This document shows, piece by piece, positions 1-64,000 of a DNA stretch of 64,000 nt. The stretch spans positions 436 through 64,435 of the forward strand of contig LCFM01000002.1 in NCBI GenBank assembly GCA_000999025.1, read 5' to 3'. Origin of the DNA: Parcubacteria group bacterium GW2011_GWA2_43_13 (GTDB lineage Bacteria > Patescibacteriota > Patescibacteriia > UBA9629 > GWA2-43-13). Each line of letters begins with the position of its first letter. Within the stretch, counting starts at the first letter, position 1. A program made the position numbers and the translations under genes. The notes beneath the pieces were generated by a model, which was not told the origin of the DNA, did not search any database, and worked only from the letters and a program-made list of their open reading frames with translations.

Positions 1-210
1 TTAATAATGCCTGCTCCTGCTGTTCTTGTTGATTCAAAGTACTTATGCCTGGCAGAGCACGTGGCAACGATTGTTGCGATGTATCAGATGGCGTTGATGG
101 CGATAATTCTATGTTTTGTTTTTTAATACCAAACAATAATATTAAAATAAAGATACCTAAAAGAACAACGCCGATTATGAGAAAAATAATATACTTTTTC
201 ATACAAAAAA

Positions 211-1365
211 TTAATGACGATTCTTAACACGATAAATAGAAACAGTGCCGCCGCAATATTGATCAGATGGCGCAGGAGCACACATATAATTATTTGAGAA
301 CCATGCAAATCGCGCTTTACTGCTTGCATTTGATAGCACTGGTTTACACGCCGGCCCCATACAAATACCAATATGACGACTGTCCGCTTTTTCTGCAATC
401 ATGATATCTCCACACATAGCATTTGCTGTTAATATCAGATCTCCCCTCCCAGCATTTAACCCAGCTTGTACGTCTAAAACGTAATCTTTACTCCCGCGAG
501 AACGAACAATTGTATCAACATTTGCCTTATTTAAAATGTAATTCACTGACCATGCGCATGCCTTATTCCCTCCCTCCGGCCCCCCACTCGTATCTGCCCC
601 ACATGCCAATTTCGCCGCATTGCAAATATCTGCCTGAATATTATCGCTCAATGACACCTTGGTCATCACATTTGTTTGCATTGCTTGTGTCGTGCCACCA
701 CCTACATTAGCACAAGAAGGAGCTGGACCTAAACTGCCTGTCCTCCCACCTCCTCCTATAGCTTCTGCTTTTGCCTGCTCGCGAGCGATATAGGTTGAAA
801 CTTTTGTATCAATGCACGATGGCGGTGTTTCACCATCGCACAAATTATTCCATGGCAAAGAGTTAGAAAACAGCCGAGCCGTTGACTTTAACAGCGTACT
901 TTTTCTTTCCTGATCTTGTTGAGGATTATTTGTGTCTGCTGTATATTCAGGCGTTACTGCAATAATAATTGTATTCACAATAATCCATGATGATAACACA
1001 AGCATCATGCCAAAAAACGTGCGGGACATGATTTCTTTGCCTTGCTGAATTTTTTGGTCATCCCCGCGCGACATCATCCACACCATGCCACCGTACAACA
1101 ACATAATCAGTGCTCCGATTCCGACAAAACTGATCATGATTCTATATATGCCAATCGGAACCGATAAGATATCGCACATGGTGCAATTGCCACACTGCTT
1201 GCATTCTGCTGATACAAACTGAAATGTAACTCCTACTGATTCCAAACGATCAATAGTTGCAGATCCTTCTGATGTCGCGCTCACGCTTACTGGAAAGATA
1301 ACAAACACAACTCCCGCAAAAAGAGTAACCGCACCCATCCATCTCTTTAAAAAATTTCTTGACAT
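211..1365 (-). CDS. membrane-anchored exported protein: N-terminal T4SS-pilin-like (TrbC/VirB2-type) TM hairpin, Gly-rich linker, C-terminal Cys/His CHAP or NlpC/P60-like hydrolase domain
   Basis: 384-aa ORF. N-terminus has two hydrophobic helices around motif YGGMVWMMSRGDDQKIQQGKEIM, which is shared with the N-terminus of the giant ORF at 57351..63215. C-terminus has KACAWSVNY ... GDLIL ... RHIGICMG, resembling the Cys and His boxes of CHAP/NlpC-P60 peptidoglycan hydrolases. Confidence 0.5.
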   Translation of the reverse strand: MSRNFLKRWMGAVTLFAGVVFVIFPVSVSATSEGSATIDRLESVGVTFQFVSAECKQCGNCTMCDILSVPIGIYRIMISFVGIGALIMLLYGGMVWMMSRGDDQKIQQGKEIMSRTFFGMMLVLSSWIIVNTIIIAVTPEYTADTNNPQQDQERKSTLLKSTARLFSNSLPWNNLCDGETPPSCIDTKVSTYIAREQAKAEAIGGGGRTGSLGPAPSCANVGGGTTQAMQTNVMTKVSLSDNIQADICNAAKLACGADTSGGPEGGNKACAWSVNYILNKANVDTIVRSRGSKDYVLDVQAGLNAGRGDLILTANAMCGDIMIAEKADSRHIGICMGPACKPVLSNASSKARFAWFSNNYMCAPAPSDQYCGGTVSIYRVKNRH

Positions 1366-1598
1366 ACTATTGAGGATATTGTATCACATCCAAGTAATGG
1401 AATGAACAAAACCTTTACGAGTCGTTTTGTTTTTGATATGGTATGATTGTTTTAGCGAAGAAAAATCTAACCATTAAAATGGTGGACGCAGTCCTCCTAC
1501 AGGGGGCGAGTAAGCATTTTAATGGGAAGGAGGGGCAAGCGAAAGCTGAAATGTTCTCCTAAAGGGAGAACATGAAAGCTGAAGCTTTGACCCGACGC

Positions 1599-1673
1599 GC
1601 GCCCATAGCTCAATGGTAGAGCAGTGGCCTTTTAAGCCAACGGTTCCAGGTTCGACCCCTGGTGGGCGCACCA
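1599..1673 (+). tRNA. tRNA-Lys (anticodon UUU)
   Basis: Cloverleaf folded by hand: acceptor gcgccca/tgggcgc, D-stem gctc/gagc, anticodon loop cttttaa (UUU), T-stem ccagg/cctgg with loop ttcgacc, discriminator A, encoded CCA. Confidence 0.9.
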
Positions 1674-1783
1674 AAAAAACACCCCTACTTGGGGGCTGTT
1701 TTTTTATCCACACCAATAAGAGGTGTATAATATGTGGTTCACGCTCTTGAGACACAACCGATTCTCCTTTACTATACAAAGAT

Positions 1784-3148
1784 ATGGCTGATGGAATGGA
1801 AAAAATCCCACCGCACAATCTTGAGGCAGAACAATCTGTGCTTGGCGCTCTTTTTATTGATCCTGACGCCATTGTTCACGTTGCGGACATTGTTACAAGC
1901 GATGATTTTTATAAAGAAGTGCACCGCATTATTTTTAACGCGATTGTGGAGGTATATGAAAAGCACCTGCCTATTGATCTTTTAAATGTCAGTAACCGAC
2001 TTTTGGAGCGCAATCAGCTGGAACTCGTTGGAGGACGCGCCTATTTAAGCGAACTCACCACCATAGTCCCCACTGCAAGCAATGTGGCGAGTTATGCCAC
2101 TATTGTGCAAAAAAAAGCAACTCTGCGCCGTCTTCTTAAAGCCGCGCATGATATTACAAGTTATGGATATAATGAAGAAGATGAAACAGAGCATTTGCTT
2201 GATATGTCAGAGCAAGCGATATTTCGGGTATCGCAAAAACATCTGCATCAAAATTTTATTCCCATTACCACAATCCTGACTGAAACATTCGACCGCATTG
2301 ATGAACTTCATCGCGGAGACGGATCTCTGCGAGGCGTACCAACCGGATTCCCTGATCTTGATAATTTAATGTCCGGTTTGCAAAAATCAGATCTGGTGAT
2401 TCTTGCGGCGCGGCCATCTGTGGGAAAAACAACATTCGCGCTCGATATCGCGCGAAATGCGGCAGTTGTGTATAAATCAAAAGTAGGGATTTTTTCACTT
2501 GAAATGTCCAAAGAACAACTTGTTGACCGTTTACTCGCAACTCAAGCAGGTATTGATTTATGGAAAATGCGAACAGGCAAACTCTCGCACCAAGAAGGGT
2601 CAGATGAATTCCCGCGCATCGGGCAAGCCATGGGCGTGCTTTCCGAAGCGCCGATTTTTATTGACGACACGCCAAGCGCCAATGTCATGCAAATACGCAC
2701 AAAAGCGCGGCGCTTGCAGGCAGAACACGGGCTTGATTTTATTATCATTGATTATCTTCAGTTGATGGAATCGCGAGCCCAAAGCAAATCAAGCGACAAT
2801 CGTGTGCAGGAAATCGCGGAAATTTCACGCGGATTAAAATCAATCGCGCGCGAGTTAAACATTCCGGTACTTGCCCTGTCCCAACTCTCTCGCGCTGTTG
2901 AAATGACAAAACCCGCTATTCCAAAACTTGCACATTTGCGTGAATCTGGTTCAATTGAACAAGATGCTGATATCGTTATGTTTGTCTACCGTAAAGCTAT
3001 GGATCGTAATTATCGAGAAGAGGACTTATCTCAAGAAGAAAAACATCTCACAGAAATCCACATTGCCAAGCACCGCAACGGTCCGACCGGGGTTATCAAA
3101 CTATTCTTTGACGCAAATCATGTAACATTTAAAAGTTTAGCTAAATAA
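1784..3148 (+). CDS. dnaB: replicative DNA helicase DnaB
   Basis: 454 aa. Has the N-terminal LEAEQSVLGALF motif and Walker A GKT in ARPSVGKTTFALD. Helicase motifs and the C-terminal RecA-like fold are all present. Confidence 0.95.
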   Translation: MADGMEKIPPHNLEAEQSVLGALFIDPDAIVHVADIVTSDDFYKEVHRIIFNAIVEVYEKHLPIDLLNVSNRLLERNQLELVGGRAYLSELTTIVPTASNVASYATIVQKKATLRRLLKAAHDITSYGYNEEDETEHLLDMSEQAIFRVSQKHLHQNFIPITTILTETFDRIDELHRGDGSLRGVPTGFPDLDNLMSGLQKSDLVILAARPSVGKTTFALDIARNAAVVYKSKVGIFSLEMSKEQLVDRLLATQAGIDLWKMRTGKLSHQEGSDEFPRIGQAMGVLSEAPIFIDDTPSANVMQIRTKARRLQAEHGLDFIIIDYLQLMESRAQSKSSDNRVQEIAEISRGLKSIARELNIPVLALSQLSRAVEMTKPAIPKLAHLRESGSIEQDADIVMFVYRKAMDRNYREEDLSQEEKHLTEIHIAKHRNGPTGVIKLFFDANHVTFKSLAK

Positions 3149-3161
3149 GAGCCCCCACACT

Positions 3162-3461
3162 ATGTTCTCCAAACTCAAACACATTAAAGACCTGCGCTCG
3201 CAGGCAAAAAAAATGCAAGAAGAAATGTCAAAAGAGGTAATTGAAAACCAAAAGCATGGCATCTCTATCACCATGAACGGGAATCAGGAAATTTTAAAAT
3301 TCACCCTGCCCGCTGATGCGCTTTCTTCCGGCAGTAAAGAACGGCTGGAAAAAAACATTGTGGAAGCATTTGATGACACTCTCAAAAAACTCCAACGCCG
3401 CATGGCGGAAAAAATGATGAAAGGAAAAGACATCAGCGATATTCAACTACCTGGATTTTAA
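3162..3461 (+). CDS. ybaB: nucleoid-associated protein YbaB/EbfC
   Basis: 99 aa of typical YbaB length. Pattern KKMQEEM ... GNQEIL ... is characteristic. Sits just upstream of recR, as in many bacteria. Confidence 0.8.
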   Translation: MFSKLKHIKDLRSQAKKMQEEMSKEVIENQKHGISITMNGNQEILKFTLPADALSSGSKERLEKNIVEAFDDTLKKLQRRMAEKMMKGKDISDIQLPGF

Positions 3462-3464
3462 TGT

Positions 3465-4073
3465 ATGCGTTATCTTCCATCCGCGCTTGAGCGGGCAATG
3501 GAACAATTTGAAAAACTCCCAGGCATCGGTCCTAAAACAGCCGAGCGTTTTGTCTTATACCTCATGAAACGGTCAAAAGAAGAAGTCAGCGAGTTTGCAA
3601 AAGCGTTAATTGACTTAAAAAATGAAATCCACCTCTGTCCGCAATGCTTTAATTTTGCAGATAACGAAAATGAATTGTGCGGTATTTGTACCGATCCCAA
3701 ACGCGATCACGCTATGGTGTGCGTTGTTGCGGAATCAAGCGATGTTGTAGCGCTGGAACACACCAGTGAGTATCGTGGTGTGTATCATGTATTAGGCGGC
3801 ACATTAAGCCCAATTCACGGCATTACGCCTGATCGCATTCGTATTCAGCAATTGATGAGTCGCATTGAGGCATCAACGCCTGGTGAAATTATTTTGGCTT
3901 TAAATCCTGATATTGACGGCGAAGCAACGTCGCTGTATCTATCCCGTCTGCTGAAAGGAAGATCATTCCGTCTTACGCATTTAGCGCGCGGATTGCCGAT
4001 GGGATCTGATTTGGACTATGCCGATGAAATCACCCTTACCAACGCCCTCACCAATCGCCGTGATATTGCGTAA
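3465..4073 (+). CDS. recR: recombination protein RecR
   Basis: 202 aa. Contains a helix-hairpin-helix (LPGIGPKTAERF), a C4 zinc finger (CPQC ... CGIC) and Toprim and C-terminal regions. Confidence 0.95.
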   Translation: MRYLPSALERAMEQFEKLPGIGPKTAERFVLYLMKRSKEEVSEFAKALIDLKNEIHLCPQCFNFADNENELCGICTDPKRDHAMVCVVAESSDVVALEHTSEYRGVYHVLGGTLSPIHGITPDRIRIQQLMSRIEASTPGEIILALNPDIDGEATSLYLSRLLKGRSFRLTHLARGLPMGSDLDYADEITLTNALTNRRDIA

Positions 4074-4089
4074 CCATGAAATAAAAAAT

Positions 4090-4118
4090 GTAGAGACGCC
4101 CCCCTGGGGCGTCTCTAC
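4090..4118. repeat. family-A palindromic element (GTAGAGACG-loop-CGTCTCTAC) between convergent recR and rplU; probable bidirectional terminator hairpin
   Basis: 13-bp stem gtagagacgcccc / ggggcgtctctac around a 3-nt loop. A/T tracts lie on both sides. Confidence 0.6.
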
Positions 4119-4187
4119 GCATAAGTATATGACCAATGTAAAAATGCACTTTTAAAAGCGCATTTTTTTATCAACTCAAAAAACGTA

Positions 4188-4502
4188 TTACGCTGAAATT
4201 GTATCAATCCGTACTTTTGTTTTGTGCTGGCGATGGCCGTAGACCTTATGGTAGCGTACTTTTGCCTTATACTTTTCAACGCGAATTTTGCGGTCGCGGG
4301 TTTGTTCTAAAATTGTGCCAACCACTTTTGCGCCAGCAACTGTCGGCGTGCCAACTGACACTTTTGACCCGTCTTCTTCAGCAATAAGAAACGGCTCAAA
4401 CTCAACTATTGAGTTACCTTCTCCAACAAGTTTTTCGATAGCAATAACCATGCCTTCTGTTACTTGATACTGTTTTCCGCCTGTTTTAATGATTGCAAAC
4501 AT
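4188..4502 (-). CDS. rplU: 50S ribosomal protein L21
   Basis: 104 aa, starting MFAIIKTGGKQYQV, which is canonical for L21. Confidence 0.9.
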   Translation of the reverse strand: MFAIIKTGGKQYQVTEGMVIAIEKLVGEGNSIVEFEPFLIAEEDGSKVSVGTPTVAGAKVVGTILEQTRDRKIRVEKYKAKVRYHKVYGHRQHKTKVRIDTISA

Positions 4503-4650
4503 AGATAACTGCGACGCTAATATGCGAATAACACACGAATAACTCGAATATTTGTATCATTCGCATGTATTCGTGTATTCGTGTCGCTCTAAAACAAAGA
4601 CACTATACAACACTCTTTCAACCTCGTCAACCAAGAGCAAAAAAACATCA

Positions 4651-4690
4651 CGGTCTTACTTTTTTCACGGCCGTGAAAAAAGTAAGACCG
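4651..4690. repeat. family-F 40-bp perfect palindrome cggtcttacttttttcacggccgtgaaaaaagtaagaccg
   Basis: Perfect hairpin. A second copy with the same core lies at 40611..40650. A/T tracts on both sides suggest a bidirectional terminator. Confidence 0.6.
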
Positions 4691-4763
4691 CAGAGTTAAA
4701 AAAAACAAGGCGTACAAGGGGTATCACTCTGATGTGAATACCACTACATACGCCTTCGTGTGA

Positions 4764-6267
4764 TTATCGAGCGACTCGCAACCTACCCCATACCGTCGCC
4801 AACTCCGACTGTTCATCGTAGCTGACTTCGGGGAGGGTAGAGAGCGGAGCGTACTTCTCAAGTTGCGCGAGTTGCGCTTTCCCGATCATCGTCGGGACGA
4901 TCACCGACGCAGCAATGACCTCTCTCGACACTCGCGCTGCGGTTGCGGCGACCGGTTGATCGCCAATCGGGTAAAGACACTCGGATAGGTCTATGAACCC
5001 CTCCTTATTGACGATGGCGATCCACCCACTCCATATCGGAGCGACAAGGTCCTTCGGGTCGGTACTCGTAAAGAACGAGCCACCGACCGCGTGCCACTGC
5101 CCCTTTGTATTCAGGGCGAGCACGACGACCGGCTCGACGCCGACGCGGAGGAGGAACTCAAACGCAGATGGGAGGTAAATCCCGAAGGATGCGTCTATCG
5201 TCGGGACACCGAGGAGGTTGATCACCCCCTTGTGTACCTTCACGAGCGTCCCATCCGCACCCCAACCGAGAGGAGAAGGATAGACAGTTACAACCTCTCC
5301 TCCGTTCGGCGCGAAAACGAGAACCGCCCCTGCCTGACTGTTCAGGTCCGGCAGTTGAAATGTCCCCTCACTGATCACCCTTTCCTGTGCCCGGACGGTC
5401 TCGAGGAGACCGTCGCTCTTTTGGTATACGGCAAAACCTCCGTATGGAGGAATGCCAATGCTTGCCATCGGCCTCATGGGGAGGGACAATAATTGCATCC
5501 CAGCCCGAAGCGGATGATTCAGCGAACCCTGCCTGATCGTGATCTCCGGCAATTCAATCAACCCGCTTGCCGGAACGACAAACGGCCCGACACCCCCCTG
5601 AACGTCGTATCCCGGTTCGGTGACGATCCATACCTCATCACCGACTCGAATCTCGGTCGGGAAAAACGGCGTGGCCAGCGCCGTGAACGTACCCCCGGAG
5701 GAGACGTTGATTCTCTCTCCGAAGACAACGAGACCTTCTCGTCGAATTTCGTACCCCACTCCGCAGATCGTCTGCGAAGCTGACCCATCCCCCCGGAAAG
5801 GGCGTAACGAAATCGGTATACACGAACTCGCACAGCTCGGGAACGAGTTCGATTCCGAACGTTTCGCCCCCGGAGGCGCTTTCCGTGACGTCAACAGCAA
5901 CCTCAATCTCCGCCGTAACGCCTTCATTGATGACGAGCGGTTCCGAAAAAACGCTTCGAAGCACACCGCCTACAAAATTGCCACCCCCACCGAGGTCATG
6001 ATAGCTGGGTTCGAGAACGAGGTAGCTCCCTTCTACGACGACACTGGAATCGTAAGAAAGCCCCCAGCGTCGAAGCCCGATCGCCTTGATTGCGATCGGT
6101 ACCGCGCGGGACGTGACTTGAACATCCATAACCCGGACATCACTCTGTCCGGGAGAGACGACCCCCGCTGGCGGGGAGAGCGGAGACATCGTAACGACGA
6201 TGTCCTGGGCGAACGCGGACGACGTGCAGAACAACGCAATCAACGCTACTAAACTCTTACGAAACAT
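4764..6267 (-). pseudogene. GC-rich gene for a signal-peptide-bearing exported protein, split by a 1-nt frameshift in a C6/G6 homopolymer (pseudogene or sequencing error)
   Basis: ORFs 5638..6267 (signal peptide MFRKSLVALIALFCTSSAFA) and 4764..5966 overlap in different frames. Deleting one G from the G6 run at about 5791-5796 joins ...VTPFPG to DGSASQTICGVGYEI, continuous with the lower ORF. GC content is clearly higher than in the flanks. Confidence 0.55.
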
Positions 6268-6361
6268 CGCGATGTCCTCCTAAAGGACAGGGTGTGAACG
6301 AATCCGCTTATACAATCAAAGCGGACGCGAAAAAAGGCCTTTTAATACACTTTCAAAAAGT

Positions 6362-6430
6362 GTAGAGACGCTCCGGTGGAGCGTCTTTGTCGAATTATTA
6401 TTGAGACGCACCATCGGTGCGTCTCTACAC
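6362..6430. repeat. two tandem family-A palindromic elements (6362..6388 and 6403..6430)
   Basis: gtagagacgctcc-ggt-ggagcgtcttt and gagacgcacc-atc-ggtgcgtctctacac. Confidence 0.6.
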
Positions 6431-6566
6431 TCGACCGTACATCCTATTATCAAATTTTTCTCTTAACAAAGCCATTTTTCGTGGCCGCTTTGGAGGTTGT
6501 CAAAGAACTCGCCACGTTATCACAAAGTTGACAAAAAGTCAAGATTTTATAAAAAAACTCACCCTG

Positions 6567-6589
6567 CCCTCTCCTTCTTAAGGAGAGGG
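6567..6589. repeat. family-B palindrome CCCTCTCCTT-ctt-AAGGAGAGGG
   Basis: Perfect 10-bp arms. Contains the SD-like AAGGAG on both strands. Confidence 0.6.
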
Positions 6590-6635
6590 TGGACGACACC
6601 CCCCCCTCCCTCATCCTCCTTTAGAGAAAAAACAA

Positions 6636-7169
6636 TTACTCAAACTCAATTGCGACAGAATCGCCAAGATTGAGCTGATGCTCTTCTATAAACCCGGCAG
6701 GCACTTCCAATACTCGATTTACCGGCCCGACTGGCGAGTATAGTTTACGCTCCTCGCTTTCTTGTTGCGGTTGAGCGCGGCTAACCATATCTAAAATAGT
6801 ATTATCATCAATAAATATAATATCCAAAGGAATGCTCATCCCCTGCATGTGAAATGTATACTCTTGCTTTGAATCAAATTCAAACAGCATGCCATTTTCA
6901 GATGAAAGAGAGTCGCGACCAAGCAAACCCTTTTGCCGATCATCATCTGTCCGCGCGACATCAACAACCACAATATCTCCGCCAATATATACGCGCGCCT
7001 GTGTTTTTGAAATATCCGGAACATCAATATCCGGCGTTACCTGGCGCAACACATCTGTATTTTTATCAAATTCAACAGTGCGTTTTGGCACGATAACAAT
7101 CAGCGCAATGACAATAAGAGCGATAATCGTAAGAATGATAGTGATGATAAGTGATTTTGAAAGTTGCAT
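6636..7169 (-). CDS. DUF192-family exported protein
   Basis: 177 aa with an N-terminal TM/signal. Motifs GLLGRDSL ... GMLFEF ... MQGMSIPLDIIFID ... EVPAGF are typical of the DUF192 family. Confidence 0.7.
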   Translation of the reverse strand: MQLSKSLIITIILTIIALIVIALIVIVPKRTVEFDKNTDVLRQVTPDIDVPDISKTQARVYIGGDIVVVDVARTDDDRQKGLLGRDSLSSENGMLFEFDSKQEYTFHMQGMSIPLDIIFIDDNTILDMVSRAQPQQESEERKLYSPVGPVNRVLEVPAGFIEEHQLNLGDSVAIEFE

Positions 7170-7226
7170 AGAATGAATACCTCACCCCCCGTCATTCCGC
7201 ATTCAGCTCCAGACGGGGCAGGCCTA

Positions 7227-7333
7227 CCCTCTCCTTATAAAGGAGAGGGAAATTAAAGGGAAACCCTCATTGTAAAGGAGAGGGAATCGCCGATCCCCTC
7301 CTCCTTAATAAGGAGGATCCGCCAGCTGGCGGA
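7227..7333. repeat. cluster of three family-B palindromes (7227..7249, 7264..7284, 7299..7317) plus palindrome GCCAGCTGGCGG
   Basis: ccctctccttataaaggagaggg; ccctcattgtaaaggagaggg; tcctccttaataaggagga. The cgccagctggcg palindrome recurs at about 11957..11972. Confidence 0.6.
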
Positions 7334-7344
7334 GGGAGGAGGTG

Positions 7345-8532
7345 TTAAGAAGATGGAGGAAAAGTAATACGCTTTGAGGCGTGATGAACGAATAAAACAA
7401 AAACACTTGCGACAAGAATAACAATAATAACCAGCCAAATCCATGCGACATTGCGCAACATCAAACCAGCAGTCCCCAAAACAAGCGCAAAAAGATAATA
7501 CACAATACTCACTCGCTTAGCGCTGAATCCCATATCAAGCAGACGCAAATGCATGTGGTTTCTATCCCCTGCAAACGGAGAACGCTTTTCTTTTACCAAT
7601 CGTTTGTAAATAACCACTCCAACATCAATAATCGCAAGCCCCATCACAACCAATGTTATTGCTATTTTTGCCTCACTTAAAATAGCAAGGGTGGCGAGCA
7701 TAAATCCTGCCCACGTACTGCCCCCCTCCCCCAAAAAAATCGAAGCAGGAGAAAAATTAAACACTAAAAACCCAAGCATCACACCCAACAAAATAATACC
7801 CAATAGAGGCGATGTTATCTGACCTAAAAACAACCCTACTATCACTAAAAATCCAGCCCCAATCGCTGTTACCCCGGCAACAAGACCATCAACCCCATCT
7901 AAAAATTTTGTTGTATACACCATGCCTAAAATCCACACAAACGTAATACTATCAGCAGGTAAAGTAAAATAATACGGAATCCCATTGATTCGTGTTATTT
8001 CAAATTTCATCTGCGCAAGTTTAATTATTTCGCTCCCCTCTAATCCATCAATAAACGGATTGGTAATAGCGGAAAGCCCGATCCCGCTTGCGATAACAAT
8101 GGCAATCGCTATGAATGGAAATAAACATTGATGCCACGGCTTGAGATTATATGTATCATCAATCAATCCCCCAATGACCAATACTAACCCTCCCAGCGTC
8201 ATGCCAATAAGATGCTTGCCAACAACTTCATGCTCTCCAATAAACGCAATTGCGATAAAAGAAACAAGAGCAAACGCAACAAAACACGCCAACCCTCCGC
8301 CAAGCGGAATGGGCGTGGTGTGATGTTTTCGTCCGCCACTCGGATGGTCAACAATACGCGCTCTCCTCATGAGCTGACGAGTGCAGTATGTTGCGCACAC
8401 AGACACAAGCAAGGCAGAAATGCCCCAGAGTATAAACATAAGGATTATGGGACTGTCGCCGAATACCATATTTGGCATAAAACCCCAAACTCCGGTAAAT
8501 TTTTTTGAAAATTTTTTCGCTAATGTATCCAC
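7345..8532 (-). CDS. glycosyltransferase family 4 (WecA/TagO/MraY-type polyprenyl-phosphate sugar-phosphate transferase)
   Basis: 395 aa, multi-TM. Motifs RIVDHPSGGRKHHTTPIPLGGGLA and LDGVDGL are diagnostic for this family. More WecA-like than MraY-like. Confidence 0.75.
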   Translation of the reverse strand: MDTLAKKFSKKFTGVWGFMPNMVFGDSPIILMFILWGISALLVSVCATYCTRQLMRRARIVDHPSGGRKHHTTPIPLGGGLACFVAFALVSFIAIAFIGEHEVVGKHLIGMTLGGLVLVIGGLIDDTYNLKPWHQCLFPFIAIAIVIASGIGLSAITNPFIDGLEGSEIIKLAQMKFEITRINGIPYYFTLPADSITFVWILGMVYTTKFLDGVDGLVAGVTAIGAGFLVIVGLFLGQITSPLLGIILLGVMLGFLVFNFSPASIFLGEGGSTWAGFMLATLAILSEAKIAITLVVMGLAIIDVGVVIYKRLVKEKRSPFAGDRNHMHLRLLDMGFSAKRVSIVYYLFALVLGTAGLMLRNVAWIWLVIIVILVASVFVLFVHHASKRITFPPSS

Positions 8533-8611
8533 ATTACCTCAAAAATTGTTCGAAAAAATTTCCTCGAGGTTTGGCATTTTCTGCTCAAAAGAGCATTCAG
8601 CGACAGTCCCA

Positions 8612-9007
8612 TTATATCTTATTCAGATATTCTTCCAAAATCTGCGCCGCGACAAAATGGTCAACAGGCATGTTTGTTTGCAGTGGTTGAGATACAAGCT
8701 GATCAGCCAAACGCGATGTCATCCGTTCATCGTACTCATGCACAGGCAGAGCATACCGCGCGCGGACTGTTTCTATAAAATCGCGCGCTTCACGCGTCTG
8801 TTCGGTTTCAGTGTCATTCAGGCCCAAAGGAAGCCCGACAACAATGGTTGAAATATCATGTTCTTTTACACATTCATCCATATCATCCCAAAAATCAGGC
8901 CCGCAGGCGTCGAGCGTTGTGAGCGGAACTATTTTATGGTCAGCATCAACAGTAATAGCAATACCGACATTTTTTTTGCCATAATCAATGGCAAGAACGT
9001 GAGACAT
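8612..9007 (-). CDS. ruvX: Holliday-junction resolvase-like RuvX/YqgF
   Basis: 131 aa. N-terminal LAIDYGKKNVGIA (RNase H-like fold) and a conserved acidic residue pattern. Confidence 0.85.
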   Translation of the reverse strand: MSHVLAIDYGKKNVGIAITVDADHKIVPLTTLDACGPDFWDDMDECVKEHDISTIVVGLPLGLNDTETEQTREARDFIETVRARYALPVHEYDERMTSRLADQLVSQPLQTNMPVDHFVAAQILEEYLNKI

Positions 9008-9027
9008 GTAAGGAATACCTCCCTGTA

Positions 9028-9050
9028 TCCCATCCTTGATAAGGAGAGGG
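9028..9050. repeat. family-B palindrome (degenerate) between map and ruvX
   Basis: cccatccttgataaggagaggg. Confidence 0.45.
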
Positions 9051-9061
9051 CGAGGGGTGGT

Positions 9062-9835
9062 TTACATTTTTGTAATAACTTCCGGGCCGTCTTTGGTTAC
9101 TATTACGGTATGTTCAAAATGAGCGGCAATAGATCCGTCTTGCGTTTTTACTGACCAGCCATCTTCGCCTGTTACAATATGCCAATCGCCTGTTGTTACC
9201 ATCGGCTCAAGAGCCAATACCATACCTTTAACAATTTGGGGGCCGCGATCTGTGCCGTTTTTCCATGGCCAAAAATTCGGTATTCTCGGATCCTCATGCA
9301 CTGAGTATCCAACCCCATGGCCGACAAGATCCCTCACAATACCATATTCATGTTCTGGAATCGCGCTTTGAATAGCAGTTGATATGTCTGCAATATAATT
9401 GCCAATACGCGCCTGCTCTATCCCACTCTCAAGCGCGCGCCGAGTGACTGATAACAATCTGGACAAAGAATCAGAGACATCTCCTATCGCAACTGTCATA
9501 GCGCAATCGGTAAACAATCCATGAAGATTAACCCCACAATCCAATCCTACCACATCGCCTTGGGTAAAAATTTTATCTTCAGACGGAAGCGAATGTACAA
9601 TCTCATCATTCACCGATACGCATAAAGCGGCAGGGTATTCCCTGCCTTTGGGCCCGTACATTTTAAATGACGGTACTGCGCCGTGATCGTGAATATATTT
9701 TTCTGCGAAAATATTCAACTCTGCCGCGCTGACTCCCTCGCGCACTCTCTCAACCAATTCTTTCATTGTATCAGCAAGAATCTTCCCACTCTCGCGCAAC
9801 AGTTCAATATCTTCTTCCCGCGTAATAATAGCCAT
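9062..9835 (-). CDS. map: methionine aminopeptidase type I
   Basis: Start chosen at MAIITREEDIELLRESG. Carries the pita-bread-fold metal ligands (D, D, H, E, E pattern). Confidence 0.9.
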   Translation of the reverse strand: MAIITREEDIELLRESGKILADTMKELVERVREGVSAAELNIFAEKYIHDHGAVPSFKMYGPKGREYPAALCVSVNDEIVHSLPSEDKIFTQGDVVGLDCGVNLHGLFTDCAMTVAIGDVSDSLSRLLSVTRRALESGIEQARIGNYIADISTAIQSAIPEHEYGIVRDLVGHGVGYSVHEDPRIPNFWPWKNGTDRGPQIVKGMVLALEPMVTTGDWHIVTGEDGWSVKTQDGSIAAHFEHTVIVTKDGPEVITKM

Positions 9836-9908
9836 AACGGAGAAATGACACATTTCAAATAAAATTCGAATACCACATACGGTGTTAATAACTATGTTGA
9901 CTTTTTCA

Positions 9909-10484
9909 TTACTCCAGCCCCAACTCTTTTACAATATCTTGATGAACCTTTTCTTGCTCCTGATAACCATCAATAAACACTGTTTTGCAATTGCGCGCAA
10001 AATAATCAATCGCCGGTTTTACTGACGAATAAAAATGATCAATACGATGCTGGATTGTCTCTGGCGTATCATCATTTCTGTGACGATCCTCAAGCCGCTT
10101 GCGCGCGACATCTTCGGGAATCTCTATCGCCAATACAACGACATGTGATATCCCCAGCCGTTGCATCATATCCAACGCATCCTGAGCTTGTGTCTCCCTG
10201 CGTGCATATCCGTCAATAATAATCTTGTCGTGATTCTGAAGAAGATCGCGCAATGCCTCTTCTACCAAAGGCGTGGTTTCGGAATCTTCCATGTGAATGC
10301 CTTTTTCCAAGCGTTCACTAATGGAATGGCCGCGAGGAGAATCTTCCGTAGCAATTGTGCGAAATATTTTTCCAACTTCAATAGAGGCAAACCCATACCG
10401 TTGCTGTAATAATTCTCCTTGAGTACCTTTGCCCGAACCGGCAATCCCCATTAAAAAAATAATAAAAGCATCATTATGTGTCAT
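9909..10484 (-). CDS. adk: adenylate kinase
   Basis: Start at MTHNDAF. Has the P-loop GIAGSGKGTQ. Confidence 0.9.
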   Translation of the reverse strand: MTHNDAFIIFLMGIAGSGKGTQGELLQQRYGFASIEVGKIFRTIATEDSPRGHSISERLEKGIHMEDSETTPLVEEALRDLLQNHDKIIIDGYARRETQAQDALDMMQRLGISHVVVLAIEIPEDVARKRLEDRHRNDDTPETIQHRIDHFYSSVKPAIDYFARNCKTVFIDGYQEQEKVHQDIVKELGLE

Positions 10485-10561
10485 AAAAAAATCTCGGTTC
10501 TTTCCGCAACGCGAATGGAAAGAGAGTACCGAGAAAAATATCATTCACGTAGAAAAAAATC

Positions 10562-11866
10562 CTATGCATCGTATGAATAACTATGGTACGCCATTTGTGC
10601 CTCAACCTTTTTCATTGATTCGATTATAACAGACACCACAATCAAAAGCGAGGTTCCGCCAATCACAAGGTTAAATCCGGTAAATGATTGCACCAATAAC
10701 GGCAAAATAGCGATAATCCCCAAAAACACTGACCCAGCAAGTAAAATCCTGTTTACCACTGCCTGCATATACACTTCGGTCTCTTTGCCCGGCCTGATTC
10801 CCGGGATAAAACTCCCTTGCTTTTGAAGATTTTCCGCTATCTGACGCGGTTGGAAAATAATGGCAGTATAAAAATAGGTGAATGCCACCACTAATACGAA
10901 ATAAATAATACCGTACGGAAGCCCGCCTTGCTGGAATATATTAATGATAAATCCTGCCACGTCCGCAACCCATGGAGATGTCGCGCGCACAAAAAATTGC
11001 GCAATAAACGGGGGAAACAACACCACTGATATGGCAAAGATAATCGGAATCACTCCTGCCATGTTCACGCGCAAAGGAAGATAATTCTGCGCGCCTGACA
11101 TCAACCGTCCGCCGCGCATTTGACGCGCGTGGGCAATGGGGACATTGCGCTGGCCTTCTGTAATAAACACCACCCCGGCGACAACAATAACCGCGATCAC
11201 GAGCAATAACACGTAATTCGTCAATGACGCAGGGTTGTTTGAAATATCCAAACCGATTTGAAATGCGGCTTGCGGAAGGCTGGCGATAATTCCGGCGAAA
11301 ATCAATAAGGAAATGCCGTTTCCCAAACTGCGTTCCGAAATAATCTCACCGATCCACATAAGTAAAACCGTACCAGCCATGACTGTGATAATTGTAGTTA
11401 CCCATGTTATAGGCGTAAACTGATCAAGAAACTGCGAAGCAGATCCCGCACCCGAGCTTGCCCGACTCAAAAAAATAATAGTGCTATATCCTTGCAATGC
11501 GGCTAACGGAACTGTTAACAACCGCGTCCATTTATTGATAATACGTTGCCCTCGCTCTCCTTCTTTTGATAAATCCTCAAAATAGGGAACAATCATGCCG
11601 AGTAATTGAAAAATGATAGATGACGTAATATACGGGCCCACGCCAAGCATGACAATAGAAAAGTTCTCAAGCCCGCCACCGGTTAAAAGATTTAAAAGCC
11701 CCAACACTTGATTTCCTGATAAAGACGCGCGCAATGCAGTAGTATCAATGCCTGGAACAGGAATATGCGCAAGAAACCGAAACGCGACAAGCATCAGCAA
11801 TACAAAAATCAAATCATTGCGCAACTGTTTGGTGGTGAGAAATTGTTTAAATCGGGTTGAAAATGA
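10562..11866 (-). CDS. secY: preprotein translocase subunit SecY
   Basis: 10 TM helices, with a start at MSFSTRFKQF. Sits in the conserved position after rplO. Confidence 0.9.
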   Translation of the reverse strand, partial: SFSTRFKQFLTTKQLRNDLIFVLLMLVAFRFLAHIPVPGIDTTALRASLSGNQVLGLLNLLTGGGLENFSIVMLGVGPYITSSIIFQLLGMIVPYFEDLSKEGERGQRIINKWTRLLTVPLAALQGYSTIIFLSRASSGAGSASQFLDQFTPITWVTTIITVMAGTVLLMWIGEIISERSLGNGISLLIFAGIIASLPQAAFQIGLDISNNPASLTNYVLLLVIAVIVVAGVVFITEGQRNVPIAHARQMRGGRLMSGAQNYLPLRVNMAGVIPIIFAISVVLFPPFIAQFFVRATSPWVADVAGFIINIFQQGGLPYGIIYFVLVVAFTYFYTAIIFQPRQIAENLQKQGSFIPGIRPGKETEVYMQAVVNRILLAGSVFLGIIAILPLLVQSFTGFNLVIGGTSLLIVVSVIIESMKKVEAQMAYHSYSYDA

Positions 11867-12007
11867 CATACGATGAGGGTGTAGTAATATCTCTACGTCA
11901 TCTGAGTTCGCTCGCTGGCGGACGAAGAATCTCGTATAGAGCAAACTAAGAGGGGCCCTTCGTCTCCGCCAGCTGGCGAATCCTTAGGATGACAAAAACA
12001 AACAAGG

Positions 12008-12514
12008 TTATGCTTTCTTTTTCTGGCGCTCTGCTTTCGGCAAAACATTGCGGACTTTTTCGTGTACAACAAGTTCAATAGTACCTCCTGCTTGTTCAAT
12101 ACTCTTTCTCGCTGTTTCAGAGACCTTTTCCAATTTAACTGTCAGTGATTTTGAAAGCGCTCCTCTTCCTAAACATTTTACACCTAAAGAGGATTTTTTG
12201 ACGATACCTTTCTGTATCAAAGCAACTCTATCAACAACAGCGCCTTTTTCAAACAACTGATTGAGGTCGCCAACATTGATAATATCAAAATGCGGCTGAA
12301 GGGAACGAAAACCTCGCAGTTTAGGTATTTTTGATAAAAACTGATCTTTTAACGCTCTGCGCTTCAAGCCACTCTTTCCGCCCGCGCGAGAGCGCTGGCC
12401 TTTCATGCCTCTGCCTGAATATGATCCTTTGCCTGAAGCATTGCCACGTCCAACACGCTTGCTTTTTGAATGCGAGCCAGATGCCGAATGTAATGTGTGT
12501 AATGTGAGTGACAT
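12008..12514 (-). CDS. rplO: 50S ribosomal protein L15
   Basis: N-terminal Gly/Arg-rich KRVGRGNASGKG. Confidence 0.9.
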   Translation of the reverse strand: MSLTLHTLHSASGSHSKSKRVGRGNASGKGSYSGRGMKGQRSRAGGKSGLKRRALKDQFLSKIPKLRGFRSLQPHFDIINVGDLNQLFEKGAVVDRVALIQKGIVKKSSLGVKCLGRGALSKSLTVKLEKVSETARKSIEQAGGTIELVVHEKVRNVLPKAERQKKKA

Positions 12515-12564
12515 AATGTATAACTTACGAACTGATGAGCCTACGAACCCATAAACCGATAAAC

Positions 12565-13254
12565 TTATAAACTCTTTTGTTCTTCAGGTTTACGATTCTT
12601 CGATTCTTGCATTTTCCGTGGTTTATTCGATCGAGACGATGGTTTTCTTGGGCCAGGTTTTTGCGCACGCTGGGCCTCACGTTCTGTCTGTTCTTTCAAT
12701 ATCCGTTCACGCTCCGCTTTTCTCCCCTCAACCATCTTTTTATGTGAATCTATTTGGCGTTGCATATGAGCCGGAACTTCATCGCGCAATGACTCAAGCG
12801 CTCGAATAGTGGCATGGACATTATTCAATTTATTATTCGATCCTAAAATTTTACCAACAACATTTTCCACGCCTGCTAATATAAGCACGGTCCGAACAGC
12901 GCCACCCGCAATAACGCCGGTCCCTAATGCCGCAGGTTTTAACAACACTTTTGCCGCTTTGAATTTCATAGATACGGCATGCGGAATTGTTCCGCCTGCC
13001 ACATGAATAGAAATCATATTCTTCCGCGCGGCAGATGCGGCTTTACTGATAGCTAATTGAACATCAGCGCCTTTTGCCGTGCCCATTCCAATACGGCCGG
13101 CTTTATCACCAAGCACAACACACGCGCGAAAACGCATACGTTTCCCTCCTGCCATAACACGCGTAACACGAGCGAGGTCAATAATCGCTTGGTCAAAATC
13201 ATGCTGTTGTTCTTGTCGTGGTCTCATATCTCTCACGAGGTTCGAATCCGCCAA
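12565..13254 (-). CDS. rpsE: 30S ribosomal protein S5 with a long basic C-terminal extension
   Basis: S5 core plus about 65 extra Lys/Arg/Glu-rich C-terminal residues. Confidence 0.9.
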   Translation of the reverse strand: MADSNLVRDMRPRQEQQHDFDQAIIDLARVTRVMAGGKRMRFRACVVLGDKAGRIGMGTAKGADVQLAISKAASAARKNMISIHVAGGTIPHAVSMKFKAAKVLLKPAALGTGVIAGGAVRTVLILAGVENVVGKILGSNNKLNNVHATIRALESLRDEVPAHMQRQIDSHKKMVEGRKAERERILKEQTEREAQRAQKPGPRKPSSRSNKPRKMQESKNRKPEEQKSL

Positions 13255-13295
13255 CCGACGGACAAAATTCGAAACTATTACATAATAGGATTACA

Positions 13296-13643
13296 TTAAA
13301 ACTCTAATCCTGCTGATCGCGCCGCTTCGGCAACCGCTTTCACACGGCCATGATACGCATATCCTCCCCGATCACACACAATGGTGATTATCTTTTTCTC
13401 TTGCGCTTTTTGAGCGATCTCTTTCCCTACCATCTCGGCCTGTTCAAGTTTTGTGCCTTTTTTCAATCCAAGCGTTGATGAAGATGCTATCGTAATCCCG
13501 TTCACGTCATCAACCAATTGCGCGACAATATGGCGAGCACTGCGGAAAATAGAAAGCCGAGGCCGTTCTGACGTGCCTTGTATTCTTGTCCGGATACGCG
13601 CATGGCGCCGGATGCGTGATTGCTGTTTCTTAAGAAGAGTCAT
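13296..13643 (-). CDS. rplR: 50S ribosomal protein L18
   Basis: 115 aa with L18 motifs. Confidence 0.9.
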   Translation of the reverse strand: MTLLKKQQSRIRRHARIRTRIQGTSERPRLSIFRSARHIVAQLVDDVNGITIASSSTLGLKKGTKLEQAEMVGKEIAQKAQEKKIITIVCDRGGYAYHGRVKAVAEAARSAGLEF

Positions 13644-13652
13644 ACAAAAATA

Positions 13653-14204
13653 TTATCCGCCTGACTTCACTTGTTTACCGGCTTTTCTGCGGATGATTTC
13701 ATCGCTATACTTAATTCCCTTGCCTTTATACGGCTCTGGCTTACGCACTTTTCGCACATTCGCGGCAAATTCACCAACTTGTTGCTTATCAATTCCTCGT
13801 ATACTGATAACATTCTTTTCTACTTTCACCTCTACTCCTTGAGGCGGAACCATAATCACAGGATGAGAAAATCCAACCGAAAGAGTAAGTGTGCCACTAT
13901 CAATATTGGCGCGGTATCCGACACCATTGATTTCCAATTGTTTTGAAAATCCTTCTGTAACGCCACACACCATATTTGCCGCAAGAGCCCGACTCAACCC
14001 CCAAAACGCACGCTCGCTTTTTTCTTCAGGATGAGCAACCGAAATCTCGAGCTGTTTTTCAGCATCGTTATACACCATAATCGCCTTTGACGGCATTGTT
14101 TGTGTTAATTCTCCCAACGGACCTTTCACACTCAAAACAGAACCATGTATAGAAATAGTTACGTTTGCTGGAATAGTAATGGGAAGTTTTCCTATACGTG
14201 ACAT
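13653..14204 (-). CDS. rplF: 50S ribosomal protein L6
   Basis: 183 aa with the tandem L6 domains. Confidence 0.9.
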   Translation of the reverse strand: MSRIGKLPITIPANVTISIHGSVLSVKGPLGELTQTMPSKAIMVYNDAEKQLEISVAHPEEKSERAFWGLSRALAANMVCGVTEGFSKQLEINGVGYRANIDSGTLTLSVGFSHPVIMVPPQGVEVKVEKNVISIRGIDKQQVGEFAANVRKVRKPEPYKGKGIKYSDEIIRRKAGKQVKSGG

Positions 14205-14234
14205 ACTATTAAATTAAAATGTAAATTTTATCTT

Positions 14235-14627
14235 TCAATATACTTCACACAACACTTCGCCGCCAACTTGTTCCTGTTGCGCTTTTTTATTTGTCATAAG
14301 ACCTTTGGGTGTTGAAATAACAGCTATTCCCAAATCATTCAACACTTTAGGCATATTTTTATATGAACGATATACCCTCTGCCCAGGCGTGCTTATTCGC
14401 TTAATCGTTGTTATACGCGGCGCATGTCCTTGATATTTCAGATCAACCACCAATGCCGATTTTATCCCCTCTGTCTCAATGCTCACACCGCCAACATACC
14501 CCTCTTCTTCGAGAATACGGGCAATCTCCTTTTTCATGCGAGAATAAGGAATCAAAACCGACCGTTTTTTAGCGGCTTGTGCGTTGCGAATACGCGTTAA
14601 CATGTCTGCTATTGGGTCTGTCATCAT
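14235..14627 (-). CDS. rpsH: 30S ribosomal protein S8
   Basis: 130 aa, starting MMTDPIADMLTRIRNA. Confidence 0.9.
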   Translation of the reverse strand: MMTDPIADMLTRIRNAQAAKKRSVLIPYSRMKKEIARILEEEGYVGGVSIETEGIKSALVVDLKYQGHAPRITTIKRISTPGQRVYRSYKNMPKVLNDLGIAVISTPKGLMTNKKAQQEQVGGEVLCEVY

Positions 14628-14715
14628 ACACTAAGTTAAAAAGCAAAAAGTAAAAAGTTAAAGATGTATATCAGCCGTTATTTTTGACTTTTGCTCTTTC
14701 ATTTTTGATCTTTAG

Positions 14716-14901
14716 TTACCAGCTACTACTTTTCACTCCAGGAATTTCTCCTTTACAAGCAAGCTCACGAAAACAAATACGACACAAGCCAAACACACGC
14801 ATATACCCGTGATTTCTTCCGCATCTCCAACACCTCCGCACAATGCGGGTAGAAAATTTAGGTTTCCGTTTTGACTTTGCGATACGTGCTTTTGTTGCCA
14901 T
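14716..14901 (-). CDS. rpsZ: 30S ribosomal protein S14 type Z (zinc-binding)
   Basis: 61 aa with CxxC...CxxC. Confidence 0.9.
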
Positions 14902-14917
14902 ATTACGAATGAGAGTG

Positions 14918-14995
14918 CGATACTAATACACGGATTCATGCGAATGACGCGAATATTCGTGTCATTCGTGTGCCATTCGTATATTAGCATCGCAT
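14918..14995. repeat. 78-bp repeat, copy A, filling the rplE-rpsZ spacer
   Basis: cgatactaatacacggattcatgcgaatgacgcgaatattcgtgtcattcgtgtgccattcgtatattagcatcgcat. Near-identical to 15893..15969. Starts directly after the rplE stop codon. Confidence 0.8.
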
Positions 14996-14997
14996 GT

Positions 14998-15558
14998 TTA
15001 GAGTTTCTCTTTTACAAACGGCATTCCAAATTCCCGATACAACGCAAGTGCATGATCACGATTCTGCGCTTGTACTGAGATTGTTATTTGTAATCCATGC
15101 GTATGCTCAACAGTATCAGGATTCACTTCAGGAAACACATAATGCTCGGAAAGCCCTATTGAAAGGTTCCCACTCTGATCAACGGATGTCATGGGAATGC
15201 CACGAAAATCACGCACGCGAGGTAAGGTAATATGAACCAACCTCTCAAGGAAATCATACATTCTGCGTCCACGCAAGGTTACCATCATACCGACAACGCT
15301 TCCTTCTCTCAATTTAAATCCTGCTATTGATTGCCGAGCTTTTGTTTCAACCGGTTTTTGGCCAGAAATCCGAACCAGCGTTTCTTTTACCGTATCAACC
15401 GCTTTCTGATCTTTTGACATCTTCCCAATACCAACATTAAGGGTAATTTTTTTCACCCAAGGCACTGCTAAAACATTTGAAAGGCCTAATTCGTCTTTCA
15501 ACTTTTTCACTATAATGGTATCAAAATTTTTCTTCAGATTGTTCATACGTCGGTTCAT
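14998..15558 (-). CDS. rplE: 50S ribosomal protein L5
   Basis: 186 aa with the L5 signature. Confidence 0.9.
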   Translation of the reverse strand: MNRRMNNLKKNFDTIIVKKLKDELGLSNVLAVPWVKKITLNVGIGKMSKDQKAVDTVKETLVRISGQKPVETKARQSIAGFKLREGSVVGMMVTLRGRRMYDFLERLVHITLPRVRDFRGIPMTSVDQSGNLSIGLSEHYVFPEVNPDTVEHTHGLQITISVQAQNRDHALALYREFGMPFVKEKL

Positions 15559-15568
15559 GTATCCTGTA

Positions 15569-15883
15569 TTATGTTATTTCCTCTCCCGAGCGCGTGCTCA
15601 CTCTCACTCGCTTCCCATCTGCAAGAGATTTTACACGCACCCGCGTCGGCTTTCCGCTCTGTGGGCATTTCAGCATAACATTTGAAATATGGAAAGGCGC
15701 TTCAAAAGTAATCTTCTGGCCTTTTTCTGATTTTTTTCCGGACTTCAAATGCTTTGTCATAATATTCACTCCGGAAACGACAACACGATCAAGCTCGGGA
15801 AATACCTGCAGTACTTTCCCTTCTTTGCCTTTGTTCTTCCCGGCCATGATAACAACAATGTCATTTTTTTTGATACGAGTCAT
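15569..15883 (-). CDS. rplX: 50S ribosomal protein L24 (alternative GTG start at 15898)
   Basis: KOW motif IVVIMAGKNKGKEGKV. Confidence 0.85.
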   Translation of the reverse strand: MTRIKKNDIVVIMAGKNKGKEGKVLQVFPELDRVVVSGVNIMTKHLKSGKKSEKGQKITFEAPFHISNVMLKCPQSGKPTRVRVKSLADGKRVRVSTRSGEEIT

Positions 15884-15892
15884 AGACGAGCG

Positions 15893-15969
15893 CGACACTA
15901 ATACACGGATTCATGCGAATGACGCGAATATTCGTGTCATTCGTGTGTCATTCGTATATTAGCATCGCA
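15893..15969. repeat. 78-bp repeat, copy B, filling the rplN-rplX spacer
   Basis: About 75/78 identical to copy A. Starts at the rplN stop codon. Contains direct and inverted ACGAATGAC units on the mRNA strand. Confidence 0.8.
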
Positions 15970-16341
15970 TTATAATACTTCCGGCGCAAGCGAAATAATT
16001 TTTTGAAACCCCTTTTGCCGAAGTTCGCGGGCAACAGGACCAAAAATACGCGTACCTTTCGGTTCTTTGGTTTTTTGATCAACCACGGCAACCGCATTCT
16101 CATCAAATCGGATTCTCACCCCATTCGCCCGAGTAATTTCTTTTTTTGTCCGCACCACAACAGCATACACAACATCTCCTTTCTTTACAGCAGTATGAGG
16201 AGTTGATTCTTTGATAGCACACGTCACGATATCGCCGATTGTGGCGTATCGCTTTCTATACCCTCCATTCACGCGGATCACCTGAAGTTTCCGCGCGCCT
16301 GTGTTATCTGCAGATTGTACTATTGTGCGTGTTTGAATCAT
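15970..16341 (-). CDS. rplN: 50S ribosomal protein L14
   Basis: 123 aa, starting MIQTRTIV...ADNTGA. Confidence 0.9.
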
Positions 16342-16387
16342 ACAGTAATCTTAAACTTTTCCTTGTCATTTTTCTGTTTTCCACTTT

Positions 16388-16642
16388 TTAAATCTTCCCA
16401 ATAACTCGCCATTTCTTTTCTTTCGATAAGGGACGACATTCGGCAATTTCAACATGATCTCCAACAGCATACATTCCATCTTCATCATGAGCTTTATAGT
16501 TCCTGCTTTGCGTTATGCGCTTATGATACAACCGATGAACTGTAACGCGATCAACGCGAACAACAACCGTCTTTTGCATTGCAGTTGACACCACGGTGCC
16601 TTTGAGCGTTCTTTTTTTTACTGATTGTGTTCGTGTTTCCAT
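16388..16642 (-). CDS. rpsQ: 30S ribosomal protein S17
   Basis: 84 aa. Confidence 0.9.
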   Translation of the reverse strand: METRTQSVKKRTLKGTVVSTAMQKTVVVRVDRVTVHRLYHKRITQSRNYKAHDEDGMYAVGDHVEIAECRPLSKEKKWRVIGKI

Positions 16643-16651
16643 AGATCGTGA

Positions 16652-16840
16652 TTACGTTGCAATCTGACGCAATGCCGTATTGATACGCGCGATTAATATT
16701 TTTATCTCGTGTATTTTATGAACTGTTTTTAACTGACCTGCCGCGACCTGAAACGTAAGCGCACGAAGCTCATTCCGGCTTTCGGTCAATTTTTTTGTCA
16801 ATTCATCTTTTGAAAGTATGCGCACATCATTCATCTTCAT
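16652..16840 (-). CDS. rpmC: 50S ribosomal protein L29
   Basis: 62 aa. Confidence 0.85.
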   Translation of the reverse strand: MKMNDVRILSKDELTKKLTESRNELRALTFQVAAGQLKTVHKIHEIKILIARINTALRQIAT

Positions 16841-16867
16841 ATATGTATCCTAAAGGAATCAAATCCA

Positions 16868-17284
16868 TTATGCCTTAACAACAAACTTTGTTTTTACTGG
16901 TAATTTATGGCCAGCCAACCGAAATGCTTCTCGAGCAGTCGCTTCATCAACGCCATCCATCTCAAAAATAACTGTTCCTGGCCGTACATTCGTCACATAA
17001 TGATCCACAGCTCCTTTCCCCTTTCCCATCGGAACAGCCAATCCTTTTGTTGTAATTGGCTTATCCGGAAAAATACGGATCCATACCTTGCCTCCACGCC
17101 GGATAAACCGCATAATCGCGCGACGCGACGCTTCAAGCTGACGTGATGTTACCCAGCTTGCCGTTGTTGACTTGAGCCCGAATGAGCCAAAGCTCACTGA
17201 ATGGGTTCGCGTCGCAACAGACCCGCCGGACATCCCTGCGGATTTATGCCATTTTCTGTGTTTTACTTTTTTAGGAATCAGCAT
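16868..17284 (-). CDS. rplP: 50S ribosomal protein L16
   Basis: Starts [11 protein letters not shown]. Confidence 0.9.
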
Positions 17285-17324
17285 AGATATCTTTTAAAAG
17301 AGTAGAGTATTTTTGACACATTCT

Positions 17325-18014
17325 TTACTTGCTGTCAATATCTCCCTGCATCTCATGATCTTCTTCATGGACATCTCCAAATAATTCACCTTTATAAATC
17401 CACACTTTAATTCCAATAACCCCGTAGGTTGTGCGCGCAATGCCACGTCCATAACTGATATCGGCCCGCAATGTATGCAGTGGCATACTTCCATCAGACA
17501 GTGTTTCAGTACGTGCGATTTCCGCGCCATTGAGCCGGCCCGCAACCTGAACTTTCACCCCAAGCGCTCCTGCTTTTTTCACCTGATCAATAGTGCCTTT
17601 CATAACACGCCTAAATGGCATGCGACGTTGAATTTCCGCGGCCATAGAGGAGACAACAACATCTGCGGACAGCATGGGTTTTTTTAACTCTTTGATGGTT
17701 AACTGAACATCTCCTTTTCTTTTTAACGCCTTATTTTTAATTTCTTCTTTCACTTCTTCAGCTTTCTGTCCGCCACGACCAATAACAACTCCGGGCCGAG
17801 CCACAGACACAATAACCTCGATATTTTTCTCCGCGCGACGCACAACTTCTATCAAACCAACCCCGCCATCTTTAAATCGCTGTTTCACGATCTTTCGTAT
17901 CGCCTGATCTTGCTGAAGAAGAGGACCCATCCCGGTGCCATGATGAAACCACTTGGATGTCCAAGTTAGCGTGCCCCCCAGTCGGAATATTCGCGGATTA
18001 ACTTTTTGTCCCAT
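17325..18014 (-). CDS. rpsC: 30S ribosomal protein S3
   Basis: Starts MGQKVNPRIFRLG and contains a KH domain. Confidence 0.9.
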   Translation of the reverse strand: MGQKVNPRIFRLGGTLTWTSKWFHHGTGMGPLLQQDQAIRKIVKQRFKDGGVGLIEVVRRAEKNIEVIVSVARPGVVIGRGGQKAEEVKEEIKNKALKRKGDVQLTIKELKKPMLSADVVVSSMAAEIQRRMPFRRVMKGTIDQVKKAGALGVKVQVAGRLNGAEIARTETLSDGSMPLHTLRADISYGRGIARTTYGVIGIKVWIYKGELFGDVHEEDHEMQGDIDSK

Positions 18015-18055
18015 ATATGAATAACTTATGAACAGATAATCATGAAAGAGTATTA

Positions 18056-18493
18056 TTATTTTTTTCCGCCAGAGGCGATGTGCCCACCTTTGGCTGGAGA
18101 TCCGCCTTTGGCGGAGTTTTTTGTCCGCCGGCTGGCGGATTGTTCTTTGTCCTTATGCACGTCCGGCCCTTCCAATACAAGAGTGATATGAGATGAACGC
18201 TTTCGAAGCGGAGTAGCTCTCCCATGAGCGCGCGGCATCCATCGCGAAAGAGTTTGTCCGTCTTGCGCTGTTGCTATTTTAATCACAAGCATTGCTCGAT
18301 TCATCCCCAAATTATGCTCTGCGTTCGCAATCGCTGATTGGAGTATTTTAAACACAGGACGAGCCGCTTCTTTAGAACTATGCACAAGCTGGGCAAGTGC
18401 GTCTTCTGCCTTCATCTTTCGTATCATAGCCAAAACCAACCGAACTTTTCGGGGAGATATACGAATTTGACGTGCGCTTGCTTTTACTTCCAT
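18056..18493 (-). CDS. rplV: 50S ribosomal protein L22 with a repeat-derived C-terminal tail
   Basis: L22 core begins MEVKASARQIRISPRK. The last ~22 aa (RTKNSAKGGSPAKGGHIASGGKK) are encoded by the repeat at 18062..18125. Confidence 0.9.
   Translation of the reverse strand: MEVKASARQIRISPRKVRLVLAMIRKMKAEDALAQLVHSSKEAARPVFKILQSAIANAEHNLGMNRAMLVIKIATAQDGQTLSRWMPRAHGRATPLRKRSSHITLVLEGPDVHKDKEQSASRRTKNSAKGGSPAKGGHIASGGKK
18062..18125. repeat. family-D ~64-bp palindromic repeat inside the 3' end of rplV
   Basis: About 85% identical to 50632..50694 at the 3' end of nrdR. Contains a ccgccagaggcg ... cgcctttggcgg hairpin. Confidence 0.75.
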
Positions 18494-18515
18494 AGTATAT
18501 TCAAACTCTTGTCTC

Positions 18516-18818
18516 TCATTTTTGAGCAACGGTCTTTGTTTTTGATTCAATCTCTTTTTGTATCTTTCCGCCATGACGAACAAACTTGCGTGTCGGAGCG
18601 AATTCTCCCAAACGATGACCTACCATATCTTCAATAACATACACAGGGACATGAACTTTTCCATTATGAACACCAATGGTCAAACCAACCATCTCCGGAA
18701 TAATCATGCTGTCGCGCGACCATGTTTTTATCGTTGCCTTGTTTCCAGGTTGAGTTGCATGAACTCTCTTAAGAAGCTTTGCGTCAATAAATGGTCCTTT
18801 TTTAATACTGCGTGCCAT
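18516..18818 (-). CDS. rpsS: 30S ribosomal protein S19
   Basis: Starts [12 protein letters not shown]. Confidence 0.9.
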
Positions 18819-18917
18819 ACGTTCAAGTACCAGTTTTCGATCCTCGGTTATCAGTTTTCAAAAAACCGACACCTTCCATCCACCTCTGGCGGAGACAACC
18901 GAAAACTGGATGTATTA

Positions 18918-19724
18918 TTATTTCCGTTTCTTCCTTTTTTTGATAATAAAACGATTACTTGTTGTTCGTTTTCTTGTTTTAATACCCATGACTTTCTTTC
19001 CATAAACACTCTTCGGGCCTTTCAACCCGATTGGCTGATGCCCCTCACCACCGCCATGCGGATGATCAACAGGGTTCATTGACTTTCCTGTTACCGACGG
19101 CCGCACTCCGCGATGCCGCATGCGCCCTGCTTTCCCCAAACGGACATTCCGATAATCGCTATTAGATACCTGTCCTACTGTTGCCAATGCATTTTTGGAA
19201 AACAAACGAACTTCTCCGGACGGCATTTTTACCTGCGTATATGCTCCTTCTGTGCTTTGGACAATGGCGACCATCCCAGCGGAACGAACCATACGACCGC
19301 CTTTTCCGGGCTGAACTTCAATATTATGTACAGCAACTCCTGTCGGGATATATTCCAAAGGCATGGTATTTCCCGGTTTTATCGGCGCTTGCCCTTGTTT
19401 TGACAGCACGACATCACCTGTATGTAACCCTTCCGGCGCAATGATATATCTCTTTTCTCCATCGCTATACTGCAATAACGCAATAAACGGAGTCCGATTC
19501 GGATCATATTCCAATGCTATTACCTTTGCTTCCCTGTCATATTTATTGCGTTTAAAATCAATCACTCGATACATCTGTTTATTCCCACTCCCTTGATGCC
19601 GAACCGTAATTTTGCCTTGATTGTTTCTGCCGGCATGAGTCGGCAACGAAATAACCAAAGATTTCTCTGGCTTCTTTTTCGAGAGGGAACTGTAATCAAT
19701 AACAGATGCCCCTCTGCGAGCTGG
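18918..19724 (-). CDS. rplB: 50S ribosomal protein L2
   Basis: Start at MPIKRYKPTTPARRG. Confidence 0.9.
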   Translation of the reverse strand, partial: PARRGASVIDYSSLSKKKPEKSLVISLPTHAGRNNQGKITVRHQGSGNKQMYRVIDFKRNKYDREAKVIALEYDPNRTPFIALLQYSDGEKRYIIAPEGLHTGDVVLSKQGQAPIKPGNTMPLEYIPTGVAVHNIEVQPGKGGRMVRSAGMVAIVQSTEGAYTQVKMPSGEVRLFSKNALATVGQVSNSDYRNVRLGKAGRMRHRGVRPSVTGKSMNPVDHPHGGGEGHQPIGLKGPKSVYGKKVMGIKTRKRTTSNRFIIKKRKKRK

Positions 19725-19870
19725 CGTTGTCGGTTTGTATCTTTTTATCGGCATATACCATAATTTTAATCTACGAATATTATCCGAATGCAACGAACAC
19801 TACACATACCATCTGATACATTCATAGATTGGTAGATTCGAATGTCATTCGTAGATTAGAATTGCCCATT

Positions 19871-20251
19871 CTACACATTTTCAAACACATCAATATGCGA
19901 TCCTTCAGGCAGTGTAATAATCGCTTTTTTCACATCTGAACGCTTGCCCAATGAACGCGAAAATTTATTTTTCTTCCGTTTTCCCAGAATGCGAACTGTA
20001 TTGATTGCAACCGGCTTTACACCATACACTCCTTCCACAGCCCGCGCAACCTCAACTTTATTCGCAGAAACAGGCACAAAAAAGATGACTTTCGATGCTC
20101 CTAAAGCGGCTGACTTTTCAGTCACAACCGGACGCAACAGCAATCCCGCCTCTCGTTTTTGCAAAACCCGCTTTTTTTCATCACGAACACCGGCAATCCG
20201 CTTTTTTTCGACTGCTTGCTGAATGTTATTTTTTTTCTTTAACAATGCCAT
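19871..20251 (-). CDS. rplW: 50S ribosomal protein L23 (N-terminally extended)
   Basis: L23 core is LLRPVVTEKS... Confidence 0.85.
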   Translation of the reverse strand: MALLKKKNNIQQAVEKKRIAGVRDEKKRVLQKREAGLLLRPVVTEKSAALGASKVIFFVPVSANKVEVARAVEGVYGVKPVAINTVRILGKRKKNKFSRSLGKRSDVKKAIITLPEGSHIDVFENV

Positions 20252-20260
20252 AGGGATCTA

Positions 20261-20905
20261 TTACACTGCTTTCGTAAATAATTTCTCTATCTTTTTTATG
20301 CCGCCTTGCGTAATAATCATTGCATCAGCTTTCAGCACATCAATAATATTTAATGAATCAGGAGCGCATACCGCGACATGAGGAATATTCTGCGTCGTTC
20401 TAATCAGCTCTGCATCGAAAGTTTCAAAACTCACCAACACTCGCTTCCCTATCCATGGCAGTTGCTTAAGAATACGCACCATCTCTTTTGTTTTAGGGCT
20501 CTTCAGTACAATCTTATCCACGACAATCAAACGATCCTCCTTCGCTTTATCAGATAATGCCATTTTGAGCGCGGCCTGTTTCATCTTTTTATTTATTCGT
20601 TGAGAAAAATTCCGTTCATTCGTCGGGCCAAACGTTACGCCTCCTCCAATCCATATCGGAGACCTGCTTGATCCATGACGCGCTCTGCCTGTGCCTTTTT
20701 GTTTCCATGGCTTTCGTCCGCCTCCGCGCACTTCAGCGCGGCCTTTTGTATGAGCCACAACTGTACGCGCATTCGCATGTTGAGCCACCACAACCTGATG
20801 AACCAAGGCCTCGGATATCGGCACGCAAAAAATCGCATCAGGCAAATCCACTATCCCGATTTCTTTTCCGGTCTGATCGTAAAGTTTCGTTTGAATATCT
20901 GCCAT
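20261..20905 (-). CDS. rplD: 50S ribosomal protein L4
   Basis: 214 aa. Confidence 0.9.
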   Translation of the reverse strand: MADIQTKLYDQTGKEIGIVDLPDAIFCVPISEALVHQVVVAQHANARTVVAHTKGRAEVRGGGRKPWKQKGTGRARHGSSRSPIWIGGGVTFGPTNERNFSQRINKKMKQAALKMALSDKAKEDRLIVVDKIVLKSPKTKEMVRILKQLPWIGKRVLVSFETFDAELIRTTQNIPHVAVCAPDSLNIIDVLKADAMIITQGGIKKIEKLFTKAV

Positions 20906-20908
20906 ACA

Positions 20909-21535
20909 TTATTCTTGAATAATCTCAACCCATGAATTGCGCGCTCCGGGGATGCCTCCTTTGACATATACCATATTCTTATCAGAATCAACTTTCATAA
21001 TTTCAAGGCCACGAATAGCAACCTGAACAGCTCCCATATGCCCTGGCATTTTTCTGCCCTTAAAAACCTCTTGTGGTCCGGTTGACCCAATAGATCCAGG
21101 CATACGTTCTTGATCTTTATGTCCATGAGATGCTGGTCCGCCTGAAAATCCATGGCGCTTGACAACGCCTTGAAAACCTTTCCCTTTGGTCACCCCTCGC
21201 ACAGTCACAGTATCTCCTACTTGAAATTGCTCCACCCCCAATTCGGCCCCTGCTGTGTGATCGAATACTCGATTGCCATGACGAGTATTTAACCGAACCT
21301 CTTTCAGCTTTCGATATGCCGGCATTCCCAATTTTTGAAAAAACCCAGCATGAGGTTTTGAGCTTTTTTTTGCCACACCCGCCGCAATGCGCACTCCATC
21401 ATATCCGTCTGTTTCTTGCGTTTTCACACGAGCAACACGATTCGGCTGTGCTGTAACAATCGTAACACTAACCAGATTTCCGGCCTGATCATATAATTGC
21501 GTCATTTCCTTTTTCTGACCTAACAGATACTTCAT
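20909..21535 (-). CDS. rplC: 50S ribosomal protein L3
   Basis: 208 aa. Confidence 0.9.
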   Translation of the reverse strand: MKYLLGQKKEMTQLYDQAGNLVSVTIVTAQPNRVARVKTQETDGYDGVRIAAGVAKKSSKPHAGFFQKLGMPAYRKLKEVRLNTRHGNRVFDHTAGAELGVEQFQVGDTVTVRGVTKGKGFQGVVKRHGFSGGPASHGHKDQERMPGSIGSTGPQEVFKGRKMPGHMGAVQVAIRGLEIMKVDSDKNMVYVKGGIPGARNSWVEIIQE

Positions 21536-21846
21536 ACAATATAATCCTAATATCCGAATGCACTCGAATGCAATGAGTCCCCTTCGTTCAGAACATGTGT
21601 AGATTCGGATAGTATTCGCAGATTAGGATCGCTGTTTAAAAAAAACATCCCGCCTCAACTCGACGGAAGTGATATCAAACAGCAGTGCTGGTATCTCTGT
21701 CCTTGAATGAGTTGGTCAATTGTAGATTGGGGAAAAAACAACACCTTTCACGGTTCAGGGACGCAGTATGCACTTTCCCCTGCGTGCGCTGAAAAAATAA
21801 TTTTCAGAACGCGCAGAGGAGTTGCATACTAAGACCGAATTGAACC

Positions 21847-22194
21847 TTACATTTTTATTTCAACATCAACGCCTGCGGGTAAGTTTAACTTCATTAGGTC
21901 GTCAACTGTTTGCGGAGTCGGATTAAAAATATCAATCAACCTTTTATGAATTCGCATCTCAAACTGATCACGCGAATTTTTATGAACAAACGTTGACTTG
22001 AGCACAGTAAACTTTTTCTTTTCAGTGGGCAGAGGGACAGGGCCTGCGATTTCCGCTCCCGAGCGCTGGGCTGTATCAATGATTTTTCGCGTTGATTGAT
22101 CAATTATTTTATGATCATACGCGCGAATTTTCAAACGGATACGCGTCTTTACCTCGTCGTCTTTCACTGGAGTTGTAATGTTCTTCTCTGACAT
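21847..22194 (-). CDS. rpsJ: 30S ribosomal protein S10
   Basis: Contains [14 protein letters not shown]. Separated from rplC by an unusually long 310-bp spacer. Confidence 0.9.
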
Positions 22195-22212
22195 GGAAAA
22201 ATTACATGAACC

Positions 22213-22245
22213 AGCCCTGCCTCCCCATACGAGGGAGACAGGGCT
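22213..22245. repeat. family-B-like palindrome between tuf and rpsJ
   Basis: agccctgcctcccc-atac-gagggagacagggct. Confidence 0.5.
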
Positions 22246-22253
22246 TAGTAAAT

Positions 22254-23444
22254 TTATTTAAATATTTCTGTCACCGCGCCTGCTCCAACAGTTCTGCCTC
22301 CTTCACGGATAGCAAATCGCATTTGTGCTTCCATAGCAATCGGTTTCGCAAGTTTGATTTTCAAACTCACAGTATCTCCTGGCATAACCATTTCTGCTCC
22401 TTCTGGCAATTCAACCTCACCGGTCACATCAGTTGTTCTGATATAAAACTGCGGTTTATATCCCTTAAAGAATGGAGTATGCCGGCCACCTTCATCTTTA
22501 GACAAAATATACACTTCAGCCGCAAACTCTGTATGCGGAGTAATGGATCCTGTTTTTGCAAGCACCTGACCGCGCTCGACATCGGTCTTTTTGGTTCCGC
22601 GCAAAAGAATACCCGCATTATCGCCTGCCTGACCTTGATCTAATGACTTGTTAAACATTTCAACGCCAGTTACAACTGTTTTCTGCGTATTAACTAAACC
22701 GACGATTTCAACTTCTTCATTCACTTTCACCATCCCACGCTCAATGCGACCTGTTACCACTGTTCCTCGGCCTTCTATGGAAAAGATGTCTTCTATCGGC
22801 ATGAGAAACGGTTTGTCAACATCACGTTGCGGAAGAGGGATATAGGTATCAAGCGCATTCATGAGATCCATGATCGGCTGTGCCCATTTTTCATCAGTGG
22901 AATTTTCAAGCGCTTTTAACGCAGAACCACGGATAATAGGCGTTTCATCACCGGGAAATTCATATTTTTTGAGCAAATCGCGAATTTCTTCTTCAACTAA
23001 ATCAACCAATTCAGGATCATCCACCATGTCAATTTTGTTCAAAAAGACAACAATATACGGAACGCCAACCTGACGAGCAAGAAGAATGTGCTCTCGAGTT
23101 TGAGGCATCGGTCCGTCTGCCGCAGATACAACTAAAATAGCGCCATCCATCTGTGCCGCTCCGGTGATCATGTTTTTGACATAATCAGCATGACCTGGAC
23201 AATCAACGTGAGCGTAGTGACGGGCTTCTGTTTGATACTCAACATGCGATGTCGCAATAGTAATACCACGCGCTTTTTCTTCTGGCGCGTTATCAATTTG
23301 GTCAACGCTTCTTTCCGCGGCAACCAATCCCTTCGCGTGCAATACTTTTAAAATTGCGGCGGTCAGTGTTGTTTTCCCATGATCAACGTGACCAATGGTA
23401 CCCACATTTATATGGGGCTTTGAACGATCAAATGCTTCAGCCAT
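22254..23444 (-). CDS. tuf: elongation factor Tu
   Basis: Start at [26 protein letters not shown]. Confidence 0.95.
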
Positions 23445-23489
23445 GGTGAGTTTTTTCCACAGCCCCCACACCTATTACCTATTCTTCCA

Positions 23490-23509
23490 TGATCAGTATA
23501 CTGATCATA
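23490..23509. promoter_or_regulatory. 20-bp perfect palindrome ATGATCAGTATACTGATCAT in the tuf 5' region, nested inside an 11-12 bp inverted repeat
   Basis: Perfect dyad 46-65 nt upstream of the tuf start. Flanked by cacctattcttc / gaagaataggtg. Confidence 0.5.
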
Positions 23510-23774
23510 TCTCCTAAAAAATAAAAGATGTGTTTAGAAGAATAGGTGCGGGGTTTCAATCCAGCCGTGGCGCTATATTAAATATGTTCAATCATGATAA
23601 GATACCGCATGCTTTCGATATCCTCTCATAAAGGCACATGAATAATAGATGAGAAAAATTGTCATGTTATCCACAGCAGGAAACAGTGATGATTGTACCA
23701 CACTGCGTCAAAAAAACAAGGGGATGATTGCACCCCGATCCCCCCTTATATACACATCAAGGAAAAAAGAGCAT

Positions 23775-24076
23775 TTATTGGACCGGTTCAAGATATACCC
23801 TGTCATCATCGCGATCAGGTGAATCAGACGGCATGACTGGCTCAAAGTCATCCCAACCAACCTCTTCCTGACTTTGTTTCCACACCGCAATATCGCGGTT
23901 TATCTTATCCAATAATTCCTCTTCTGTCAAGGATTGGACGTCCTGACGATACCCAATCACGCGCTCATATTCAGATAACGGCATCACCACAATCGGCGAC
24001 TCTTGGGTATCAACAATAATAACCCGATCTCCGGTGCTTCTTGCGAGTCCCAATACGCGCTCAAGATCTTTCATAC
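23775..24076 (-). CDS. small protein with a Phd/YefM-like antitoxin fold and an acidic C-terminal tail; no toxin partner
   Basis: Start at MTFCMKDLERV, with a GGGG SD 5 nt upstream. The segment RVIIVDTQESPIVVMPLSEYERVI matches the YefM core (VIITRNGKPVAVLVSLEEYE-like). Confidence 0.35.
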
Positions 24077-24270
24077 AAAAAGTCATTAACCCCTTTTGCA
24101 ATACTATAGAAAAAAACCATAGAGCGCAAGCTTTGCAAAAAGAAAAAGAGGTCAGCAGAGCCAACCCCTTTCGCGACAGAACATCCAGCATGACATCAGG
24201 AGGGTTTTCCTCCCAATGTGGGAATACCCAACTAAGAGGGTGGTATTTCATTGGCGACCCATACACAAAA

Positions 24271-24297
24271 AGACGCTCCATTGGAGCGTCTCTACAC
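24271..24297. repeat. family-A palindromic element (degenerate) just downstream of fusA
   Basis: agacgctcc-att-ggagcgtctctacac. Confidence 0.55.
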
Positions 24298-24313
24298 TAT
24301 CATTATACTATTA

Positions 24314-26410
24314 TCACCGCGCAGTGCCGGCACGGCCTGCTTTTACCTCTTCTTCTACATTTTTAGGCACTGTTTTATATTCATGAAATTCCATTGAATA
24401 TGATGCCCGGCCTTGTGTCATAGATCGAAGCGCTGTCGCATACCCAAACATTTCTGCCAAAGGAACTTTTGCGTGCACCACCTTAATACCGGCTCGTTCT
24501 GTCATTTCCTCTATCTGTCCACGCCGCGCGTTCACATCACCCATCACATCACCCATAAAATCCTCTGGCGTAATCACTTCCACTTTCATAATCGGCTCCA
24601 GCAAAACCGGACCTGCCTTTTGCGCCGCTTCTTTAAACGCAAACGATCCTGCAAGTTTAAACGCCGCTTCAGACGAGTCAACCTCATGATAACTCCCATC
24701 ATACACTGTCGCTTTTACATCAATCATCCGATACCCGGCAACAATACCATTATCCAACGCCTCGCGCACGCCTTTGTTAATCGGCTGAATATATTCTTTA
24801 GGAATCACGCCTCCTTTAATAGCGTCAACAAATTCATATCCCTTGCCTGCCTCAAGTGGCTCAATGCGAAGCCAGCAATGGCCATACTGACCGCGACCAC
24901 CTGATTGACGGATATACTTACCTTCGGCTTCTGCGGATTTTGTAATGGTTTCACGATACGCAACCTGCGGCTTGCCCACATTCGCCTCAACCTTAAATTC
25001 GCGCTTCATACGATCTATAATAATTTCCAAATGCAACTCTCCCATTCCCGCGATAATGGTTTGACCTGTTTCTTCATCCGTATGCACACGAAAAGTCGGA
25101 TCTTCTTCTGTAAGTTTTGAAAGCGCGATGCCCATTTTTTCTTGATCCTGTTTTGTTTTCGGTTCAATGGCAACCTGTATGACCGGCTCCGGAAACGTAA
25201 TTGATTCAAGTACAATAGGATGATCCGGATCGCACAATGTATGGCCGGTAAACGTCGTTTTTAATCCAACCGCGGCGGCAATTTCTCCGGCATATACATC
25301 TTCAACATCTTCACGGTGATTCGCATGCAAGCGCACAATACGGCCGAGTCGTTCCTTGTCTCCGGTTGTCGCATTTAAAATATATGATCCTGCTTTCACC
25401 ACGCCTGAATACGCGCGAAAAAATGCGAGCTTCCCAACAAACGGATCTGCCGCTATTTTAAACGCAAGCGCTGAAAACGGCTCGCTGTCATCTGCTTTCC
25501 GTTCCATTATCTCCTCGGAGTTCCCAAGCGCATGGCCTGTTACCGGTGGAATATCAAGCGGAGACGGCAAATAGTCAACCACCGCGTCCAACATAAACTG
25601 TACACCTTTATTTTTTAAAGCAGATCCGCACAATACCGGAATAATATCCAAATTGATAACCGCCTTGCGCAATATTTTTTTAAGCGTTTCGATTGAAATT
25701 TCCTCGCCAGCTAAAAATGCGTTCATGGTGTGTTCATCATTTTCCGCGATTGCTTCAACTAATTGCGCGCGATATTTTTCAACTAATTCTTTCATATCAG
25801 AAGGCACTTCAATCTCTTCGTGTTTTTGTCCAAGATCATCAGTATAGATGTATGCTTTTTGCTCAATCAAATCAATAATGCCTTTAAAGCTATCTTCTAT
25901 ACCTATAGGCAATTGAATAGGATGGGCCTTTTTTGTGAGCCGCGTATAAATTGAGTCAAGATCTTTATAAAAATCCGCTCCGGTGCGATCCAATTTATTG
26001 ATAAAACAAATACGAGGGACATGATATTTATCCGCCTGGCGCCACACGGTTTCTGATTGCGGCTCCACACCGGCAACTCCATCAAACACAACAACAGCGC
26101 CGTCAAGCACGCGTAAAGAACGCTCCACTTCAACGGTAAAATCAACGTGCCCGGGAGTATCAATAATATTGACGCGACAGTCCTTCCAAAAACAAGTGGT
26201 TGCGGCCGCGGTAATGGTAATGCCGCGCTCGCGCTCTTGTTCCATCCAGTCCATGGTTGCCTCGCCTTCATGCACTTCGCCAAGCTTGTGCTTTTTTCCG
26301 GTGTAAAACAAAACCCGCTCGGTTACAGTTGTTTTTCCGGCGTCAATATGCGCTATAATCCCGATATTTCGTGTTTTTTCTAATAAATATTCACGTGGCA
26401 TACGTTCCAA
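24314..26410 (-). CDS. fusA: elongation factor G
   Basis: 698 aa with the GTPase domain AHIDAGKTT. Confidence 0.95.
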
Positions 26411-26491
26411 ATATCAAATGTCAATTTTCAAATACCACATTCGTACCGCATCATCCGCGTATATCCGCATCAATCTGCGTTCATCCACGCA

Positions 26492-26962
26492 TTAATTCCC
26501 AAAATGCGCGAACGCGCGGTTTGCTTCAGCCATACGATGCATATCATCGCGCTTTTTCACTGCTTCTCCCATATTTTCCGAAGCGGCAAGGAGCTCTTCG
26601 GCAAGCTTGTGTTTCATTGGCTTTCCTTTTCGCTTTCGCGCGGCTGTCAATAACCACCGGTATGCAAGCGCCATTCTGCGATCTCCGCGCACCTGCAATG
26701 GCACTTGATAATTAGCCCCGCCAACTCTGCGTGATCGAACTTCAACTGTTGGAGCGACATTTTTGATAGCTTTATTAAAAATACCCAAGGGATCTTGCTT
26801 GGTTTGATCGCGGATAATATCAAACGCATCATACACAATCCCTTGCGCTGTGCTTTTTTTACCGCCCTCCATAATCATATTAATCAGCTTGGCAATAGTT
26901 GTGCTTTGATACTTGGGATCTGGTTTGAGCGCGCGTTTTGGTGCTGGTTTTCCTCTCATAGT
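26492..26962 (-). CDS. rpsG: 30S ribosomal protein S7
   Basis: Start at [17 protein letters not shown]. Confidence 0.9.
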
Positions 26963-26963
26963 T

Positions 26964-27383
26964 TTATGCTTTAGGTCGTTTCGCCCCGTACTTTGATCGC
27001 CCGCGTTTGCGGCCGTCAACGCCGGTTGAATCATACACTCCGCGGACAATGTGATACCGCACGCCGGGAAGATCTTTCACCCTGCCTCCACGAATCATCA
27101 CAATAGAGTGTTCTTGGAGTTTATGTCCTTCCCCGGGGATATACGCTGTTACTTCCATTCCATTAGAAAGACGGACACGCGCGATTTTGCGCAATGCCGA
27201 GTTTGGCTTTTTAGGAGTCATGGTTGTTACTTTCAAACACACGCCACGTTTAAAAGTTGCTCCTTTGGCTAACTCCTTCCGTGTACGCGTTGCAGGATTA
27301 TACACTGACTGAAGCCCTGGGGTTTTTGATTTTGACGATTTTGTGCTTCGTCCTTTTCGGATAAGTTGATTAATTGTTGGCAT
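26964..27383 (-). CDS. rpsL: 30S ribosomal protein S12
   Basis: Starts [12 protein letters not shown]. Confidence 0.9.
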
Positions 27384-27400
27384 ACGAAACAAACCAAATT

Positions 27401-27483
27401 TATAGACATCACATTATGACATAGGGCTTGAGGCGCCGTAGGAATGGAATGGATCAATACTATTTTATAATGTGATGTCTATA
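27401..27483. repeat. MITE-like element: perfect 17-bp inverted repeats TATAGACATCACATTAT / ATAATGTGATGTCTATA flanking 49 bp, upstream of rpsL
   Basis: Inverted-repeat core TAGACATCACA is shared with the ftsA-ftsZ element at 52777..52959. Confidence 0.6.
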
Positions 27484-27587
27484 ACATTAAAAAAAGTGGT
27501 TGCAACCAGCCACGCATTGCACGCACTACAATATCATAACCGATTTAATTGGTCAACACGGCTCTATGGTGATGTTGCGATGCTGTA

Positions 27588-28235
27588 TTACAAAAACCTC
27601 TGCGCCAAAGATAAAAACCAATCAAACACCACGCCTAAAATACTCACTGGTAAAAAGTTATCAATAATAATCAACCCAAATAACAGCCATGGGCCGTGCA
27701 TTTCCCATTTTATTTTTCTCTGTTGCCATTCATAACTATCCGGCAAAACAGCGTATGCCACTTTAGAACCATCAAGCGGAGGAATTGGCAAAAGATTAAA
27801 CACCATCAAAACTGTGTTAATCATTATCAAAAAAACGCAAAACTGCACTAATAGATTATCTTGAGCAAACCCAGCGCCGGCTAATATACGCATAACAATC
27901 ACAAACACAATAATACTGATTAAATTTGAAACCGGACCTGCAAGCGCAACAAAGGCAGACCCCAATTTCATGCTTTTGATTTTGGTAAGCTGATACGGAT
28001 TAAATGGCGCAGGCCTACCCCATCCAAACCCGGCAACTAATAATAACAAAAACCCCATCGCATCAATATGAGCTAACGGGTTCAATGTCAAACGGCCATG
28101 CTCTTCTCCTGTTTTATCGCCTAATGCCCGCGCCATGGCAACATGAGAAAACTCATGAATCGTAATCCCATACACAATGGCGCACACCCACAACACAAAA
28201 AAAATCGGATCAGAAAATAATGTTGAAAGTATCAT
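27588..28235 (-). CDS. site-2-protease-like intramembrane metalloprotease (peptidase M50 family)
   Basis: Motifs HEFSH and NLLPIPPLDG in a multi-TM protein. Confidence 0.75.
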   Translation of the reverse strand: MILSTLFSDPIFFVLWVCAIVYGITIHEFSHVAMARALGDKTGEEHGRLTLNPLAHIDAMGFLLLLVAGFGWGRPAPFNPYQLTKIKSMKLGSAFVALAGPVSNLISIIVFVIVMRILAGAGFAQDNLLVQFCVFLIMINTVLMVFNLLPIPPLDGSKVAYAVLPDSYEWQQRKIKWEMHGPWLLFGLIIIDNFLPVSILGVVFDWFLSLAQRFL

Positions 28236-28251
28236 ATGGACATTACAATTA

Positions 28252-30039
28252 TTACAGGGAAATTTTCAAAGGTGGTGATACTTTGGCAGACACTCTGCCG
28301 CGAGCACGCGCCGCGCGAATAATCGGCAGATTGCGCAATCGTTCTCTTTCTTGTCTGGTCTCTTTTATGCGATCAACAAACTTTTTTACCTGATCCCCTG
28401 CAAATCCTAATATTTTTTCTCCTGCAATCGCAAACGGCTCCATCATGGTCTCCACAGAAAACCATTCAGCACCTGATGTGGCTTTTGTATCTGCTGTATC
28501 CACTCCCCCATTTTGAGATTTCTGTTTAGCACCTTCTTGTTCTTTGGTATGCGCTTCTTTTTGCTTGATCAATGTATCATACTCATGCGCAAGCTGTTGC
28601 CGAATACGTTCCACCGCCTGGGCTGACTCTACAAACGCAGGGTTACGCTTATCTCCCGGGTAGTGTTCAAGTTGTTCAACTGCATCAACAAATAAATCAA
28701 GTTTTGTTCCCCCTTTGGCATCTCGCAACATACGGGGGGAAGTCAAATACGCCGACTCCCCTTCTTCAAGTGATCCATCTATTTCTATAACTGCTGTTTT
28801 AACTCCCCGTCGCACTGCCCGCTTCATTCTACCCCATACGGTTGTTGGCTGTTGTTCTGGCTGTGTGCGCAATTGCCCCAAATCATCGCTTGACGCGCGA
28901 TCAAATTGAGAAAGATTCACTACCCTTTCTAAATACTCCTCTGCCTGATCTAATGAAAAATCATCTCCCTCATCATTGCGCATAAAATCTATAATCGCAT
29001 TCCGTATCTCTTCCTCTTTATACAATTCACCTTTAAAATACCTACTGTCAATATCCTTTTGTTTGCTTGCGGCAAGTAGTGATGCTATCCGATGCGCCCA
29101 CTTTGCGCCATCATGTTCCAAAACACTTTGCACTTTTTCTGGCAAAGGAATGGCTTGAGATACCTCATTGCCAATAAACCACTGCCCAACTTTTTTAAGC
29201 CATGATTTTTTAGATGCATCGTCATCTTTGGAAGTATTGCCATACTCTGCTTCTATTTCAGATAACACCAATGTGAAACAATCATGCACAATGGCAGAAG
29301 AAAGCCCGACGCGCTTTGAAAGCAATCCTACTGCCAACTCTGTATTCTTAGCGACAAACTGCAGTGTATCAATCATGTCTTGCTCTCCGTACGCTTCCAC
29401 TTCTGCAAATTGCACTGTATCTTTTAAGAGGGTTGCCTCTTCTCCGCGTAAAATCCCATTTTTTTCAAGATGGCCTATCTTCCCAGTATTTAACCCACGC
29501 CGCAATGATTGAGACCCTAAATGCACACGCGGATCCTGCTGTTCAAATAAAGAAGAAACCTCATGACGCAATTTATCCGCAATTGTTGGCCGTGATTCTT
29601 TATACCGCGCGTCAATGACAGAAAATAAATCATCTAAATCCTTGTATGAGAATGGCTCTTCCGTTTCTACAGATCCATATAAAAATGCCACCATTTTTCG
29701 TAAATGCTCTGACTGGTCTACGACGTTTTCATACAACCATTTATTTTCACTATCAAAAACATCCGCCTTTCCTGCGCGCTCCCACTCGCTTCGCTCTTGC
29801 TCAAAATTCTTAAACATCCACTCTTGTGTCATTAATGCATCTGATGCCAATATACCCCATAATTCATCAGGGCATTCTTGTGGCTGTTCGATGGCTTCCC
29901 TTGCCAACTCTCTGCGTACACGTTCTCGTAATTGCAATGCGCGCGATTGTTCATCAGGAGTAAATGTTTTTTGCTCCTCTGCCGAGAGTTCGGCATTATT
30001 TGCTTCATGCCCTCTTGGAGGTTCTTGTTCTCTATTCAT
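28252..30039 (-). CDS. hypothetical acidic cytoplasmic protein (595 aa)
   Basis: Long ORF with no TM segment. It is 16 bp upstream of the M50 protease gene and 17 bp downstream of ORF 30057..30464. Confidence 0.5.
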   Translation of the reverse strand: MNREQEPPRGHEANNAELSAEEQKTFTPDEQSRALQLRERVRRELAREAIEQPQECPDELWGILASDALMTQEWMFKNFEQERSEWERAGKADVFDSENKWLYENVVDQSEHLRKMVAFLYGSVETEEPFSYKDLDDLFSVIDARYKESRPTIADKLRHEVSSLFEQQDPRVHLGSQSLRRGLNTGKIGHLEKNGILRGEEATLLKDTVQFAEVEAYGEQDMIDTLQFVAKNTELAVGLLSKRVGLSSAIVHDCFTLVLSEIEAEYGNTSKDDDASKKSWLKKVGQWFIGNEVSQAIPLPEKVQSVLEHDGAKWAHRIASLLAASKQKDIDSRYFKGELYKEEEIRNAIIDFMRNDEGDDFSLDQAEEYLERVVNLSQFDRASSDDLGQLRTQPEQQPTTVWGRMKRAVRRGVKTAVIEIDGSLEEGESAYLTSPRMLRDAKGGTKLDLFVDAVEQLEHYPGDKRNPAFVESAQAVERIRQQLAHEYDTLIKQKEAHTKEQEGAKQKSQNGGVDTADTKATSGAEWFSVETMMEPFAIAGEKILGFAGDQVKKFVDRIKETRQERERLRNLPIIRAARARGRVSAKVSPPLKISL

Positions 30040-30056
30040 AGAATTGCGTGGTTACA

Positions 30057-30464
30057 TTATGAAACAGATGCAATCATATCCGCGGCTTCTTGCCGCCATT
30101 TCATAGAAAATAATTCAAATGATTGTTGCAATATCGCGCTAAGGTCAACCGTAGCAGAAGCAAAAAACTCATCAAGCTGGTCTTGCCCGCCATCTCGGAT
30201 AATTTTTTCAAGTTCACTGCGCTTGTCAGTAGATAAGGAAAAAAATACTCTCTCCCCGACAAAAGCATTCAGATCCTGCGTTATGATTTGCCGTAATGCC
30301 TCTTGCTGATCAGCAGGCAATACATCTATTCCAATATCATGGCACACGCCATCAATAAACTCCTGTATACCACTATCTTTTTGTTGATCCATAGGGTGAT
30401 TGAGAAGTAAATAATTCTTTTGGCTTTCTATAGTATACTGCGCTCTTGAGAAAAAACGCAACAC
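30057..30464 (-). CDS. hypothetical small protein (start may be at 30391, MDQQKD)
   Basis: ORF lying first in an apparent three-gene minus-strand unit. Confidence 0.4.
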   Translation of the reverse strand: MLRFFSRAQYTIESQKNYLLLNHPMDQQKDSGIQEFIDGVCHDIGIDVLPADQQEALRQIITQDLNAFVGERVFFSLSTDKRSELEKIIRDGGQDQLDEFFASATVDLSAILQQSFELFSMKWRQEAADMIASVS

Positions 30465-30469
30465 AACCC

Positions 30470-30498
30470 TTGACTGGTAATGATTTTTTAAGTACAGT
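30470..30498 (+). promoter_or_regulatory. sigma70-like promoter for rpmB (TTGACT-17-TACAGT)
   Basis: Consensus-like -35 and -10 boxes about 40 nt upstream of rpmB. Confidence 0.5.
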
Positions 30499-30537
30499 AA
30501 GGTTTGTTATCTTTATATTTCTTATATTAGAAAATCT

Positions 30538-30717
30538 ATGGCAAAATCGTGTTATGTATGCGGTAGGGGATCCAGCATGATGCAGTTTCGGTCTCATTCC
30601 ATGGTTGCGACAAAACGGCGCGTATATCCAAACCTGCAAACAAAAAAAATCGAAGGCAAGCGCAGAACTGTGTGCGCGCGATGTATCAAAACATCTTCCA
30701 AAGCACTTGTTGCGTAA
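30538..30717 (+). CDS. rpmB: 50S ribosomal protein L28
   Basis: 59-aa ORF below the ORF-track cutoff: MAKSCYVCGRGSSMMQFRSHSMVATKRRVYPNLQTKKIEGKRRTVCARCIKTSSKALVA. Matches the L28 pattern (C..TGK...GNN.SHA.N.TKRR..PNLQ..CxxC). Confidence 0.85.
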   Translation: MAKSCYVCGRGSSMMQFRSHSMVATKRRVYPNLQTKKIEGKRRTVCARCIKTSSKALVA

Positions 30718-30718
30718 A

Positions 30719-30742
30719 AAAGGGCGAAAGCCCTTTTTTTGT
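30719..30742 (+). terminator. intrinsic terminator after rpmB
   Basis: aaaagggcgaaagccctttttttg. Confidence 0.7.
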
Positions 30743-30791
30743 TTTTTTCTTGCTTTTCACGCCTGCATTTTCTAATATACCTGTATATCCC

Positions 30792-30819
30792 GTAGAGACG
30801 TATTGCCATACGCCTCTAC
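30792..30819. repeat. family-A palindromic element (imperfect)
   Basis: gtagagacg-tattgccata-cgcctctac. Confidence 0.5.
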
Positions 30820-30827
30820 ACTAATAT

Positions 30828-30900
30828 CGGGGTGTGGCGCAGCTGGTAGCGCGCATGCATGGGGTGCATGAGGCCGCCCGTTCAAGTCGGGTCACCCCGA
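30828..30900 (+). tRNA. tRNA-Pro (anticodon GGG)
   Basis: Acceptor cggggtg/caccccg, D-stem gcgc/gcgc, anticodon stem catgc/gcatg with loop atggggt (U33, GGG, G37), T-arm gcccg-ttcaagt-cgggt, discriminator A. No encoded CCA. Confidence 0.85.
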
Positions 30901-30962
30901 TACTGCATCTTAACAACACACATACAAAACGCATACAGTGTGATACACTCTAATTATTCATT

Positions 30963-32039
30963 TTGTCATTTTTAAATGAACGACTTATCGTTCACATATC
31001 TATGGACACACCATCTCTTACTCATCATAAACAAGTCATCCCGGTGGGAACGCTTTTTAAAGTAGCGTACCGGCGCATGAAAAACCGCGCAAAAACTCTT
31101 TTTGCTATTGCCGGAATATATGCGCTTGCTCTTATTCTCTTTGGAATTTTTACCGATGTTATACCTAAAACAAATTCTGCCTTATACCCCCTTGTAATAG
31201 TCATTATCTATATTATATACCTCGTAATCGGATGGTGGGCAGGACCAGCCATTGTTGATGGCGCTATTCGAGAAGATAACGCGCCGTTTTCTTCAGTCGC
31301 GCGCAATGGATTGCGGTATGCTTTCCCATTTATAGGAATCGCTCTGGTAGGTAGTTGGATGATATTAGGTGGATTTATTGCATTTGGTATCCCGGGTATC
31401 GCCATTATGACCCAACTGATATTTGCTTCAGCAATCTATGTTCACAAAAAAACTAAAATAATGGAATCATTGCGGCTTTCCCGTTTATTGGTAAAAGGAA
31501 GATGGTGGGCAGTGTTTGGACGAACGGCATTAATAGGGCTTGTTATTTACGGATTTCTGTTAGTATTACTTCTTATTGCGTGGTTGTTAGGCACTCTTAT
31601 TGGGGAGAATACAGGCACGAAGATAATGAGTGCGATTATCATGGGTATCTTTTTACTTGTGTATCTCCCTTATGTAATGTGCTATATTGCGGAACTCTAT
31701 CACGACCTTGATAAAACAAAACAACAGCCGGACGAAAAACAGATACAAAAAAATAAAACCTTTCTCAAGGTATTTATGATCCTCGGCATTGTAGGACTTC
31801 CTTTGATTATTGGTATTGTTACTACAATTGCCATATACTCTGTTAATAATTTTCGCAAAGCAAGTACCAATGATATCCCTGCGTCATGGCAGATTGATGA
31901 TTCAGATACTACGATAATTCCAGATGACGCCTCTCTGGAAAATGCGGACATTCCTTTAAATGGTACCACGCAGTTAGATGAAGCGGATATTGAAGCATTA
32001 TTACAGCAGTATCAAGAACAAAGCGCACCTGTTGATTAA
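30963..32039 (+). CDS. polytopic membrane protein of unknown function, with an acidic C-terminal tail
   Basis: About 7 predicted TM helices. Start is possibly MDTPSL at about 31003. Confidence 0.55.
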   Translation: MSFLNERLIVHISMDTPSLTHHKQVIPVGTLFKVAYRRMKNRAKTLFAIAGIYALALILFGIFTDVIPKTNSALYPLVIVIIYIIYLVIGWWAGPAIVDGAIREDNAPFSSVARNGLRYAFPFIGIALVGSWMILGGFIAFGIPGIAIMTQLIFASAIYVHKKTKIMESLRLSRLLVKGRWWAVFGRTALIGLVIYGFLLVLLLIAWLLGTLIGENTGTKIMSAIIMGIFLLVYLPYVMCYIAELYHDLDKTKQQPDEKQIQKNKTFLKVFMILGIVGLPLIIGIVTTIAIYSVNNFRKASTNDIPASWQIDDSDTTIIPDDASLENADIPLNGTTQLDEADIEALLQQYQEQSAPVD

Positions 32040-32063
32040 AAATCTTGCATAATCATCCCTCCT

Positions 32064-32147
32064 GTAGAGACGGGGTTAACCTCGTCTCTATTTTGTTAAC
32101 CTCCCCCTACCCTCTCCTCCACGATGAAGGGGTAGGGGGAGGTTAAC
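32064..32147. repeat. family-A element (32064..32090) followed by a long family-B-like palindrome (32095..32147)
   Basis: gtagagacggggttaacctcgtctcta, then gttaacctccccctaccc...gggtagggggaggttaac. Confidence 0.6.
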
Positions 32148-32153
32148 ATTAAA

Positions 32154-32183
32154 TTGACATTAAAAAACAAATATGTGTATTAT
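32154..32183 (+). promoter_or_regulatory. sigma70-like promoter (TTGACA-18-TATTAT)
   Basis: Reads into the GC-rich region 32190..32944. Confidence 0.45.
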
Positions 32184-32266
32184 TATCATAGTTTCGTTCT
32201 TCGACTACGACCTCACTTCTCTGATCAGCACAGTGCTGTCGGAGAATTTTTTTCTGGAGACATCGC

Positions 32267-32944
32267 GTGGGACTACGACATCTGCGAGGAGTGCCTATTG
32301 AATCGACTCGCACAACAGAGTGCGAACGACAAAAGGCAGTACTGAAGCAACTCATGCACGCTCAATGCGAGCATGTTCAAAGTATTGCCGCAGTACTCCT
32401 TACGCAAATCACCTTCTTTCAGCCGCTCAATCCTTTAACTACGGTGGACATGGCTCAACTCTTCCCGGCAGATACCATCGCTTTCCTTGGGTCAGACGAT
32501 GCTGATACCAGGGAAACCCTTTTCAAGGGCAATCCCGAGGTATCTGCGTGGTGCGTTGTCGCTAATGCGCTTTTCCCTGCTTCATGAAAGGTTCGACGCA
32601 TGGGGATTTCAACCATAGCCCAACCGTCAATTCCACACATTTCTCCTCTCTCCATGAACACCCAAGGCCTGGCCGCATTCTTACTAATCACCCTTCGCAA
32701 CGATCTTCCGTACTGGCAACAACGCGTCCCGATATGCAAGCGTGAAATCGCTTGGGCATTGAAGGCATATCTCGAAGGAGATGCGCCAAGGCCCGATCGC
32801 ACAACAGTCAAAGCGGCGATTATTGCCACGTACCAAAGAGGTAATAGGGGGAGTTTTAATCACCCCTCACATCTCATGGAATTCGAATGCGTATTTAATG
32901 ATGCATGGCATCAAATTACGTCATTTGTAAGCGTCAGTGCATAA
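32267..32944 (+). other. GC-rich segment with one reading frame (GTG 32267 to 32944) interrupted by a single in-frame TGA at 32588; hypothetical gene(s) or pseudogene
   Basis: ORFs 32267..32587 and 32600..32944 are in the same frame. A + strand terminator follows at 32962..32998. Composition is atypical versus neighbours. Confidence 0.3.
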
Positions 32945-32961
32945 CGCGTCCATCACATAGC

Positions 32962-32998
32962 CACGGCTACACATCCTCTGTAGCCGTTTCTTTTTTTA
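32962..32998 (+). terminator. intrinsic terminator
   Basis: ggctaca-catcctc-tgtagcc, then a T-tract. Confidence 0.6.
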
Positions 32999-33026
32999 TT
33001 GATTTTCTTGCCCATCTTGGTATGAT
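32999..33026 (+). promoter_or_regulatory. lysS promoter (TTGATT-16-TATGAT)
   Basis: Upstream of the lysS ATG at 33088. Confidence 0.5.
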
Positions 33027-33087
33027 GAAAATACCTTAATTGTTTCGTATTATTCTTCGAGAGCTTCGAATTTCGTATTTTAAAACT

Positions 33088-34545
33088 ATGGCCCTCCATG
33101 ACGAAATCACAACCCGAAAAAACCAGCTCGCAAAAATCCGCGAATGTGGTATCCATCCGTATCCTGAAAAATATCCCAAAGATAAAGCAATGGCTGATAT
33201 TCTTTCGTTAAAAGAAGGCGAGCAAATCTCAACCGCGGGTCGCATTACTTCAATCCGCACAATGGGCAAAATCACGTTTTGCCATATTTCAGATATAAGC
33301 GGAAAAATTCAAATCGTTATTCAAGAAGATACAATCGGAAAAGATGTGTACAAGCAATTTCATGATATCTATTCAATTGGCGATTTTATCGGTGCGAGTG
33401 GAGAACTCTTTACAACAAAAAGTGGCGAACTTTCAATCAAAGCAACTTCCACGACATTTTTAGGCAAAGCGCTGTTACCGTTGCCGGAAAAATGGGCAGG
33501 GCTCAAAGACACAGAAACCAAATACCGCCAACGCTATCTTGACCTGATTGCAAATCCGGAAAGTAAAAAACTCTTTTTATTCCGCAGTAATGTCATTAAG
33601 GCGGTGCGGGAATTTTACTGGCGCAATGGGTTTCAAGAAGTGGAAACACCAACATTATTGCATGTCGCAACCGGCGCTGTGGCAAACCCATACAAAACGC
33701 ATCATACTGCCCTTAATCAGGATTTATTTTTGCGCATCTCACACGAGTTGCCGTTAAAAGAACTCATTGTCGGAGGATTTGAAAAAATTTTTGAAATAGG
33801 AAAAGCATTCCGCAACGAAGGTATTGATCCATCTCATCTTCCTGAACACACACATCTTGAACATTACTCCGCGTACTGGAATTTTGAAGACAATATCGCG
33901 TTTACGGAAAAAATGTTTTCGTATTTGTTTGAAACATTAGGGATCGCTCAAACGCTTGTCATGGATAGCGGAGTTGAAGTTCAGCTCAAACAGCCATGGC
34001 CGAGATATAACTTTGTGGAATTGATCAAAGAAAAAACAGGCATTGATGTTTTAGCGTATGAAGCGGCAGATACCTTGCGATCGGACATTAAGAAAAAAAA
34101 TATTTCCTTTGATGGAATTGATCAGATGTCGCTTGCAGGATTGATGGATAATCTGTATAAAAAAATTGTGCGCCCGACACTTATCAATCCAACATTTTTG
34201 ACAACTTATCCTGAAATCTTACAGCCACTCGCGCGCAGAAACGATGAAAATCAAAATGTAGTAGATCAATTCCAGCTTGTTATCAATGGCTGGGAAGTGG
34301 TAAAGGCGTACAGCGAATTGGTTGACCCAATAGATCAACAGCAACGGTTTGCGCAACAATCAGAACATAAAGAGCAGGGTGAAATTGAAGTCATGGAGGG
34401 TGATGATGAATATATCACCTCTATGAAACACGGCATGCCGCCGATTTCCGGACTTGGCATGGGGCTGGATCGCCTTGTCGCGCTGTTATCCGGCAATTCC
34501 AACCTCCGTGACGTTGTGCTGTTCCCATTATTGAGGAAAAAGTAA
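33088..34545 (+). CDS. lysS: lysyl-tRNA synthetase (class II)
   Basis: Start at MALHDEITTRK. Has an OB anticodon-binding domain and class II motifs (FRNEG, GLGMGLDRL). Confidence 0.95.
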   Translation: MALHDEITTRKNQLAKIRECGIHPYPEKYPKDKAMADILSLKEGEQISTAGRITSIRTMGKITFCHISDISGKIQIVIQEDTIGKDVYKQFHDIYSIGDFIGASGELFTTKSGELSIKATSTTFLGKALLPLPEKWAGLKDTETKYRQRYLDLIANPESKKLFLFRSNVIKAVREFYWRNGFQEVETPTLLHVATGAVANPYKTHHTALNQDLFLRISHELPLKELIVGGFEKIFEIGKAFRNEGIDPSHLPEHTHLEHYSAYWNFEDNIAFTEKMFSYLFETLGIAQTLVMDSGVEVQLKQPWPRYNFVELIKEKTGIDVLAYEAADTLRSDIKKKNISFDGIDQMSLAGLMDNLYKKIVRPTLINPTFLTTYPEILQPLARRNDENQNVVDQFQLVINGWEVVKAYSELVDPIDQQQRFAQQSEHKEQGEIEVMEGDDEYITSMKHGMPPISGLGMGLDRLVALLSGNSNLRDVVLFPLLRKK

Positions 34546-34591
34546 AAAAACAGGAGCGAAACGTTCTTCGCTCCTTGTTCTACTCAAACAC

Positions 34592-35179
34592 CTATTGCGC
34601 ACATCCCCTCATGTTGAGGAAATTTCGCAAAAGAAGTTTGCCATGTTCAGTCAGTATTGCCTCAGGATGAAACTGAACTCCGTACACCGGCAATGTGCGA
34701 TGCGCGACCCCCATGATCTCGCCATCGTCTGTTGACTCGGCGGTGACGCGCAGAGAACCGACAGGAAATTCCGCCCTATCAATCACCAAAGAGTGATACC
34801 GACATGCGGTAAACTTGTTTGGGATGCCCGCAAACACGCCGGTCCCATCATGCTTGATGATAGATGTCTTGCCATGCATGAGGCGCGTGGCACGAACGAT
34901 CGTACCCCCAAACACAACGCCAATCGCCTGATGACCAAGGCACACCCCCAGTACCGGAGTACCTTGATCCCCAAATGCGCGAATGGCATCAATAGAAACA
35001 CCGGCCTCTTTGGGAGTGCATGGTCCCGGAGACACGACGACATGAGATGGCCCCATGAGCAAAAGCTCACCTACCCCCAAGAGGTTATTGCGGACAACCG
35101 TAACATCACCACCCATCTCCCCAAGATACTGAACGAGGTTATAGGTGAATGAATCAAAATTGTCGATTATCAGGATCAC
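34592..35179 (-). CDS. trpG: glutamine amidotransferase component II of anthranilate/aminodeoxychorismate synthase
   Basis: Starts MILIIDNFDSFTYNLVQY. Catalytic Cys is in GVCLGHQ, with the His/Glu triad. Confidence 0.85.
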   Translation of the reverse strand: MILIIDNFDSFTYNLVQYLGEMGGDVTVVRNNLLGVGELLLMGPSHVVVSPGPCTPKEAGVSIDAIRAFGDQGTPVLGVCLGHQAIGVVFGGTIVRATRLMHGKTSIIKHDGTGVFAGIPNKFTACRYHSLVIDRAEFPVGSLRVTAESTDDGEIMGVAHRTLPVYGVQFHPEAILTEHGKLLLRNFLNMRGCAQ

Positions 35180-35184
35180 GGTTG

Positions 35185-36669
35185 CTATCCCTCCAATCCG
35201 TTATGCGCATAAGCAAGCGCGCGGAACATCCCGCCTGCTTTCCGCAAACACTCATCATGCTCACGAGCAGGGTCAGAATCCGCAACAATCCCAGCGCCTA
35301 CTTGCCAGGATATGGAGTCCTTCGTCACCACTGCCATGCGAATCGCAATAGCGACATCAAAATGCCCGTTAGGATTTACCCAACCAACAACACCGCCGTA
35401 AGGGCCGCGACGCGTTACCTCCAATTCATCAATGATCTCCATCGCGCGCACTTTCGGAGCTCCAGAGAGCGTGCCTATGGGGAAAGTGGCACGAAATGCG
35501 TCAAACTGAGAACACGTTGATCTCATCGTGCCTTCAACCGTCGAGGAAAGATGCATCACAGTCGAGTATCGTTCAACTTCCATGAAACGCGTTACTCGAA
35601 CAGTACCCGAGACGCATACCCTGCCAAGATCGTTTCTGCTAAGATCCACAAGCATGACGTGCTCTGCTTGTTCTTTTAGATCTTGTCGAAGTTCTTGAGC
35701 AAGGTATTCATCTTCTTCTGGAGTTAATCCGCGACGCCGTGTTCCCGCAAGCGGTCGCGTGATGATATCTGCCCCTGCCACGCGGATAAGCATTTCAGGA
35801 GAAGATCCGACCAGAGCACATTCTCCGCAATTCAAGAAAAAGAGGTACGGAGAAGGATTCACGCTTCGCAACGCCCGATAGAGCTGAAACGCCGACATAG
35901 TTCGCGGGACTGACAAGCGCTGTGAAAGCACTACCTGAATCACATCGCCTGCGCTAATGTAGTCCTTTGCCCGACGCACAGAATGCTCAAACTCCGATTG
36001 AGAGACCGTTGACACAGCAGACGGAAGCATCCCATGCCCGGCGCGAACTTCACAGGTTCTCTCCTCTTGAAGAAACGAGCATGTTGTATTGATACACTCA
36101 ACCGCACTGGCATACGAACCATCAACGCCTTCTCTTAAAGGGTCAGCGAATGCGACAACCGACATGGTATGTCGCACATGGTCAAACACCACGACTGTTT
36201 TCATTGTCATGAAAAAACAGTCGGCCAACCCGAGATCATCAACCGGTGCGTTTGGCAGATGTTCGATGTATCGAACCATGTCATACCCAAAGTACCCCAC
36301 ACTCGCTCCAATAAAACGAGGCAGTGAAGGAATTGACGCGCATCGGGATGCGTTGATGAACAATTCACATTCGCGGATTGGATCCACCGCCGAGAAGGTT
36401 TGAACCAACCCAGAAGTGTTGTCATGAATCGTAACGCGATTGTCCTTTGAGGAGAACGTCCGGATGGGATCCACTCCAATGCATGAATAGCGGCCCAGCC
36501 GTTCGCCACCTTCGACTGATTCAAGAAGAAACCCGCGACGCACATCGCCACCAAGGCGGAAAAACGCCGAAACCGGAGTAATGGTATCTGCTAATATTTC
36601 ATGCACAACTGGGATTCTCACCCCGGTATGTGCCTGTGCGACTGCTCGAAAATCAGCTAACGTTTGCAC
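35185..36669 (-). CDS. trpE: anthranilate synthase component I (or PabB)
   Basis: Chorismate-binding domain (GAPKVRAMEIIDELE, RGPYGGVVGW). Start chosen at the GTG with an AAGGAG SD. The upstream T-box-like leader with a UGG-containing loop favours TrpE. GC is elevated versus flanks. Confidence 0.8.
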   Translation of the reverse strand: MQTLADFRAVAQAHTGVRIPVVHEILADTITPVSAFFRLGGDVRRGFLLESVEGGERLGRYSCIGVDPIRTFSSKDNRVTIHDNTSGLVQTFSAVDPIRECELFINASRCASIPSLPRFIGASVGYFGYDMVRYIEHLPNAPVDDLGLADCFFMTMKTVVVFDHVRHTMSVVAFADPLREGVDGSYASAVECINTTCSFLQEERTCEVRAGHGMLPSAVSTVSQSEFEHSVRRAKDYISAGDVIQVVLSQRLSVPRTMSAFQLYRALRSVNPSPYLFFLNCGECALVGSSPEMLIRVAGADIITRPLAGTRRRGLTPEEDEYLAQELRQDLKEQAEHVMLVDLSRNDLGRVCVSGTVRVTRFMEVERYSTVMHLSSTVEGTMRSTCSQFDAFRATFPIGTLSGAPKVRAMEIIDELEVTRRGPYGGVVGWVNPNGHFDVAIAIRMAVVTKDSISWQVGAGIVADSDPAREHDECLRKAGGMFRALAYAHNGLEG

Positions 36670-37085
36670 TTTCTTGCTCCTTTGCAAGATGCGCGAGTTG
36701 AGTTGTGAGAAAGAACGACGCACGAGGAGAAACAAAAAACCCCTCATCCTTATGCGTATCAAAAAATACGCAACAAGGACGAAGGGTCTTCTTTATTTTT
36801 TAACAAAAAAGAGACACTCCGCGGTGCCACCTTGGTTCCTATCAATATATATCATTGACATTGATAGGCACTTTTCGTGTACTCCTTTGCGGGATATACA
36901 ATATCCTATGGTAACGGAGGAAACCGGATTATGCTACAATCATAGCTGATTTTCGCATAACCATCTGGCCTGGTCCATCGATACCGCATAAGTGAGAAGT
37001 CCTTTCAGCCCATGAGACCTCCTCTCTTGCACTCTTGCTATGGCATCTATTCCAAGCTCTTAACGATGTTGACATTGTTAATGAA
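36670..37085 (-). ncRNA. candidate T-box riboswitch-like leader (tRNA-Trp type?) upstream of trpE
   Basis: On the minus strand: AACCAAGGTGGCACCGCGG (13/13 match to the T-box core GGUGGNACCGCGG), an F-box-like CCGUUA, a stem-III-like hairpin cctatcaat...attgatagg, an AGUA motif, and UGG in a predicted loop. The terminator/antiterminator geometry is non-canonical: a T-tract follows 8 nt after the T-box, and a larger hairpin plus T-tract lies at about 36720-36790. Confidence 0.45.
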
Positions 37086-37092
37086 CACTATA

Positions 37093-37121
37093 AGTATATA
37101 GTATCATTTCATTTTTGTCAA
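37093..37121 (-). promoter_or_regulatory. strong sigma70-like promoter TTGACA-17-TATACT driving the trpE leader
   Basis: Consensus -35, a 17-nt spacer, and a near-consensus -10. Confidence 0.6.
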
Positions 37122-37131
37122 ATGCAATCAA

Positions 37132-37175
37132 AAAAAGCAACACCCTCTCGGGGCGGTTGCGCCCGAAAGAGGGTG
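37132..37175 (-). terminator. intrinsic terminator (minus strand) ending an upstream small transcript
   Basis: caccctctttcgggcgcaaccgccccgagagggtg, then ttgcttttttt. Confidence 0.6.
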
Positions 37176-37375
37176 TGCTTAGTGACCATGGTGTACCATA
37201 TACCCTTGGTGCCTTACTCAAGAAGCGTAATGTGCCCCCCAATGATAATCGGTCTCTTGCGAGACGCGTGGATCCGCACTCACACTCCGCAGAGTATAAG
37301 TATAAAGATCGTTGTTAGGAGACGTTATAGAACACTTTTTACACTCCCCTTGTAAAGCACTTTTATTATAGCAAA
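37176..37375 (-). ncRNA. candidate ~230-nt small RNA between an extended -10 promoter (TGcTATAAT at about 37365) and the terminator at 37132..37175
   Basis: No ORF above 10 codons with an SD. Contains a GNRA-type hairpin gtctc-gcaa-gagac. Confidence 0.3.
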
Positions 37376-37497
37376 ATAGAGATTAAAAGAAAATGAATAA
37401 CCTTGCCATTGTGTGCAAAATAAAAACAGGGTTATTAAAAAAACAGAGGTTATGCGTATAACTTCCGTTCAAAGTCATTTGCATAACCCTTCTGTCT

Positions 37498-37713
37498 TCA
37501 ATTGAAGACAATCTCCGTCCCTTCGGGGTAACGCTCTACCCAATCTTTCCCTAAATGCGTCCGAACAAATTCTTCAAAGGTAACGATATCGTCACCGACG
37601 TCATTATCACCGACGTCATCGTCACCGATGTCATCGTCCTCAACGACCAAAGATGATGCTGGAGGATCGGGGAAAACAAGCGTCCTCCCTCTAACACACA
37701 CACGTACAGGCAT
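37498..37713 (-). CDS. small highly acidic protein (71 aa) with internal 15-bp tandem repeats
   Basis: Good SD (AGGAGAGGGAG 7 nt before the ATG). Encodes DDDIGDDDVGDNDVGDD from about 3.5 copies of gtcaccgacgtcatc. Has its own terminator at about 37440-37495. Confidence 0.5.
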   Translation of the reverse strand: MPVRVCVRGRTLVFPDPPASSLVVEDDDIGDDDVGDNDVGDDIVTFEEFVRTHLGKDWVERYPEGTEIVFN

Positions 37714-37887
37714 ACTCCCTCTCCTAAAAGAACGATGTTCTCCATCAAAAAATCCCGCTGTTCGCGCGGGGTCCTTGATGTGAACTGAATGATTCCGTGG
37801 CTATGCTCACCATCAAAGATCCCGCGTCATGCGAGATTTTGCATTGGTGTTAAATTGGTAAAAAAAACCAATATTCATAGCCATTGT

Positions 37888-37936
37888 GTATTTTTAATCA
37901 TATTCTCATTTTTGTCAACCATTTTTGTGTGGATAA
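37888..37936 (-). promoter_or_regulatory. minus-strand promoter (TTGACA-17-TAAAAAT) abutted upstream by a consensus DnaA box TTATCCACA
   Basis: Plus strand reads ttgtcaac-N8-tgtggataa, identical in architecture to 38486..38529. Drives ORF 37498..37713 through a leader with a terminator-like hairpin. Confidence 0.45.
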
Positions 37937-37951
37937 ACAACCTCACTCTAA

Positions 37952-37985
37952 CCCCCTCCTTTATCAAGGAGGGGGTAGGGGGCGG
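37952..37985. repeat. family-B palindrome
   Basis: ccccctcctttatcaaggaggggg. Confidence 0.55.
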
Positions 37986-38094
37986 TAAAAAAACAGGGTA
38001 AGAACGTTGTCTCACCCTTGCGCATGGAGGATCACTCAATACGGTTTGCCCTTATAAAAGAGGGATTACCTCTCCCAAGAGCGTTGGTTAAAAG

Positions 38095-38298
38095 TTACCG
38101 ATCCGACGCATTGTCTTCGACAACGATGTTGATCGTTGCTTCGGTTCCCCGAAGAACTAACCCAAAATCATTGCCGAAACAATGCCCGACATTCCGTGTC
38201 GGGCAACTGCCGTTGCAGTGCCAACACGGAATTGATCGCTCGCCAACGCCCAACATACGGGCGAGGGCGAGAATATCGTCGCGACGCCGATCTTCCAT
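38095..38298 (-). CDS. small Cys/His-rich protein (67 aa; CWHCNGSC...HC), putative metal-binding
   Basis: GC-rich. Start MEDRRRDD with an AAGGGGG SD. Lies between the promoter at 38486..38529 and the terminator at about 37990-38020. The leader carries an attenuator-like terminator (38340-38370). Confidence 0.35.
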   Translation of the reverse strand: MEDRRRDDILALARMLGVGERSIPCWHCNGSCPTRNVGHCFGNDFGLVLRGTEATINIVVEDNASDR

Positions 38299-38485
38299 TG
38301 CCACTACCCCCTTTGTTAGAAAGATTGCTTTCCCTAACAAAAACCTCGCCCGAGTAAGGCGAGGGTCAAGGTCCATGGGATTGGTTTTTTAGTATTACAC
38401 AGCACCTTTAAAACTCGCCTTATCTCTAAGGATGAGATTAATGACGACGAGTTTAATGCAATGCATGTGCATACTGAATATAAGA

Positions 38486-38529
38486 TTAAAGTACCATTAA
38501 AATTTTGTCAACGACTTATCTGTGGATAA
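38486..38529 (-). promoter_or_regulatory. minus-strand promoter (TTGACA-17/18-TAATCT) abutted by a consensus DnaA box TTATCCACA
   Basis: Plus strand reads ttgtcaac-gacttatc-tgtggataa. Confidence 0.4.
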
Positions 38530-38603
38530 CAAAAACAAAAGCGGGGATTATTCCCCGCCATTCGTGAGTTACTTGTCTTATATTCGTGTACCATCCGTGT
38601 CGA

Positions 38604-39197
38604 TTAAAACATAATATCCTCTTCTGCCCGCTTATACTGGTGAATCTCTTCCGGCCCAAACCATAAATGGATTTCATTATCCGCTTCTGCCTGCGTTTCA
38701 GAAGCATGCACAATATTTTTAATTGCTCTGCTTTCAAGATTTGCAACTGCCGGCGAATCAACGCTGAAATCGCCGCGAATAGTTCCCATTTCAGCAAACA
38801 CAGGTAAGGAATGGCCAACTAATTTGCGCACCATATCAATCGCGTGTATGCCCTGCACAACCATTGCCACAATCGGACCTGATGACAGGTATTCAAATAA
38901 AAGTTCTTTCACCTTCGTACCTATTTCCATTTTATTATCAGTCCCCTGCGCCGCAATAGGATCAATATTGTATTCAGTAAATGTCTTTAAGGTTTTTTCT
39001 CCAAGCCGCTCAACCCATGCAGGATCAGAGGGCAAATGTTTTTCAAGATGGTTACGATCCACCCATACCATTTTCATGGCAATAATTTTCAAACCACGCC
39101 GCTCAATACGACTCAAAATTTCCCCAATCAACCCACGCTTTACACCGTCCGGCTTTACAAGGACAAGCGTCATTTCTTGTTTCATTTTCTGATGCAT
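38604..39197 (-). CDS. ndk: nucleoside diphosphate kinase (long form)
   Basis: LVLVKPDGVKRGLIGEI...NIVHASE has the NDK catalytic His context. Confidence 0.8.
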   Translation of the reverse strand: MHQKMKQEMTLVLVKPDGVKRGLIGEILSRIERRGLKIIAMKMVWVDRNHLEKHLPSDPAWVERLGEKTLKTFTEYNIDPIAAQGTDNKMEIGTKVKELLFEYLSSGPIVAMVVQGIHAIDMVRKLVGHSLPVFAEMGTIRGDFSVDSPAVANLESRAIKNIVHASETQAEADNEIHLWFGPEEIHQYKRAEEDIMF

Positions 39198-39228
39198 AGA
39201 AAGGTTAAAATTCGAAATCTAAACCACA

Positions 39229-39639
39229 TTACTTCTTTTTACCAACCTCTTTTAAAACGGATTTGATTTTATCAGAGACCTGTTGTGGGGTCAAGTTCGC
39301 TTTCACTAAATAATCATACGCTCCAAGGGACTTCCCTTTTTCAATATCTTCATCTTGACCAAGATTTGTCAGCATAATCACAGGAATATTTTTTGTTTTT
39401 TCGTCTTTTTTCAATTTTTCCAACACCCCGAACCCGTCTACTTTTGGCATAATAATATCCAAAAGAATCAAATCAATACCGCCTTTTCCCGCCTGCGTAA
39501 TACTTTCCTCGCCGTCCTTTGCCACAACAACATTAAATCCGTCATGCGTCAATTTAGTGGTATACATTTGTGCAATAAGGTCATCATCTTCTGCAAGTAA
39601 AATAGTTGATTGGGTATCTTTGCCAGCCATAGTAAACAT
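39229..39639 (-). CDS. stand-alone response-regulator receiver domain (CheY-like)
   Basis: Carries the conserved receiver residues: the acidic pair in LLAEDDDLI, the phospho-acceptor Asp in DLILLDIIMP, and the Thr and Lys in MLTNLGQ and KANLTP. Confidence 0.8.
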   Translation of the reverse strand: MFTMAGKDTQSTILLAEDDDLIAQMYTTKLTHDGFNVVVAKDGEESITQAGKGGIDLILLDIIMPKVDGFGVLEKLKKDEKTKNIPVIMLTNLGQDEDIEKGKSLGAYDYLVKANLTPQQVSDKIKSVLKEVGKKK

Positions 39640-39679
39640 TTTATTTAAAATTCAGATAACTACAGTATACCACAGCGCA

Positions 39680-40591
39680 TTAAAATTCACCAATAAAATG
39701 GGTACGAAGCGCGTATGTTCTTCCGTCTGACGCAAACGTAACATCGCCATCGATGTCTGTTCTATACACAACGCTTCCGGCTTGATTCAGCGTAAGGAGC
39801 GTACGCGCGTTGGGATGGCCAAAGGAATTATCACGGCCTACCATTATGACAGCAATTTCCGGTTGTGCTTGGGTGATAAATTCTTTACTCGAAGATGTTT
39901 TACTGCCATGATGCGCGACTTTTAACACATCAATATCAGGAATAAGGTTATTCGCCAAAAGTTGGGACTCAGTATCTGCCGATATATCGCCGGTAAATAA
40001 AAATTCGTGTTCGCCATATCGTAATAATGCAACAACTGATCCTTCATTTGCATCAGGTAAATGCAATGTATCAACTGCCATAGAAATCGGCCATAAGAGT
40101 TCTAATGACACGCCGTCTTCGAGGATCATTGTACGCTGTGAAGAAACAAAACTCACTGGAATATGAAACTCGCTAACCTTTTTCGTAAATGCCTCCCACT
40201 CAGGACTACTGTAAGGAATATCTGATGTAATCAATTGCTTGATAGCGTATCGCTCGGCAACATCTAAAAATCCGGCGAAATGATCTGTTTGCGGATGCGT
40301 GATGATGGCAAGATCAATCGTGCGATCATAAAACGGAAGCGCTTTTCCTAACTTTTGAACGACTGTGCCCGTGGGCCCTGCGTCAATTAAAATTGTGTGG
40401 TTTCGCGGTGTCCGAATCAGCGTGCTATCCCCTTGTCCAATATCTAAAAAACTAACGATGAGATGATTTTTCTCGCGCGATGATTGAAAAAGAAATATCA
40501 ATAAAAAAACCTCAACAACACCAATGATGATCAGTAAAAAAATCAGTTTCTTTTTTAAACAGTTACTCTTCCTCATACACCTTACACCCAT
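39680..40591 (-). CDS. comEC: ComEC C-terminal metallo-beta-lactamase domain protein (split ComEC)
   Basis: N-terminal TM, then an MBL fold (DIGQGDSTLI...HPQTDHFAG). Confidence 0.75.
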   Translation of the reverse strand: MGVRCMRKSNCLKKKLIFLLIIIGVVEVFLLIFLFQSSREKNHLIVSFLDIGQGDSTLIRTPRNHTILIDAGPTGTVVQKLGKALPFYDRTIDLAIITHPQTDHFAGFLDVAERYAIKQLITSDIPYSSPEWEAFTKKVSEFHIPVSFVSSQRTMILEDGVSLELLWPISMAVDTLHLPDANEGSVVALLRYGEHEFLFTGDISADTESQLLANNLIPDIDVLKVAHHGSKTSSSKEFITQAQPEIAVIMVGRDNSFGHPNARTLLTLNQAGSVVYRTDIDGDVTFASDGRTYALRTHFIGEF

Positions 40592-40610
40592 TATTCACTT
40601 TACTTGCACC

Positions 40611-40650
40611 CTGTTTTACTTTTTTCACGGCCATGAAAAAAGTAAAACAG
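40611..40650. repeat. family-F 40-bp palindrome between the two comEC fragments
   Basis: ctgttttacttttttcacggccatgaaaaaagtaaaacag. Confidence 0.6.
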
Positions 40651-40657
40651 TATAGTG

Positions 40658-42205
40658 TTATGCAGATACTTTTATACTTTGAATATCCTGCATCATGCCG
40701 AACCTGCGATTTCTTCTTTTACGCATAGATAGCGCATACACACCCCAGCAAAGAAGCACATAACTTATCATCATCCATGGCCATGAAAACCATTCAATAG
40801 ACATACTCGCATATCGCCATGATGAAAAAAATTCAATACTCCGTAAAATATATTCCAATAGTATCCACGCAGGAAACGCGATATACGCAAACGATTGAAC
40901 ATTCAATGGGATACATACCGCAACCGCTGTTACAAGCCCGCCCACTGCCATCACAAAAGGAGTCAGCGGCACCACAAAAAAATTCGCAATAATACTCACC
41001 ACTGAAAGTCGGCCAAACACAAACAATACCAATGGAAGGGTCGCGATGGTCGCGGAAAATGTCGCAACCACAACTTCTTTCATACTATGTATCCATCCAT
41101 GGCCATGTGATTCAAAGAGCGGCGAAATATAAATCAACCCCGCTGTTGCCAAAAATGAAAGCTGAAACCCAACGTCATACCGTAAAATCCACGGATTGAT
41201 TGCAACCATCAACCCGGCTGTAAGCAACAGCGCATTGGTCATTGACTGCGCTCGGCCAATGCTATATGCCAGCGCGCCGATGGCTCCAAATAAAGCCGCG
41301 CGTACTACCGACGCCTGCCCCCCGACAAGGATAACAAACAGTCCAATACACGGAATCATCATCCACAGCGCATGCCTGCGGTTGATCCATATCCATGGCG
41401 CGAGAATCAGCACAAAACGGATCACTATCGTAATATTGTATCCGGAAATCGCAATAATATGCGTCAGGCCTACGCGATTGAATTGTTCCATCACATCATC
41501 GGGTAACCCCTTTTTTGCGCCAACCAACATACCGGCAAGTAAAGAGGCGTGAGGTTCTGGTAATGCGCGGTTGATTGCCTCAAGTAGAGTATGTTTGAAC
41601 GCAAAAAGATATGAAAAAATATTCTTCGGCGCGAAAACGCGTTGTGAGATGTCAGGATAATAACACACTGCGTCAATATTTTTTGCGCGCAAATATTTCT
41701 CATAATCAAACGAATCAAACGCTTGCGGCTTTTGCACAATGCACTCAAACGATAATTCATCATGATATTCATAATATGGATACAATCGTGTTGTTGCTAA
41801 AAGCAATCCGTTAAGCCCATGGACTCGTATCACCAACCGTTGCTTGTCAAGCAATCGTTCCGGCTCGGCAACAATCGTTCCTTTAAAAGATTGTTGCATT
41901 CCAATGCGCGATACAATATGATGATCGCCCGATTGTACCCGAATGACGGAAAACCGCATCATGCCGAAAAATAAAAAGAATGTGCCCACGCTTATTACGA
42001 CCAATATTTTTATCCACCCCCTAGTATAGAATTGATAGGCGATACTCATAACACCCACCGCGATGATACTTCCACCCAATACTCCTACAAGAAGATTGAA
42101 AGAAATACTCCACAGCGTTGCAATGAAAACCCCAAGAATAAAACTTGTAAGCGCTAACCTCAACCACTGATACGGATATAACCTTATCTTTGTTTCGGTC
42201 TTCAT
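40658..42205 (-). CDS. comEC: ComEC/Rec2 competence channel domain protein
   Basis: Multi-TM with GLTHIIAISGYNITIV, the competence-domain signature. Confidence 0.85.
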   Translation of the reverse strand: MKTETKIRLYPYQWLRLALTSFILGVFIATLWSISFNLLVGVLGGSIIAVGVMSIAYQFYTRGWIKILVVISVGTFFLFFGMMRFSVIRVQSGDHHIVSRIGMQQSFKGTIVAEPERLLDKQRLVIRVHGLNGLLLATTRLYPYYEYHDELSFECIVQKPQAFDSFDYEKYLRAKNIDAVCYYPDISQRVFAPKNIFSYLFAFKHTLLEAINRALPEPHASLLAGMLVGAKKGLPDDVMEQFNRVGLTHIIAISGYNITIVIRFVLILAPWIWINRRHALWMMIPCIGLFVILVGGQASVVRAALFGAIGALAYSIGRAQSMTNALLLTAGLMVAINPWILRYDVGFQLSFLATAGLIYISPLFESHGHGWIHSMKEVVVATFSATIATLPLVLFVFGRLSVVSIIANFFVVPLTPFVMAVGGLVTAVAVCIPLNVQSFAYIAFPAWILLEYILRSIEFFSSWRYASMSIEWFSWPWMMISYVLLCWGVYALSMRKRRNRRFGMMQDIQSIKVSA

Positions 42206-42213
42206 ACGTCATA

Positions 42214-42240
42214 TGAGACGCCCTACCGGGGCGTCTCTAC
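42214..42240. repeat. family-A palindromic element downstream of prfB
   Basis: tgagacgcc-ctaccgg-ggcgtctctac. Confidence 0.6.
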
Positions 42241-42298
42241 AGATTTCTCATTCTACATTGGAGAGGATTCCTATTTGGACATCTCTTGAAAAAAATTA

Positions 42299-43391
42299 TT
42301 ATGACGATTGTTTTCTCCAACGCAAATACGCTTCCACAAACGCATCCAACTCACCGCCCAATACTGCCTGCGGATCGGTTGATTCGTATTCAGTGCGATG
42401 ATCTTTTACCAATTTATACGGATGCACCACATAGGAACGAATTTGATTTCCCCATTCAGCAGACAGTACCTCCCCTCGCAAAATCCGCTCTTCTTTTTCT
42501 CTCTCTAACTCAAGCCGTTGCGCCAACTTTCCGCGCAAAATCATCATTGCAGTTGCTTTATTTTGATGCTGTGAACGCTCATTTTGGCATGTGACCGTAA
42601 TATTCGTTGGGATATGAACAATACGCACTGCAGAATCAGTGGTATTTACTGACTGCCCTCCGTGCCCGGATGACCGATACACATCAATCCGAAGATCGGT
42701 TTCAGGAATATCAATCTCTCCGATGTCAGGCAATTCAGGCACCACATCAACCAATGCGAACGAGGTATGCCTCATCCCTTCCGCGTCAAAAGGCGAAATT
42801 CTCACCAACCGATGCACGCCTGCTTCTGCCTTTAAGTATCCATATGCATACCGTCCCTCAATTTTAAGCGTTACGCTTTTAATGCCTGCCTCCATACCGC
42901 GGGACATATCAACGACCTCTGTGCTCCAATTCTTTTTTTCCGCAAATCGCGTATACATACGAAAGAGCATTTCAGCCCAGTCCTGCGCATCTACCCCACC
43001 GGTTCCTGCGTGAATAGAAAGAACAGTGCTGTGTTCATCATATAAGCCATTCATTAAAACCAAAAATTCCAGTTTTTCAAACTGGGACAGGTATCTCTTA
43101 TAATCTTCTTCAATATCAACCTTTAATAATCCAGCGTGTTCCTCTTGAGCAAGAGCGAGAGTATCAGAGACATTCTTTTCCAACTGCGACCACTCGTTCA
43201 ACTCTATCCTTAACTGTTCAGCGCGTTTTGCAGTGTGGCGTGCCGCAGACGAATCATTCCAAAAATCACTGCGCGCCATGTGAGCATTCAGCTCTTGCAA
43301 CTCATATTCGCGTTTAGGATGGTCAAAGATACCTTCTGGCTTCGCAAATACGCGCCAGAAGGTGCTCCAATTCACTTATCACATGTTCCAT
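42299..43391 (-). CDS. prfB: peptide chain release factor 2, with a programmed +1 ribosomal frameshift
   Basis: ATG at 43391 gives MEHVISELEHLLARICEARRYL, then CTT TGA C. The +1 frame continues DHPKREYELQ... through the GGQ motif (SGHGGQSVN). Compare E. coli ...RGYL-stop-DYDAK. Confidence 0.9.
43322..43331 (-). promoter_or_regulatory. RF2 +1 frameshift site TAT CTT TGA C, with an SD-like AGAAGG immediately upstream
   Basis: Canonical CUU UGA C shifty stop at codon 23. Confidence 0.85.
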
Positions 43392-43413
43392 AAAAATGAT
43401 ATACGATTTCTCA

Positions 43414-44628
43414 TTATTGCCTTGGCCGTTCGGTTAATGTAACAGATACCTCTTTTTCTGATGCTTTATGCATGACTTTCAGTTTAATCACATCTCCTAC
43501 CGCATACTGTCCAACCAATCGGGCAAGTCCATTTTTTTCATCTATGCGCGTGCCGTTGATCTCCAAAATAATGTCATTCTCAACAATGCCGGCCTTATCA
43601 GCAGGGCTCCCGGGAATCACGGCAAGTTCAGCCAAATTTTCTCCACGAACAACAAGCGCTCCGTACTCAACAGGAAGATCATTTTTTTGCGCAACATCTT
43701 TATTTAATACCATATAGCGCACGCCAATGTATGGATGCACTATTCTGCCAACTTTTTTAACGCTTTCAACGATTCGTTTCGCCTCGTTGATCGGAATAGC
43801 AAACCCAATATTTTCGCCTTGTTGGCTCACAGCTGAATTCACGCCCACAACTTGGCCAGCAAGATTCACTAACGGCCCGCCAGAATTACCCGGACTGATT
43901 GCCGCGTCTGTTTGAATCACTGCTTCCAGCCGCTCGGAAAAACCGGCATTATCTCCGGCAACAATAGTGCGGCCCAATCCGGAAATAATACCCCGTGTTA
44001 CACTGTTTTGAAACTCGCCTAACGCATTTCCCACAGCAATGACTGTCTGCCCGATCTGTATCTGTTCGGAATCACCAAGCTCTAACGCAGGCAACTCTTT
44101 TGCGTCAATTTTAATGACAGCAAGATCAAGTGCAGGATCGCGATCCAATACTATTGCAGTATATGTTTTCCCATCATTCATCACAACACTGTAATCTGCC
44201 TCTTCATCGCTCACCACATGTTTATTCGTAATAATCAATCCGTCAGACGATACAACAAATCCGCTCCCGCCTCCGATCTGCCGTTTTTCTTTTTGCGTGT
44301 TTTGTTCAGGTTGAGCAAACGGATCACCAAAAAAAAGATCAAACGGACTTCCAGAAAACGGATTCCTTTGGTATGTAACCAGTTCTTTTGATACGACAAT
44401 ACTCACAACACTGGGCACAACTTTTTGCACAGCATCAACGGTCTGCGATTCTTCCTGAACAGTAAGGGTTGAATCCTTTTTGTCAGCATTGCCGTTTTGA
44501 GATTGGGCATTTCGGAAAACAGCAGAAGAATTGTTTATGACAATAAACGCAACAAGAAATCCGGCAAGAGCGCCTGCGATGATGGATTGAAAAAGATGGC
44601 GATGATGTTCAAGTTGAGGAGAGAGCAT
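43414..44628 (-). CDS. htrA: HtrA/DegP-family serine protease with a PDZ domain
   Basis: Trypsin-like His-Asp-Ser (GNSGGPLVN), plus N-terminal TM and PDZ. Confidence 0.85.
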   Translation of the reverse strand: MLSPQLEHHRHLFQSIIAGALAGFLVAFIVINNSSAVFRNAQSQNGNADKKDSTLTVQEESQTVDAVQKVVPSVVSIVVSKELVTYQRNPFSGSPFDLFFGDPFAQPEQNTQKEKRQIGGGSGFVVSSDGLIITNKHVVSDEEADYSVVMNDGKTYTAIVLDRDPALDLAVIKIDAKELPALELGDSEQIQIGQTVIAVGNALGEFQNSVTRGIISGLGRTIVAGDNAGFSERLEAVIQTDAAISPGNSGGPLVNLAGQVVGVNSAVSQQGENIGFAIPINEAKRIVESVKKVGRIVHPYIGVRYMVLNKDVAQKNDLPVEYGALVVRGENLAELAVIPGSPADKAGIVENDIILEINGTRIDEKNGLARLVGQYAVGDVIKLKVMHKASEKEVSVTLTERPRQ

Positions 44629-44652
44629 AGATTACTCTTGTAATACATCTGG

Positions 44653-44946
44653 TTATTGTAATAAATTTCGATATTGGTCAAGCCCTTCTAATAGCGGAGA
44701 TACTCCATTCGGCACCATACCACTATTCGTATACAGAGTCGTAAACTGCTTGATCAGTGGAGGTAAAAAATATACTACCGCAACCAACGGCGCGACAATA
44801 AGAATAATCTTTATAGATCCCAATATCTGCGCCCAAAACAAATACCGCTTTACCTTCTGAAGTACTTCAGTATTGCGCTCTAATAATTCTTGAACTTCTA
44901 TCAATACTTGTTCTGGTGTTTTTAGTTTTTGGTTGTCTTCTGCCAT
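44653..44946 (-). CDS. small membrane protein (about 97 aa; start MAEDNQKLK)
   Basis: One C-terminal TM. The upstream part of the longer ORF overlaps the neighbour. Confidence 0.4.
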   Translation of the reverse strand: MAEDNQKLKTPEQVLIEVQELLERNTEVLQKVKRYLFWAQILGSIKIILIVAPLVAVVYFLPPLIKQFTTLYTNSGMVPNGVSPLLEGLDQYRNLLQ

Positions 44947-45575
44947 ATTGAACAAAGATGAGAGGTTATTATTTTTACTGATGATCTCATTTTTAATAGT
45001 TCTATCACTCCAATGGGGACACCAATATAGAGTATATCCCCCACAAGCATGTTGCGATAAAAAGGAATCCCCGCAACCAACGACGCGACCAAACCATTCA
45101 ATGTATGCGGATACAGCGTTCCAAACAGCCACACCGCGGAGTTTGTCAACAGGAAAAAAGTGAGTGAACCGAGTAATGCACATAATACCCCTCGCGACAC
45201 ACCCCTTAATCCCCTCTCAAGAGGGGAAAACGACGGCCTCCCTCCTTGAGGAGGGATTGAGGGAGGTGTCATTCGTGAGCTATTCGTCGTATATTCGTGA
45301 GCTATTCGTCCCCAAATGGCATACAACGCAAACCCCACATACACACTCACAAAAATAGGCAAGTGATACCACCCAATCACGCTATCGCTGACCATCATGG
45401 CACCAAAGCTCAAGAGAATTCCAACCCACCACGGTTTTAGATAATATGCACTTAAAAAACCAACTGCGCCGATAGGAGTAAAATTCCATGGATGCGGAAG
45501 AAGTCGAGCCACAATAACAAGCAAAAAGAAAATAATGAAAAATCCATATCGTTTCATAGACCAGTATCTTATCAT
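44922..45575 (-). CDS. polytopic membrane protein carrying an in-frame composite repeat insertion
   Basis: Six predicted TM helices. Residues HEYTTNSSRMTPPSIPPQGGRPSFSPLERGLRGVSRG are encoded by repeats at 45211..45311. Confidence 0.55.
   Translation of the reverse strand: MIRYWSMKRYGFFIIFFLLVIVARLLPHPWNFTPIGAVGFLSAYYLKPWWVGILLSFGAMMVSDSVIGWYHLPIFVSVYVGFALYAIWGRIAHEYTTNSSRMTPPSIPPQGGRPSFSPLERGLRGVSRGVLCALLGSLTFFLLTNSAVWLFGTLYPHTLNGLVASLVAGIPFYRNMLVGDILYIGVPIGVIELLKMRSSVKIITSHLCSIWQKTTKN
45211..45311. repeat. composite repeat inside the CDS: two family-B palindromes plus a duplicated attcgtgagctattcgtc unit
   Basis: cccctctcaagagggg; cctccctccttgaggagggattgagggagg; cattcgtgagctattcgtcgtatattcgtgagctattcgtcc. 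Confidence 0.7.
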
Positions 45576-45613
45576 GGCTTCATTCTATAACTCAAGGACC
45601 AGTTTCCTCTTGC

Positions 45614-46369
45614 CTATTGTATTTCGTATATAAGTGTTACAGAGACGGTAATCGCGTTCTCGCCAGTAGAAATTTCAGTTGAGGATTTTACATCCGCCAC
45701 TCCGCCATACCCGCCATACAAAGGCACTGGCGGTTGGGTTCCACCCTCGCCTTCTGCAACCTGCACATCAACAATCTTACCAAGCATAACCCCTGTTTCC
45801 TTGGAAATCGCCTCGGCTTTTGTTTTTGCTTTTCGGATTGCCTGACTTCGGGCTTCGGCCACAAACTGATCCCGTTCATCAACAGTAAAATTTACTGTCC
45901 CCACCTCGTTCGCGCCCGCAGTAGTCGCGCTGTCTATGACTTTATTCAGTTTGTCAAAATCCTTAATCTTCACCTCTAATCGTGATTCAGCGCGATATCC
46001 ATCTATAATAGATCTGCCTGATGACTGTTCATAACGATAGTTCGGATAAATGCTGTAATTCACTGTCTTGATATATTTTTCCTCAATGCCCTGATCTTTC
46101 AATGCTTTCAACACCGCATTATTTACGGTGTTTAAATCCTTTTGAACATCAGTAACTTTCTTCCCTTCTTTAATCACTGCGAGTGTTACTTGCGCTGTAT
46201 CTGGTTTAACATACACTTTGCCAGTGTCAGATACGCTGAACAATGTATCTTTTTGCGTAGTAATTTGCCGAACTGACAAATCAATGGGCTTGCGAATAAG
46301 AACAACAATAACCAATCCAACTGTTGATAACGCTGTTATAATAAACACTTTAATAAAAAATTGTTGCAT
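45614..46369 (-). CDS. SIMPL/DUF541-family periplasmic protein (BP26/OMP28-like)
   Basis: N-terminal TM/signal, then a SIMPL domain with a Gly-rich C-terminal segment. Confidence 0.7.
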   Translation of the reverse strand: MQQFFIKVFIITALSTVGLVIVVLIRKPIDLSVRQITTQKDTLFSVSDTGKVYVKPDTAQVTLAVIKEGKKVTDVQKDLNTVNNAVLKALKDQGIEEKYIKTVNYSIYPNYRYEQSSGRSIIDGYRAESRLEVKIKDFDKLNKVIDSATTAGANEVGTVNFTVDERDQFVAEARSQAIRKAKTKAEAISKETGVMLGKIVDVQVAEGEGGTQPPVPLYGGYGGVADVKSSTEISTGENAITVSVTLIYEIQ

Positions 46370-46414
46370 AGCAATAATTCATCAAACATAATTGATAAAA
46401 AAAAGAATACATCT

Positions 46415-46900
46415 TTACAACTGCCCTTTTACATATTTCCACTCAATAACTTCTCCACCTGACAAAGGATATTTTGACGCGCTCACTGTTGCGTATTCGT
46501 TATTCACCCAATACTGCCATGATTGTTCAACTCCTCGATTTTGCTTATCTCCTATTTTTTCAACCATCACGCCAAGAGAATCATACTCTTTAACCTCAAG
46601 GAGAAATTTTTCTTTTTGCGACATTGTTTGTAATACCCCCCATACGGTTGTATCAGAAATGGTAGCGAGAGAGACATCATTCCATGCCTGAATAACACCA
46701 TCGCCAAAATCAAGCATAATACTCACTGTACACGATACCGCCTCCCCTCCTTTACAAGGAGAGGCCAGAGAGGAGGTGGTCGAAGGCGCTTGAGCTATCG
46801 GAGGACTGCCGACATCGTAGCCAACGATAAATGATACAATCACTGCTAAAAACACCAGCAGTGGCCCTATCGCTTTATGATGCTTCCATAAAAACCTCAT
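46415..46900 (-). CDS. membrane-anchored extracytoplasmic protein of unknown function, carrying an in-frame family-B repeat
   Basis: N-terminal TM. Residues SLASPCKGGEAV are encoded by the palindrome 46741..46776. Confidence 0.5.
   Translation of the reverse strand: MRFLWKHHKAIGPLLVFLAVIVSFIVGYDVGSPPIAQAPSTTSSLASPCKGGEAVSCTVSIMLDFGDGVIQAWNDVSLATISDTTVWGVLQTMSQKEKFLLEVKEYDSLGVMVEKIGDKQNRGVEQSWQYWVNNEYATVSASKYPLSGGEVIEWKYVKGQL
46741..46776. repeat. family-B palindrome inside the CDS
   Basis: cctcccctcctttacaaggagagg. Confidence 0.65.
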
Positions 46901-46955
46901 ACATTCGTATTATACTACAACCGAGTTACTTCTCAAACAACCATTCCTATTCCCT

Positions 46956-46985
46956 CAGAGACGGAGCACCGCCCCATCTCTACAC
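46956..46985. repeat. family-A element (degenerate) downstream of nrdJ
   Basis: cagagacgg-agcaccgcc-ccatctctacac. Confidence 0.45.
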
Positions 46986-47008
46986 AATTCGTGAGTTATT
47001 ACCCACAC

Positions 47009-50000
47009 CTATGAACATCCCAATGAATTGCCACAATTCAAACATTTATAACATGACCCGTTACGCACAGTGATATGACCGCACTGATCGCACGCAGGCG
47101 CGTCGCCCATCATCTCGCTCATATATTTATTCACGCCAGTGGTGTCGCCAAGCGCGGACAACGCCCCAGGCCCGTCTGCTACTGATGATTCATCATAACC
47201 AAATCCAAACGAGGTGCCTGTAGAGACGGGGTTAACCCCGTCTCTACTTTCCACAGGATGATCAATAATATCAAATTGAACATGGCGGTTTAATACTACT
47301 TCATCTTTGCGCAACATGGTTCCCGTTTGCTCCGGCATTACATGAATAAGATCAGTCCGGCCCAAATATTCCATAGCAAGGACTCGAAAAATAAAGTCAA
47401 TCACACTGGTTGCGGTTTTAATATTAGGGTGATCTGTCATGCCGTGCGGCTCGAATCGAGTAAATGAAAACGACTGGATGAGTTTTTCAAGCGGTACGCC
47501 ATACTGAAGCGCGTGAGAAATTGCAATCGCAAAACAATTCATCATACTTCGAAACGCCGCGCCTTCTTTATGCATATCAATAAAAATCTCGCCCAATGTT
47601 CCATCTTCATATTCGCCAGTCCGTAAAAAAATCTTATGCCCACCGACGCGTGATTCCACAGTGATGCCATTGCGTTTTTTAGGCAATGACCGCTTTTCCC
47701 CACGCGTAAGCGCAAGCGGAAGCGGCATGGTCCCAGTCGGGGTATACGAAGGACGATCACCAGTAGGCGCCATTGGCGTGTGAGCTTCTTGTACATCTTC
47801 TTGTTTCGCGATTTCTCCCTGGATGGAGACGCCCCAACGGGGCGTCTCTACAGGTTGTTCATTCTTCTTCTCTTCTATTTTCTGCGCATCCGATTTTGTA
47901 TTAAGAGGTTGCGAAAGTTTTGATCCATCCCGATACAAAGCAATGGATTTGACTCCCCATTCCCATGCTTTGCGGTAGATTTCAGAAATATCCTCAACAG
48001 TGGCTTCATTTGGAAGATTCACTGTTTTGGAAATTGATCCGGAAATAAACGGCTGAACCGATGCCATCATTTTCACATGCGCAATCGGCGCAATATACCG
48101 CTTGCCATTTCCGCATTTATTAGCGCAATCAAATACTGCCAAATCTTCCTCTTTCATTTCCGGCGCGCCTTCTATTGTCATTGTACCGCACACATAATAC
48201 TGGGCTTCTTTAATTTCCTGATCGCCAAATCCCAGCTCTTTCAATAAATTGAATGTTGGAGATGTATACACTGCTTCCGAAATGCCAAGTCGTTTTAATG
48301 TCTCATCTCCAAGAGAAAACCGATTAAACGCAAACGATAACTCAAACACTCCTTTTAATTGTTCTTCGATTTTTGCGATGTCATCAATAGTAAAACCCTT
48401 TGCCACAAGCGTCTCTGTATTGATATGCGGAGCGCCTTCAAGCGTCATCGCACCCACAACGTGCTTCATCATACGGTCAATCTGCAAAGGGGTATAGTTC
48501 AATGCTTCAAGTGCGGGTTGAATTGACTGATTTGCGATTTTAAAATATCCGCCACCTGCAAGTTTTTTAAACTTCACTAATGCAAAATCCGGCTCCACGC
48601 CTGTGGTATCGCAATCCATTAAAAGCCCAATCGTGCCTGTCGGCGCAATCACAGTCGTTTGTGCGTTGCGATAGCCATATTGCTCACCCCATAGCAATGC
48701 CTTATCCCATGCCTCGCGTCCGGCTTTCAGTAAATCATCAGGGCAATACTCCGGTTGAATGGCAACAGGATAAATATCCAGATGCTCATACTCTTCGCGC
48801 GGCACATTGTATGCGGCGCGACGATGGTTCCGTATAACTCGCAACATATCATTTTTATTCAACTCATACTTTGGGAATGAACCAAGAAAACTCGCCATCT
48901 CAGCACTTGTGGCATAAGATTCGCCAGTCAAAATCGCAGTCAAAGCTCCTGCCACGCCCCGTGCTTTATCAGTATCATACGGAATACCAGAAAGCATAAG
49001 CATTGTTCCAAGGTTCGCGTACCCAAGCCCTAAAGTGCGATACGCGTATGATCCTTCGGCAATCTCCTTGCTCGGATACTGCGCCATCAATACACTAATC
49101 TCCAGCACGACCGTCCACATCCGTATCGCATGTTTGTATCCTTCGATATCAAACTTGCGGGTTGTGTAATCGTAAAATTTCACCAAATTGATAGACGCGA
49201 GATTACACGCAGTATCATCCAAAAACATATATTCACTGCATGGATTTGACGCGCGAATGCGACCTGACTGCGGACAGGTATGCCATTCGTTAATCGTATC
49301 ATCGTACTGTACCCCAGGATCTGCGCACGCCCATGCGGCATAACATACCTTCTGCCACATATCTTGCGATTTCACTGTTTTATAAGGTTTCCCGTCAATG
49401 CGGCGAATAAGATTCCAATCGCCATTTGCGTCAATCATGCGCATGAACGTGTGTGGCACACGAACCGAATTATTGGAATTCTGGCCAGATACGGTTGTGT
49501 AGGCCTCGCCTTCAAAATGAGAATCATATCCCGCCGCAATCAAAGCGGCTACTTTTTTCTCTTCTTTTACTTTCCAATTGATAAATTCCTCAATTTCCGG
49601 ATGATCAAGATTCAAACACACCATTTTCGCCGCGCGCCGGGTTGTGCCACCTGATTTGATTGCGCCTGCCGCTCGATCGCCAATCTTTAAAAATGACATC
49701 AGTCCGGATGATGATCCTCCTCCTGATAATGTTTCCCCTACTCCTCTGATATTAGAAAAATTCGTTCCTGTGCCTGACCCGTACTTAAACAGTCGCGACT
49801 CCCTCATCCATAAATCCATAATACCGCCCGGATTCACCAAGTCATCTGTTACAGATAAAATAAAACACGCATGCGGTTGCGGATGCGTATACGCATCCTC
49901 TGACGGTCGTACTTCTCCTGTTTCAGGATCAGGATAATAATGGCCTTGCGCAGGTCCGGTAATACCGTATGCCCACTGGAGTCCGGTATTAAACCATTGC

Positions 50001-50536
50001 GGAGAATTCGGAGCGGCGTACTGACGTATCAGCATAAACGCAAGCTCATCTTCAAAAATTTGCGCATCCTCTGCTGACGCAAAATAGCCGTATTTTTCTC
50101 CCCAATACCTCCAGCATCCTGCAAGACGCGCAACCACCTGGCGCGCGCTTTTCTCCGGCCCCAATACAGACGATCCGTCTTTATCTAATAGGGGATTTCC
50201 ATAGTGATCGTATTGCGGCACTCCTGCTTTACGAAAATATTTTGATACCATAATATCTCCTGCCACTTGAGTCCATTCAGCAGGGATTTCAGCATCCTTC
50301 ATTTCAAACACAACAGATCCGTCAGGATTCGTTATGCGACTTGTTCTTTTTTCGTAGACAACCTCATCTAAAGGATTGCTACCCGGATGAGTAAATCTGC
50401 GAGTAAATCGCATGCCCTTTTCTTTTAATAAATCAGGCACTGCGTATGATGGAATGGTTACTTTTGAGTAATAACCATTCAGCCGCTCAACTTCATGAGC
50501 GACCTTTGAAGAAGGGGAAGAGGATGGGGAGGCCAT
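47009..50536 (-). CDS. nrdJ: class II (adenosylcobalamin-dependent) ribonucleotide reductase NrdJ, 1175 aa
   Basis: RNR 10-strand barrel motifs (NPCSEY, thiyl-radical Cys region) and the class II C-terminal Zn-ribbon CDQCGH...CYKCLNCGN. Two family-A palindromes lie in-frame in its linker regions. Confidence 0.9.
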   Translation of the reverse strand: MASPSSSPSSKVAHEVERLNGYYSKVTIPSYAVPDLLKEKGMRFTRRFTHPGSNPLDEVVYEKRTSRITNPDGSVVFEMKDAEIPAEWTQVAGDIMVSKYFRKAGVPQYDHYGNPLLDKDGSSVLGPEKSARQVVARLAGCWRYWGEKYGYFASAEDAQIFEDELAFMLIRQYAAPNSPQWFNTGLQWAYGITGPAQGHYYPDPETGEVRPSEDAYTHPQPHACFILSVTDDLVNPGGIMDLWMRESRLFKYGSGTGTNFSNIRGVGETLSGGGSSSGLMSFLKIGDRAAGAIKSGGTTRRAAKMVCLNLDHPEIEEFINWKVKEEKKVAALIAAGYDSHFEGEAYTTVSGQNSNNSVRVPHTFMRMIDANGDWNLIRRIDGKPYKTVKSQDMWQKVCYAAWACADPGVQYDDTINEWHTCPQSGRIRASNPCSEYMFLDDTACNLASINLVKFYDYTTRKFDIEGYKHAIRMWTVVLEISVLMAQYPSKEIAEGSYAYRTLGLGYANLGTMLMLSGIPYDTDKARGVAGALTAILTGESYATSAEMASFLGSFPKYELNKNDMLRVIRNHRRAAYNVPREEYEHLDIYPVAIQPEYCPDDLLKAGREAWDKALLWGEQYGYRNAQTTVIAPTGTIGLLMDCDTTGVEPDFALVKFKKLAGGGYFKIANQSIQPALEALNYTPLQIDRMMKHVVGAMTLEGAPHINTETLVAKGFTIDDIAKIEEQLKGVFELSFAFNRFSLGDETLKRLGISEAVYTSPTFNLLKELGFGDQEIKEAQYYVCGTMTIEGAPEMKEEDLAVFDCANKCGNGKRYIAPIAHVKMMASVQPFISGSISKTVNLPNEATVEDISEIYRKAWEWGVKSIALYRDGSKLSQPLNTKSDAQKIEEKKNEQPVETPRWGVSIQGEIAKQEDVQEAHTPMAPTGDRPSYTPTGTMPLPLALTRGEKRSLPKKRNGITVESRVGGHKIFLRTGEYEDGTLGEIFIDMHKEGAAFRSMMNCFAIAISHALQYGVPLEKLIQSFSFTRFEPHGMTDHPNIKTATSVIDFIFRVLAMEYLGRTDLIHVMPEQTGTMLRKDEVVLNRHVQFDIIDHPVESRDGVNPVSTGTSFGFGYDESSVADGPGALSALGDTTGVNKYMSEMMGDAPACDQCGHITVRNGSCYKCLNCGNSLGCS
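47220..47247. repeat. family-A palindrome embedded in-frame in nrdJ (encodes VESRDGVNPVST)
   Basis: gtagagacggggttaaccccgtctctac, a perfect 12-bp stem. Confidence 0.8.
47825..47852. repeat. family-A palindrome embedded in-frame in nrdJ (encodes PVETPRWGVS)
   Basis: ggagacgcccc-aac-ggggcgtctctac. Confidence 0.8.
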
Positions 50537-50585
50537 ATATTTGTGTTAATGACAAAAAACAAATAACAAAGAAATGATAGAGAGA

Positions 50586-51146
50586 TTATTGGTTTTTTAT
50601 TATTGGTTTTCTGTTATTAACTATTGGGGGGTTCCCACCAAAGGCGCTGTGCCCGCCTCTGGCTGGGGGTCCGCCTTTGGCAGAGTTTTTTGTCATCCGA
50701 GGCATCAATGCGTCTACTTCCTCTTTAAATGTTTCAACATCTGAAAACTGGCGATACACAGAAGCAAATCTGATATAGGCGACCTTATCAAATTTTTTCA
50801 ACTGCCGCATAACAATATCACCAATAGCATCGCTTGGTAACTCTTGCTGGCGCTTTAATTGGATATCGCGCTCAATCGTATGGACTAACGCAGATATATC
50901 TTCTTGGGTGTATGGCCGTTTGTATAACGCGCGCTTTAACCCTGCCTGAAGTTTATCGCGCGAATACGGTTCCCTGCGACCATCGCGCTTTATCACAGCA
51001 AGTCCTAATATTTCGATTTCCTCAACTGTAGAAAAACGGAACGCGCATTTTGTGCATTCACGTCTCCTCCGCACGGTTAATCCGTCAGATGAAACACGAG
51101 AGTCAAGCACGCGAGTTTCTTGATGATGGCACCCAGGACATTGCAT
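50586..51146 (-). CDS. nrdR: transcriptional repressor NrdR with a repeat-derived C-terminal tail
   Basis: Starts MQCPGCHHQETRVLDSR (zinc ribbon) and has an ATP-cone. The tail TKNSAKGGPPARGGHSAFGG... is encoded by the repeat at 50632..50694. Confidence 0.9.
   Translation of the reverse strand: MQCPGCHHQETRVLDSRVSSDGLTVRRRRECTKCAFRFSTVEEIEILGLAVIKRDGRREPYSRDKLQAGLKRALYKRPYTQEDISALVHTIERDIQLKRQQELPSDAIGDIVMRQLKKFDKVAYIRFASVYRQFSDVETFKEEVDALMPRMTKNSAKGGPPARGGHSAFGGNPPIVNNRKPIIKNQ
50632..50694. repeat. family-D repeat at the 3' end of nrdR
   Basis: About 85% identical to 18062..18125. Confidence 0.75.
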
Positions 51147-51260
51147 ACATGTGTATACTCCTCCCCCTCCTTTCAATACATAAAACAGAGGGTTTTTTCA
51201 TTATACTCCTTTCACAAAGCGTCGCACAATTAACAATATATAGTAGTAGTAATAATCAGT

Positions 51261-51302
51261 ATACCACAATATGTGGTATCAACGAAGAATCTCTGTGGAT
51301 AA
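51261..51302 (-). promoter_or_regulatory. nrdR upstream region: 19-bp near-perfect palindrome ATACCACAATATGTGGTAT (NrdR-box-like) plus a consensus DnaA box TGTGGATAA 15 bp away
   Basis: Palindrome at 51261..51279. DnaA box at 51294..51302, next to a TTGATA -35-like hexamer on the minus strand. Confidence 0.4.
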
Positions 51303-51425
51303 CCTCGCGTATTATGTGAGTGTCGCCAAATTCCGAAAATACATCTAACATATCGCATCCGACGAAAATCCCTCTAATACGAAAATCGGCCGTATGGCCG
51401 ATTTTATATACTCATATGAGGTTAC

Positions 51426-52613
51426 TTATCCCATTTTCTTTCGAAGAAATGTAGGAATCTCAAGATCATCTTCTGCTGGTAATTGTTTTTTATCATTCTG
51501 CCCTTTTTGCTCGCCAAACTGCGGACGCTCATTTTCTTCACTTTCGTCTTTTTGATGAAAAATAGACGGCGCTTTCTTTGTAATATCCTCTTCCCCCTGC
51601 GTCTGTTGGGATCGTTGTTGGTTGCCAAAATCCTTGCGATCGGTATGGGTTCGTGGACCGCGATCTAAGACGCCATCATTGAATCCGGTGGCAACGACAG
51701 TGATTTTGATTTCATCTCCAAGCGAATCATCAATCACAGTCCCAAAAATAACGCGCGCATTCGGGTCTGCCTGTTTGGTGATAATTTGAGCCGCTTCATG
51801 GACTTCATACATTCCAAGAGACGAGTCACCGGCAACGGTGAACAGAATCCCTTTTGCGCCATCAATGGAAACCTCAAGCAAAGGGCTATCAATCGCCGCC
51901 TTCGCCGCCTCTGCCGCGCGATTATCGCCGGTACCGCGGCCAATCCCCATAAGCGCTGAGCCCGCATTCTGCATAATGGATTTAACGTCTGCAAAATCAG
52001 CATTGATCACTCCAGGTACTGTGATTAATTCTGAAATCCCTTGCACGCCTTGGCGTAACACATCATCCACAACTTGAAACGCATCCAAAAGTGTTGTTTT
52101 TTTATCAATAATATGAAGAAGACGATCATTCGGAATGGAAATAATAGTATCAACAACATCTGCCAATTCATCAAAACCGCGTTCCGCTATCGCTTTTCTT
52201 TGCGCGCCTTCAAAACTAAACGGCTTCGTAACCACCGCAACTGTTAATGCGCCCAAATCGCGGGCAATTCTTGCAATAACAGGAGACGCGCCAGTGCCTG
52301 TACCACCGCCAAGCCCGCAGGTGATAAAAATCATATCAGCACCAGCTAATTTTTGTTCTATTTCCTCTGCGCTCTCTTCAGCCGCCCGCTTGCCCTGATC
52401 CGGCTCCATGCCAGCTCCAAGCCCACGCGTAATGGATTTACCAATCTGAATTTTACCTGGCGCTTTGCAATGCTGAATCGCTTGAGCATCGGTATTGATC
52501 GCAAGAAACTCAACTCCGCGAATCCCAACCTGCATCATCCGGCTTAATGCCGAATTCCCTGACCCACCTACGCCCACAACTTTAATTTTTGCAAATGTTT
52601 CAATATCAGGCAT
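51426..52613 (-). CDS. ftsZ: cell division protein FtsZ (alternative starts up to 52712)
   Basis: IKVVGVGGSGNSA and the tubulin signature GGGTGTG, with a C-terminal tail. Confidence 0.9.
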   Translation of the reverse strand: MPDIETFAKIKVVGVGGSGNSALSRMMQVGIRGVEFLAINTDAQAIQHCKAPGKIQIGKSITRGLGAGMEPDQGKRAAEESAEEIEQKLAGADMIFITCGLGGGTGTGASPVIARIARDLGALTVAVVTKPFSFEGAQRKAIAERGFDELADVVDTIISIPNDRLLHIIDKKTTLLDAFQVVDDVLRQGVQGISELITVPGVINADFADVKSIMQNAGSALMGIGRGTGDNRAAEAAKAAIDSPLLEVSIDGAKGILFTVAGDSSLGMYEVHEAAQIITKQADPNARVIFGTVIDDSLGDEIKITVVATGFNDGVLDRGPRTHTDRKDFGNQQRSQQTQGEEDITKKAPSIFHQKDESEENERPQFGEQKGQNDKKQLPAEDDLEIPTFLRKKMG

Positions 52614-52776
52614 AACCTCTGTTACTGATGCATGTGGTTTTAAAGCGTCTTTTTTCATAAGAATAGGCATAAAAAAAGTACTCATTCCGTGAACCCATAG
52701 TACCCCAGCCATGATAAAAAAACAAGGCGATATCTTCTACAGGTTATACACACGGCAAAATAAGGAACAATCACAT

Positions 52777-52959
52777 ATAGAGACATCACACTCCAGAATC
52801 GTACTCAATAACTTGTTAAAATTATGCCTGGCTTGTTTTTCGCTTCAGGGAATTTTCGCCGTATCATTGGATACGGCTCAAATTTCCCTCGTTCCAAAAC
52901 TGCGCCAGACACAATTTTTCCTGCGTTCCAAGTCCGATTCTGGAGTGTGATGTCTCTAC
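52777..52959. mobile_element. MITE-like element in the ftsA-ftsZ spacer: 24-bp perfect terminal inverted repeats TAGAGACATCACACTCCAGAATCG around a 133-bp core
   Basis: Left inverted repeat at 52777..52801 and right at 52935..52959, with no coding capacity. The inverted-repeat core is shared with 27401..27483. Confidence 0.55.
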
Positions 52960-53006
52960 CAAAAAACCGCGCCACAAGAGTGCGCGGAGTACTCTCTGCC
53001 ATACTA

Positions 53007-54242
53007 TTACGCTCCAAGAGAATGGAACCAATCCCTGATTTTTCCTACCCCGTGATGTACTGTTGAAAAACGAGAAAGCATGCCACTTCCGGCTTCTTGA
53101 CGCGAACGATCGCCCCACACAATCAACCCTACTGCTGTTGACAAAGCAGGATCATGCACCTTATCAATTGCGCTTGAAACATCTTTCGGATACCCGATAG
53201 ACGCAGGCAAGCGAAATTCCTTACGCGCGACATCTACCAACCCTTCTAATTTCGCTCCTCCGCCGGTTAATAAAATCCCAGCTGGTAATTTACCAGATCG
53301 CTCAATAGCTTTCAGCTCGCGATCTGCCATTTGAAAAATTTCCTCAACACGAGCAAGAATAATATCTGCAATATGTTTGCGCGATACCACTTCCTGCTCA
53401 CTATCGCCAAATTCCGATAAATCAATTTCTTCTCGCTTATCAATCTCTTCAGGCACAGCAGTGCCGTATCGAATCTTGACCAATTCAGCTGTATCAAGCG
53501 ATGTTCGAAGCCCAATGGCAATATCTGAAGTAATATGCATTGCTCCAACCGGCAAAATCGCAGTATGAATCACGTCACCTTCCTCAAAAACGGCAAGAGA
53601 GGTGGTTGCTCCGCCAATATTTAACAAACACACGCCAAGTTCTTTTTGGCGTTTATTCAGCGTTGCTTCAGCCGCGGCAAGCGGGGCAAGCACAATATCT
53701 TCAATATCAACTCCTGTTCGATAGACCGATTTGGTGATATTTTTCACCTGCGATGACAGACCTTGTATAATCTGTGCTTCCACTTCAAGACGAATACCAG
53801 TCATCCCAACAGGATCTTTAATACCTGACTGGCTATCCACAGTAAACGAACGCGGAATCACATGAAGGATTTCATAATTCGGCGGCGTTGCAACTGCCTG
53901 CGCCGCTTCAAGCGCGCGATCAACATCTTGCTCTCGAATTTCACCGTCAGCTTTCGCAACCGCAACAACGCCCCGAGAACTTTGCGAAAGAATATGAGTA
54001 CCTGCTATTGAAACATACGCATTCTTTGCCGGAATGCCTGTCATGCGCTCTGCTTTTTCAAATGCCGTTGAAATACTCGAAACAGCATCCTCAATGCTAT
54101 TGATGATTCCCTTGCTAATGCCCTCGCTGGGAACTTCGGATATACCAATAATATGCACCGGCTCTTGCGCGATCTTTTGCCCTACCACCACTCGTATCAT
54201 GGTGGAGCCGATATCTAACCCACAAATAATAGTATCTTTCAT
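53007..54242 (-). CDS. ftsA: cell division protein FtsA
   Basis: Actin-like ATPase, starting MKDTIICGLDIGST. Confidence 0.9.
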   Translation of the reverse strand: MKDTIICGLDIGSTMIRVVVGQKIAQEPVHIIGISEVPSEGISKGIINSIEDAVSSISTAFEKAERMTGIPAKNAYVSIAGTHILSQSSRGVVAVAKADGEIREQDVDRALEAAQAVATPPNYEILHVIPRSFTVDSQSGIKDPVGMTGIRLEVEAQIIQGLSSQVKNITKSVYRTGVDIEDIVLAPLAAAEATLNKRQKELGVCLLNIGGATTSLAVFEEGDVIHTAILPVGAMHITSDIAIGLRTSLDTAELVKIRYGTAVPEEIDKREEIDLSEFGDSEQEVVSRKHIADIILARVEEIFQMADRELKAIERSGKLPAGILLTGGGAKLEGLVDVARKEFRLPASIGYPKDVSSAIDKVHDPALSTAVGLIVWGDRSRQEAGSGMLSRFSTVHHGVGKIRDWFHSLGA

Positions 54243-54277
54243 ACATGATTATTAGTATACCATAACACGCTTACTGT

Positions 54278-54754
54278 CTACCACTTTCGCTGTAAAATTT
54301 TTTGTTCAAGCCGCTCCATAACCTGCGCAGAGCGTTCTGTATCGTGATGAACTCCGGCAGTATGCAAAAGACCATGCACCCACAGCCGCTCAAGATGCCA
54401 AGTATATGGTATGCGCAATGAATGAGATTCTTTTCGTATGACATCAGGACACAACACAATTTCCGCCTGCACGCAACGTGCTGTTTTTTCCAATACAAAT
54501 GTCAAGATATTTGTTGATGTGTCTTTTTTGCGAAAATGAGCATTCATTTTTCGAATCGCCTGCGGTTTGACAAATACCACTGAAAGGAGAACCTGATATG
54601 TTTTCAATTCCGTATGCTCAATAACTCGATCAAGGAGATAGTCAAGCCGCTTCCGACGATACCACGCGCCACATGTGTTAGTGATTTCAGTCATATTCAG
54701 TAAAGCCAGCCCTAAAACATCAAAGAATACCATCAGGCGTTGCGATATGCACAC
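54278..54754 (-). CDS. ybeY: rRNA maturation endoribonuclease YbeY (start possibly at 54694)
   Basis: HGLLHTAGVHHD zinc-binding motif. Confidence 0.8.
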   Translation of the reverse strand: MCISQRLMVFFDVLGLALLNMTEITNTCGAWYRRKRLDYLLDRVIEHTELKTYQVLLSVVFVKPQAIRKMNAHFRKKDTSTNILTFVLEKTARCVQAEIVLCPDVIRKESHSLRIPYTWHLERLWVHGLLHTAGVHHDTERSAQVMERLEQKILQRKW

Positions 54755-56513
54755 CAGGAGTAAAACTCACAATTCCTACTCCAAGACAAAAAGAAAATTC
54801 ATACAGCGCGCACGATCCGGTTGCTGTGCATTCTTTTCGCGATGAATCAAGCGCTCGATACTGGAAACGGTTTTTGTCGCCACATGCGCCATCTGCTGGA
54901 GTCGGCGCTTGAGGGAATTGAGGTAAATAAGAAGAGAAGGGCTTTACCTCATCACCGGAAAGCACAGTGCCTTGCGACGCATCGCCAAGCGGATATGAAT
55001 TATTATCGTTATAATACAGCTCAAGCGCAGTTTGAACTTTTTTAACCGATTCAATGCGATCAGTATCGCGAGACACTATATCTTGCGTATTTCTTTTTTG
55101 CGCTCCCTCTACTCGAAGACCCCGCGCAATCATTTCAAACGTTGTTAAAAAATTCAATTTTTGTTTGTTTCCGGATTCGTATTTGAATGAAATAATTTTT
55201 GCCACGCCAACCGCTTTGGTGAACACTGTTTTTTCATCTGCAGTCCACAATAAATCAAGGTTCTGAAACGATTGCACCCTCATTGTTTCCAAAGACGCTG
55301 ATTGATTATGCGCTTGATACCAATCAAGCAATGACGCATTATCCAAATTTTGATCCACTGTAACAGAAATATATTCTTCATCAGTCGTGGTCGCGATAAT
55401 CACTTCATTTTGGGACTGATCGTCAACCGGTTCAGCGGCCCATGATCCGGGATATAATAATGTGTAGCCATGGATCGGATTCGCATAAATCGCTATTTTA
55501 TCATCTTGAGCAAGCCGCGCTTCGCCTTGCTTTCGAGGTGAAAACAAATTCAATACTTCAGCGCCATCGCGATAACTGTCTTTGTCAGTATCAGCAATAG
55601 TAGGATCAGTGCCGTATAAAAATTCTTCCAAATCAGCCAACCCATCGCCATCAGTATCATCGCTCCTTTCCGGCTTGGCGCTCGGTTGCGCTAATTGTTC
55701 TGGTGTCTCTGATTCCGGAACACGCGCAGAAATCACTGCTTGTTCAGACACTATGCCATATGAATCAGCGCTCACTGCGGAAAGAAGCACTGTGGCTTGT
55801 GATTTTTCAGCATCAAAAAAACTGTTTTCCAAAATAGTCCATTCTTCTTTTTCTTCATTCCATGTTGCAATGCGCAGGTCCTTCTGTGTGATATCTTCCG
55901 CCGGAATGGCAATAGACAAAGAAAGCGGTGTGAGGACAGGCGCAACAGGCCGTATGATATATTCGCCATATATACCCTTTCTTTTCATATCCTTGGCATC
56001 ATCGGAGATGGATTTACCAACCAAGGTAAATGATACGCTCTGTTCGTTTTCAGGAACCAACAGTGTGGCACGTGAAATAATTTTTCCAGCTCCGTTCCTT
56101 ACTGCCGCTTCAATCGTTTTTGGCGCCACAATGGATTGTTCCTCTTGTTGCGGCGCACTCTGTTCAATCTGATTTTGCGCAGAAATTTGCTGATTGACAC
56201 CACTGGTTGCCTGCGGTGCTACAAACCGCTTCCCAACAAAAATCCACAACACAACCCCAATAATAACAATCCAAATAATAACAATCAGCCCAATAAGCAA
56301 CCCTTTTGATTGTTTCTTCACTACAGGCGTGCCGGCATGGTGTGACGGCAAAAACCGCTCCGGAATCGTGTGGATTGGAACATGGGGAGCAGAAACAAAT
56401 AGTGCTACCCCCTCTGTTGAAGTATTATGAGAAGGGGTGGCTTGCGACACCAGCGCTATTGCTCCTCCTGCTGTTGGTTGTATTGAAGACACTCCTGTTT
56501 CTGGCATACACAA
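54720..56513 (-). CDS. type II membrane protein with a thrombospondin-type-3-like Ca-binding repeat and a C-terminal pilin/pseudopilin-like globular domain
   Basis: TM at about aa 75-95. DTDGDGLADLEEFLYGTDPTIADTDKDSYRDGAE. C-terminal KVQTALELYYNDNNSYP...C...C resembles a pilin alpha1C/beta-sheet headgroup with a disulfide. Confidence 0.5.
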   Translation of the reverse strand: MCMPETGVSSIQPTAGGAIALVSQATPSHNTSTEGVALFVSAPHVPIHTIPERFLPSHHAGTPVVKKQSKGLLIGLIVIIWIVIIGVVLWIFVGKRFVAPQATSGVNQQISAQNQIEQSAPQQEEQSIVAPKTIEAAVRNGAGKIISRATLLVPENEQSVSFTLVGKSISDDAKDMKRKGIYGEYIIRPVAPVLTPLSLSIAIPAEDITQKDLRIATWNEEKEEWTILENSFFDAEKSQATVLLSAVSADSYGIVSEQAVISARVPESETPEQLAQPSAKPERSDDTDGDGLADLEEFLYGTDPTIADTDKDSYRDGAEVLNLFSPRKQGEARLAQDDKIAIYANPIHGYTLLYPGSWAAEPVDDQSQNEVIIATTTDEEYISVTVDQNLDNASLLDWYQAHNQSASLETMRVQSFQNLDLLWTADEKTVFTKAVGVAKIISFKYESGNKQKLNFLTTFEMIARGLRVEGAQKRNTQDIVSRDTDRIESVKKVQTALELYYNDNNSYPLGDASQGTVLSGDEVKPFSSYLPQFPQAPTPADGACGDKNRFQYRALDSSRKECTATGSCALYEFSFCLGVGIVSFTPGVHIATPDGIL

Positions 56514-56548
56514 TTTATACTGTCATAGTTATAGAGTCATGGTCATCC

Positions 56549-57331
56549 TCACTGCGCGCTCTTGCCCGGCCCTTTAGGATTATACCCATTACGAACCTCT
56601 TGGCCATCATCAAAACCATCGCCATCAGTATCCTTTGAAAGCGGATCCGTACTATATATCTGCACTTCTTCCCGATCAGTCAACCCGTCAAAATCAGTGT
56701 CAGGAAAAAATTGATTTGTATTATACTGAACCTCATCTTGATCAGTCAGACCGTCGCCATCAGTATCAATAACAACTGGCTGATCTTGTGGAAGTTGTTC
56801 TTGAGGCGTGTCTTGTAATTGATCATCAGGGGAAAGCGCGTCAAGGTTAGATGTGGTTGTATCATTTTCCTGTGTCGGTTGAACATCTGATTCACTTTCA
56901 GTTTCAGTGGCAGGAATAGAATCAGCAGGAATGATTGATTGCGAATCAAAGGATGGCAAATCCTCAAGCGTCGGTTGTTTCATCATCGAAAGAACTGCCA
57001 TCGCTCCACCTATAATAATAGCAATTCCCACAACCGCTATGCCGATAATGAGTATCATTTTTCTTCCGCCTTTCGGTGATTTTACTGACTGGGGTTGAGG
57101 GACACTCGGCATTGCCTTTGGCTGTATTTTACCCACAGAGACCGCTGAAGGAGGTGGCGGTGCAGATTGAGCACCCTTGTCTGTTGAGGAAAACATATCA
57201 ACAACGCCTGTGGCAGGAGCTGGTTGAACCATTGGTTCAGGAACAGAAATCGGCGCAACAGGAAGATTAGCCGGTGGCGTGCCTGCTTGCTGATCTGCTT
57301 GAGGTTGAATAGGATCAATATCATCAAACAT
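56549..57331 (-). CDS. membrane protein with three thrombospondin-type-3-like Ca-binding repeats
   Basis: Pro/Gln-rich N-terminus and a single TM. Repeats are DTDGDGLTDQDE, DTDFDGLTDREE and DTDGDGFDDGQE. Confidence 0.55.
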   Translation of the reverse strand: MFDDIDPIQPQADQQAGTPPANLPVAPISVPEPMVQPAPATGVVDMFSSTDKGAQSAPPPPSAVSVGKIQPKAMPSVPQPQSVKSPKGGRKMILIIGIAVVGIAIIIGGAMAVLSMMKQPTLEDLPSFDSQSIIPADSIPATETESESDVQPTQENDTTTSNLDALSPDDQLQDTPQEQLPQDQPVVIDTDGDGLTDQDEVQYNTNQFFPDTDFDGLTDREEVQIYSTDPLSKDTDGDGFDDGQEVRNGYNPKGPGKSAQ

Positions 57332-57350
57332 AGAGAAAAAAAATTAAAAA

Positions 57351-60300
57351 CTATGGTGAAATAACAACATTAACACACTGATTTTCCTGTTCACTGCCCG
57401 AGGTCGCAGGCCCGGAAGGAATTGTCATCATTGGAGCGTCATCAACCCCTACCCATGTAACGCGCTCAAACTCAAAGTGCGCTTTTATATCAAATCTATC
57501 CTGATCAACATACCGATACTGATACACATATGATTCTGGCTTACACACAAACCGCAATCCAATGAGTTGCGCCTTATTCCAGCACGTTGACTGATCATAC
57601 CCTAAAGGACAATCAAAGAGATTCAACGGATCAACCGGAAAAGCCACGCCAACCTGTCGGCCCAATTCCGTTTGCCATGAATTCCATCTACTGGTTGTAT
57701 GATTCTGCTCAAAACTTCCAGCAGGAACAGGCGGATGCCCTGACGCATTGCTCTCTATCGCGCGGACAATATACGTTACGTCCATCACGCGAAGCGCGTC
57801 TCGCCTGAACCGTTCACGCGTTGATTCTGAAGAAAGATTCGTATTAAAGGTCATGCTGTTTACAAGCGCATTAAACAATTGGACAGTCCGCGGTTGAGCG
57901 CCTTCATTATATGATAAAACAGTTACTGTGGTAAAGGCATTGCTCGTACCGTCGTAATCTGCTGAACGCACATACACGCTTGTTCCGGCCCTCGCCGCAG
58001 GATACCCACCCACATTTGTTTGCTCTGTAATCTTTCCTTGCCCATCTGCTATTGGCAAACTTGCCTCCCGAACCCAGTCATCAAGCGAAAGGCGATCATC
58101 ATTTTTCCCAGTCAAAATAATAATCGCATCCGGCTCTTCCGGCTGTTCTGGATTCGGCACCTGAATATAATGAATATTCGTAAAACGAGGTCTGTCAGGG
58201 ATCTCTGTCTTTATACTCACGCGCACAGGCCATGCCTCTTCTTCCAAATCATCAATACACGCGAATGTTGCGAAGTGGGTCTTTATTCCGCTATGCGGAG
58301 ATCTGACGCGCTCCGACGGTCCATCATCAGTAAGTAAATAATTGGTATTGATTTCATTATACGACTCATCCGTGTCTTTTACGACAAAATGCTGTTTACA
58401 TGACTCAATAGTAAACGGATATTCACCAATAATTTTTGTTTTTGTTTCCGGTTCTGATAATTCAGCAATTATTTTATTAGGGATTGCGCGCGTTGTGCGA
58501 CTTGCGACAACCACAGAATGCTGGCCATTTTGTTCAGATATACGAGCGCCTTGACTTGCAATCGTCCATTTAGCAATAGGCGGAGATGAGAGCGGCTGAT
58601 TGCTTGCGGAAAACGGCACGCCGACAAACAACGCTTGCGTGCCCTCATGAATATGCACCTCTGCAGTATCAGCCACCGTCATCCCGGCGACTTCAGCAGG
58701 GGCCACCTGTATCGTTGCCACGCGACATACAGTCGCGGCTGTGGTAAACGACCACACGCACGCGCCTGCATCATTTGACAAAACTGATCCGCACTTCAAC
58801 GACTCACCGTTGCGCCCCCACGATCCAGACAATAATCCAATCTCATATACCGTTGATGGGGAAAAGAGCTGACCACTCGCTGGCCGTATCTGCAAAAGAC
58901 GGCCATCTATTGTTATTTTTCTTCCTGGCACAGAAGGGTTCATCGCTATGAGAGAATCAACCACTGAAGTAGACGCAATTCCGCGATCAAATACTACTTG
59001 AATCAAGCTATTTGTGCATACTTGCGTTGCTTGATCCAGTGGGGCGATATCCACAATAGTCGGTGGGCCGCTGTCTTCACTCCCTTCATGTTCACACGCC
59101 TTAATACTGCCATACGAATATGACACCTCACACGCGCCTTCATTGCAGAGCAATCCATACTCAACAGAGGTTGCTGAAATAATTACATCTCCCATATCAG
59201 CTGTATCTATGTTCCCATCGCGATTGACATCTTCACGCGGACACCCAACGCCTCCAGAGCATAATGGACTCGTTTTCCCTTCTCCAAAACGGCGCGATAT
59301 ATCAATAACCAATTGCGCGCTCGTTTGATCAATAGAGATCACATGAGGAAGGGGAGATTGCATCTGCAAGCGCAACTCGGTATTCTCTGATGGTTTTTGT
59401 TCAACATCACCAATAACAAATTGAAGAACCTTGGTTACGCCTGATGTTGCGCTGGAAAGAGCAATCATACGGCTGACATCCGAGCCCCCAACCTGCTCAA
59501 ACACTTTCAGATTCGCAACAGGAAAAGCAGAAGGGGAAACATACTTATCAAGCGTAACGGTGAGTGTTGCGCGGCATGTTGTTCCTGCGCGCGCGCCATC
59601 AGCAGTGATAGACACAATCCGTATTTGACGAGCAGGATCAGGGATATCAGAACACTCATCACCTGTACATCCTGATCCTTTAGTTGACAAAACAGCGTCA
59701 ATCGGAGCAGTGGCGTCAATATCACCAATAAATGTCCTCATCATGGCTTCAGAATCTGTTAAGTCCGGAAACGCTTTCAATGCCTGAATCTGAAACCGCT
59801 GACTTGGAGGATGAGGATTGGGATTGGAAACCACATACTCAATGCCATGCACCATAACAAAATCAGCTCTGCGGGAGCTCGGATATGCCGGCTCACCTGA
59901 ATCCTGCGCAAATACAGTAATTGTCGCATCCTCACGCGCGCCTACTTTAAGAGAATACTCGCTTTTATTAAATACAATACCAACAACAGGCGCAGGGCCA
60001 CGCGTTACGGAAAATTGATATGAACACGCTTCAGCATTCAGCCCTTTTGCACGTGAACAATCAAGCACTGCTGTCGGCGCTGTGGTTGTTTTTAATGCAG
60101 ATGTATTCAGCGCGACGTTATACGACGCGTTCAAATCAAAATCAATTGGAGATTCAGTTGCGCTCCCTTTGTTCGCAAGTCGGCGTATACGAATTTTTGA
60201 CGGATCAATAAATTCGATAGCGCTGGACCCGTCAGGATTGCGGCTCAAATTCGCCGCGTCTCCTTGCTTGGTAAGTTGAATCGCATCAGGCGTCGCAGTT

Positions 60301-63215
60301 GATGAATCCACAGACGCGTTAAAACTTACAGTCACCATTTCATCTGAATGGCGATTCACTCCTTGCGGCCCTGCCTGCACCACATAAAATGGCGGTCCGC
60401 TTCTTAATAATACTTTTATAATAGAAAATCCTCGTTTCCCCTCGGCGCTTGCAATAACCTGCGTCTCTCCTAATGCCACAGGATCAACGCGCACATTCAA
60501 AGAATCTGCTGTCGCGCCAATCCGGGCAATGGAACTGTCTGATGATTCCCATACCGGCACAACAGTTATACCCTGCTCGCACACTTCGCCAATAGGAACA
60601 GCACTCACGTTCGTCCCCACCCCACCGATTTGCATAGTCACGCTTGAAGGAGACACATTAAGCCGTTTCAATGTATCTGTTTTAGGGATGAATTGAAGAG
60701 ATGACTGACAATCCGTTACCGGACTGTTTGCGCAATCAAGCGCATTGCCCTGCGCATCTTGTACTTCTGAAGATGATTCAACAGCAACAGATCCGCTTCC
60801 AAGCGGCCATTGCTTATTTTCTGTTTGCGGAAAAAATAATACTTTTTTCCCGGATGCCGCTTGAGCGCTGGTATGAGAGAGTGCAGATCCTTCAAAATCA
60901 ATCCGTGTATGAGATGCAACGCTTTCCACGTTCATGGGCCGATCAAATTCAAGCACAATAGAACAATTTGTCGGACTCGGGCCTGTGGGATGAACTTGCA
61001 TCAATCGTGGATTTTTCGGTAAAGGTGGCGGGTTATTCGGATTGCTCGTACCAGGTCCTGTGCCGGGTCCACCAGGACCGGTGCCACGCGGAAACCCTGA
61101 AAGCACACGAAACCATGCAGGCGTTCCTTTATCATCCCCAACAAAAGGCGCAACATATCCTGTGTGTGTTCCAGATGGAATCGTAAATCCAATTTCCGTA
61201 TCGCTGGCAGAAGAAAAATCAGCCCTATTTACTCGTATATCAGAAGCAAGCCCAATATGAGAAATACGGTTTAAATGAATCCCCTCTGTTACCACAGGAA
61301 TATTCACCGGACCTTCAAACGGAGTAATACTGCAGAATCCGGGTCGAGGAGCGCCATTTTCAACAACCACTGGAATACGATTACTCACCTCACTCACACT
61401 GCCTAATGTGTTCACTCTGATTGTGTATTCTCCAATTGCAAGATCATCAGGAATATATATGGTAAGCGAATGATCATTCCATGTTTCAGATGTGCTTTTA
61501 CATACATCAGGAGCATTCGTAATCGTTTTTACCACAGCCCCTTCTTTGATAAATTCCACAGCCCCGCGCATGGATCCAAAATTCCTTCCAACCAACCGCA
61601 ACAATTCTTTTTTTCTTACAGGATTCGGGCTTGCGTCATGAAGATATGGGCTTAAAATATCAATCTGCTCTTTTGACACGGTTTTAAGATCTTCGCCCAA
61701 CCCTATGGTAATTTTTCCGGTTGTGGCGGCAAGGGGAACTTTAATATTGATTTCCGTTTCACCCCACCGCTGGACACATGGCGTTGTCAATAGGTACGGC
61801 GGCGTCGCAATACTGCATGCGCTATCCGCGATTGTCGTGTTAAATGTTACTTCTCCCCGCGCTCCAAATCGGGCGCCGGAAATCGTAACTGTTTGACCAT
61901 AACGCGCTGTTGCAGGAGAAAGAGCGGTTATTTCGGGCTGGCATTCATCTGTTGATTGCACGCCTGTTGAAAATCGCCACACAAAATCTTGAGCAGTATT
62001 TCCAATCGGATCGTCTTGTTTTCCGTTTAAAGGATTGCCGCATACATCTAAAATCCCTTCTCTTTTTTCCGCATCATTTTTTGTATATAACCGCATTTCG
62101 TACTCATGAATTCCTGTTGCCGGTTTTTGAAGTGGCGCAAGCGGCTGGATAGTAAATGATTGAAGATCGCTCCCGATACTAACGGACTTTAAAGGCACTG
62201 ACACACCTGTCTCGGTATCAATCAGCACGATATACGATTGCTGTAATGTTGTGATATCCATCTCCTCGGTAAACACGGCCTGAATCGGCGGAGTCAAACA
62301 AATGTTCGTTGCTCCCGGTCGTGGCGATACGTCAAAAATACGCGGGCCCTCTGTATGATCAACTTGAGGCAACAAATCATCTGCTTCTTCTGCCGCTGAT
62401 GTCGTGAATCGCCACTGACGCGAGGAAGACATCCTTAATCCTGCTAATGTTGTTGCGTCAACTGATGCGCGCGCATCAGTTGAGACCTTTGCTGTATATG
62501 ATGTGTTTAAAAGAAAATCTTTTCGTTCAGCCCCTTCGGCAAGATAAAAACGAAACGCATTCTCATTTACAGAAAGCGCTCCTCCCGATACTGCTGTAAA
62601 CGAAGTTTCCACACCTTCCTGAACCAAAGAAAATGCAGTTGCAAGCGATACTTCATCAACAGTCGAATTAAACACGCCTTGCACCGCTCTACATGCTTTC
62701 ACATTCACTTCATTATCAGCAGGCGAATGAGATGTCAATTTGAATGTATTTCCCGGCGGAGCCAAAAAACAACCATCCCCAATACATGTGACTGGCGGAC
62801 TGCCAGTATCAGAGCCGAGATCGTGTCCTGTGGCGCGACCAATCAGCCAAAAAATAAAATTAGCAATCACAGCCGCGCCTAAAATAATAGCCAACCCTAT
62901 CACGCCATTGATCATGATTTTTTTCGCCTGGCTGATTTTGTCTTGATTCCCTCCAGATGTCATCCAAATAATGCCTGCATAGATAATCAGAATTAATGCG
63001 ATCAATCCTAAAAATCCGAGAAAAATATTAATAACCCGCGCGATGGTTGCAGTCAATGATCCGCGCGCGAGCCCTGTTTGTTCAATCGCAGGCGTGCTAA
63101 AGTCCTCTGTCTGGGCAAAAACAGGAACAGTATGCAACGAAAAAAACGCCACAATCGTGGTAATCCCTATAGCAATGAATCTTGATGTAAACACTGTGTA
63201 TTTATTTTGTTTCAT
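57351..63215 (-). CDS. giant (1954 aa) cell-surface protein: signal peptide, T4SS-pilin-like TM hairpin, multiple IPT/TIG- and Ig-like domains, Pro/Gly linker, dockerin/EF-hand-like DVNRDGNID motif
   Basis: N-terminal IYAGIIWMTSGGNQDKISQAKKIM motif between two hydrophobic helices. Repeated G..I.I.G..FG IPT-like segments. Tightly packed with flanking genes (gaps of 20-36 bp). Confidence 0.6.
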   Translation of the reverse strand: MKQNKYTVFTSRFIAIGITTIVAFFSLHTVPVFAQTEDFSTPAIEQTGLARGSLTATIARVINIFLGFLGLIALILIIYAGIIWMTSGGNQDKISQAKKIMINGVIGLAIILGAAVIANFIFWLIGRATGHDLGSDTGSPPVTCIGDGCFLAPPGNTFKLTSHSPADNEVNVKACRAVQGVFNSTVDEVSLATAFSLVQEGVETSFTAVSGGALSVNENAFRFYLAEGAERKDFLLNTSYTAKVSTDARASVDATTLAGLRMSSSRQWRFTTSAAEEADDLLPQVDHTEGPRIFDVSPRPGATNICLTPPIQAVFTEEMDITTLQQSYIVLIDTETGVSVPLKSVSIGSDLQSFTIQPLAPLQKPATGIHEYEMRLYTKNDAEKREGILDVCGNPLNGKQDDPIGNTAQDFVWRFSTGVQSTDECQPEITALSPATARYGQTVTISGARFGARGEVTFNTTIADSACSIATPPYLLTTPCVQRWGETEINIKVPLAATTGKITIGLGEDLKTVSKEQIDILSPYLHDASPNPVRKKELLRLVGRNFGSMRGAVEFIKEGAVVKTITNAPDVCKSTSETWNDHSLTIYIPDDLAIGEYTIRVNTLGSVSEVSNRIPVVVENGAPRPGFCSITPFEGPVNIPVVTEGIHLNRISHIGLASDIRVNRADFSSASDTEIGFTIPSGTHTGYVAPFVGDDKGTPAWFRVLSGFPRGTGPGGPGTGPGTSNPNNPPPLPKNPRLMQVHPTGPSPTNCSIVLEFDRPMNVESVASHTRIDFEGSALSHTSAQAASGKKVLFFPQTENKQWPLGSGSVAVESSSEVQDAQGNALDCANSPVTDCQSSLQFIPKTDTLKRLNVSPSSVTMQIGGVGTNVSAVPIGEVCEQGITVVPVWESSDSSIARIGATADSLNVRVDPVALGETQVIASAEGKRGFSIIKVLLRSGPPFYVVQAGPQGVNRHSDEMVTVSFNASVDSSTATPDAIQLTKQGDAANLSRNPDGSSAIEFIDPSKIRIRRLANKGSATESPIDFDLNASYNVALNTSALKTTTAPTAVLDCSRAKGLNAEACSYQFSVTRGPAPVVGIVFNKSEYSLKVGAREDATITVFAQDSGEPAYPSSRRADFVMVHGIEYVVSNPNPHPPSQRFQIQALKAFPDLTDSEAMMRTFIGDIDATAPIDAVLSTKGSGCTGDECSDIPDPARQIRIVSITADGARAGTTCRATLTVTLDKYVSPSAFPVANLKVFEQVGGSDVSRMIALSSATSGVTKVLQFVIGDVEQKPSENTELRLQMQSPLPHVISIDQTSAQLVIDISRRFGEGKTSPLCSGGVGCPREDVNRDGNIDTADMGDVIISATSVEYGLLCNEGACEVSYSYGSIKACEHEGSEDSGPPTIVDIAPLDQATQVCTNSLIQVVFDRGIASTSVVDSLIAMNPSVPGRKITIDGRLLQIRPASGQLFSPSTVYEIGLLSGSWGRNGESLKCGSVLSNDAGACVWSFTTAATVCRVATIQVAPAEVAGMTVADTAEVHIHEGTQALFVGVPFSASNQPLSSPPIAKWTIASQGARISEQNGQHSVVVASRTTRAIPNKIIAELSEPETKTKIIGEYPFTIESCKQHFVVKDTDESYNEINTNYLLTDDGPSERVRSPHSGIKTHFATFACIDDLEEEAWPVRVSIKTEIPDRPRFTNIHYIQVPNPEQPEEPDAIIILTGKNDDRLSLDDWVREASLPIADGQGKITEQTNVGGYPAARAGTSVYVRSADYDGTSNAFTTVTVLSYNEGAQPRTVQLFNALVNSMTFNTNLSSESTRERFRRDALRVMDVTYIVRAIESNASGHPPVPAGSFEQNHTTSRWNSWQTELGRQVGVAFPVDPLNLFDCPLGYDQSTCWNKAQLIGLRFVCKPESYVYQYRYVDQDRFDIKAHFEFERVTWVGVDDAPMMTIPSGPATSGSEQENQCVNVVISP

Positions 63216-63652
63216 GCACTCACTTTTTTTACCATATCCGAAACTCGCTGGCCTGTTGCGGTTCCATGTACTTTAGGCATTACAATTTTCATAATCTGCC
63301 CGACATTGTGTACTTCCTCACTCCCCAAATCCGCTATCGCCTCACGTACAATACTCTCCACTTCCTCATCAGACATTTGCACGGGCAGATAACGCCCCAG
63401 AATTACTTTTTCTTTTCCTTCTTTTTCAGCAAGTTCCGGACGGTTGCCTTTTTGAAATGCTTCTTGCGCGTCAGTGCGTTTTTTCACCTCGCGCAAAATA
63501 ACAGAAACAACCTCGTCAGATGACAAGTCATGACCCAGTGCGATGCGCTCATTTTTCAACGCCGCAATCATCATGCGCAATGTATCCACTGTCAGCTGAT
63601 CTCGTGCTTTCATTGCTTGCGTTACATCGTTCTGTATTTTTTCAAATACCAT
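63212..63652 (-). CDS. yqeY: GatB/YqeY-domain protein
   Basis: Start MVFEKIQNDVTQAMKARD. Family of unknown function related to the GatB C-terminus. Confidence 0.75.
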   Translation of the reverse strand: MVFEKIQNDVTQAMKARDQLTVDTLRMMIAALKNERIALGHDLSSDEVVSVILREVKKRTDAQEAFQKGNRPELAEKEGKEKVILGRYLPVQMSDEEVESIVREAIADLGSEEVHNVGQIMKIVMPKVHGTATGQRVSDMVKKVSA

Positions 63653-63730
63653 AGAGAACAAAATTTCACATTATAATAGAGGCAGTGATACTGCCTCTAT
63701 TATACATGCTCTTATCAAAAAAGTCATCAA

Positions 63731-63991
63731 TTACCTTCGTCCCCTGCCGCGCTTTGAACTTCGTGAACGCTCAAGATACTCATCAAGTTTGCCAACTCGA
63801 TCAAGCCAATCCAAGCGCGCCGCTGTGCGGGCGCGATGGACAGCGCTTTTTTTCTTGGCATTCCTATTTTGAGGTCGTGAAAAATACTGACTGCTTTTTA
63901 TTGGACGAATCACAGAACTCATAGCCATTTTACTGAATCGTCTCAATAAATGATCCAATGACTCGTTATCTTTCTTTTTAACCTCAATCAT
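63731..63991 (-). CDS. rpsU: 30S ribosomal protein S21
   Basis: MIEVKKKDNESLDHLLRRFSK... with a basic C-terminus; an S21-like pattern. Confidence 0.7.
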   Translation of the reverse strand: MIEVKKKDNESLDHLLRRFSKMAMSSVIRPIKSSQYFSRPQNRNAKKKSAVHRARTAARLDWLDRVGKLDEYLERSRSSKRGRGRR

Positions 63992-64000
63992 AGAATGCAC

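Follow-up and report, generated by a model that had tools for sequence, protein, structure and literature searches.

A three-gene locus in a housekeeping gene cluster of Patescibacteria encodes a candidate cell-surface fibre or adhesion complex with a pilin-like hairpin

The DNA analysed here (referred to as the window) is a 64-kb stretch from Parcubacteria group bacterium GW2011_GWA2_43_13, which belongs to the Patescibacteria (candidate phyla radiation). It contains three adjacent minus-strand ORFs, P1, P2, and P3, with yqeY on one side and ybeY on the other, and ftsA and ftsZ lie downstream of these genes (Table 1). The three consecutive genes described in the initial annotation are thus present, and their flanks match the Pfam families YqeY and YbeY. 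The spacing between them is short, as was also described (20–36 bp), at 19 nt (P1–P2) and 35 or 41 nt (P2–P3), and the yqeY stop and the P1 start overlap by 4 nt. The P3 ORF is 597 aa long if read from a TTG; the 100% identical public protein P0057 (595 aa) begins at an ATG at position 56507, which is probably the true start. The locus shows no GC anomaly, and its substitution rates are similar to those of YqeY and YbeY. We found no description of it in the literature.

Table 1. Coordinates of the genes, domains and motifs in the window
Feature	Position	Strand	Basis
P1, UV70_C0002G0068, giant surface protein, 1954 aa	57351..63215	-	ORF; public protein P0001 100% identical
P1 signal peptide, residues 1-35	63111..63215	-	hydrophobic residues 7-25; AxA-type VFA/Q at residues 32-35
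P1 VirB2-type two-helix hairpin, residues 53-121, basic loop TSGGNQDKISQAKK	62853..63059	-	PF18895; TM 64-82, 100-118
P1 Big_5 Ig-like domain 1, about residues 158-272	62400..62744	-	Pfam Big_5 2.9e-08, segment alone
P1 Big_5 Ig-like domain 2, about residues 288-365	62121..62354	-	Pfam Big_5 8.8e-10
P1 IPT/TIG domain, about residues 427-503	61707..61937	-	Pfam TIG
P1 Gly/Pro-rich stretch, residues 707-736	61008..61097	-	sequence reading
P1 most variable stretch, residues about 1100-1500	58716..59918	-	per-100-residue identity
P1 single EF-hand/dockerin-like loop DVNRDGNIDTADMGD	59187..59231	-	within variable stretch
P1 Big_5 domain, residues 1381-1459, within variable stretch		-	Pfam Big_5 1.4e-08
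P1 C-terminal cassette, residues about 1664-1954	57354..58226	-	AF2; hhalign; profile search
P2, 260 aa, bitopic	56549..57331	-	ORF; TSP3_bac; TM
P2 TSP3 repeats x3	56564..56773	-	TSP3_bac
P3, bitopic, 595/597 aa	54720..56513	-	ORF; P0057; full-length homologues in L001, L003
P3 cytoplasmic motif IHTIPERF	56352..56375	-	recurs in P3-like proteins of other loci
P3 TSP3 repeats, two DxDxD(G/S) copies, residues 286-331	55521..55658	-	TSP3_bac + motif
P3 PsbP/Mog1-like domain, residues 336-470	55104..55508	-	AF2, Foldseek, profile search
P3 pseudopilin-head-like module, residues 476-597	54723..55088	-	AF2, profile searches
yqeY, upstream flank	63212..63661	-	Pfam YqeY 1.5e-44
ybeY, downstream flank, directly after P3	54278..54754 as listed	-	Pfam YbeY 4e-22
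ftsA	53007..54242	-	96% identical to L001 gene carrying the Pfam family
ftsZ	51426..52712	-	92% identical to L001 gene carrying the Pfam family
Whole downstream flank, ybeY + ftsA + ftsZ	51426..54754	-	Pfam (ybeY), identity to L001 (ftsA, ftsZ)
ORF211, 384 aa, paralogous hairpin protein	211..1365	-	PF18895; hairpin HMM
ORF211 hairpin	967..1149	-	hairpin HMM 2.5e-23

Hydropathy analysis of P1 identified a signal peptide, presumably cleaved after VFA and before Q35, and two TM segments. The latter belong to a hairpin (motif YAGIIWMTSGGNQDKISQAKKIM at residues 79–101) that scores 33.1 bits against the Pfam T4SS_pilin family (PF18895; gathering cut-off, 26.6 bits), in agreement with the earlier suggestion that the N-terminus resembles TrbC/VirB2-type T4SS pilins. 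Basic residues are located in the loop of the hairpin and beside the TM segments. Identity among homologues is mostly 40–57% in this block and falls to ∼25% in other regions. Because no other part of P1 is as well conserved as the hairpin, and because its sequence type (GGFxWMTxGGNxxK...AKK) is that of free-standing small array pilins, it probably mediates specific helix packing, by self-assembly or by co-assembly with small pilins, beyond acting as an inert anchor.

A second hairpin protein in the window, ORF211, likewise has a signal peptide and two TM segments by hydropathy, and scores 30.5 bits against PF18895 (cut-off, 26.6 bits). Across 61 aligned residues, its hairpin (motif YGGMVWMMSRGDDQKIQQGKEIM at residues 91–113) is 38% identical to that of P1 (compositionally corrected E 2e-13), so the match between the two hairpins noted initially holds, and an HMM built from homologues of the hairpin matched only these two proteins in the window. 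ORF211 is not a member of the P1–P2–P3 locus; its neighbours are DnaB, two small ORFs, a P-type ATPase and AspRS. The CHAP/NlpC-P60-like hydrolase label previously given to its C-terminus is not supported, as no CHAP or NlpC match was obtained in Pfam, NCBIfam, PHROGs or PDB sequences.

Among known systems, the VirB2-like pilins (PF18895) of the same phylum share with P1 the signal peptide and the two-helix hairpin with its characteristic loop. In Southlakia epibionticum, the array of such pilins (SEML1_0014-0017) is essential and lies in a T4SS cluster (PMC10633639; survey, PMC12102498). In an alternative reading, P1 is a minor or tip pilin-adhesin of the Patescibacteria T4SS pilus. A VirB4/VirB6 machine encoded elsewhere would pull the hairpin out of the membrane and assemble it into a polymer with small VirB2-like pilins, so that the giant Ig-like chain is displayed on the pilus, with P2 and P3 as accessory or anchoring proteins. 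The score, conservation and sequence type of the hairpin fit this idea, as do the wide occurrence of VirB2-like pilins in Patescibacteria (PMC10633639, PMC12102498) and the fact that Gram-positive-type T4SSs normally require an adhesin, whereas a survey of Patescibacteria T4SSs found no PrgB-like adhesin (PMC12102498). However, domain searches including Pfam detected no VirB4, VirB6 or VirD4 within the 64-kb window, consistent with the initial annotation as regards VirB4 and VirD4, and none near ORF211. Furthermore, the reported T4SS clusters are located near dnaA/dnaN or comF/recG/radA (PMC12102498), whereas the present locus keeps a constant place amid genes for translation and division. The VirB2-like pilins are 110–215 aa long and arranged in tandem, unlike the 1954-aa P1 with its Ig-like ectodomain and conserved cassette, and the helical lattice of VirB2 could hardly accommodate a C-terminal extension of 1,830 residues per subunit unless the stoichiometry were low. 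On balance, we regard a tip pilin as unlikely.

The ectodomain of P1 consists chiefly of Big_5 domains with a single clear TIG domain according to Pfam, and not of ∼1800 aa of IPT/TIG-like repeats as first described. The TIG domain scores 28.2 bits as a segment (cut-off, 20.9 bits) and 20.4 bits in the whole-protein scan. A Gly/Pro-rich stretch at residues 707–736 is a possible hinge. In the most variable stretch (residues ∼1100–1500), identity per 100 residues is 53–62% to P0002, compared with 64–83% elsewhere, and 27–34% to P0003. The dockerin-like Ca-binding motif proposed earlier is not supported, as P1 yielded no Pfam Dockerin match at E <= 1 and contains just one DxNxDGxID loop. No domain recognisable as an adhesin tip or a lectin was detected.

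P2 and P3 each have one TM segment by hydropathy and D[TS]DxDG motifs (three copies in P2 and two in P3), as expected from their initial description as single-pass proteins with TSP3-like repeats. P2 matches Pfam TSP3_bac at 3e-17 (62.6 bits), and P3 at 21.7 bits, under the 25-bit cut-off. In P2, a Pro-rich, predicted cytoplasmic tail (MFDD..., VVDMFSSTD) is followed by a TM segment (residues 92–110), an acidic linker, the three repeats and a GYNPKGPGK end. The tail motifs are kept in homologues, P2-like proteins carrying MFDD / DDIFAETD, and the P3 motif has the family consensus (I/V)H(T/K)MPE(K/R)F. Extracytoplasmic DxDxDGxxDxxE repeats of the Ca2+-binding type also occur in other bacterial TSP3 proteins of the envelope, among them CglD and MtsD of Myxococcus and members of the OmpA family that have TSP3 linkers. 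Unlike these, P2 and P3 are small, bitopic and from a monoderm, and their cytoplasmic tails are conserved; the NCBIfam CglD/MtsD matches are weak (25 bits versus equivalog cut-offs of 400–800).

Residues 336–470 of P3 are predicted to take a PsbP-like fold, of the type seen in PsbP/Mog1/DcrB/Tsi3 domains. The AF2 model of this region (local pLDDT about 85) matched cyanobacterial PsbP in Foldseek (2lnj, E 1.2e-5, probability 1.0; 2xb3, E 7.7e-5), and profile A1 retrieved PsbP from PDB sequences at E 0.011. The Pfam PsbP score is 14.7 bits (cut-off, 23.5 bits), and there is no functional link to photosystem II. The following module (residues 476–597) was modelled as a helix (476–504) and then strands, and includes ALELYYNDNNSYP at residues 496–508. 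GspG/EpsG were the sole PDB matches of profile A4 (E 0.05–0.2) and the top seven in a second profile search. The pseudopilin-like headgroup proposed earlier has GspG/EpsG as its leading matches, but E-values over both searches are 0.05–0.8 and the Pfam T2SSG score is below threshold, which makes the GspG-like assignment a weak one.

On profile comparison, P1 and P3 carry a homologous cassette of a PsbP-like and a pilin-like part (hhalign of the P1 cassette against the P3 family: 97.5%, E 7e-12). In P1, an alpha/beta domain homologous to the PsbP-like domain of P3 precedes a long helix and a beta module (RRDALRVMD...VDPLN), and the AF2 model has a pLDDT of 86 and a pTM of 0.85. The P1 cassette had no Pfam match, and its model no significant PDB or viral match in Foldseek. 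With the GspG pseudopilins of type IV pili and T2SSs, the last domains of P3 and P1 share the sequence pattern RDxxRxxD...AL(E)xY...YP...P.DP and a predicted fold in which a long helix precedes a beta sheet. Unlike these pseudopilins, they have no prepilin leader or hydrophobic N-terminal helix and are soluble domains inside or ending large proteins, and with similarity below significance the second half of the cassette is only weakly classed as pilin-like. The cassette is common to about 30 of the giant homologues, and its profile matched 1,676 cluster representatives (1,363 at E <= 1e-30), mostly proteins of 1,500–3,900 aa. An HMM of the pilin-like module of P3 directly matched cassette proteins of other loci.

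We compared the locus with eight metagenomic loci and with loci from a scan of GTDB species genomes, in which at least 586 loci were confirmed and the best 80 examined. The order LepB-HisS-S21-YqeY-[pilin fusion(s)]-TSP3 genes-YbeY-FtsA-FtsZ is seen in most of the eight; L012 and L013 deviate in the flanks or downstream genes. Large pilin fusions are encoded in 71 of the 80 best species-representative loci. HisS, S21 or YqeY is located upstream in all 50 large-fusion loci whose upstream sequence extends for 3.5 kb or more, and TSP3, cassette or PsbP-like genes are located downstream in 28 of the 30 loci with at least 1.5 kb of downstream sequence. One locus (L075) matches the architecture of the window exactly. 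The check proposed initially, on co-occurrence, found the three genes together and in order even in relatives with only about 25% identity. The yqeY...ybeY-(dgkA)-ftsA-ftsZ position is invariant in distant lineages, and in many lineages of Patescibacteria the locus is a fixed part of this cluster of housekeeping genes. S. epibionticum, a Saccharibacterium amenable to genetics, has no large gene at the equivalent positions (adenylate kinase follows S21-YqeY, and small hypothetical genes follow HisS); therefore, no essentiality data can be transferred to this locus.

This invariant position and the YqeY/YbeY-like substitution rates would also suit a structural envelope role other than host adhesion, such as an S-layer-like coat, a wall-spanning scaffold or a division-site complex, in which the hairpin anchors the coat, and P2 and P3, through their conserved cytoplasmic motifs, link it to cytoplasmic partners such as the neighbouring FtsA/FtsZ. 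Many S-layers are Ca2+-dependent, and TSP3 repeats are present here. However, the adjacency to ftsA/ftsZ may be frozen gene order only, because ybeY and often dgkA intervene, and L012 retains the module without the ybeY/ftsA flank. We detected nothing resembling a known S-layer protein, an SLH domain or a divisome protein, and a single hairpin-anchored chain of 2 kaa would be atypical for a lattice-forming protein. We consider such a role rather improbable. It is very improbable, in our estimation, that the three genes are functionally unrelated neighbours, with P1 a generic secreted giant and P2 and P3 generic membrane proteins with Ca repeats, whose order is merely inherited. In favour of this view, TSP3 and Ig-like domains are widespread and promiscuous, and most homologue-search matches are unrelated TSP3 proteins. 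Nevertheless, their co-occurrence survives large shifts in gene number and domain order, P1 and P3 have a specific cassette in common, and within single loci this cassette moves among the giant, a separate 1,000–1,260-aa protein and a P3-type protein.

We put the chances at about even that P1, P2 and P3 form a fibre or adhesion complex of the cell surface, specific to Patescibacteria and inherited vertically, and not a secretion machine. A physical association of the three would be suggested indirectly, by synteny and shared domains. P1 would be exported by Sec, lose its signal peptide and be held in the cytoplasmic membrane by the VirB2-type hairpin with the basic loop towards the cytoplasm. 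Its remaining ∼1,830 residues would extend outward as a fibre of Ig-like domains followed by the variable middle region, with the PsbP-like domain and the pseudopilin-head-like module at the distal end. P2 and P3 would be oriented N-in C-out with putatively Ca2+-binding TSP3 ectodomains, and TSP3 repeats and cassette–cassette contacts may organise or tether the fibre at the envelope. The long exposed Ig-like chain, the monoderm-type cell and the proposed role in cell–cell contact are shared with giant repetitive Ig-like surface adhesins such as the Enterococcus conjugation adhesin PrgB, a 7651-aa Mobiluncus adhesin (PMC10619420) and giant membrane proteins of Vampirococcus (PMC8080830). P1 differs in being anchored by a pilin hairpin and not through LPXTG/sortase, a TM segment at the C-terminus or T1SS retention, in having no recognised tip adhesin domain, and in being encoded at a core-genomic, not accessory, locus that is syntenic in many lineages. 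Host-specific adhesins are not usually linked so tightly to housekeeping genes, which counts against an adhesive role.

Giant membrane proteins of CPR cells have been proposed to form a fibrous, host-binding surface (PMC8080830), and T4SS-pilin-domain proteins are among the highly expressed genes of Paceibacteria attached to methanogens (PMC10936435). To the initial annotation, our analysis adds the P1–P3 cassette homology, the predicted PsbP-like domain of P3 and the fixed housekeeping position of the locus in many Patescibacteria lineages. The assembled complex would be a fibrous surface and contact structure with which these host-dependent cells may bind partner cells.

The three consecutive minus-strand genes between yqeY and ybeY, P1, P2 and P3, lie exactly where the initial annotation had placed them. 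The P1 product is a 100% match to the hypothetical protein UV70_C0002G0068 of Parcubacteria group bacterium GW2011_GWA2_43_13, and the ATG at 56507, within P3, is the start of a public protein identical to P3 (P0057, 595 aa). The yqeY stop (Pfam YqeY, 1.5e-44) and the P1 start overlap by 4 nt, the P1-P2 and P2-P3 gaps are 19 nt and 35 or 41 nt, respectively, and P3 is directly followed by ybeY (Pfam, 4e-22), ftsA and ftsZ. A promoter/terminator scan, in which the counts of sites were close to chance, detected no terminator-like sites within either gap, and these terminator-free gaps are weak evidence that the three genes may form one transcription unit. The GC content of the locus is unremarkable. 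Because of this normal GC content and the fixed housekeeping context described below, an origin of the locus from a mobile element is unlikely.

Positions of the three genes, of ORF211 and of the sequence features of their products
Feature	Position	Strand	Description
P1	57351..63215	(-)	1954-aa ORF
P2	56549..57331	(-)	260-aa ORF
P3	54720..56513	(-)	597 aa, counted from TTG
ORF211	211..1365	(-)	384-aa ORF outside the P1-P2-P3 locus
P1 Big_5	residues ~158-272, 288-365 and 1381-1459; weak at 748-826		Pfam
P1 TIG	residues 427-503		single domain; 28.2 bits vs 20.9 cut-off, scanned as a segment
P1 Gly/Pro-rich stretch	residues 707-736		
P2 tail	57179..57331		conserved short cytoplasmic motifs
P3 tail	56352..56375		conserved short cytoplasmic motif

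P1 contains a hydrophobic signal segment (residues 7-25), with a candidate cleavage site between VFA and Q (residues 32-35), and two transmembrane (TM) helices (64-82 and 100-118) with the basic loop TSGGNQDKISQAKK between them. This arrangement is shared by ORF211, which likewise has a signal segment, two hydrophobic helices and a short basic loop. Both proteins exceeded the 26.6-bit cut-off of the Pfam T4SS_pilin family (PF18895), P1 with 33.1 and ORF211 with 30.5 bits; the P1 score for TrbC (PF04956; 18.9 vs cut-off 27.9) and that for the NCBIfam Mbov_0395 pilin-like model of mycoplasmas (25.2 vs 40) were below threshold. The two hairpins align with 38% identity (E 2e-13), and an HMM built from hairpin homologues matches only P1 and ORF211 within the window. 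The central observation of the initial annotation, a VirB2/TrbC-type pilin hairpin in both proteins, thus holds on the PF18895 scores, the alignment, the HMM and the TM layout. Because the residues of the loop are basic, it presumably lies inside the cell, which would place the P1 chain beyond residue ~121 outside. In size, P1 (1954 aa) and ORF211 (384 aa) are unlike a hairpin-only pilin: their free-standing relatives, which share this hairpin and its WMT(S/A)GGN...K...AKK loop, are 113-215 aa long.

The hairpin is one of three conserved blocks of P1 identified by BLAST with 56 homologues, among which its identity is mostly 40-57%; the other two are the TIG region and residues ~1690-1925, for which no Pfam match was found. 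This conservation is far higher than a passive anchor requires and suggests a specific packing of the helices, and it keeps alive the rather unlikely reading that P1 is a minor pilin of a T4SS pilus. No VirB4, VirB6 or VirD4 family was detected among the Pfam-scanned ORFs of the 64-kb window, in agreement with the initial annotation, which had reported no VirB4 or VirD4 gene. The neighbours of ORF211 are dnaB, two small ORFs, a P-type ATPase gene and aspS, with no VirB4/VirB6-type family beside it. The CHAP/NlpC-P60-like hydrolase previously assigned to the ORF211 C-terminus was not recovered in Pfam (segment search, E <= 10), NCBIfam, PHROGs or PDB sequences; its ACAWS and RHIGIC motifs resemble a Cys-His core by eye only.

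Several other features of the window are worth recording. An anthranilate-synthase/PabB-like pair (34592..36762), consisting of a 525-aa protein with Chorismate_bind and Anth_synt_I_N domains and a 195-aa GATase, seems unexpected for a reduced genome; the local GC content is raised (0.49 vs about 0.44 elsewhere), and for this reason a horizontal acquisition is possible. A stretch of ~1.6 kb (36950..38600) contains neither an ORF of >=125 aa nor an Rfam match at gathering level, in a genome that is otherwise tightly packed. Two sizeable ORFs, 4764..5966 (400 aa) and 28252..30039 (595 aa), have no Pfam match, and, of all 2-kb bins of the window, the one that contains the former has the highest GC content (0.517). 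At 30827..30901, ARAGORN predicted a tRNA-Pro(GGG), for which the Rfam tRNA model was silent at its gathering threshold. In the region 44922..50536, a class II ribonucleotide reductase that depends on B12 and contains a TSCPD domain adjoins NrdR, and just downstream lie DUF4430 and DUF6580 genes, which we take to be possibly related to cobalamin uptake; the pairing of the reductase with DUF4430 also occurs in L006, a locus from another genome.

The long P1 ectodomain had been described as a series of IPT/TIG-like repeats spanning about 1800 aa, with a dockerin-like motif. This description is only roughly right. The ectodomain contains mainly Big_5 domains (106 bits overall in Pfam; four segments over the cut-off, one weak) and one TIG domain. 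The segment containing DVNRDGNIDTADMGD gave no match to Dockerin (PF00404) at E <= 1, and DVNRDGNIDTADMGD represents one loop only, whereas dockerin has a duplicated Ca-binding loop-helix. Residues ~1100-1500 are the least conserved part of P1 relative to its two closest relatives.

In P2, a Pro-rich cytoplasmic tail precedes the single TM segment (92-110), and an acidic linker leads on to three TSP3_bac repeats (PF18884; 62.6 bits vs cut-off 25). P3 begins with a cytoplasmic tail, a single TM segment (73-91) and a predicted strand-rich, mainly beta region (132-256). The TSP3 repeats formerly noted in both proteins are clear in P2; P3 has two copies of the motif and scored just below the cut-off (21.7 bits), and P3-like homologues do carry PF18884. 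The search with full-length P3 returned mostly unrelated TSP3 proteins, with ~10 true homologues among the matches. Two of the matches (P0066 and P0076) are Sortase-domain proteins fused to TSP3 repeats, a hint that TSP3 modules may generally serve these organisms as envelope spacers.

In the AF2 model of P3 (overall pLDDT 63), residues 336-470 are predicted with a pLDDT of ~85. The model matched cyanobacterial PsbP in Foldseek (2lnj, E 1.2e-5; 2xb3, 7.7e-5; probability 1.0), as well as Tsi3, Mog1 and DcrB, and a sequence profile of residues 336-470 independently ranked PsbP first (E 0.011), with the Pfam PsbP score below the cut-off. This part of P3 is thus predicted to be a PsbP/Mog1-like fold; a protein search with an alignment of the domain returned two fragments only. 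Residues 476-597 were modelled as a helix (476-504) followed by strands (pLDDT about 60-70). GspG/EpsG were the only PDB matches of one profile of this module (E 0.05-0.2) and the top seven of a second one (E 0.06-0.8), and Pfam T2SSG scored 12.7 bits for P3 and 16.1 bits for a homologue, both below the cut-off of 21. Pilins are defined by a prepilin leader and a hydrophobic N-terminal helix, but this module has neither and starts after a soluble domain. In addition, the G[FYW][TS][LIVM][LIVMP]E-type motif is absent from P3 and from every ORF of <400 aa in the fetched loci, and no canonical type IV pilin genes were found in any of these loci. The earlier proposal of a pseudopilin-like end is weakly supported: the module may resemble a pseudopilin head, and it is not a pilin.

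The PsbP-like domain and the pseudopilin-head-like module recur together at the C-terminus of P1. P1 residues 1640-1954 yielded a confident model (pLDDT 86, pTM 0.85) in which an alpha/beta domain leads into a long helix and then strands, and a profile-profile comparison of this cassette with the P3 family (97.5% probability, E 7e-12, 156 columns) covered the PsbP-like domain and the RDxxRxxD...YP helix. An HMM of the P3 module also directly matched cassette proteins of other loci. The pieces of the cassette are shuffled among relatives: in loci L006 and L008 the pilin-like module immediately follows the TM segment of a P3-type protein, and in L012, L017, L027 and others the whole cassette forms the N-terminus of a separate secreted protein of 1,000-1,260 aa. 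That the three genes are merely unrelated neighbours is very improbable, because the cassette is common to P1 and P3 and is shuffled in this manner. Of 1.84 billion cluster representatives, the cassette profile retrieved 1,676 (1,363 at E <= 1e-30), and these are mostly proteins of 1,500-3,900 aa. Foldseek searches of the P1 cassette against the PDB and viral models yielded nothing significant. The cassette defines a domain family, about 1,700 clusters in size, that had lacked annotation.

The co-occurrence of the three genes was examined in eight contigs with P1 homologues (71% down to ~25% identity). In most of them, the genes are arranged as (LytR)-LepB-HisS-S21-YqeY, an optional pilin fusion of 575-906 aa, the giant gene, TSP3 genes and YbeY-(DgkA)-FtsA-FtsZ. 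L012 lacks the yqeY/ybeY/fts flank, and L013 has a tandem duplication in place of the TSP3 genes, with the fusion pair duplicated. In the closest relative, the identity is 71% for P1, 57% for P2 and 66% for P3, and 66%, 67%, 96% and 92% for the flanking YqeY, YbeY, FtsA and FtsZ, respectively. A genome scan with P1 alone as the query identified no relatives; a scan of one genome per GTDB species with the hairpin alignment as the query confirmed at least 586 loci. Among the best 80 of these, 71 encode large fusions, 7 are small-pilin arrays (5-8 pilins of 113-215 aa each) and 2 are of other types. Where a large-fusion locus has >=3.5 kb of sequence on its upstream side (50 loci), HisS, S21 or YqeY is invariably encoded there, LepB in 47 of them, and TSP3, cassette or PsbP-like genes lie downstream in 28 of the 30 loci with >=1.5 kb of downstream sequence. 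Two tandem fusions (~500-1,050 aa and ~1,600-3,460 aa) are present in 59 of the 71 large-fusion loci. This is the arrangement of most lineages (e.g. L019, L025 and L035), whereas the lineage of the window has the giant gene only, directly after yqeY; L075 has exactly the layout of the window. According to record titles, the locus-bearing lineages include Magasanik-, Uhr-, Falkow-, Kuenen-, Komeili- and Jacksonbacteria, Parcubacteria and Saccharimonadales. The three genes thus co-occur in relatives, as the synteny of both fetched and scanned loci demonstrates. They form a conserved module in which a giant Ig-like protein anchored by a hairpin is combined with TSP3 bitopic proteins, with a two-domain cassette common to the proteins; in many lineages this module keeps the same place within a cluster of housekeeping genes.

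Short cytoplasmic motifs are also conserved, N-terminal MF(D/E/N)(D/N) and (V/D)DIFAETD in P2-like tails and (I/V)H(T/K)MPE(K/R)F(L) in P3-like tails (homologues from L029, L033, L039, L046, L070, L075 and L093), and suggest a conserved cytoplasmic binding partner. Together with the core-genome position of the locus, these motifs (MFDD / DDIFAETD and IHTMPE(K/R)F) leave standing another explanation, decidedly unlikely in our estimation, in which the locus encodes an envelope scaffold or is linked to division.

VirB2-like pilins have been found in about 1,950 Patescibacteria assemblies, and in S. epibionticum an essential pilin array lies inside the T4SS cluster; a PrgB-like adhesin was reported not to be found (PMC12102498, PMC10633639). 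Giant fusions and the P1-P2-P3 locus go unmentioned in both papers, and text searches of the literature retrieved no description of the locus. Two essential S. epibionticum genes, SEML1_0890 and SEML1_0891, were considered as orthologues of the fusions and rejected (195 and 565 aa). In this organism no large gene follows S21-YqeY or HisS, and therefore no genetic data can be transferred. The small-pilin arrays do not adjoin VirB4 in the four sampled loci: three arrays (L026, L072 and L078) are flanked by solute-binding-protein and nucleotidyl-transferase genes and the fourth (L095) by oxidoreductase and phosphoglucose-isomerase genes, and the large ORFs sampled up to 10 kb from the arrays gave no VirB4-like match, two of these ORFs being Pfam-negative.

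The locus falls among known kinds of proteins, the VirB2-like pilins of Patescibacteria and giant Ig-like surface proteins. Highly expressed genes of methanogen-attached Paceibacteria include those for T4SS-pilin-domain proteins (PMC10936435), and the fibrous surface of Vampirococcus has been proposed to consist of giant membrane proteins (PMC8080830). We consider the chances about even that P1, P2 and P3 assemble into a Ca2+-dependent complex of the envelope and that the surface fibre built by this complex serves in contacts with partner cells. A more far-reaching reading, rather doubtful as a whole, is that of an undescribed, phylum-wide surface organelle of Patescibacteria. Its VirB2-type hairpins, alone or with small pilins, would be polymerising or lattice-forming membrane anchors of the giant Ig-like fibres, the TSP3 partners would hold these fibres via the shared PsbP-like and pseudopilin-like docking cassette, and the conserved cytoplasmic motifs would connect the organelle with the interior of the cell, perhaps with the divisome. 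If true, such an organelle could be what the fibrous coat or pili-like structures of CPR cells consist of, and also the missing adhesin of the CPR Gram-positive-type T4SS.

Patescibacteria, a very large and mostly uncultured share of bacterial diversity, rely on host-cell contact, and few of the proteins that make up their surface and bring about this contact have been identified. The locus is widespread and undescribed in the literature searched, occupies ~8.5 kb of a genome that is probably <1 Mb, and is conserved in position across many lineages; the only studied relatives of the P1 pilin module are essential for epibiotic growth. These findings raise the question of whether, outside a T4SS cluster, giant proteins can re-use the VirB2-type pilin hairpin for anchoring or assembly, and provide a concrete candidate for a surface fibre or adhesin of Patescibacteria.
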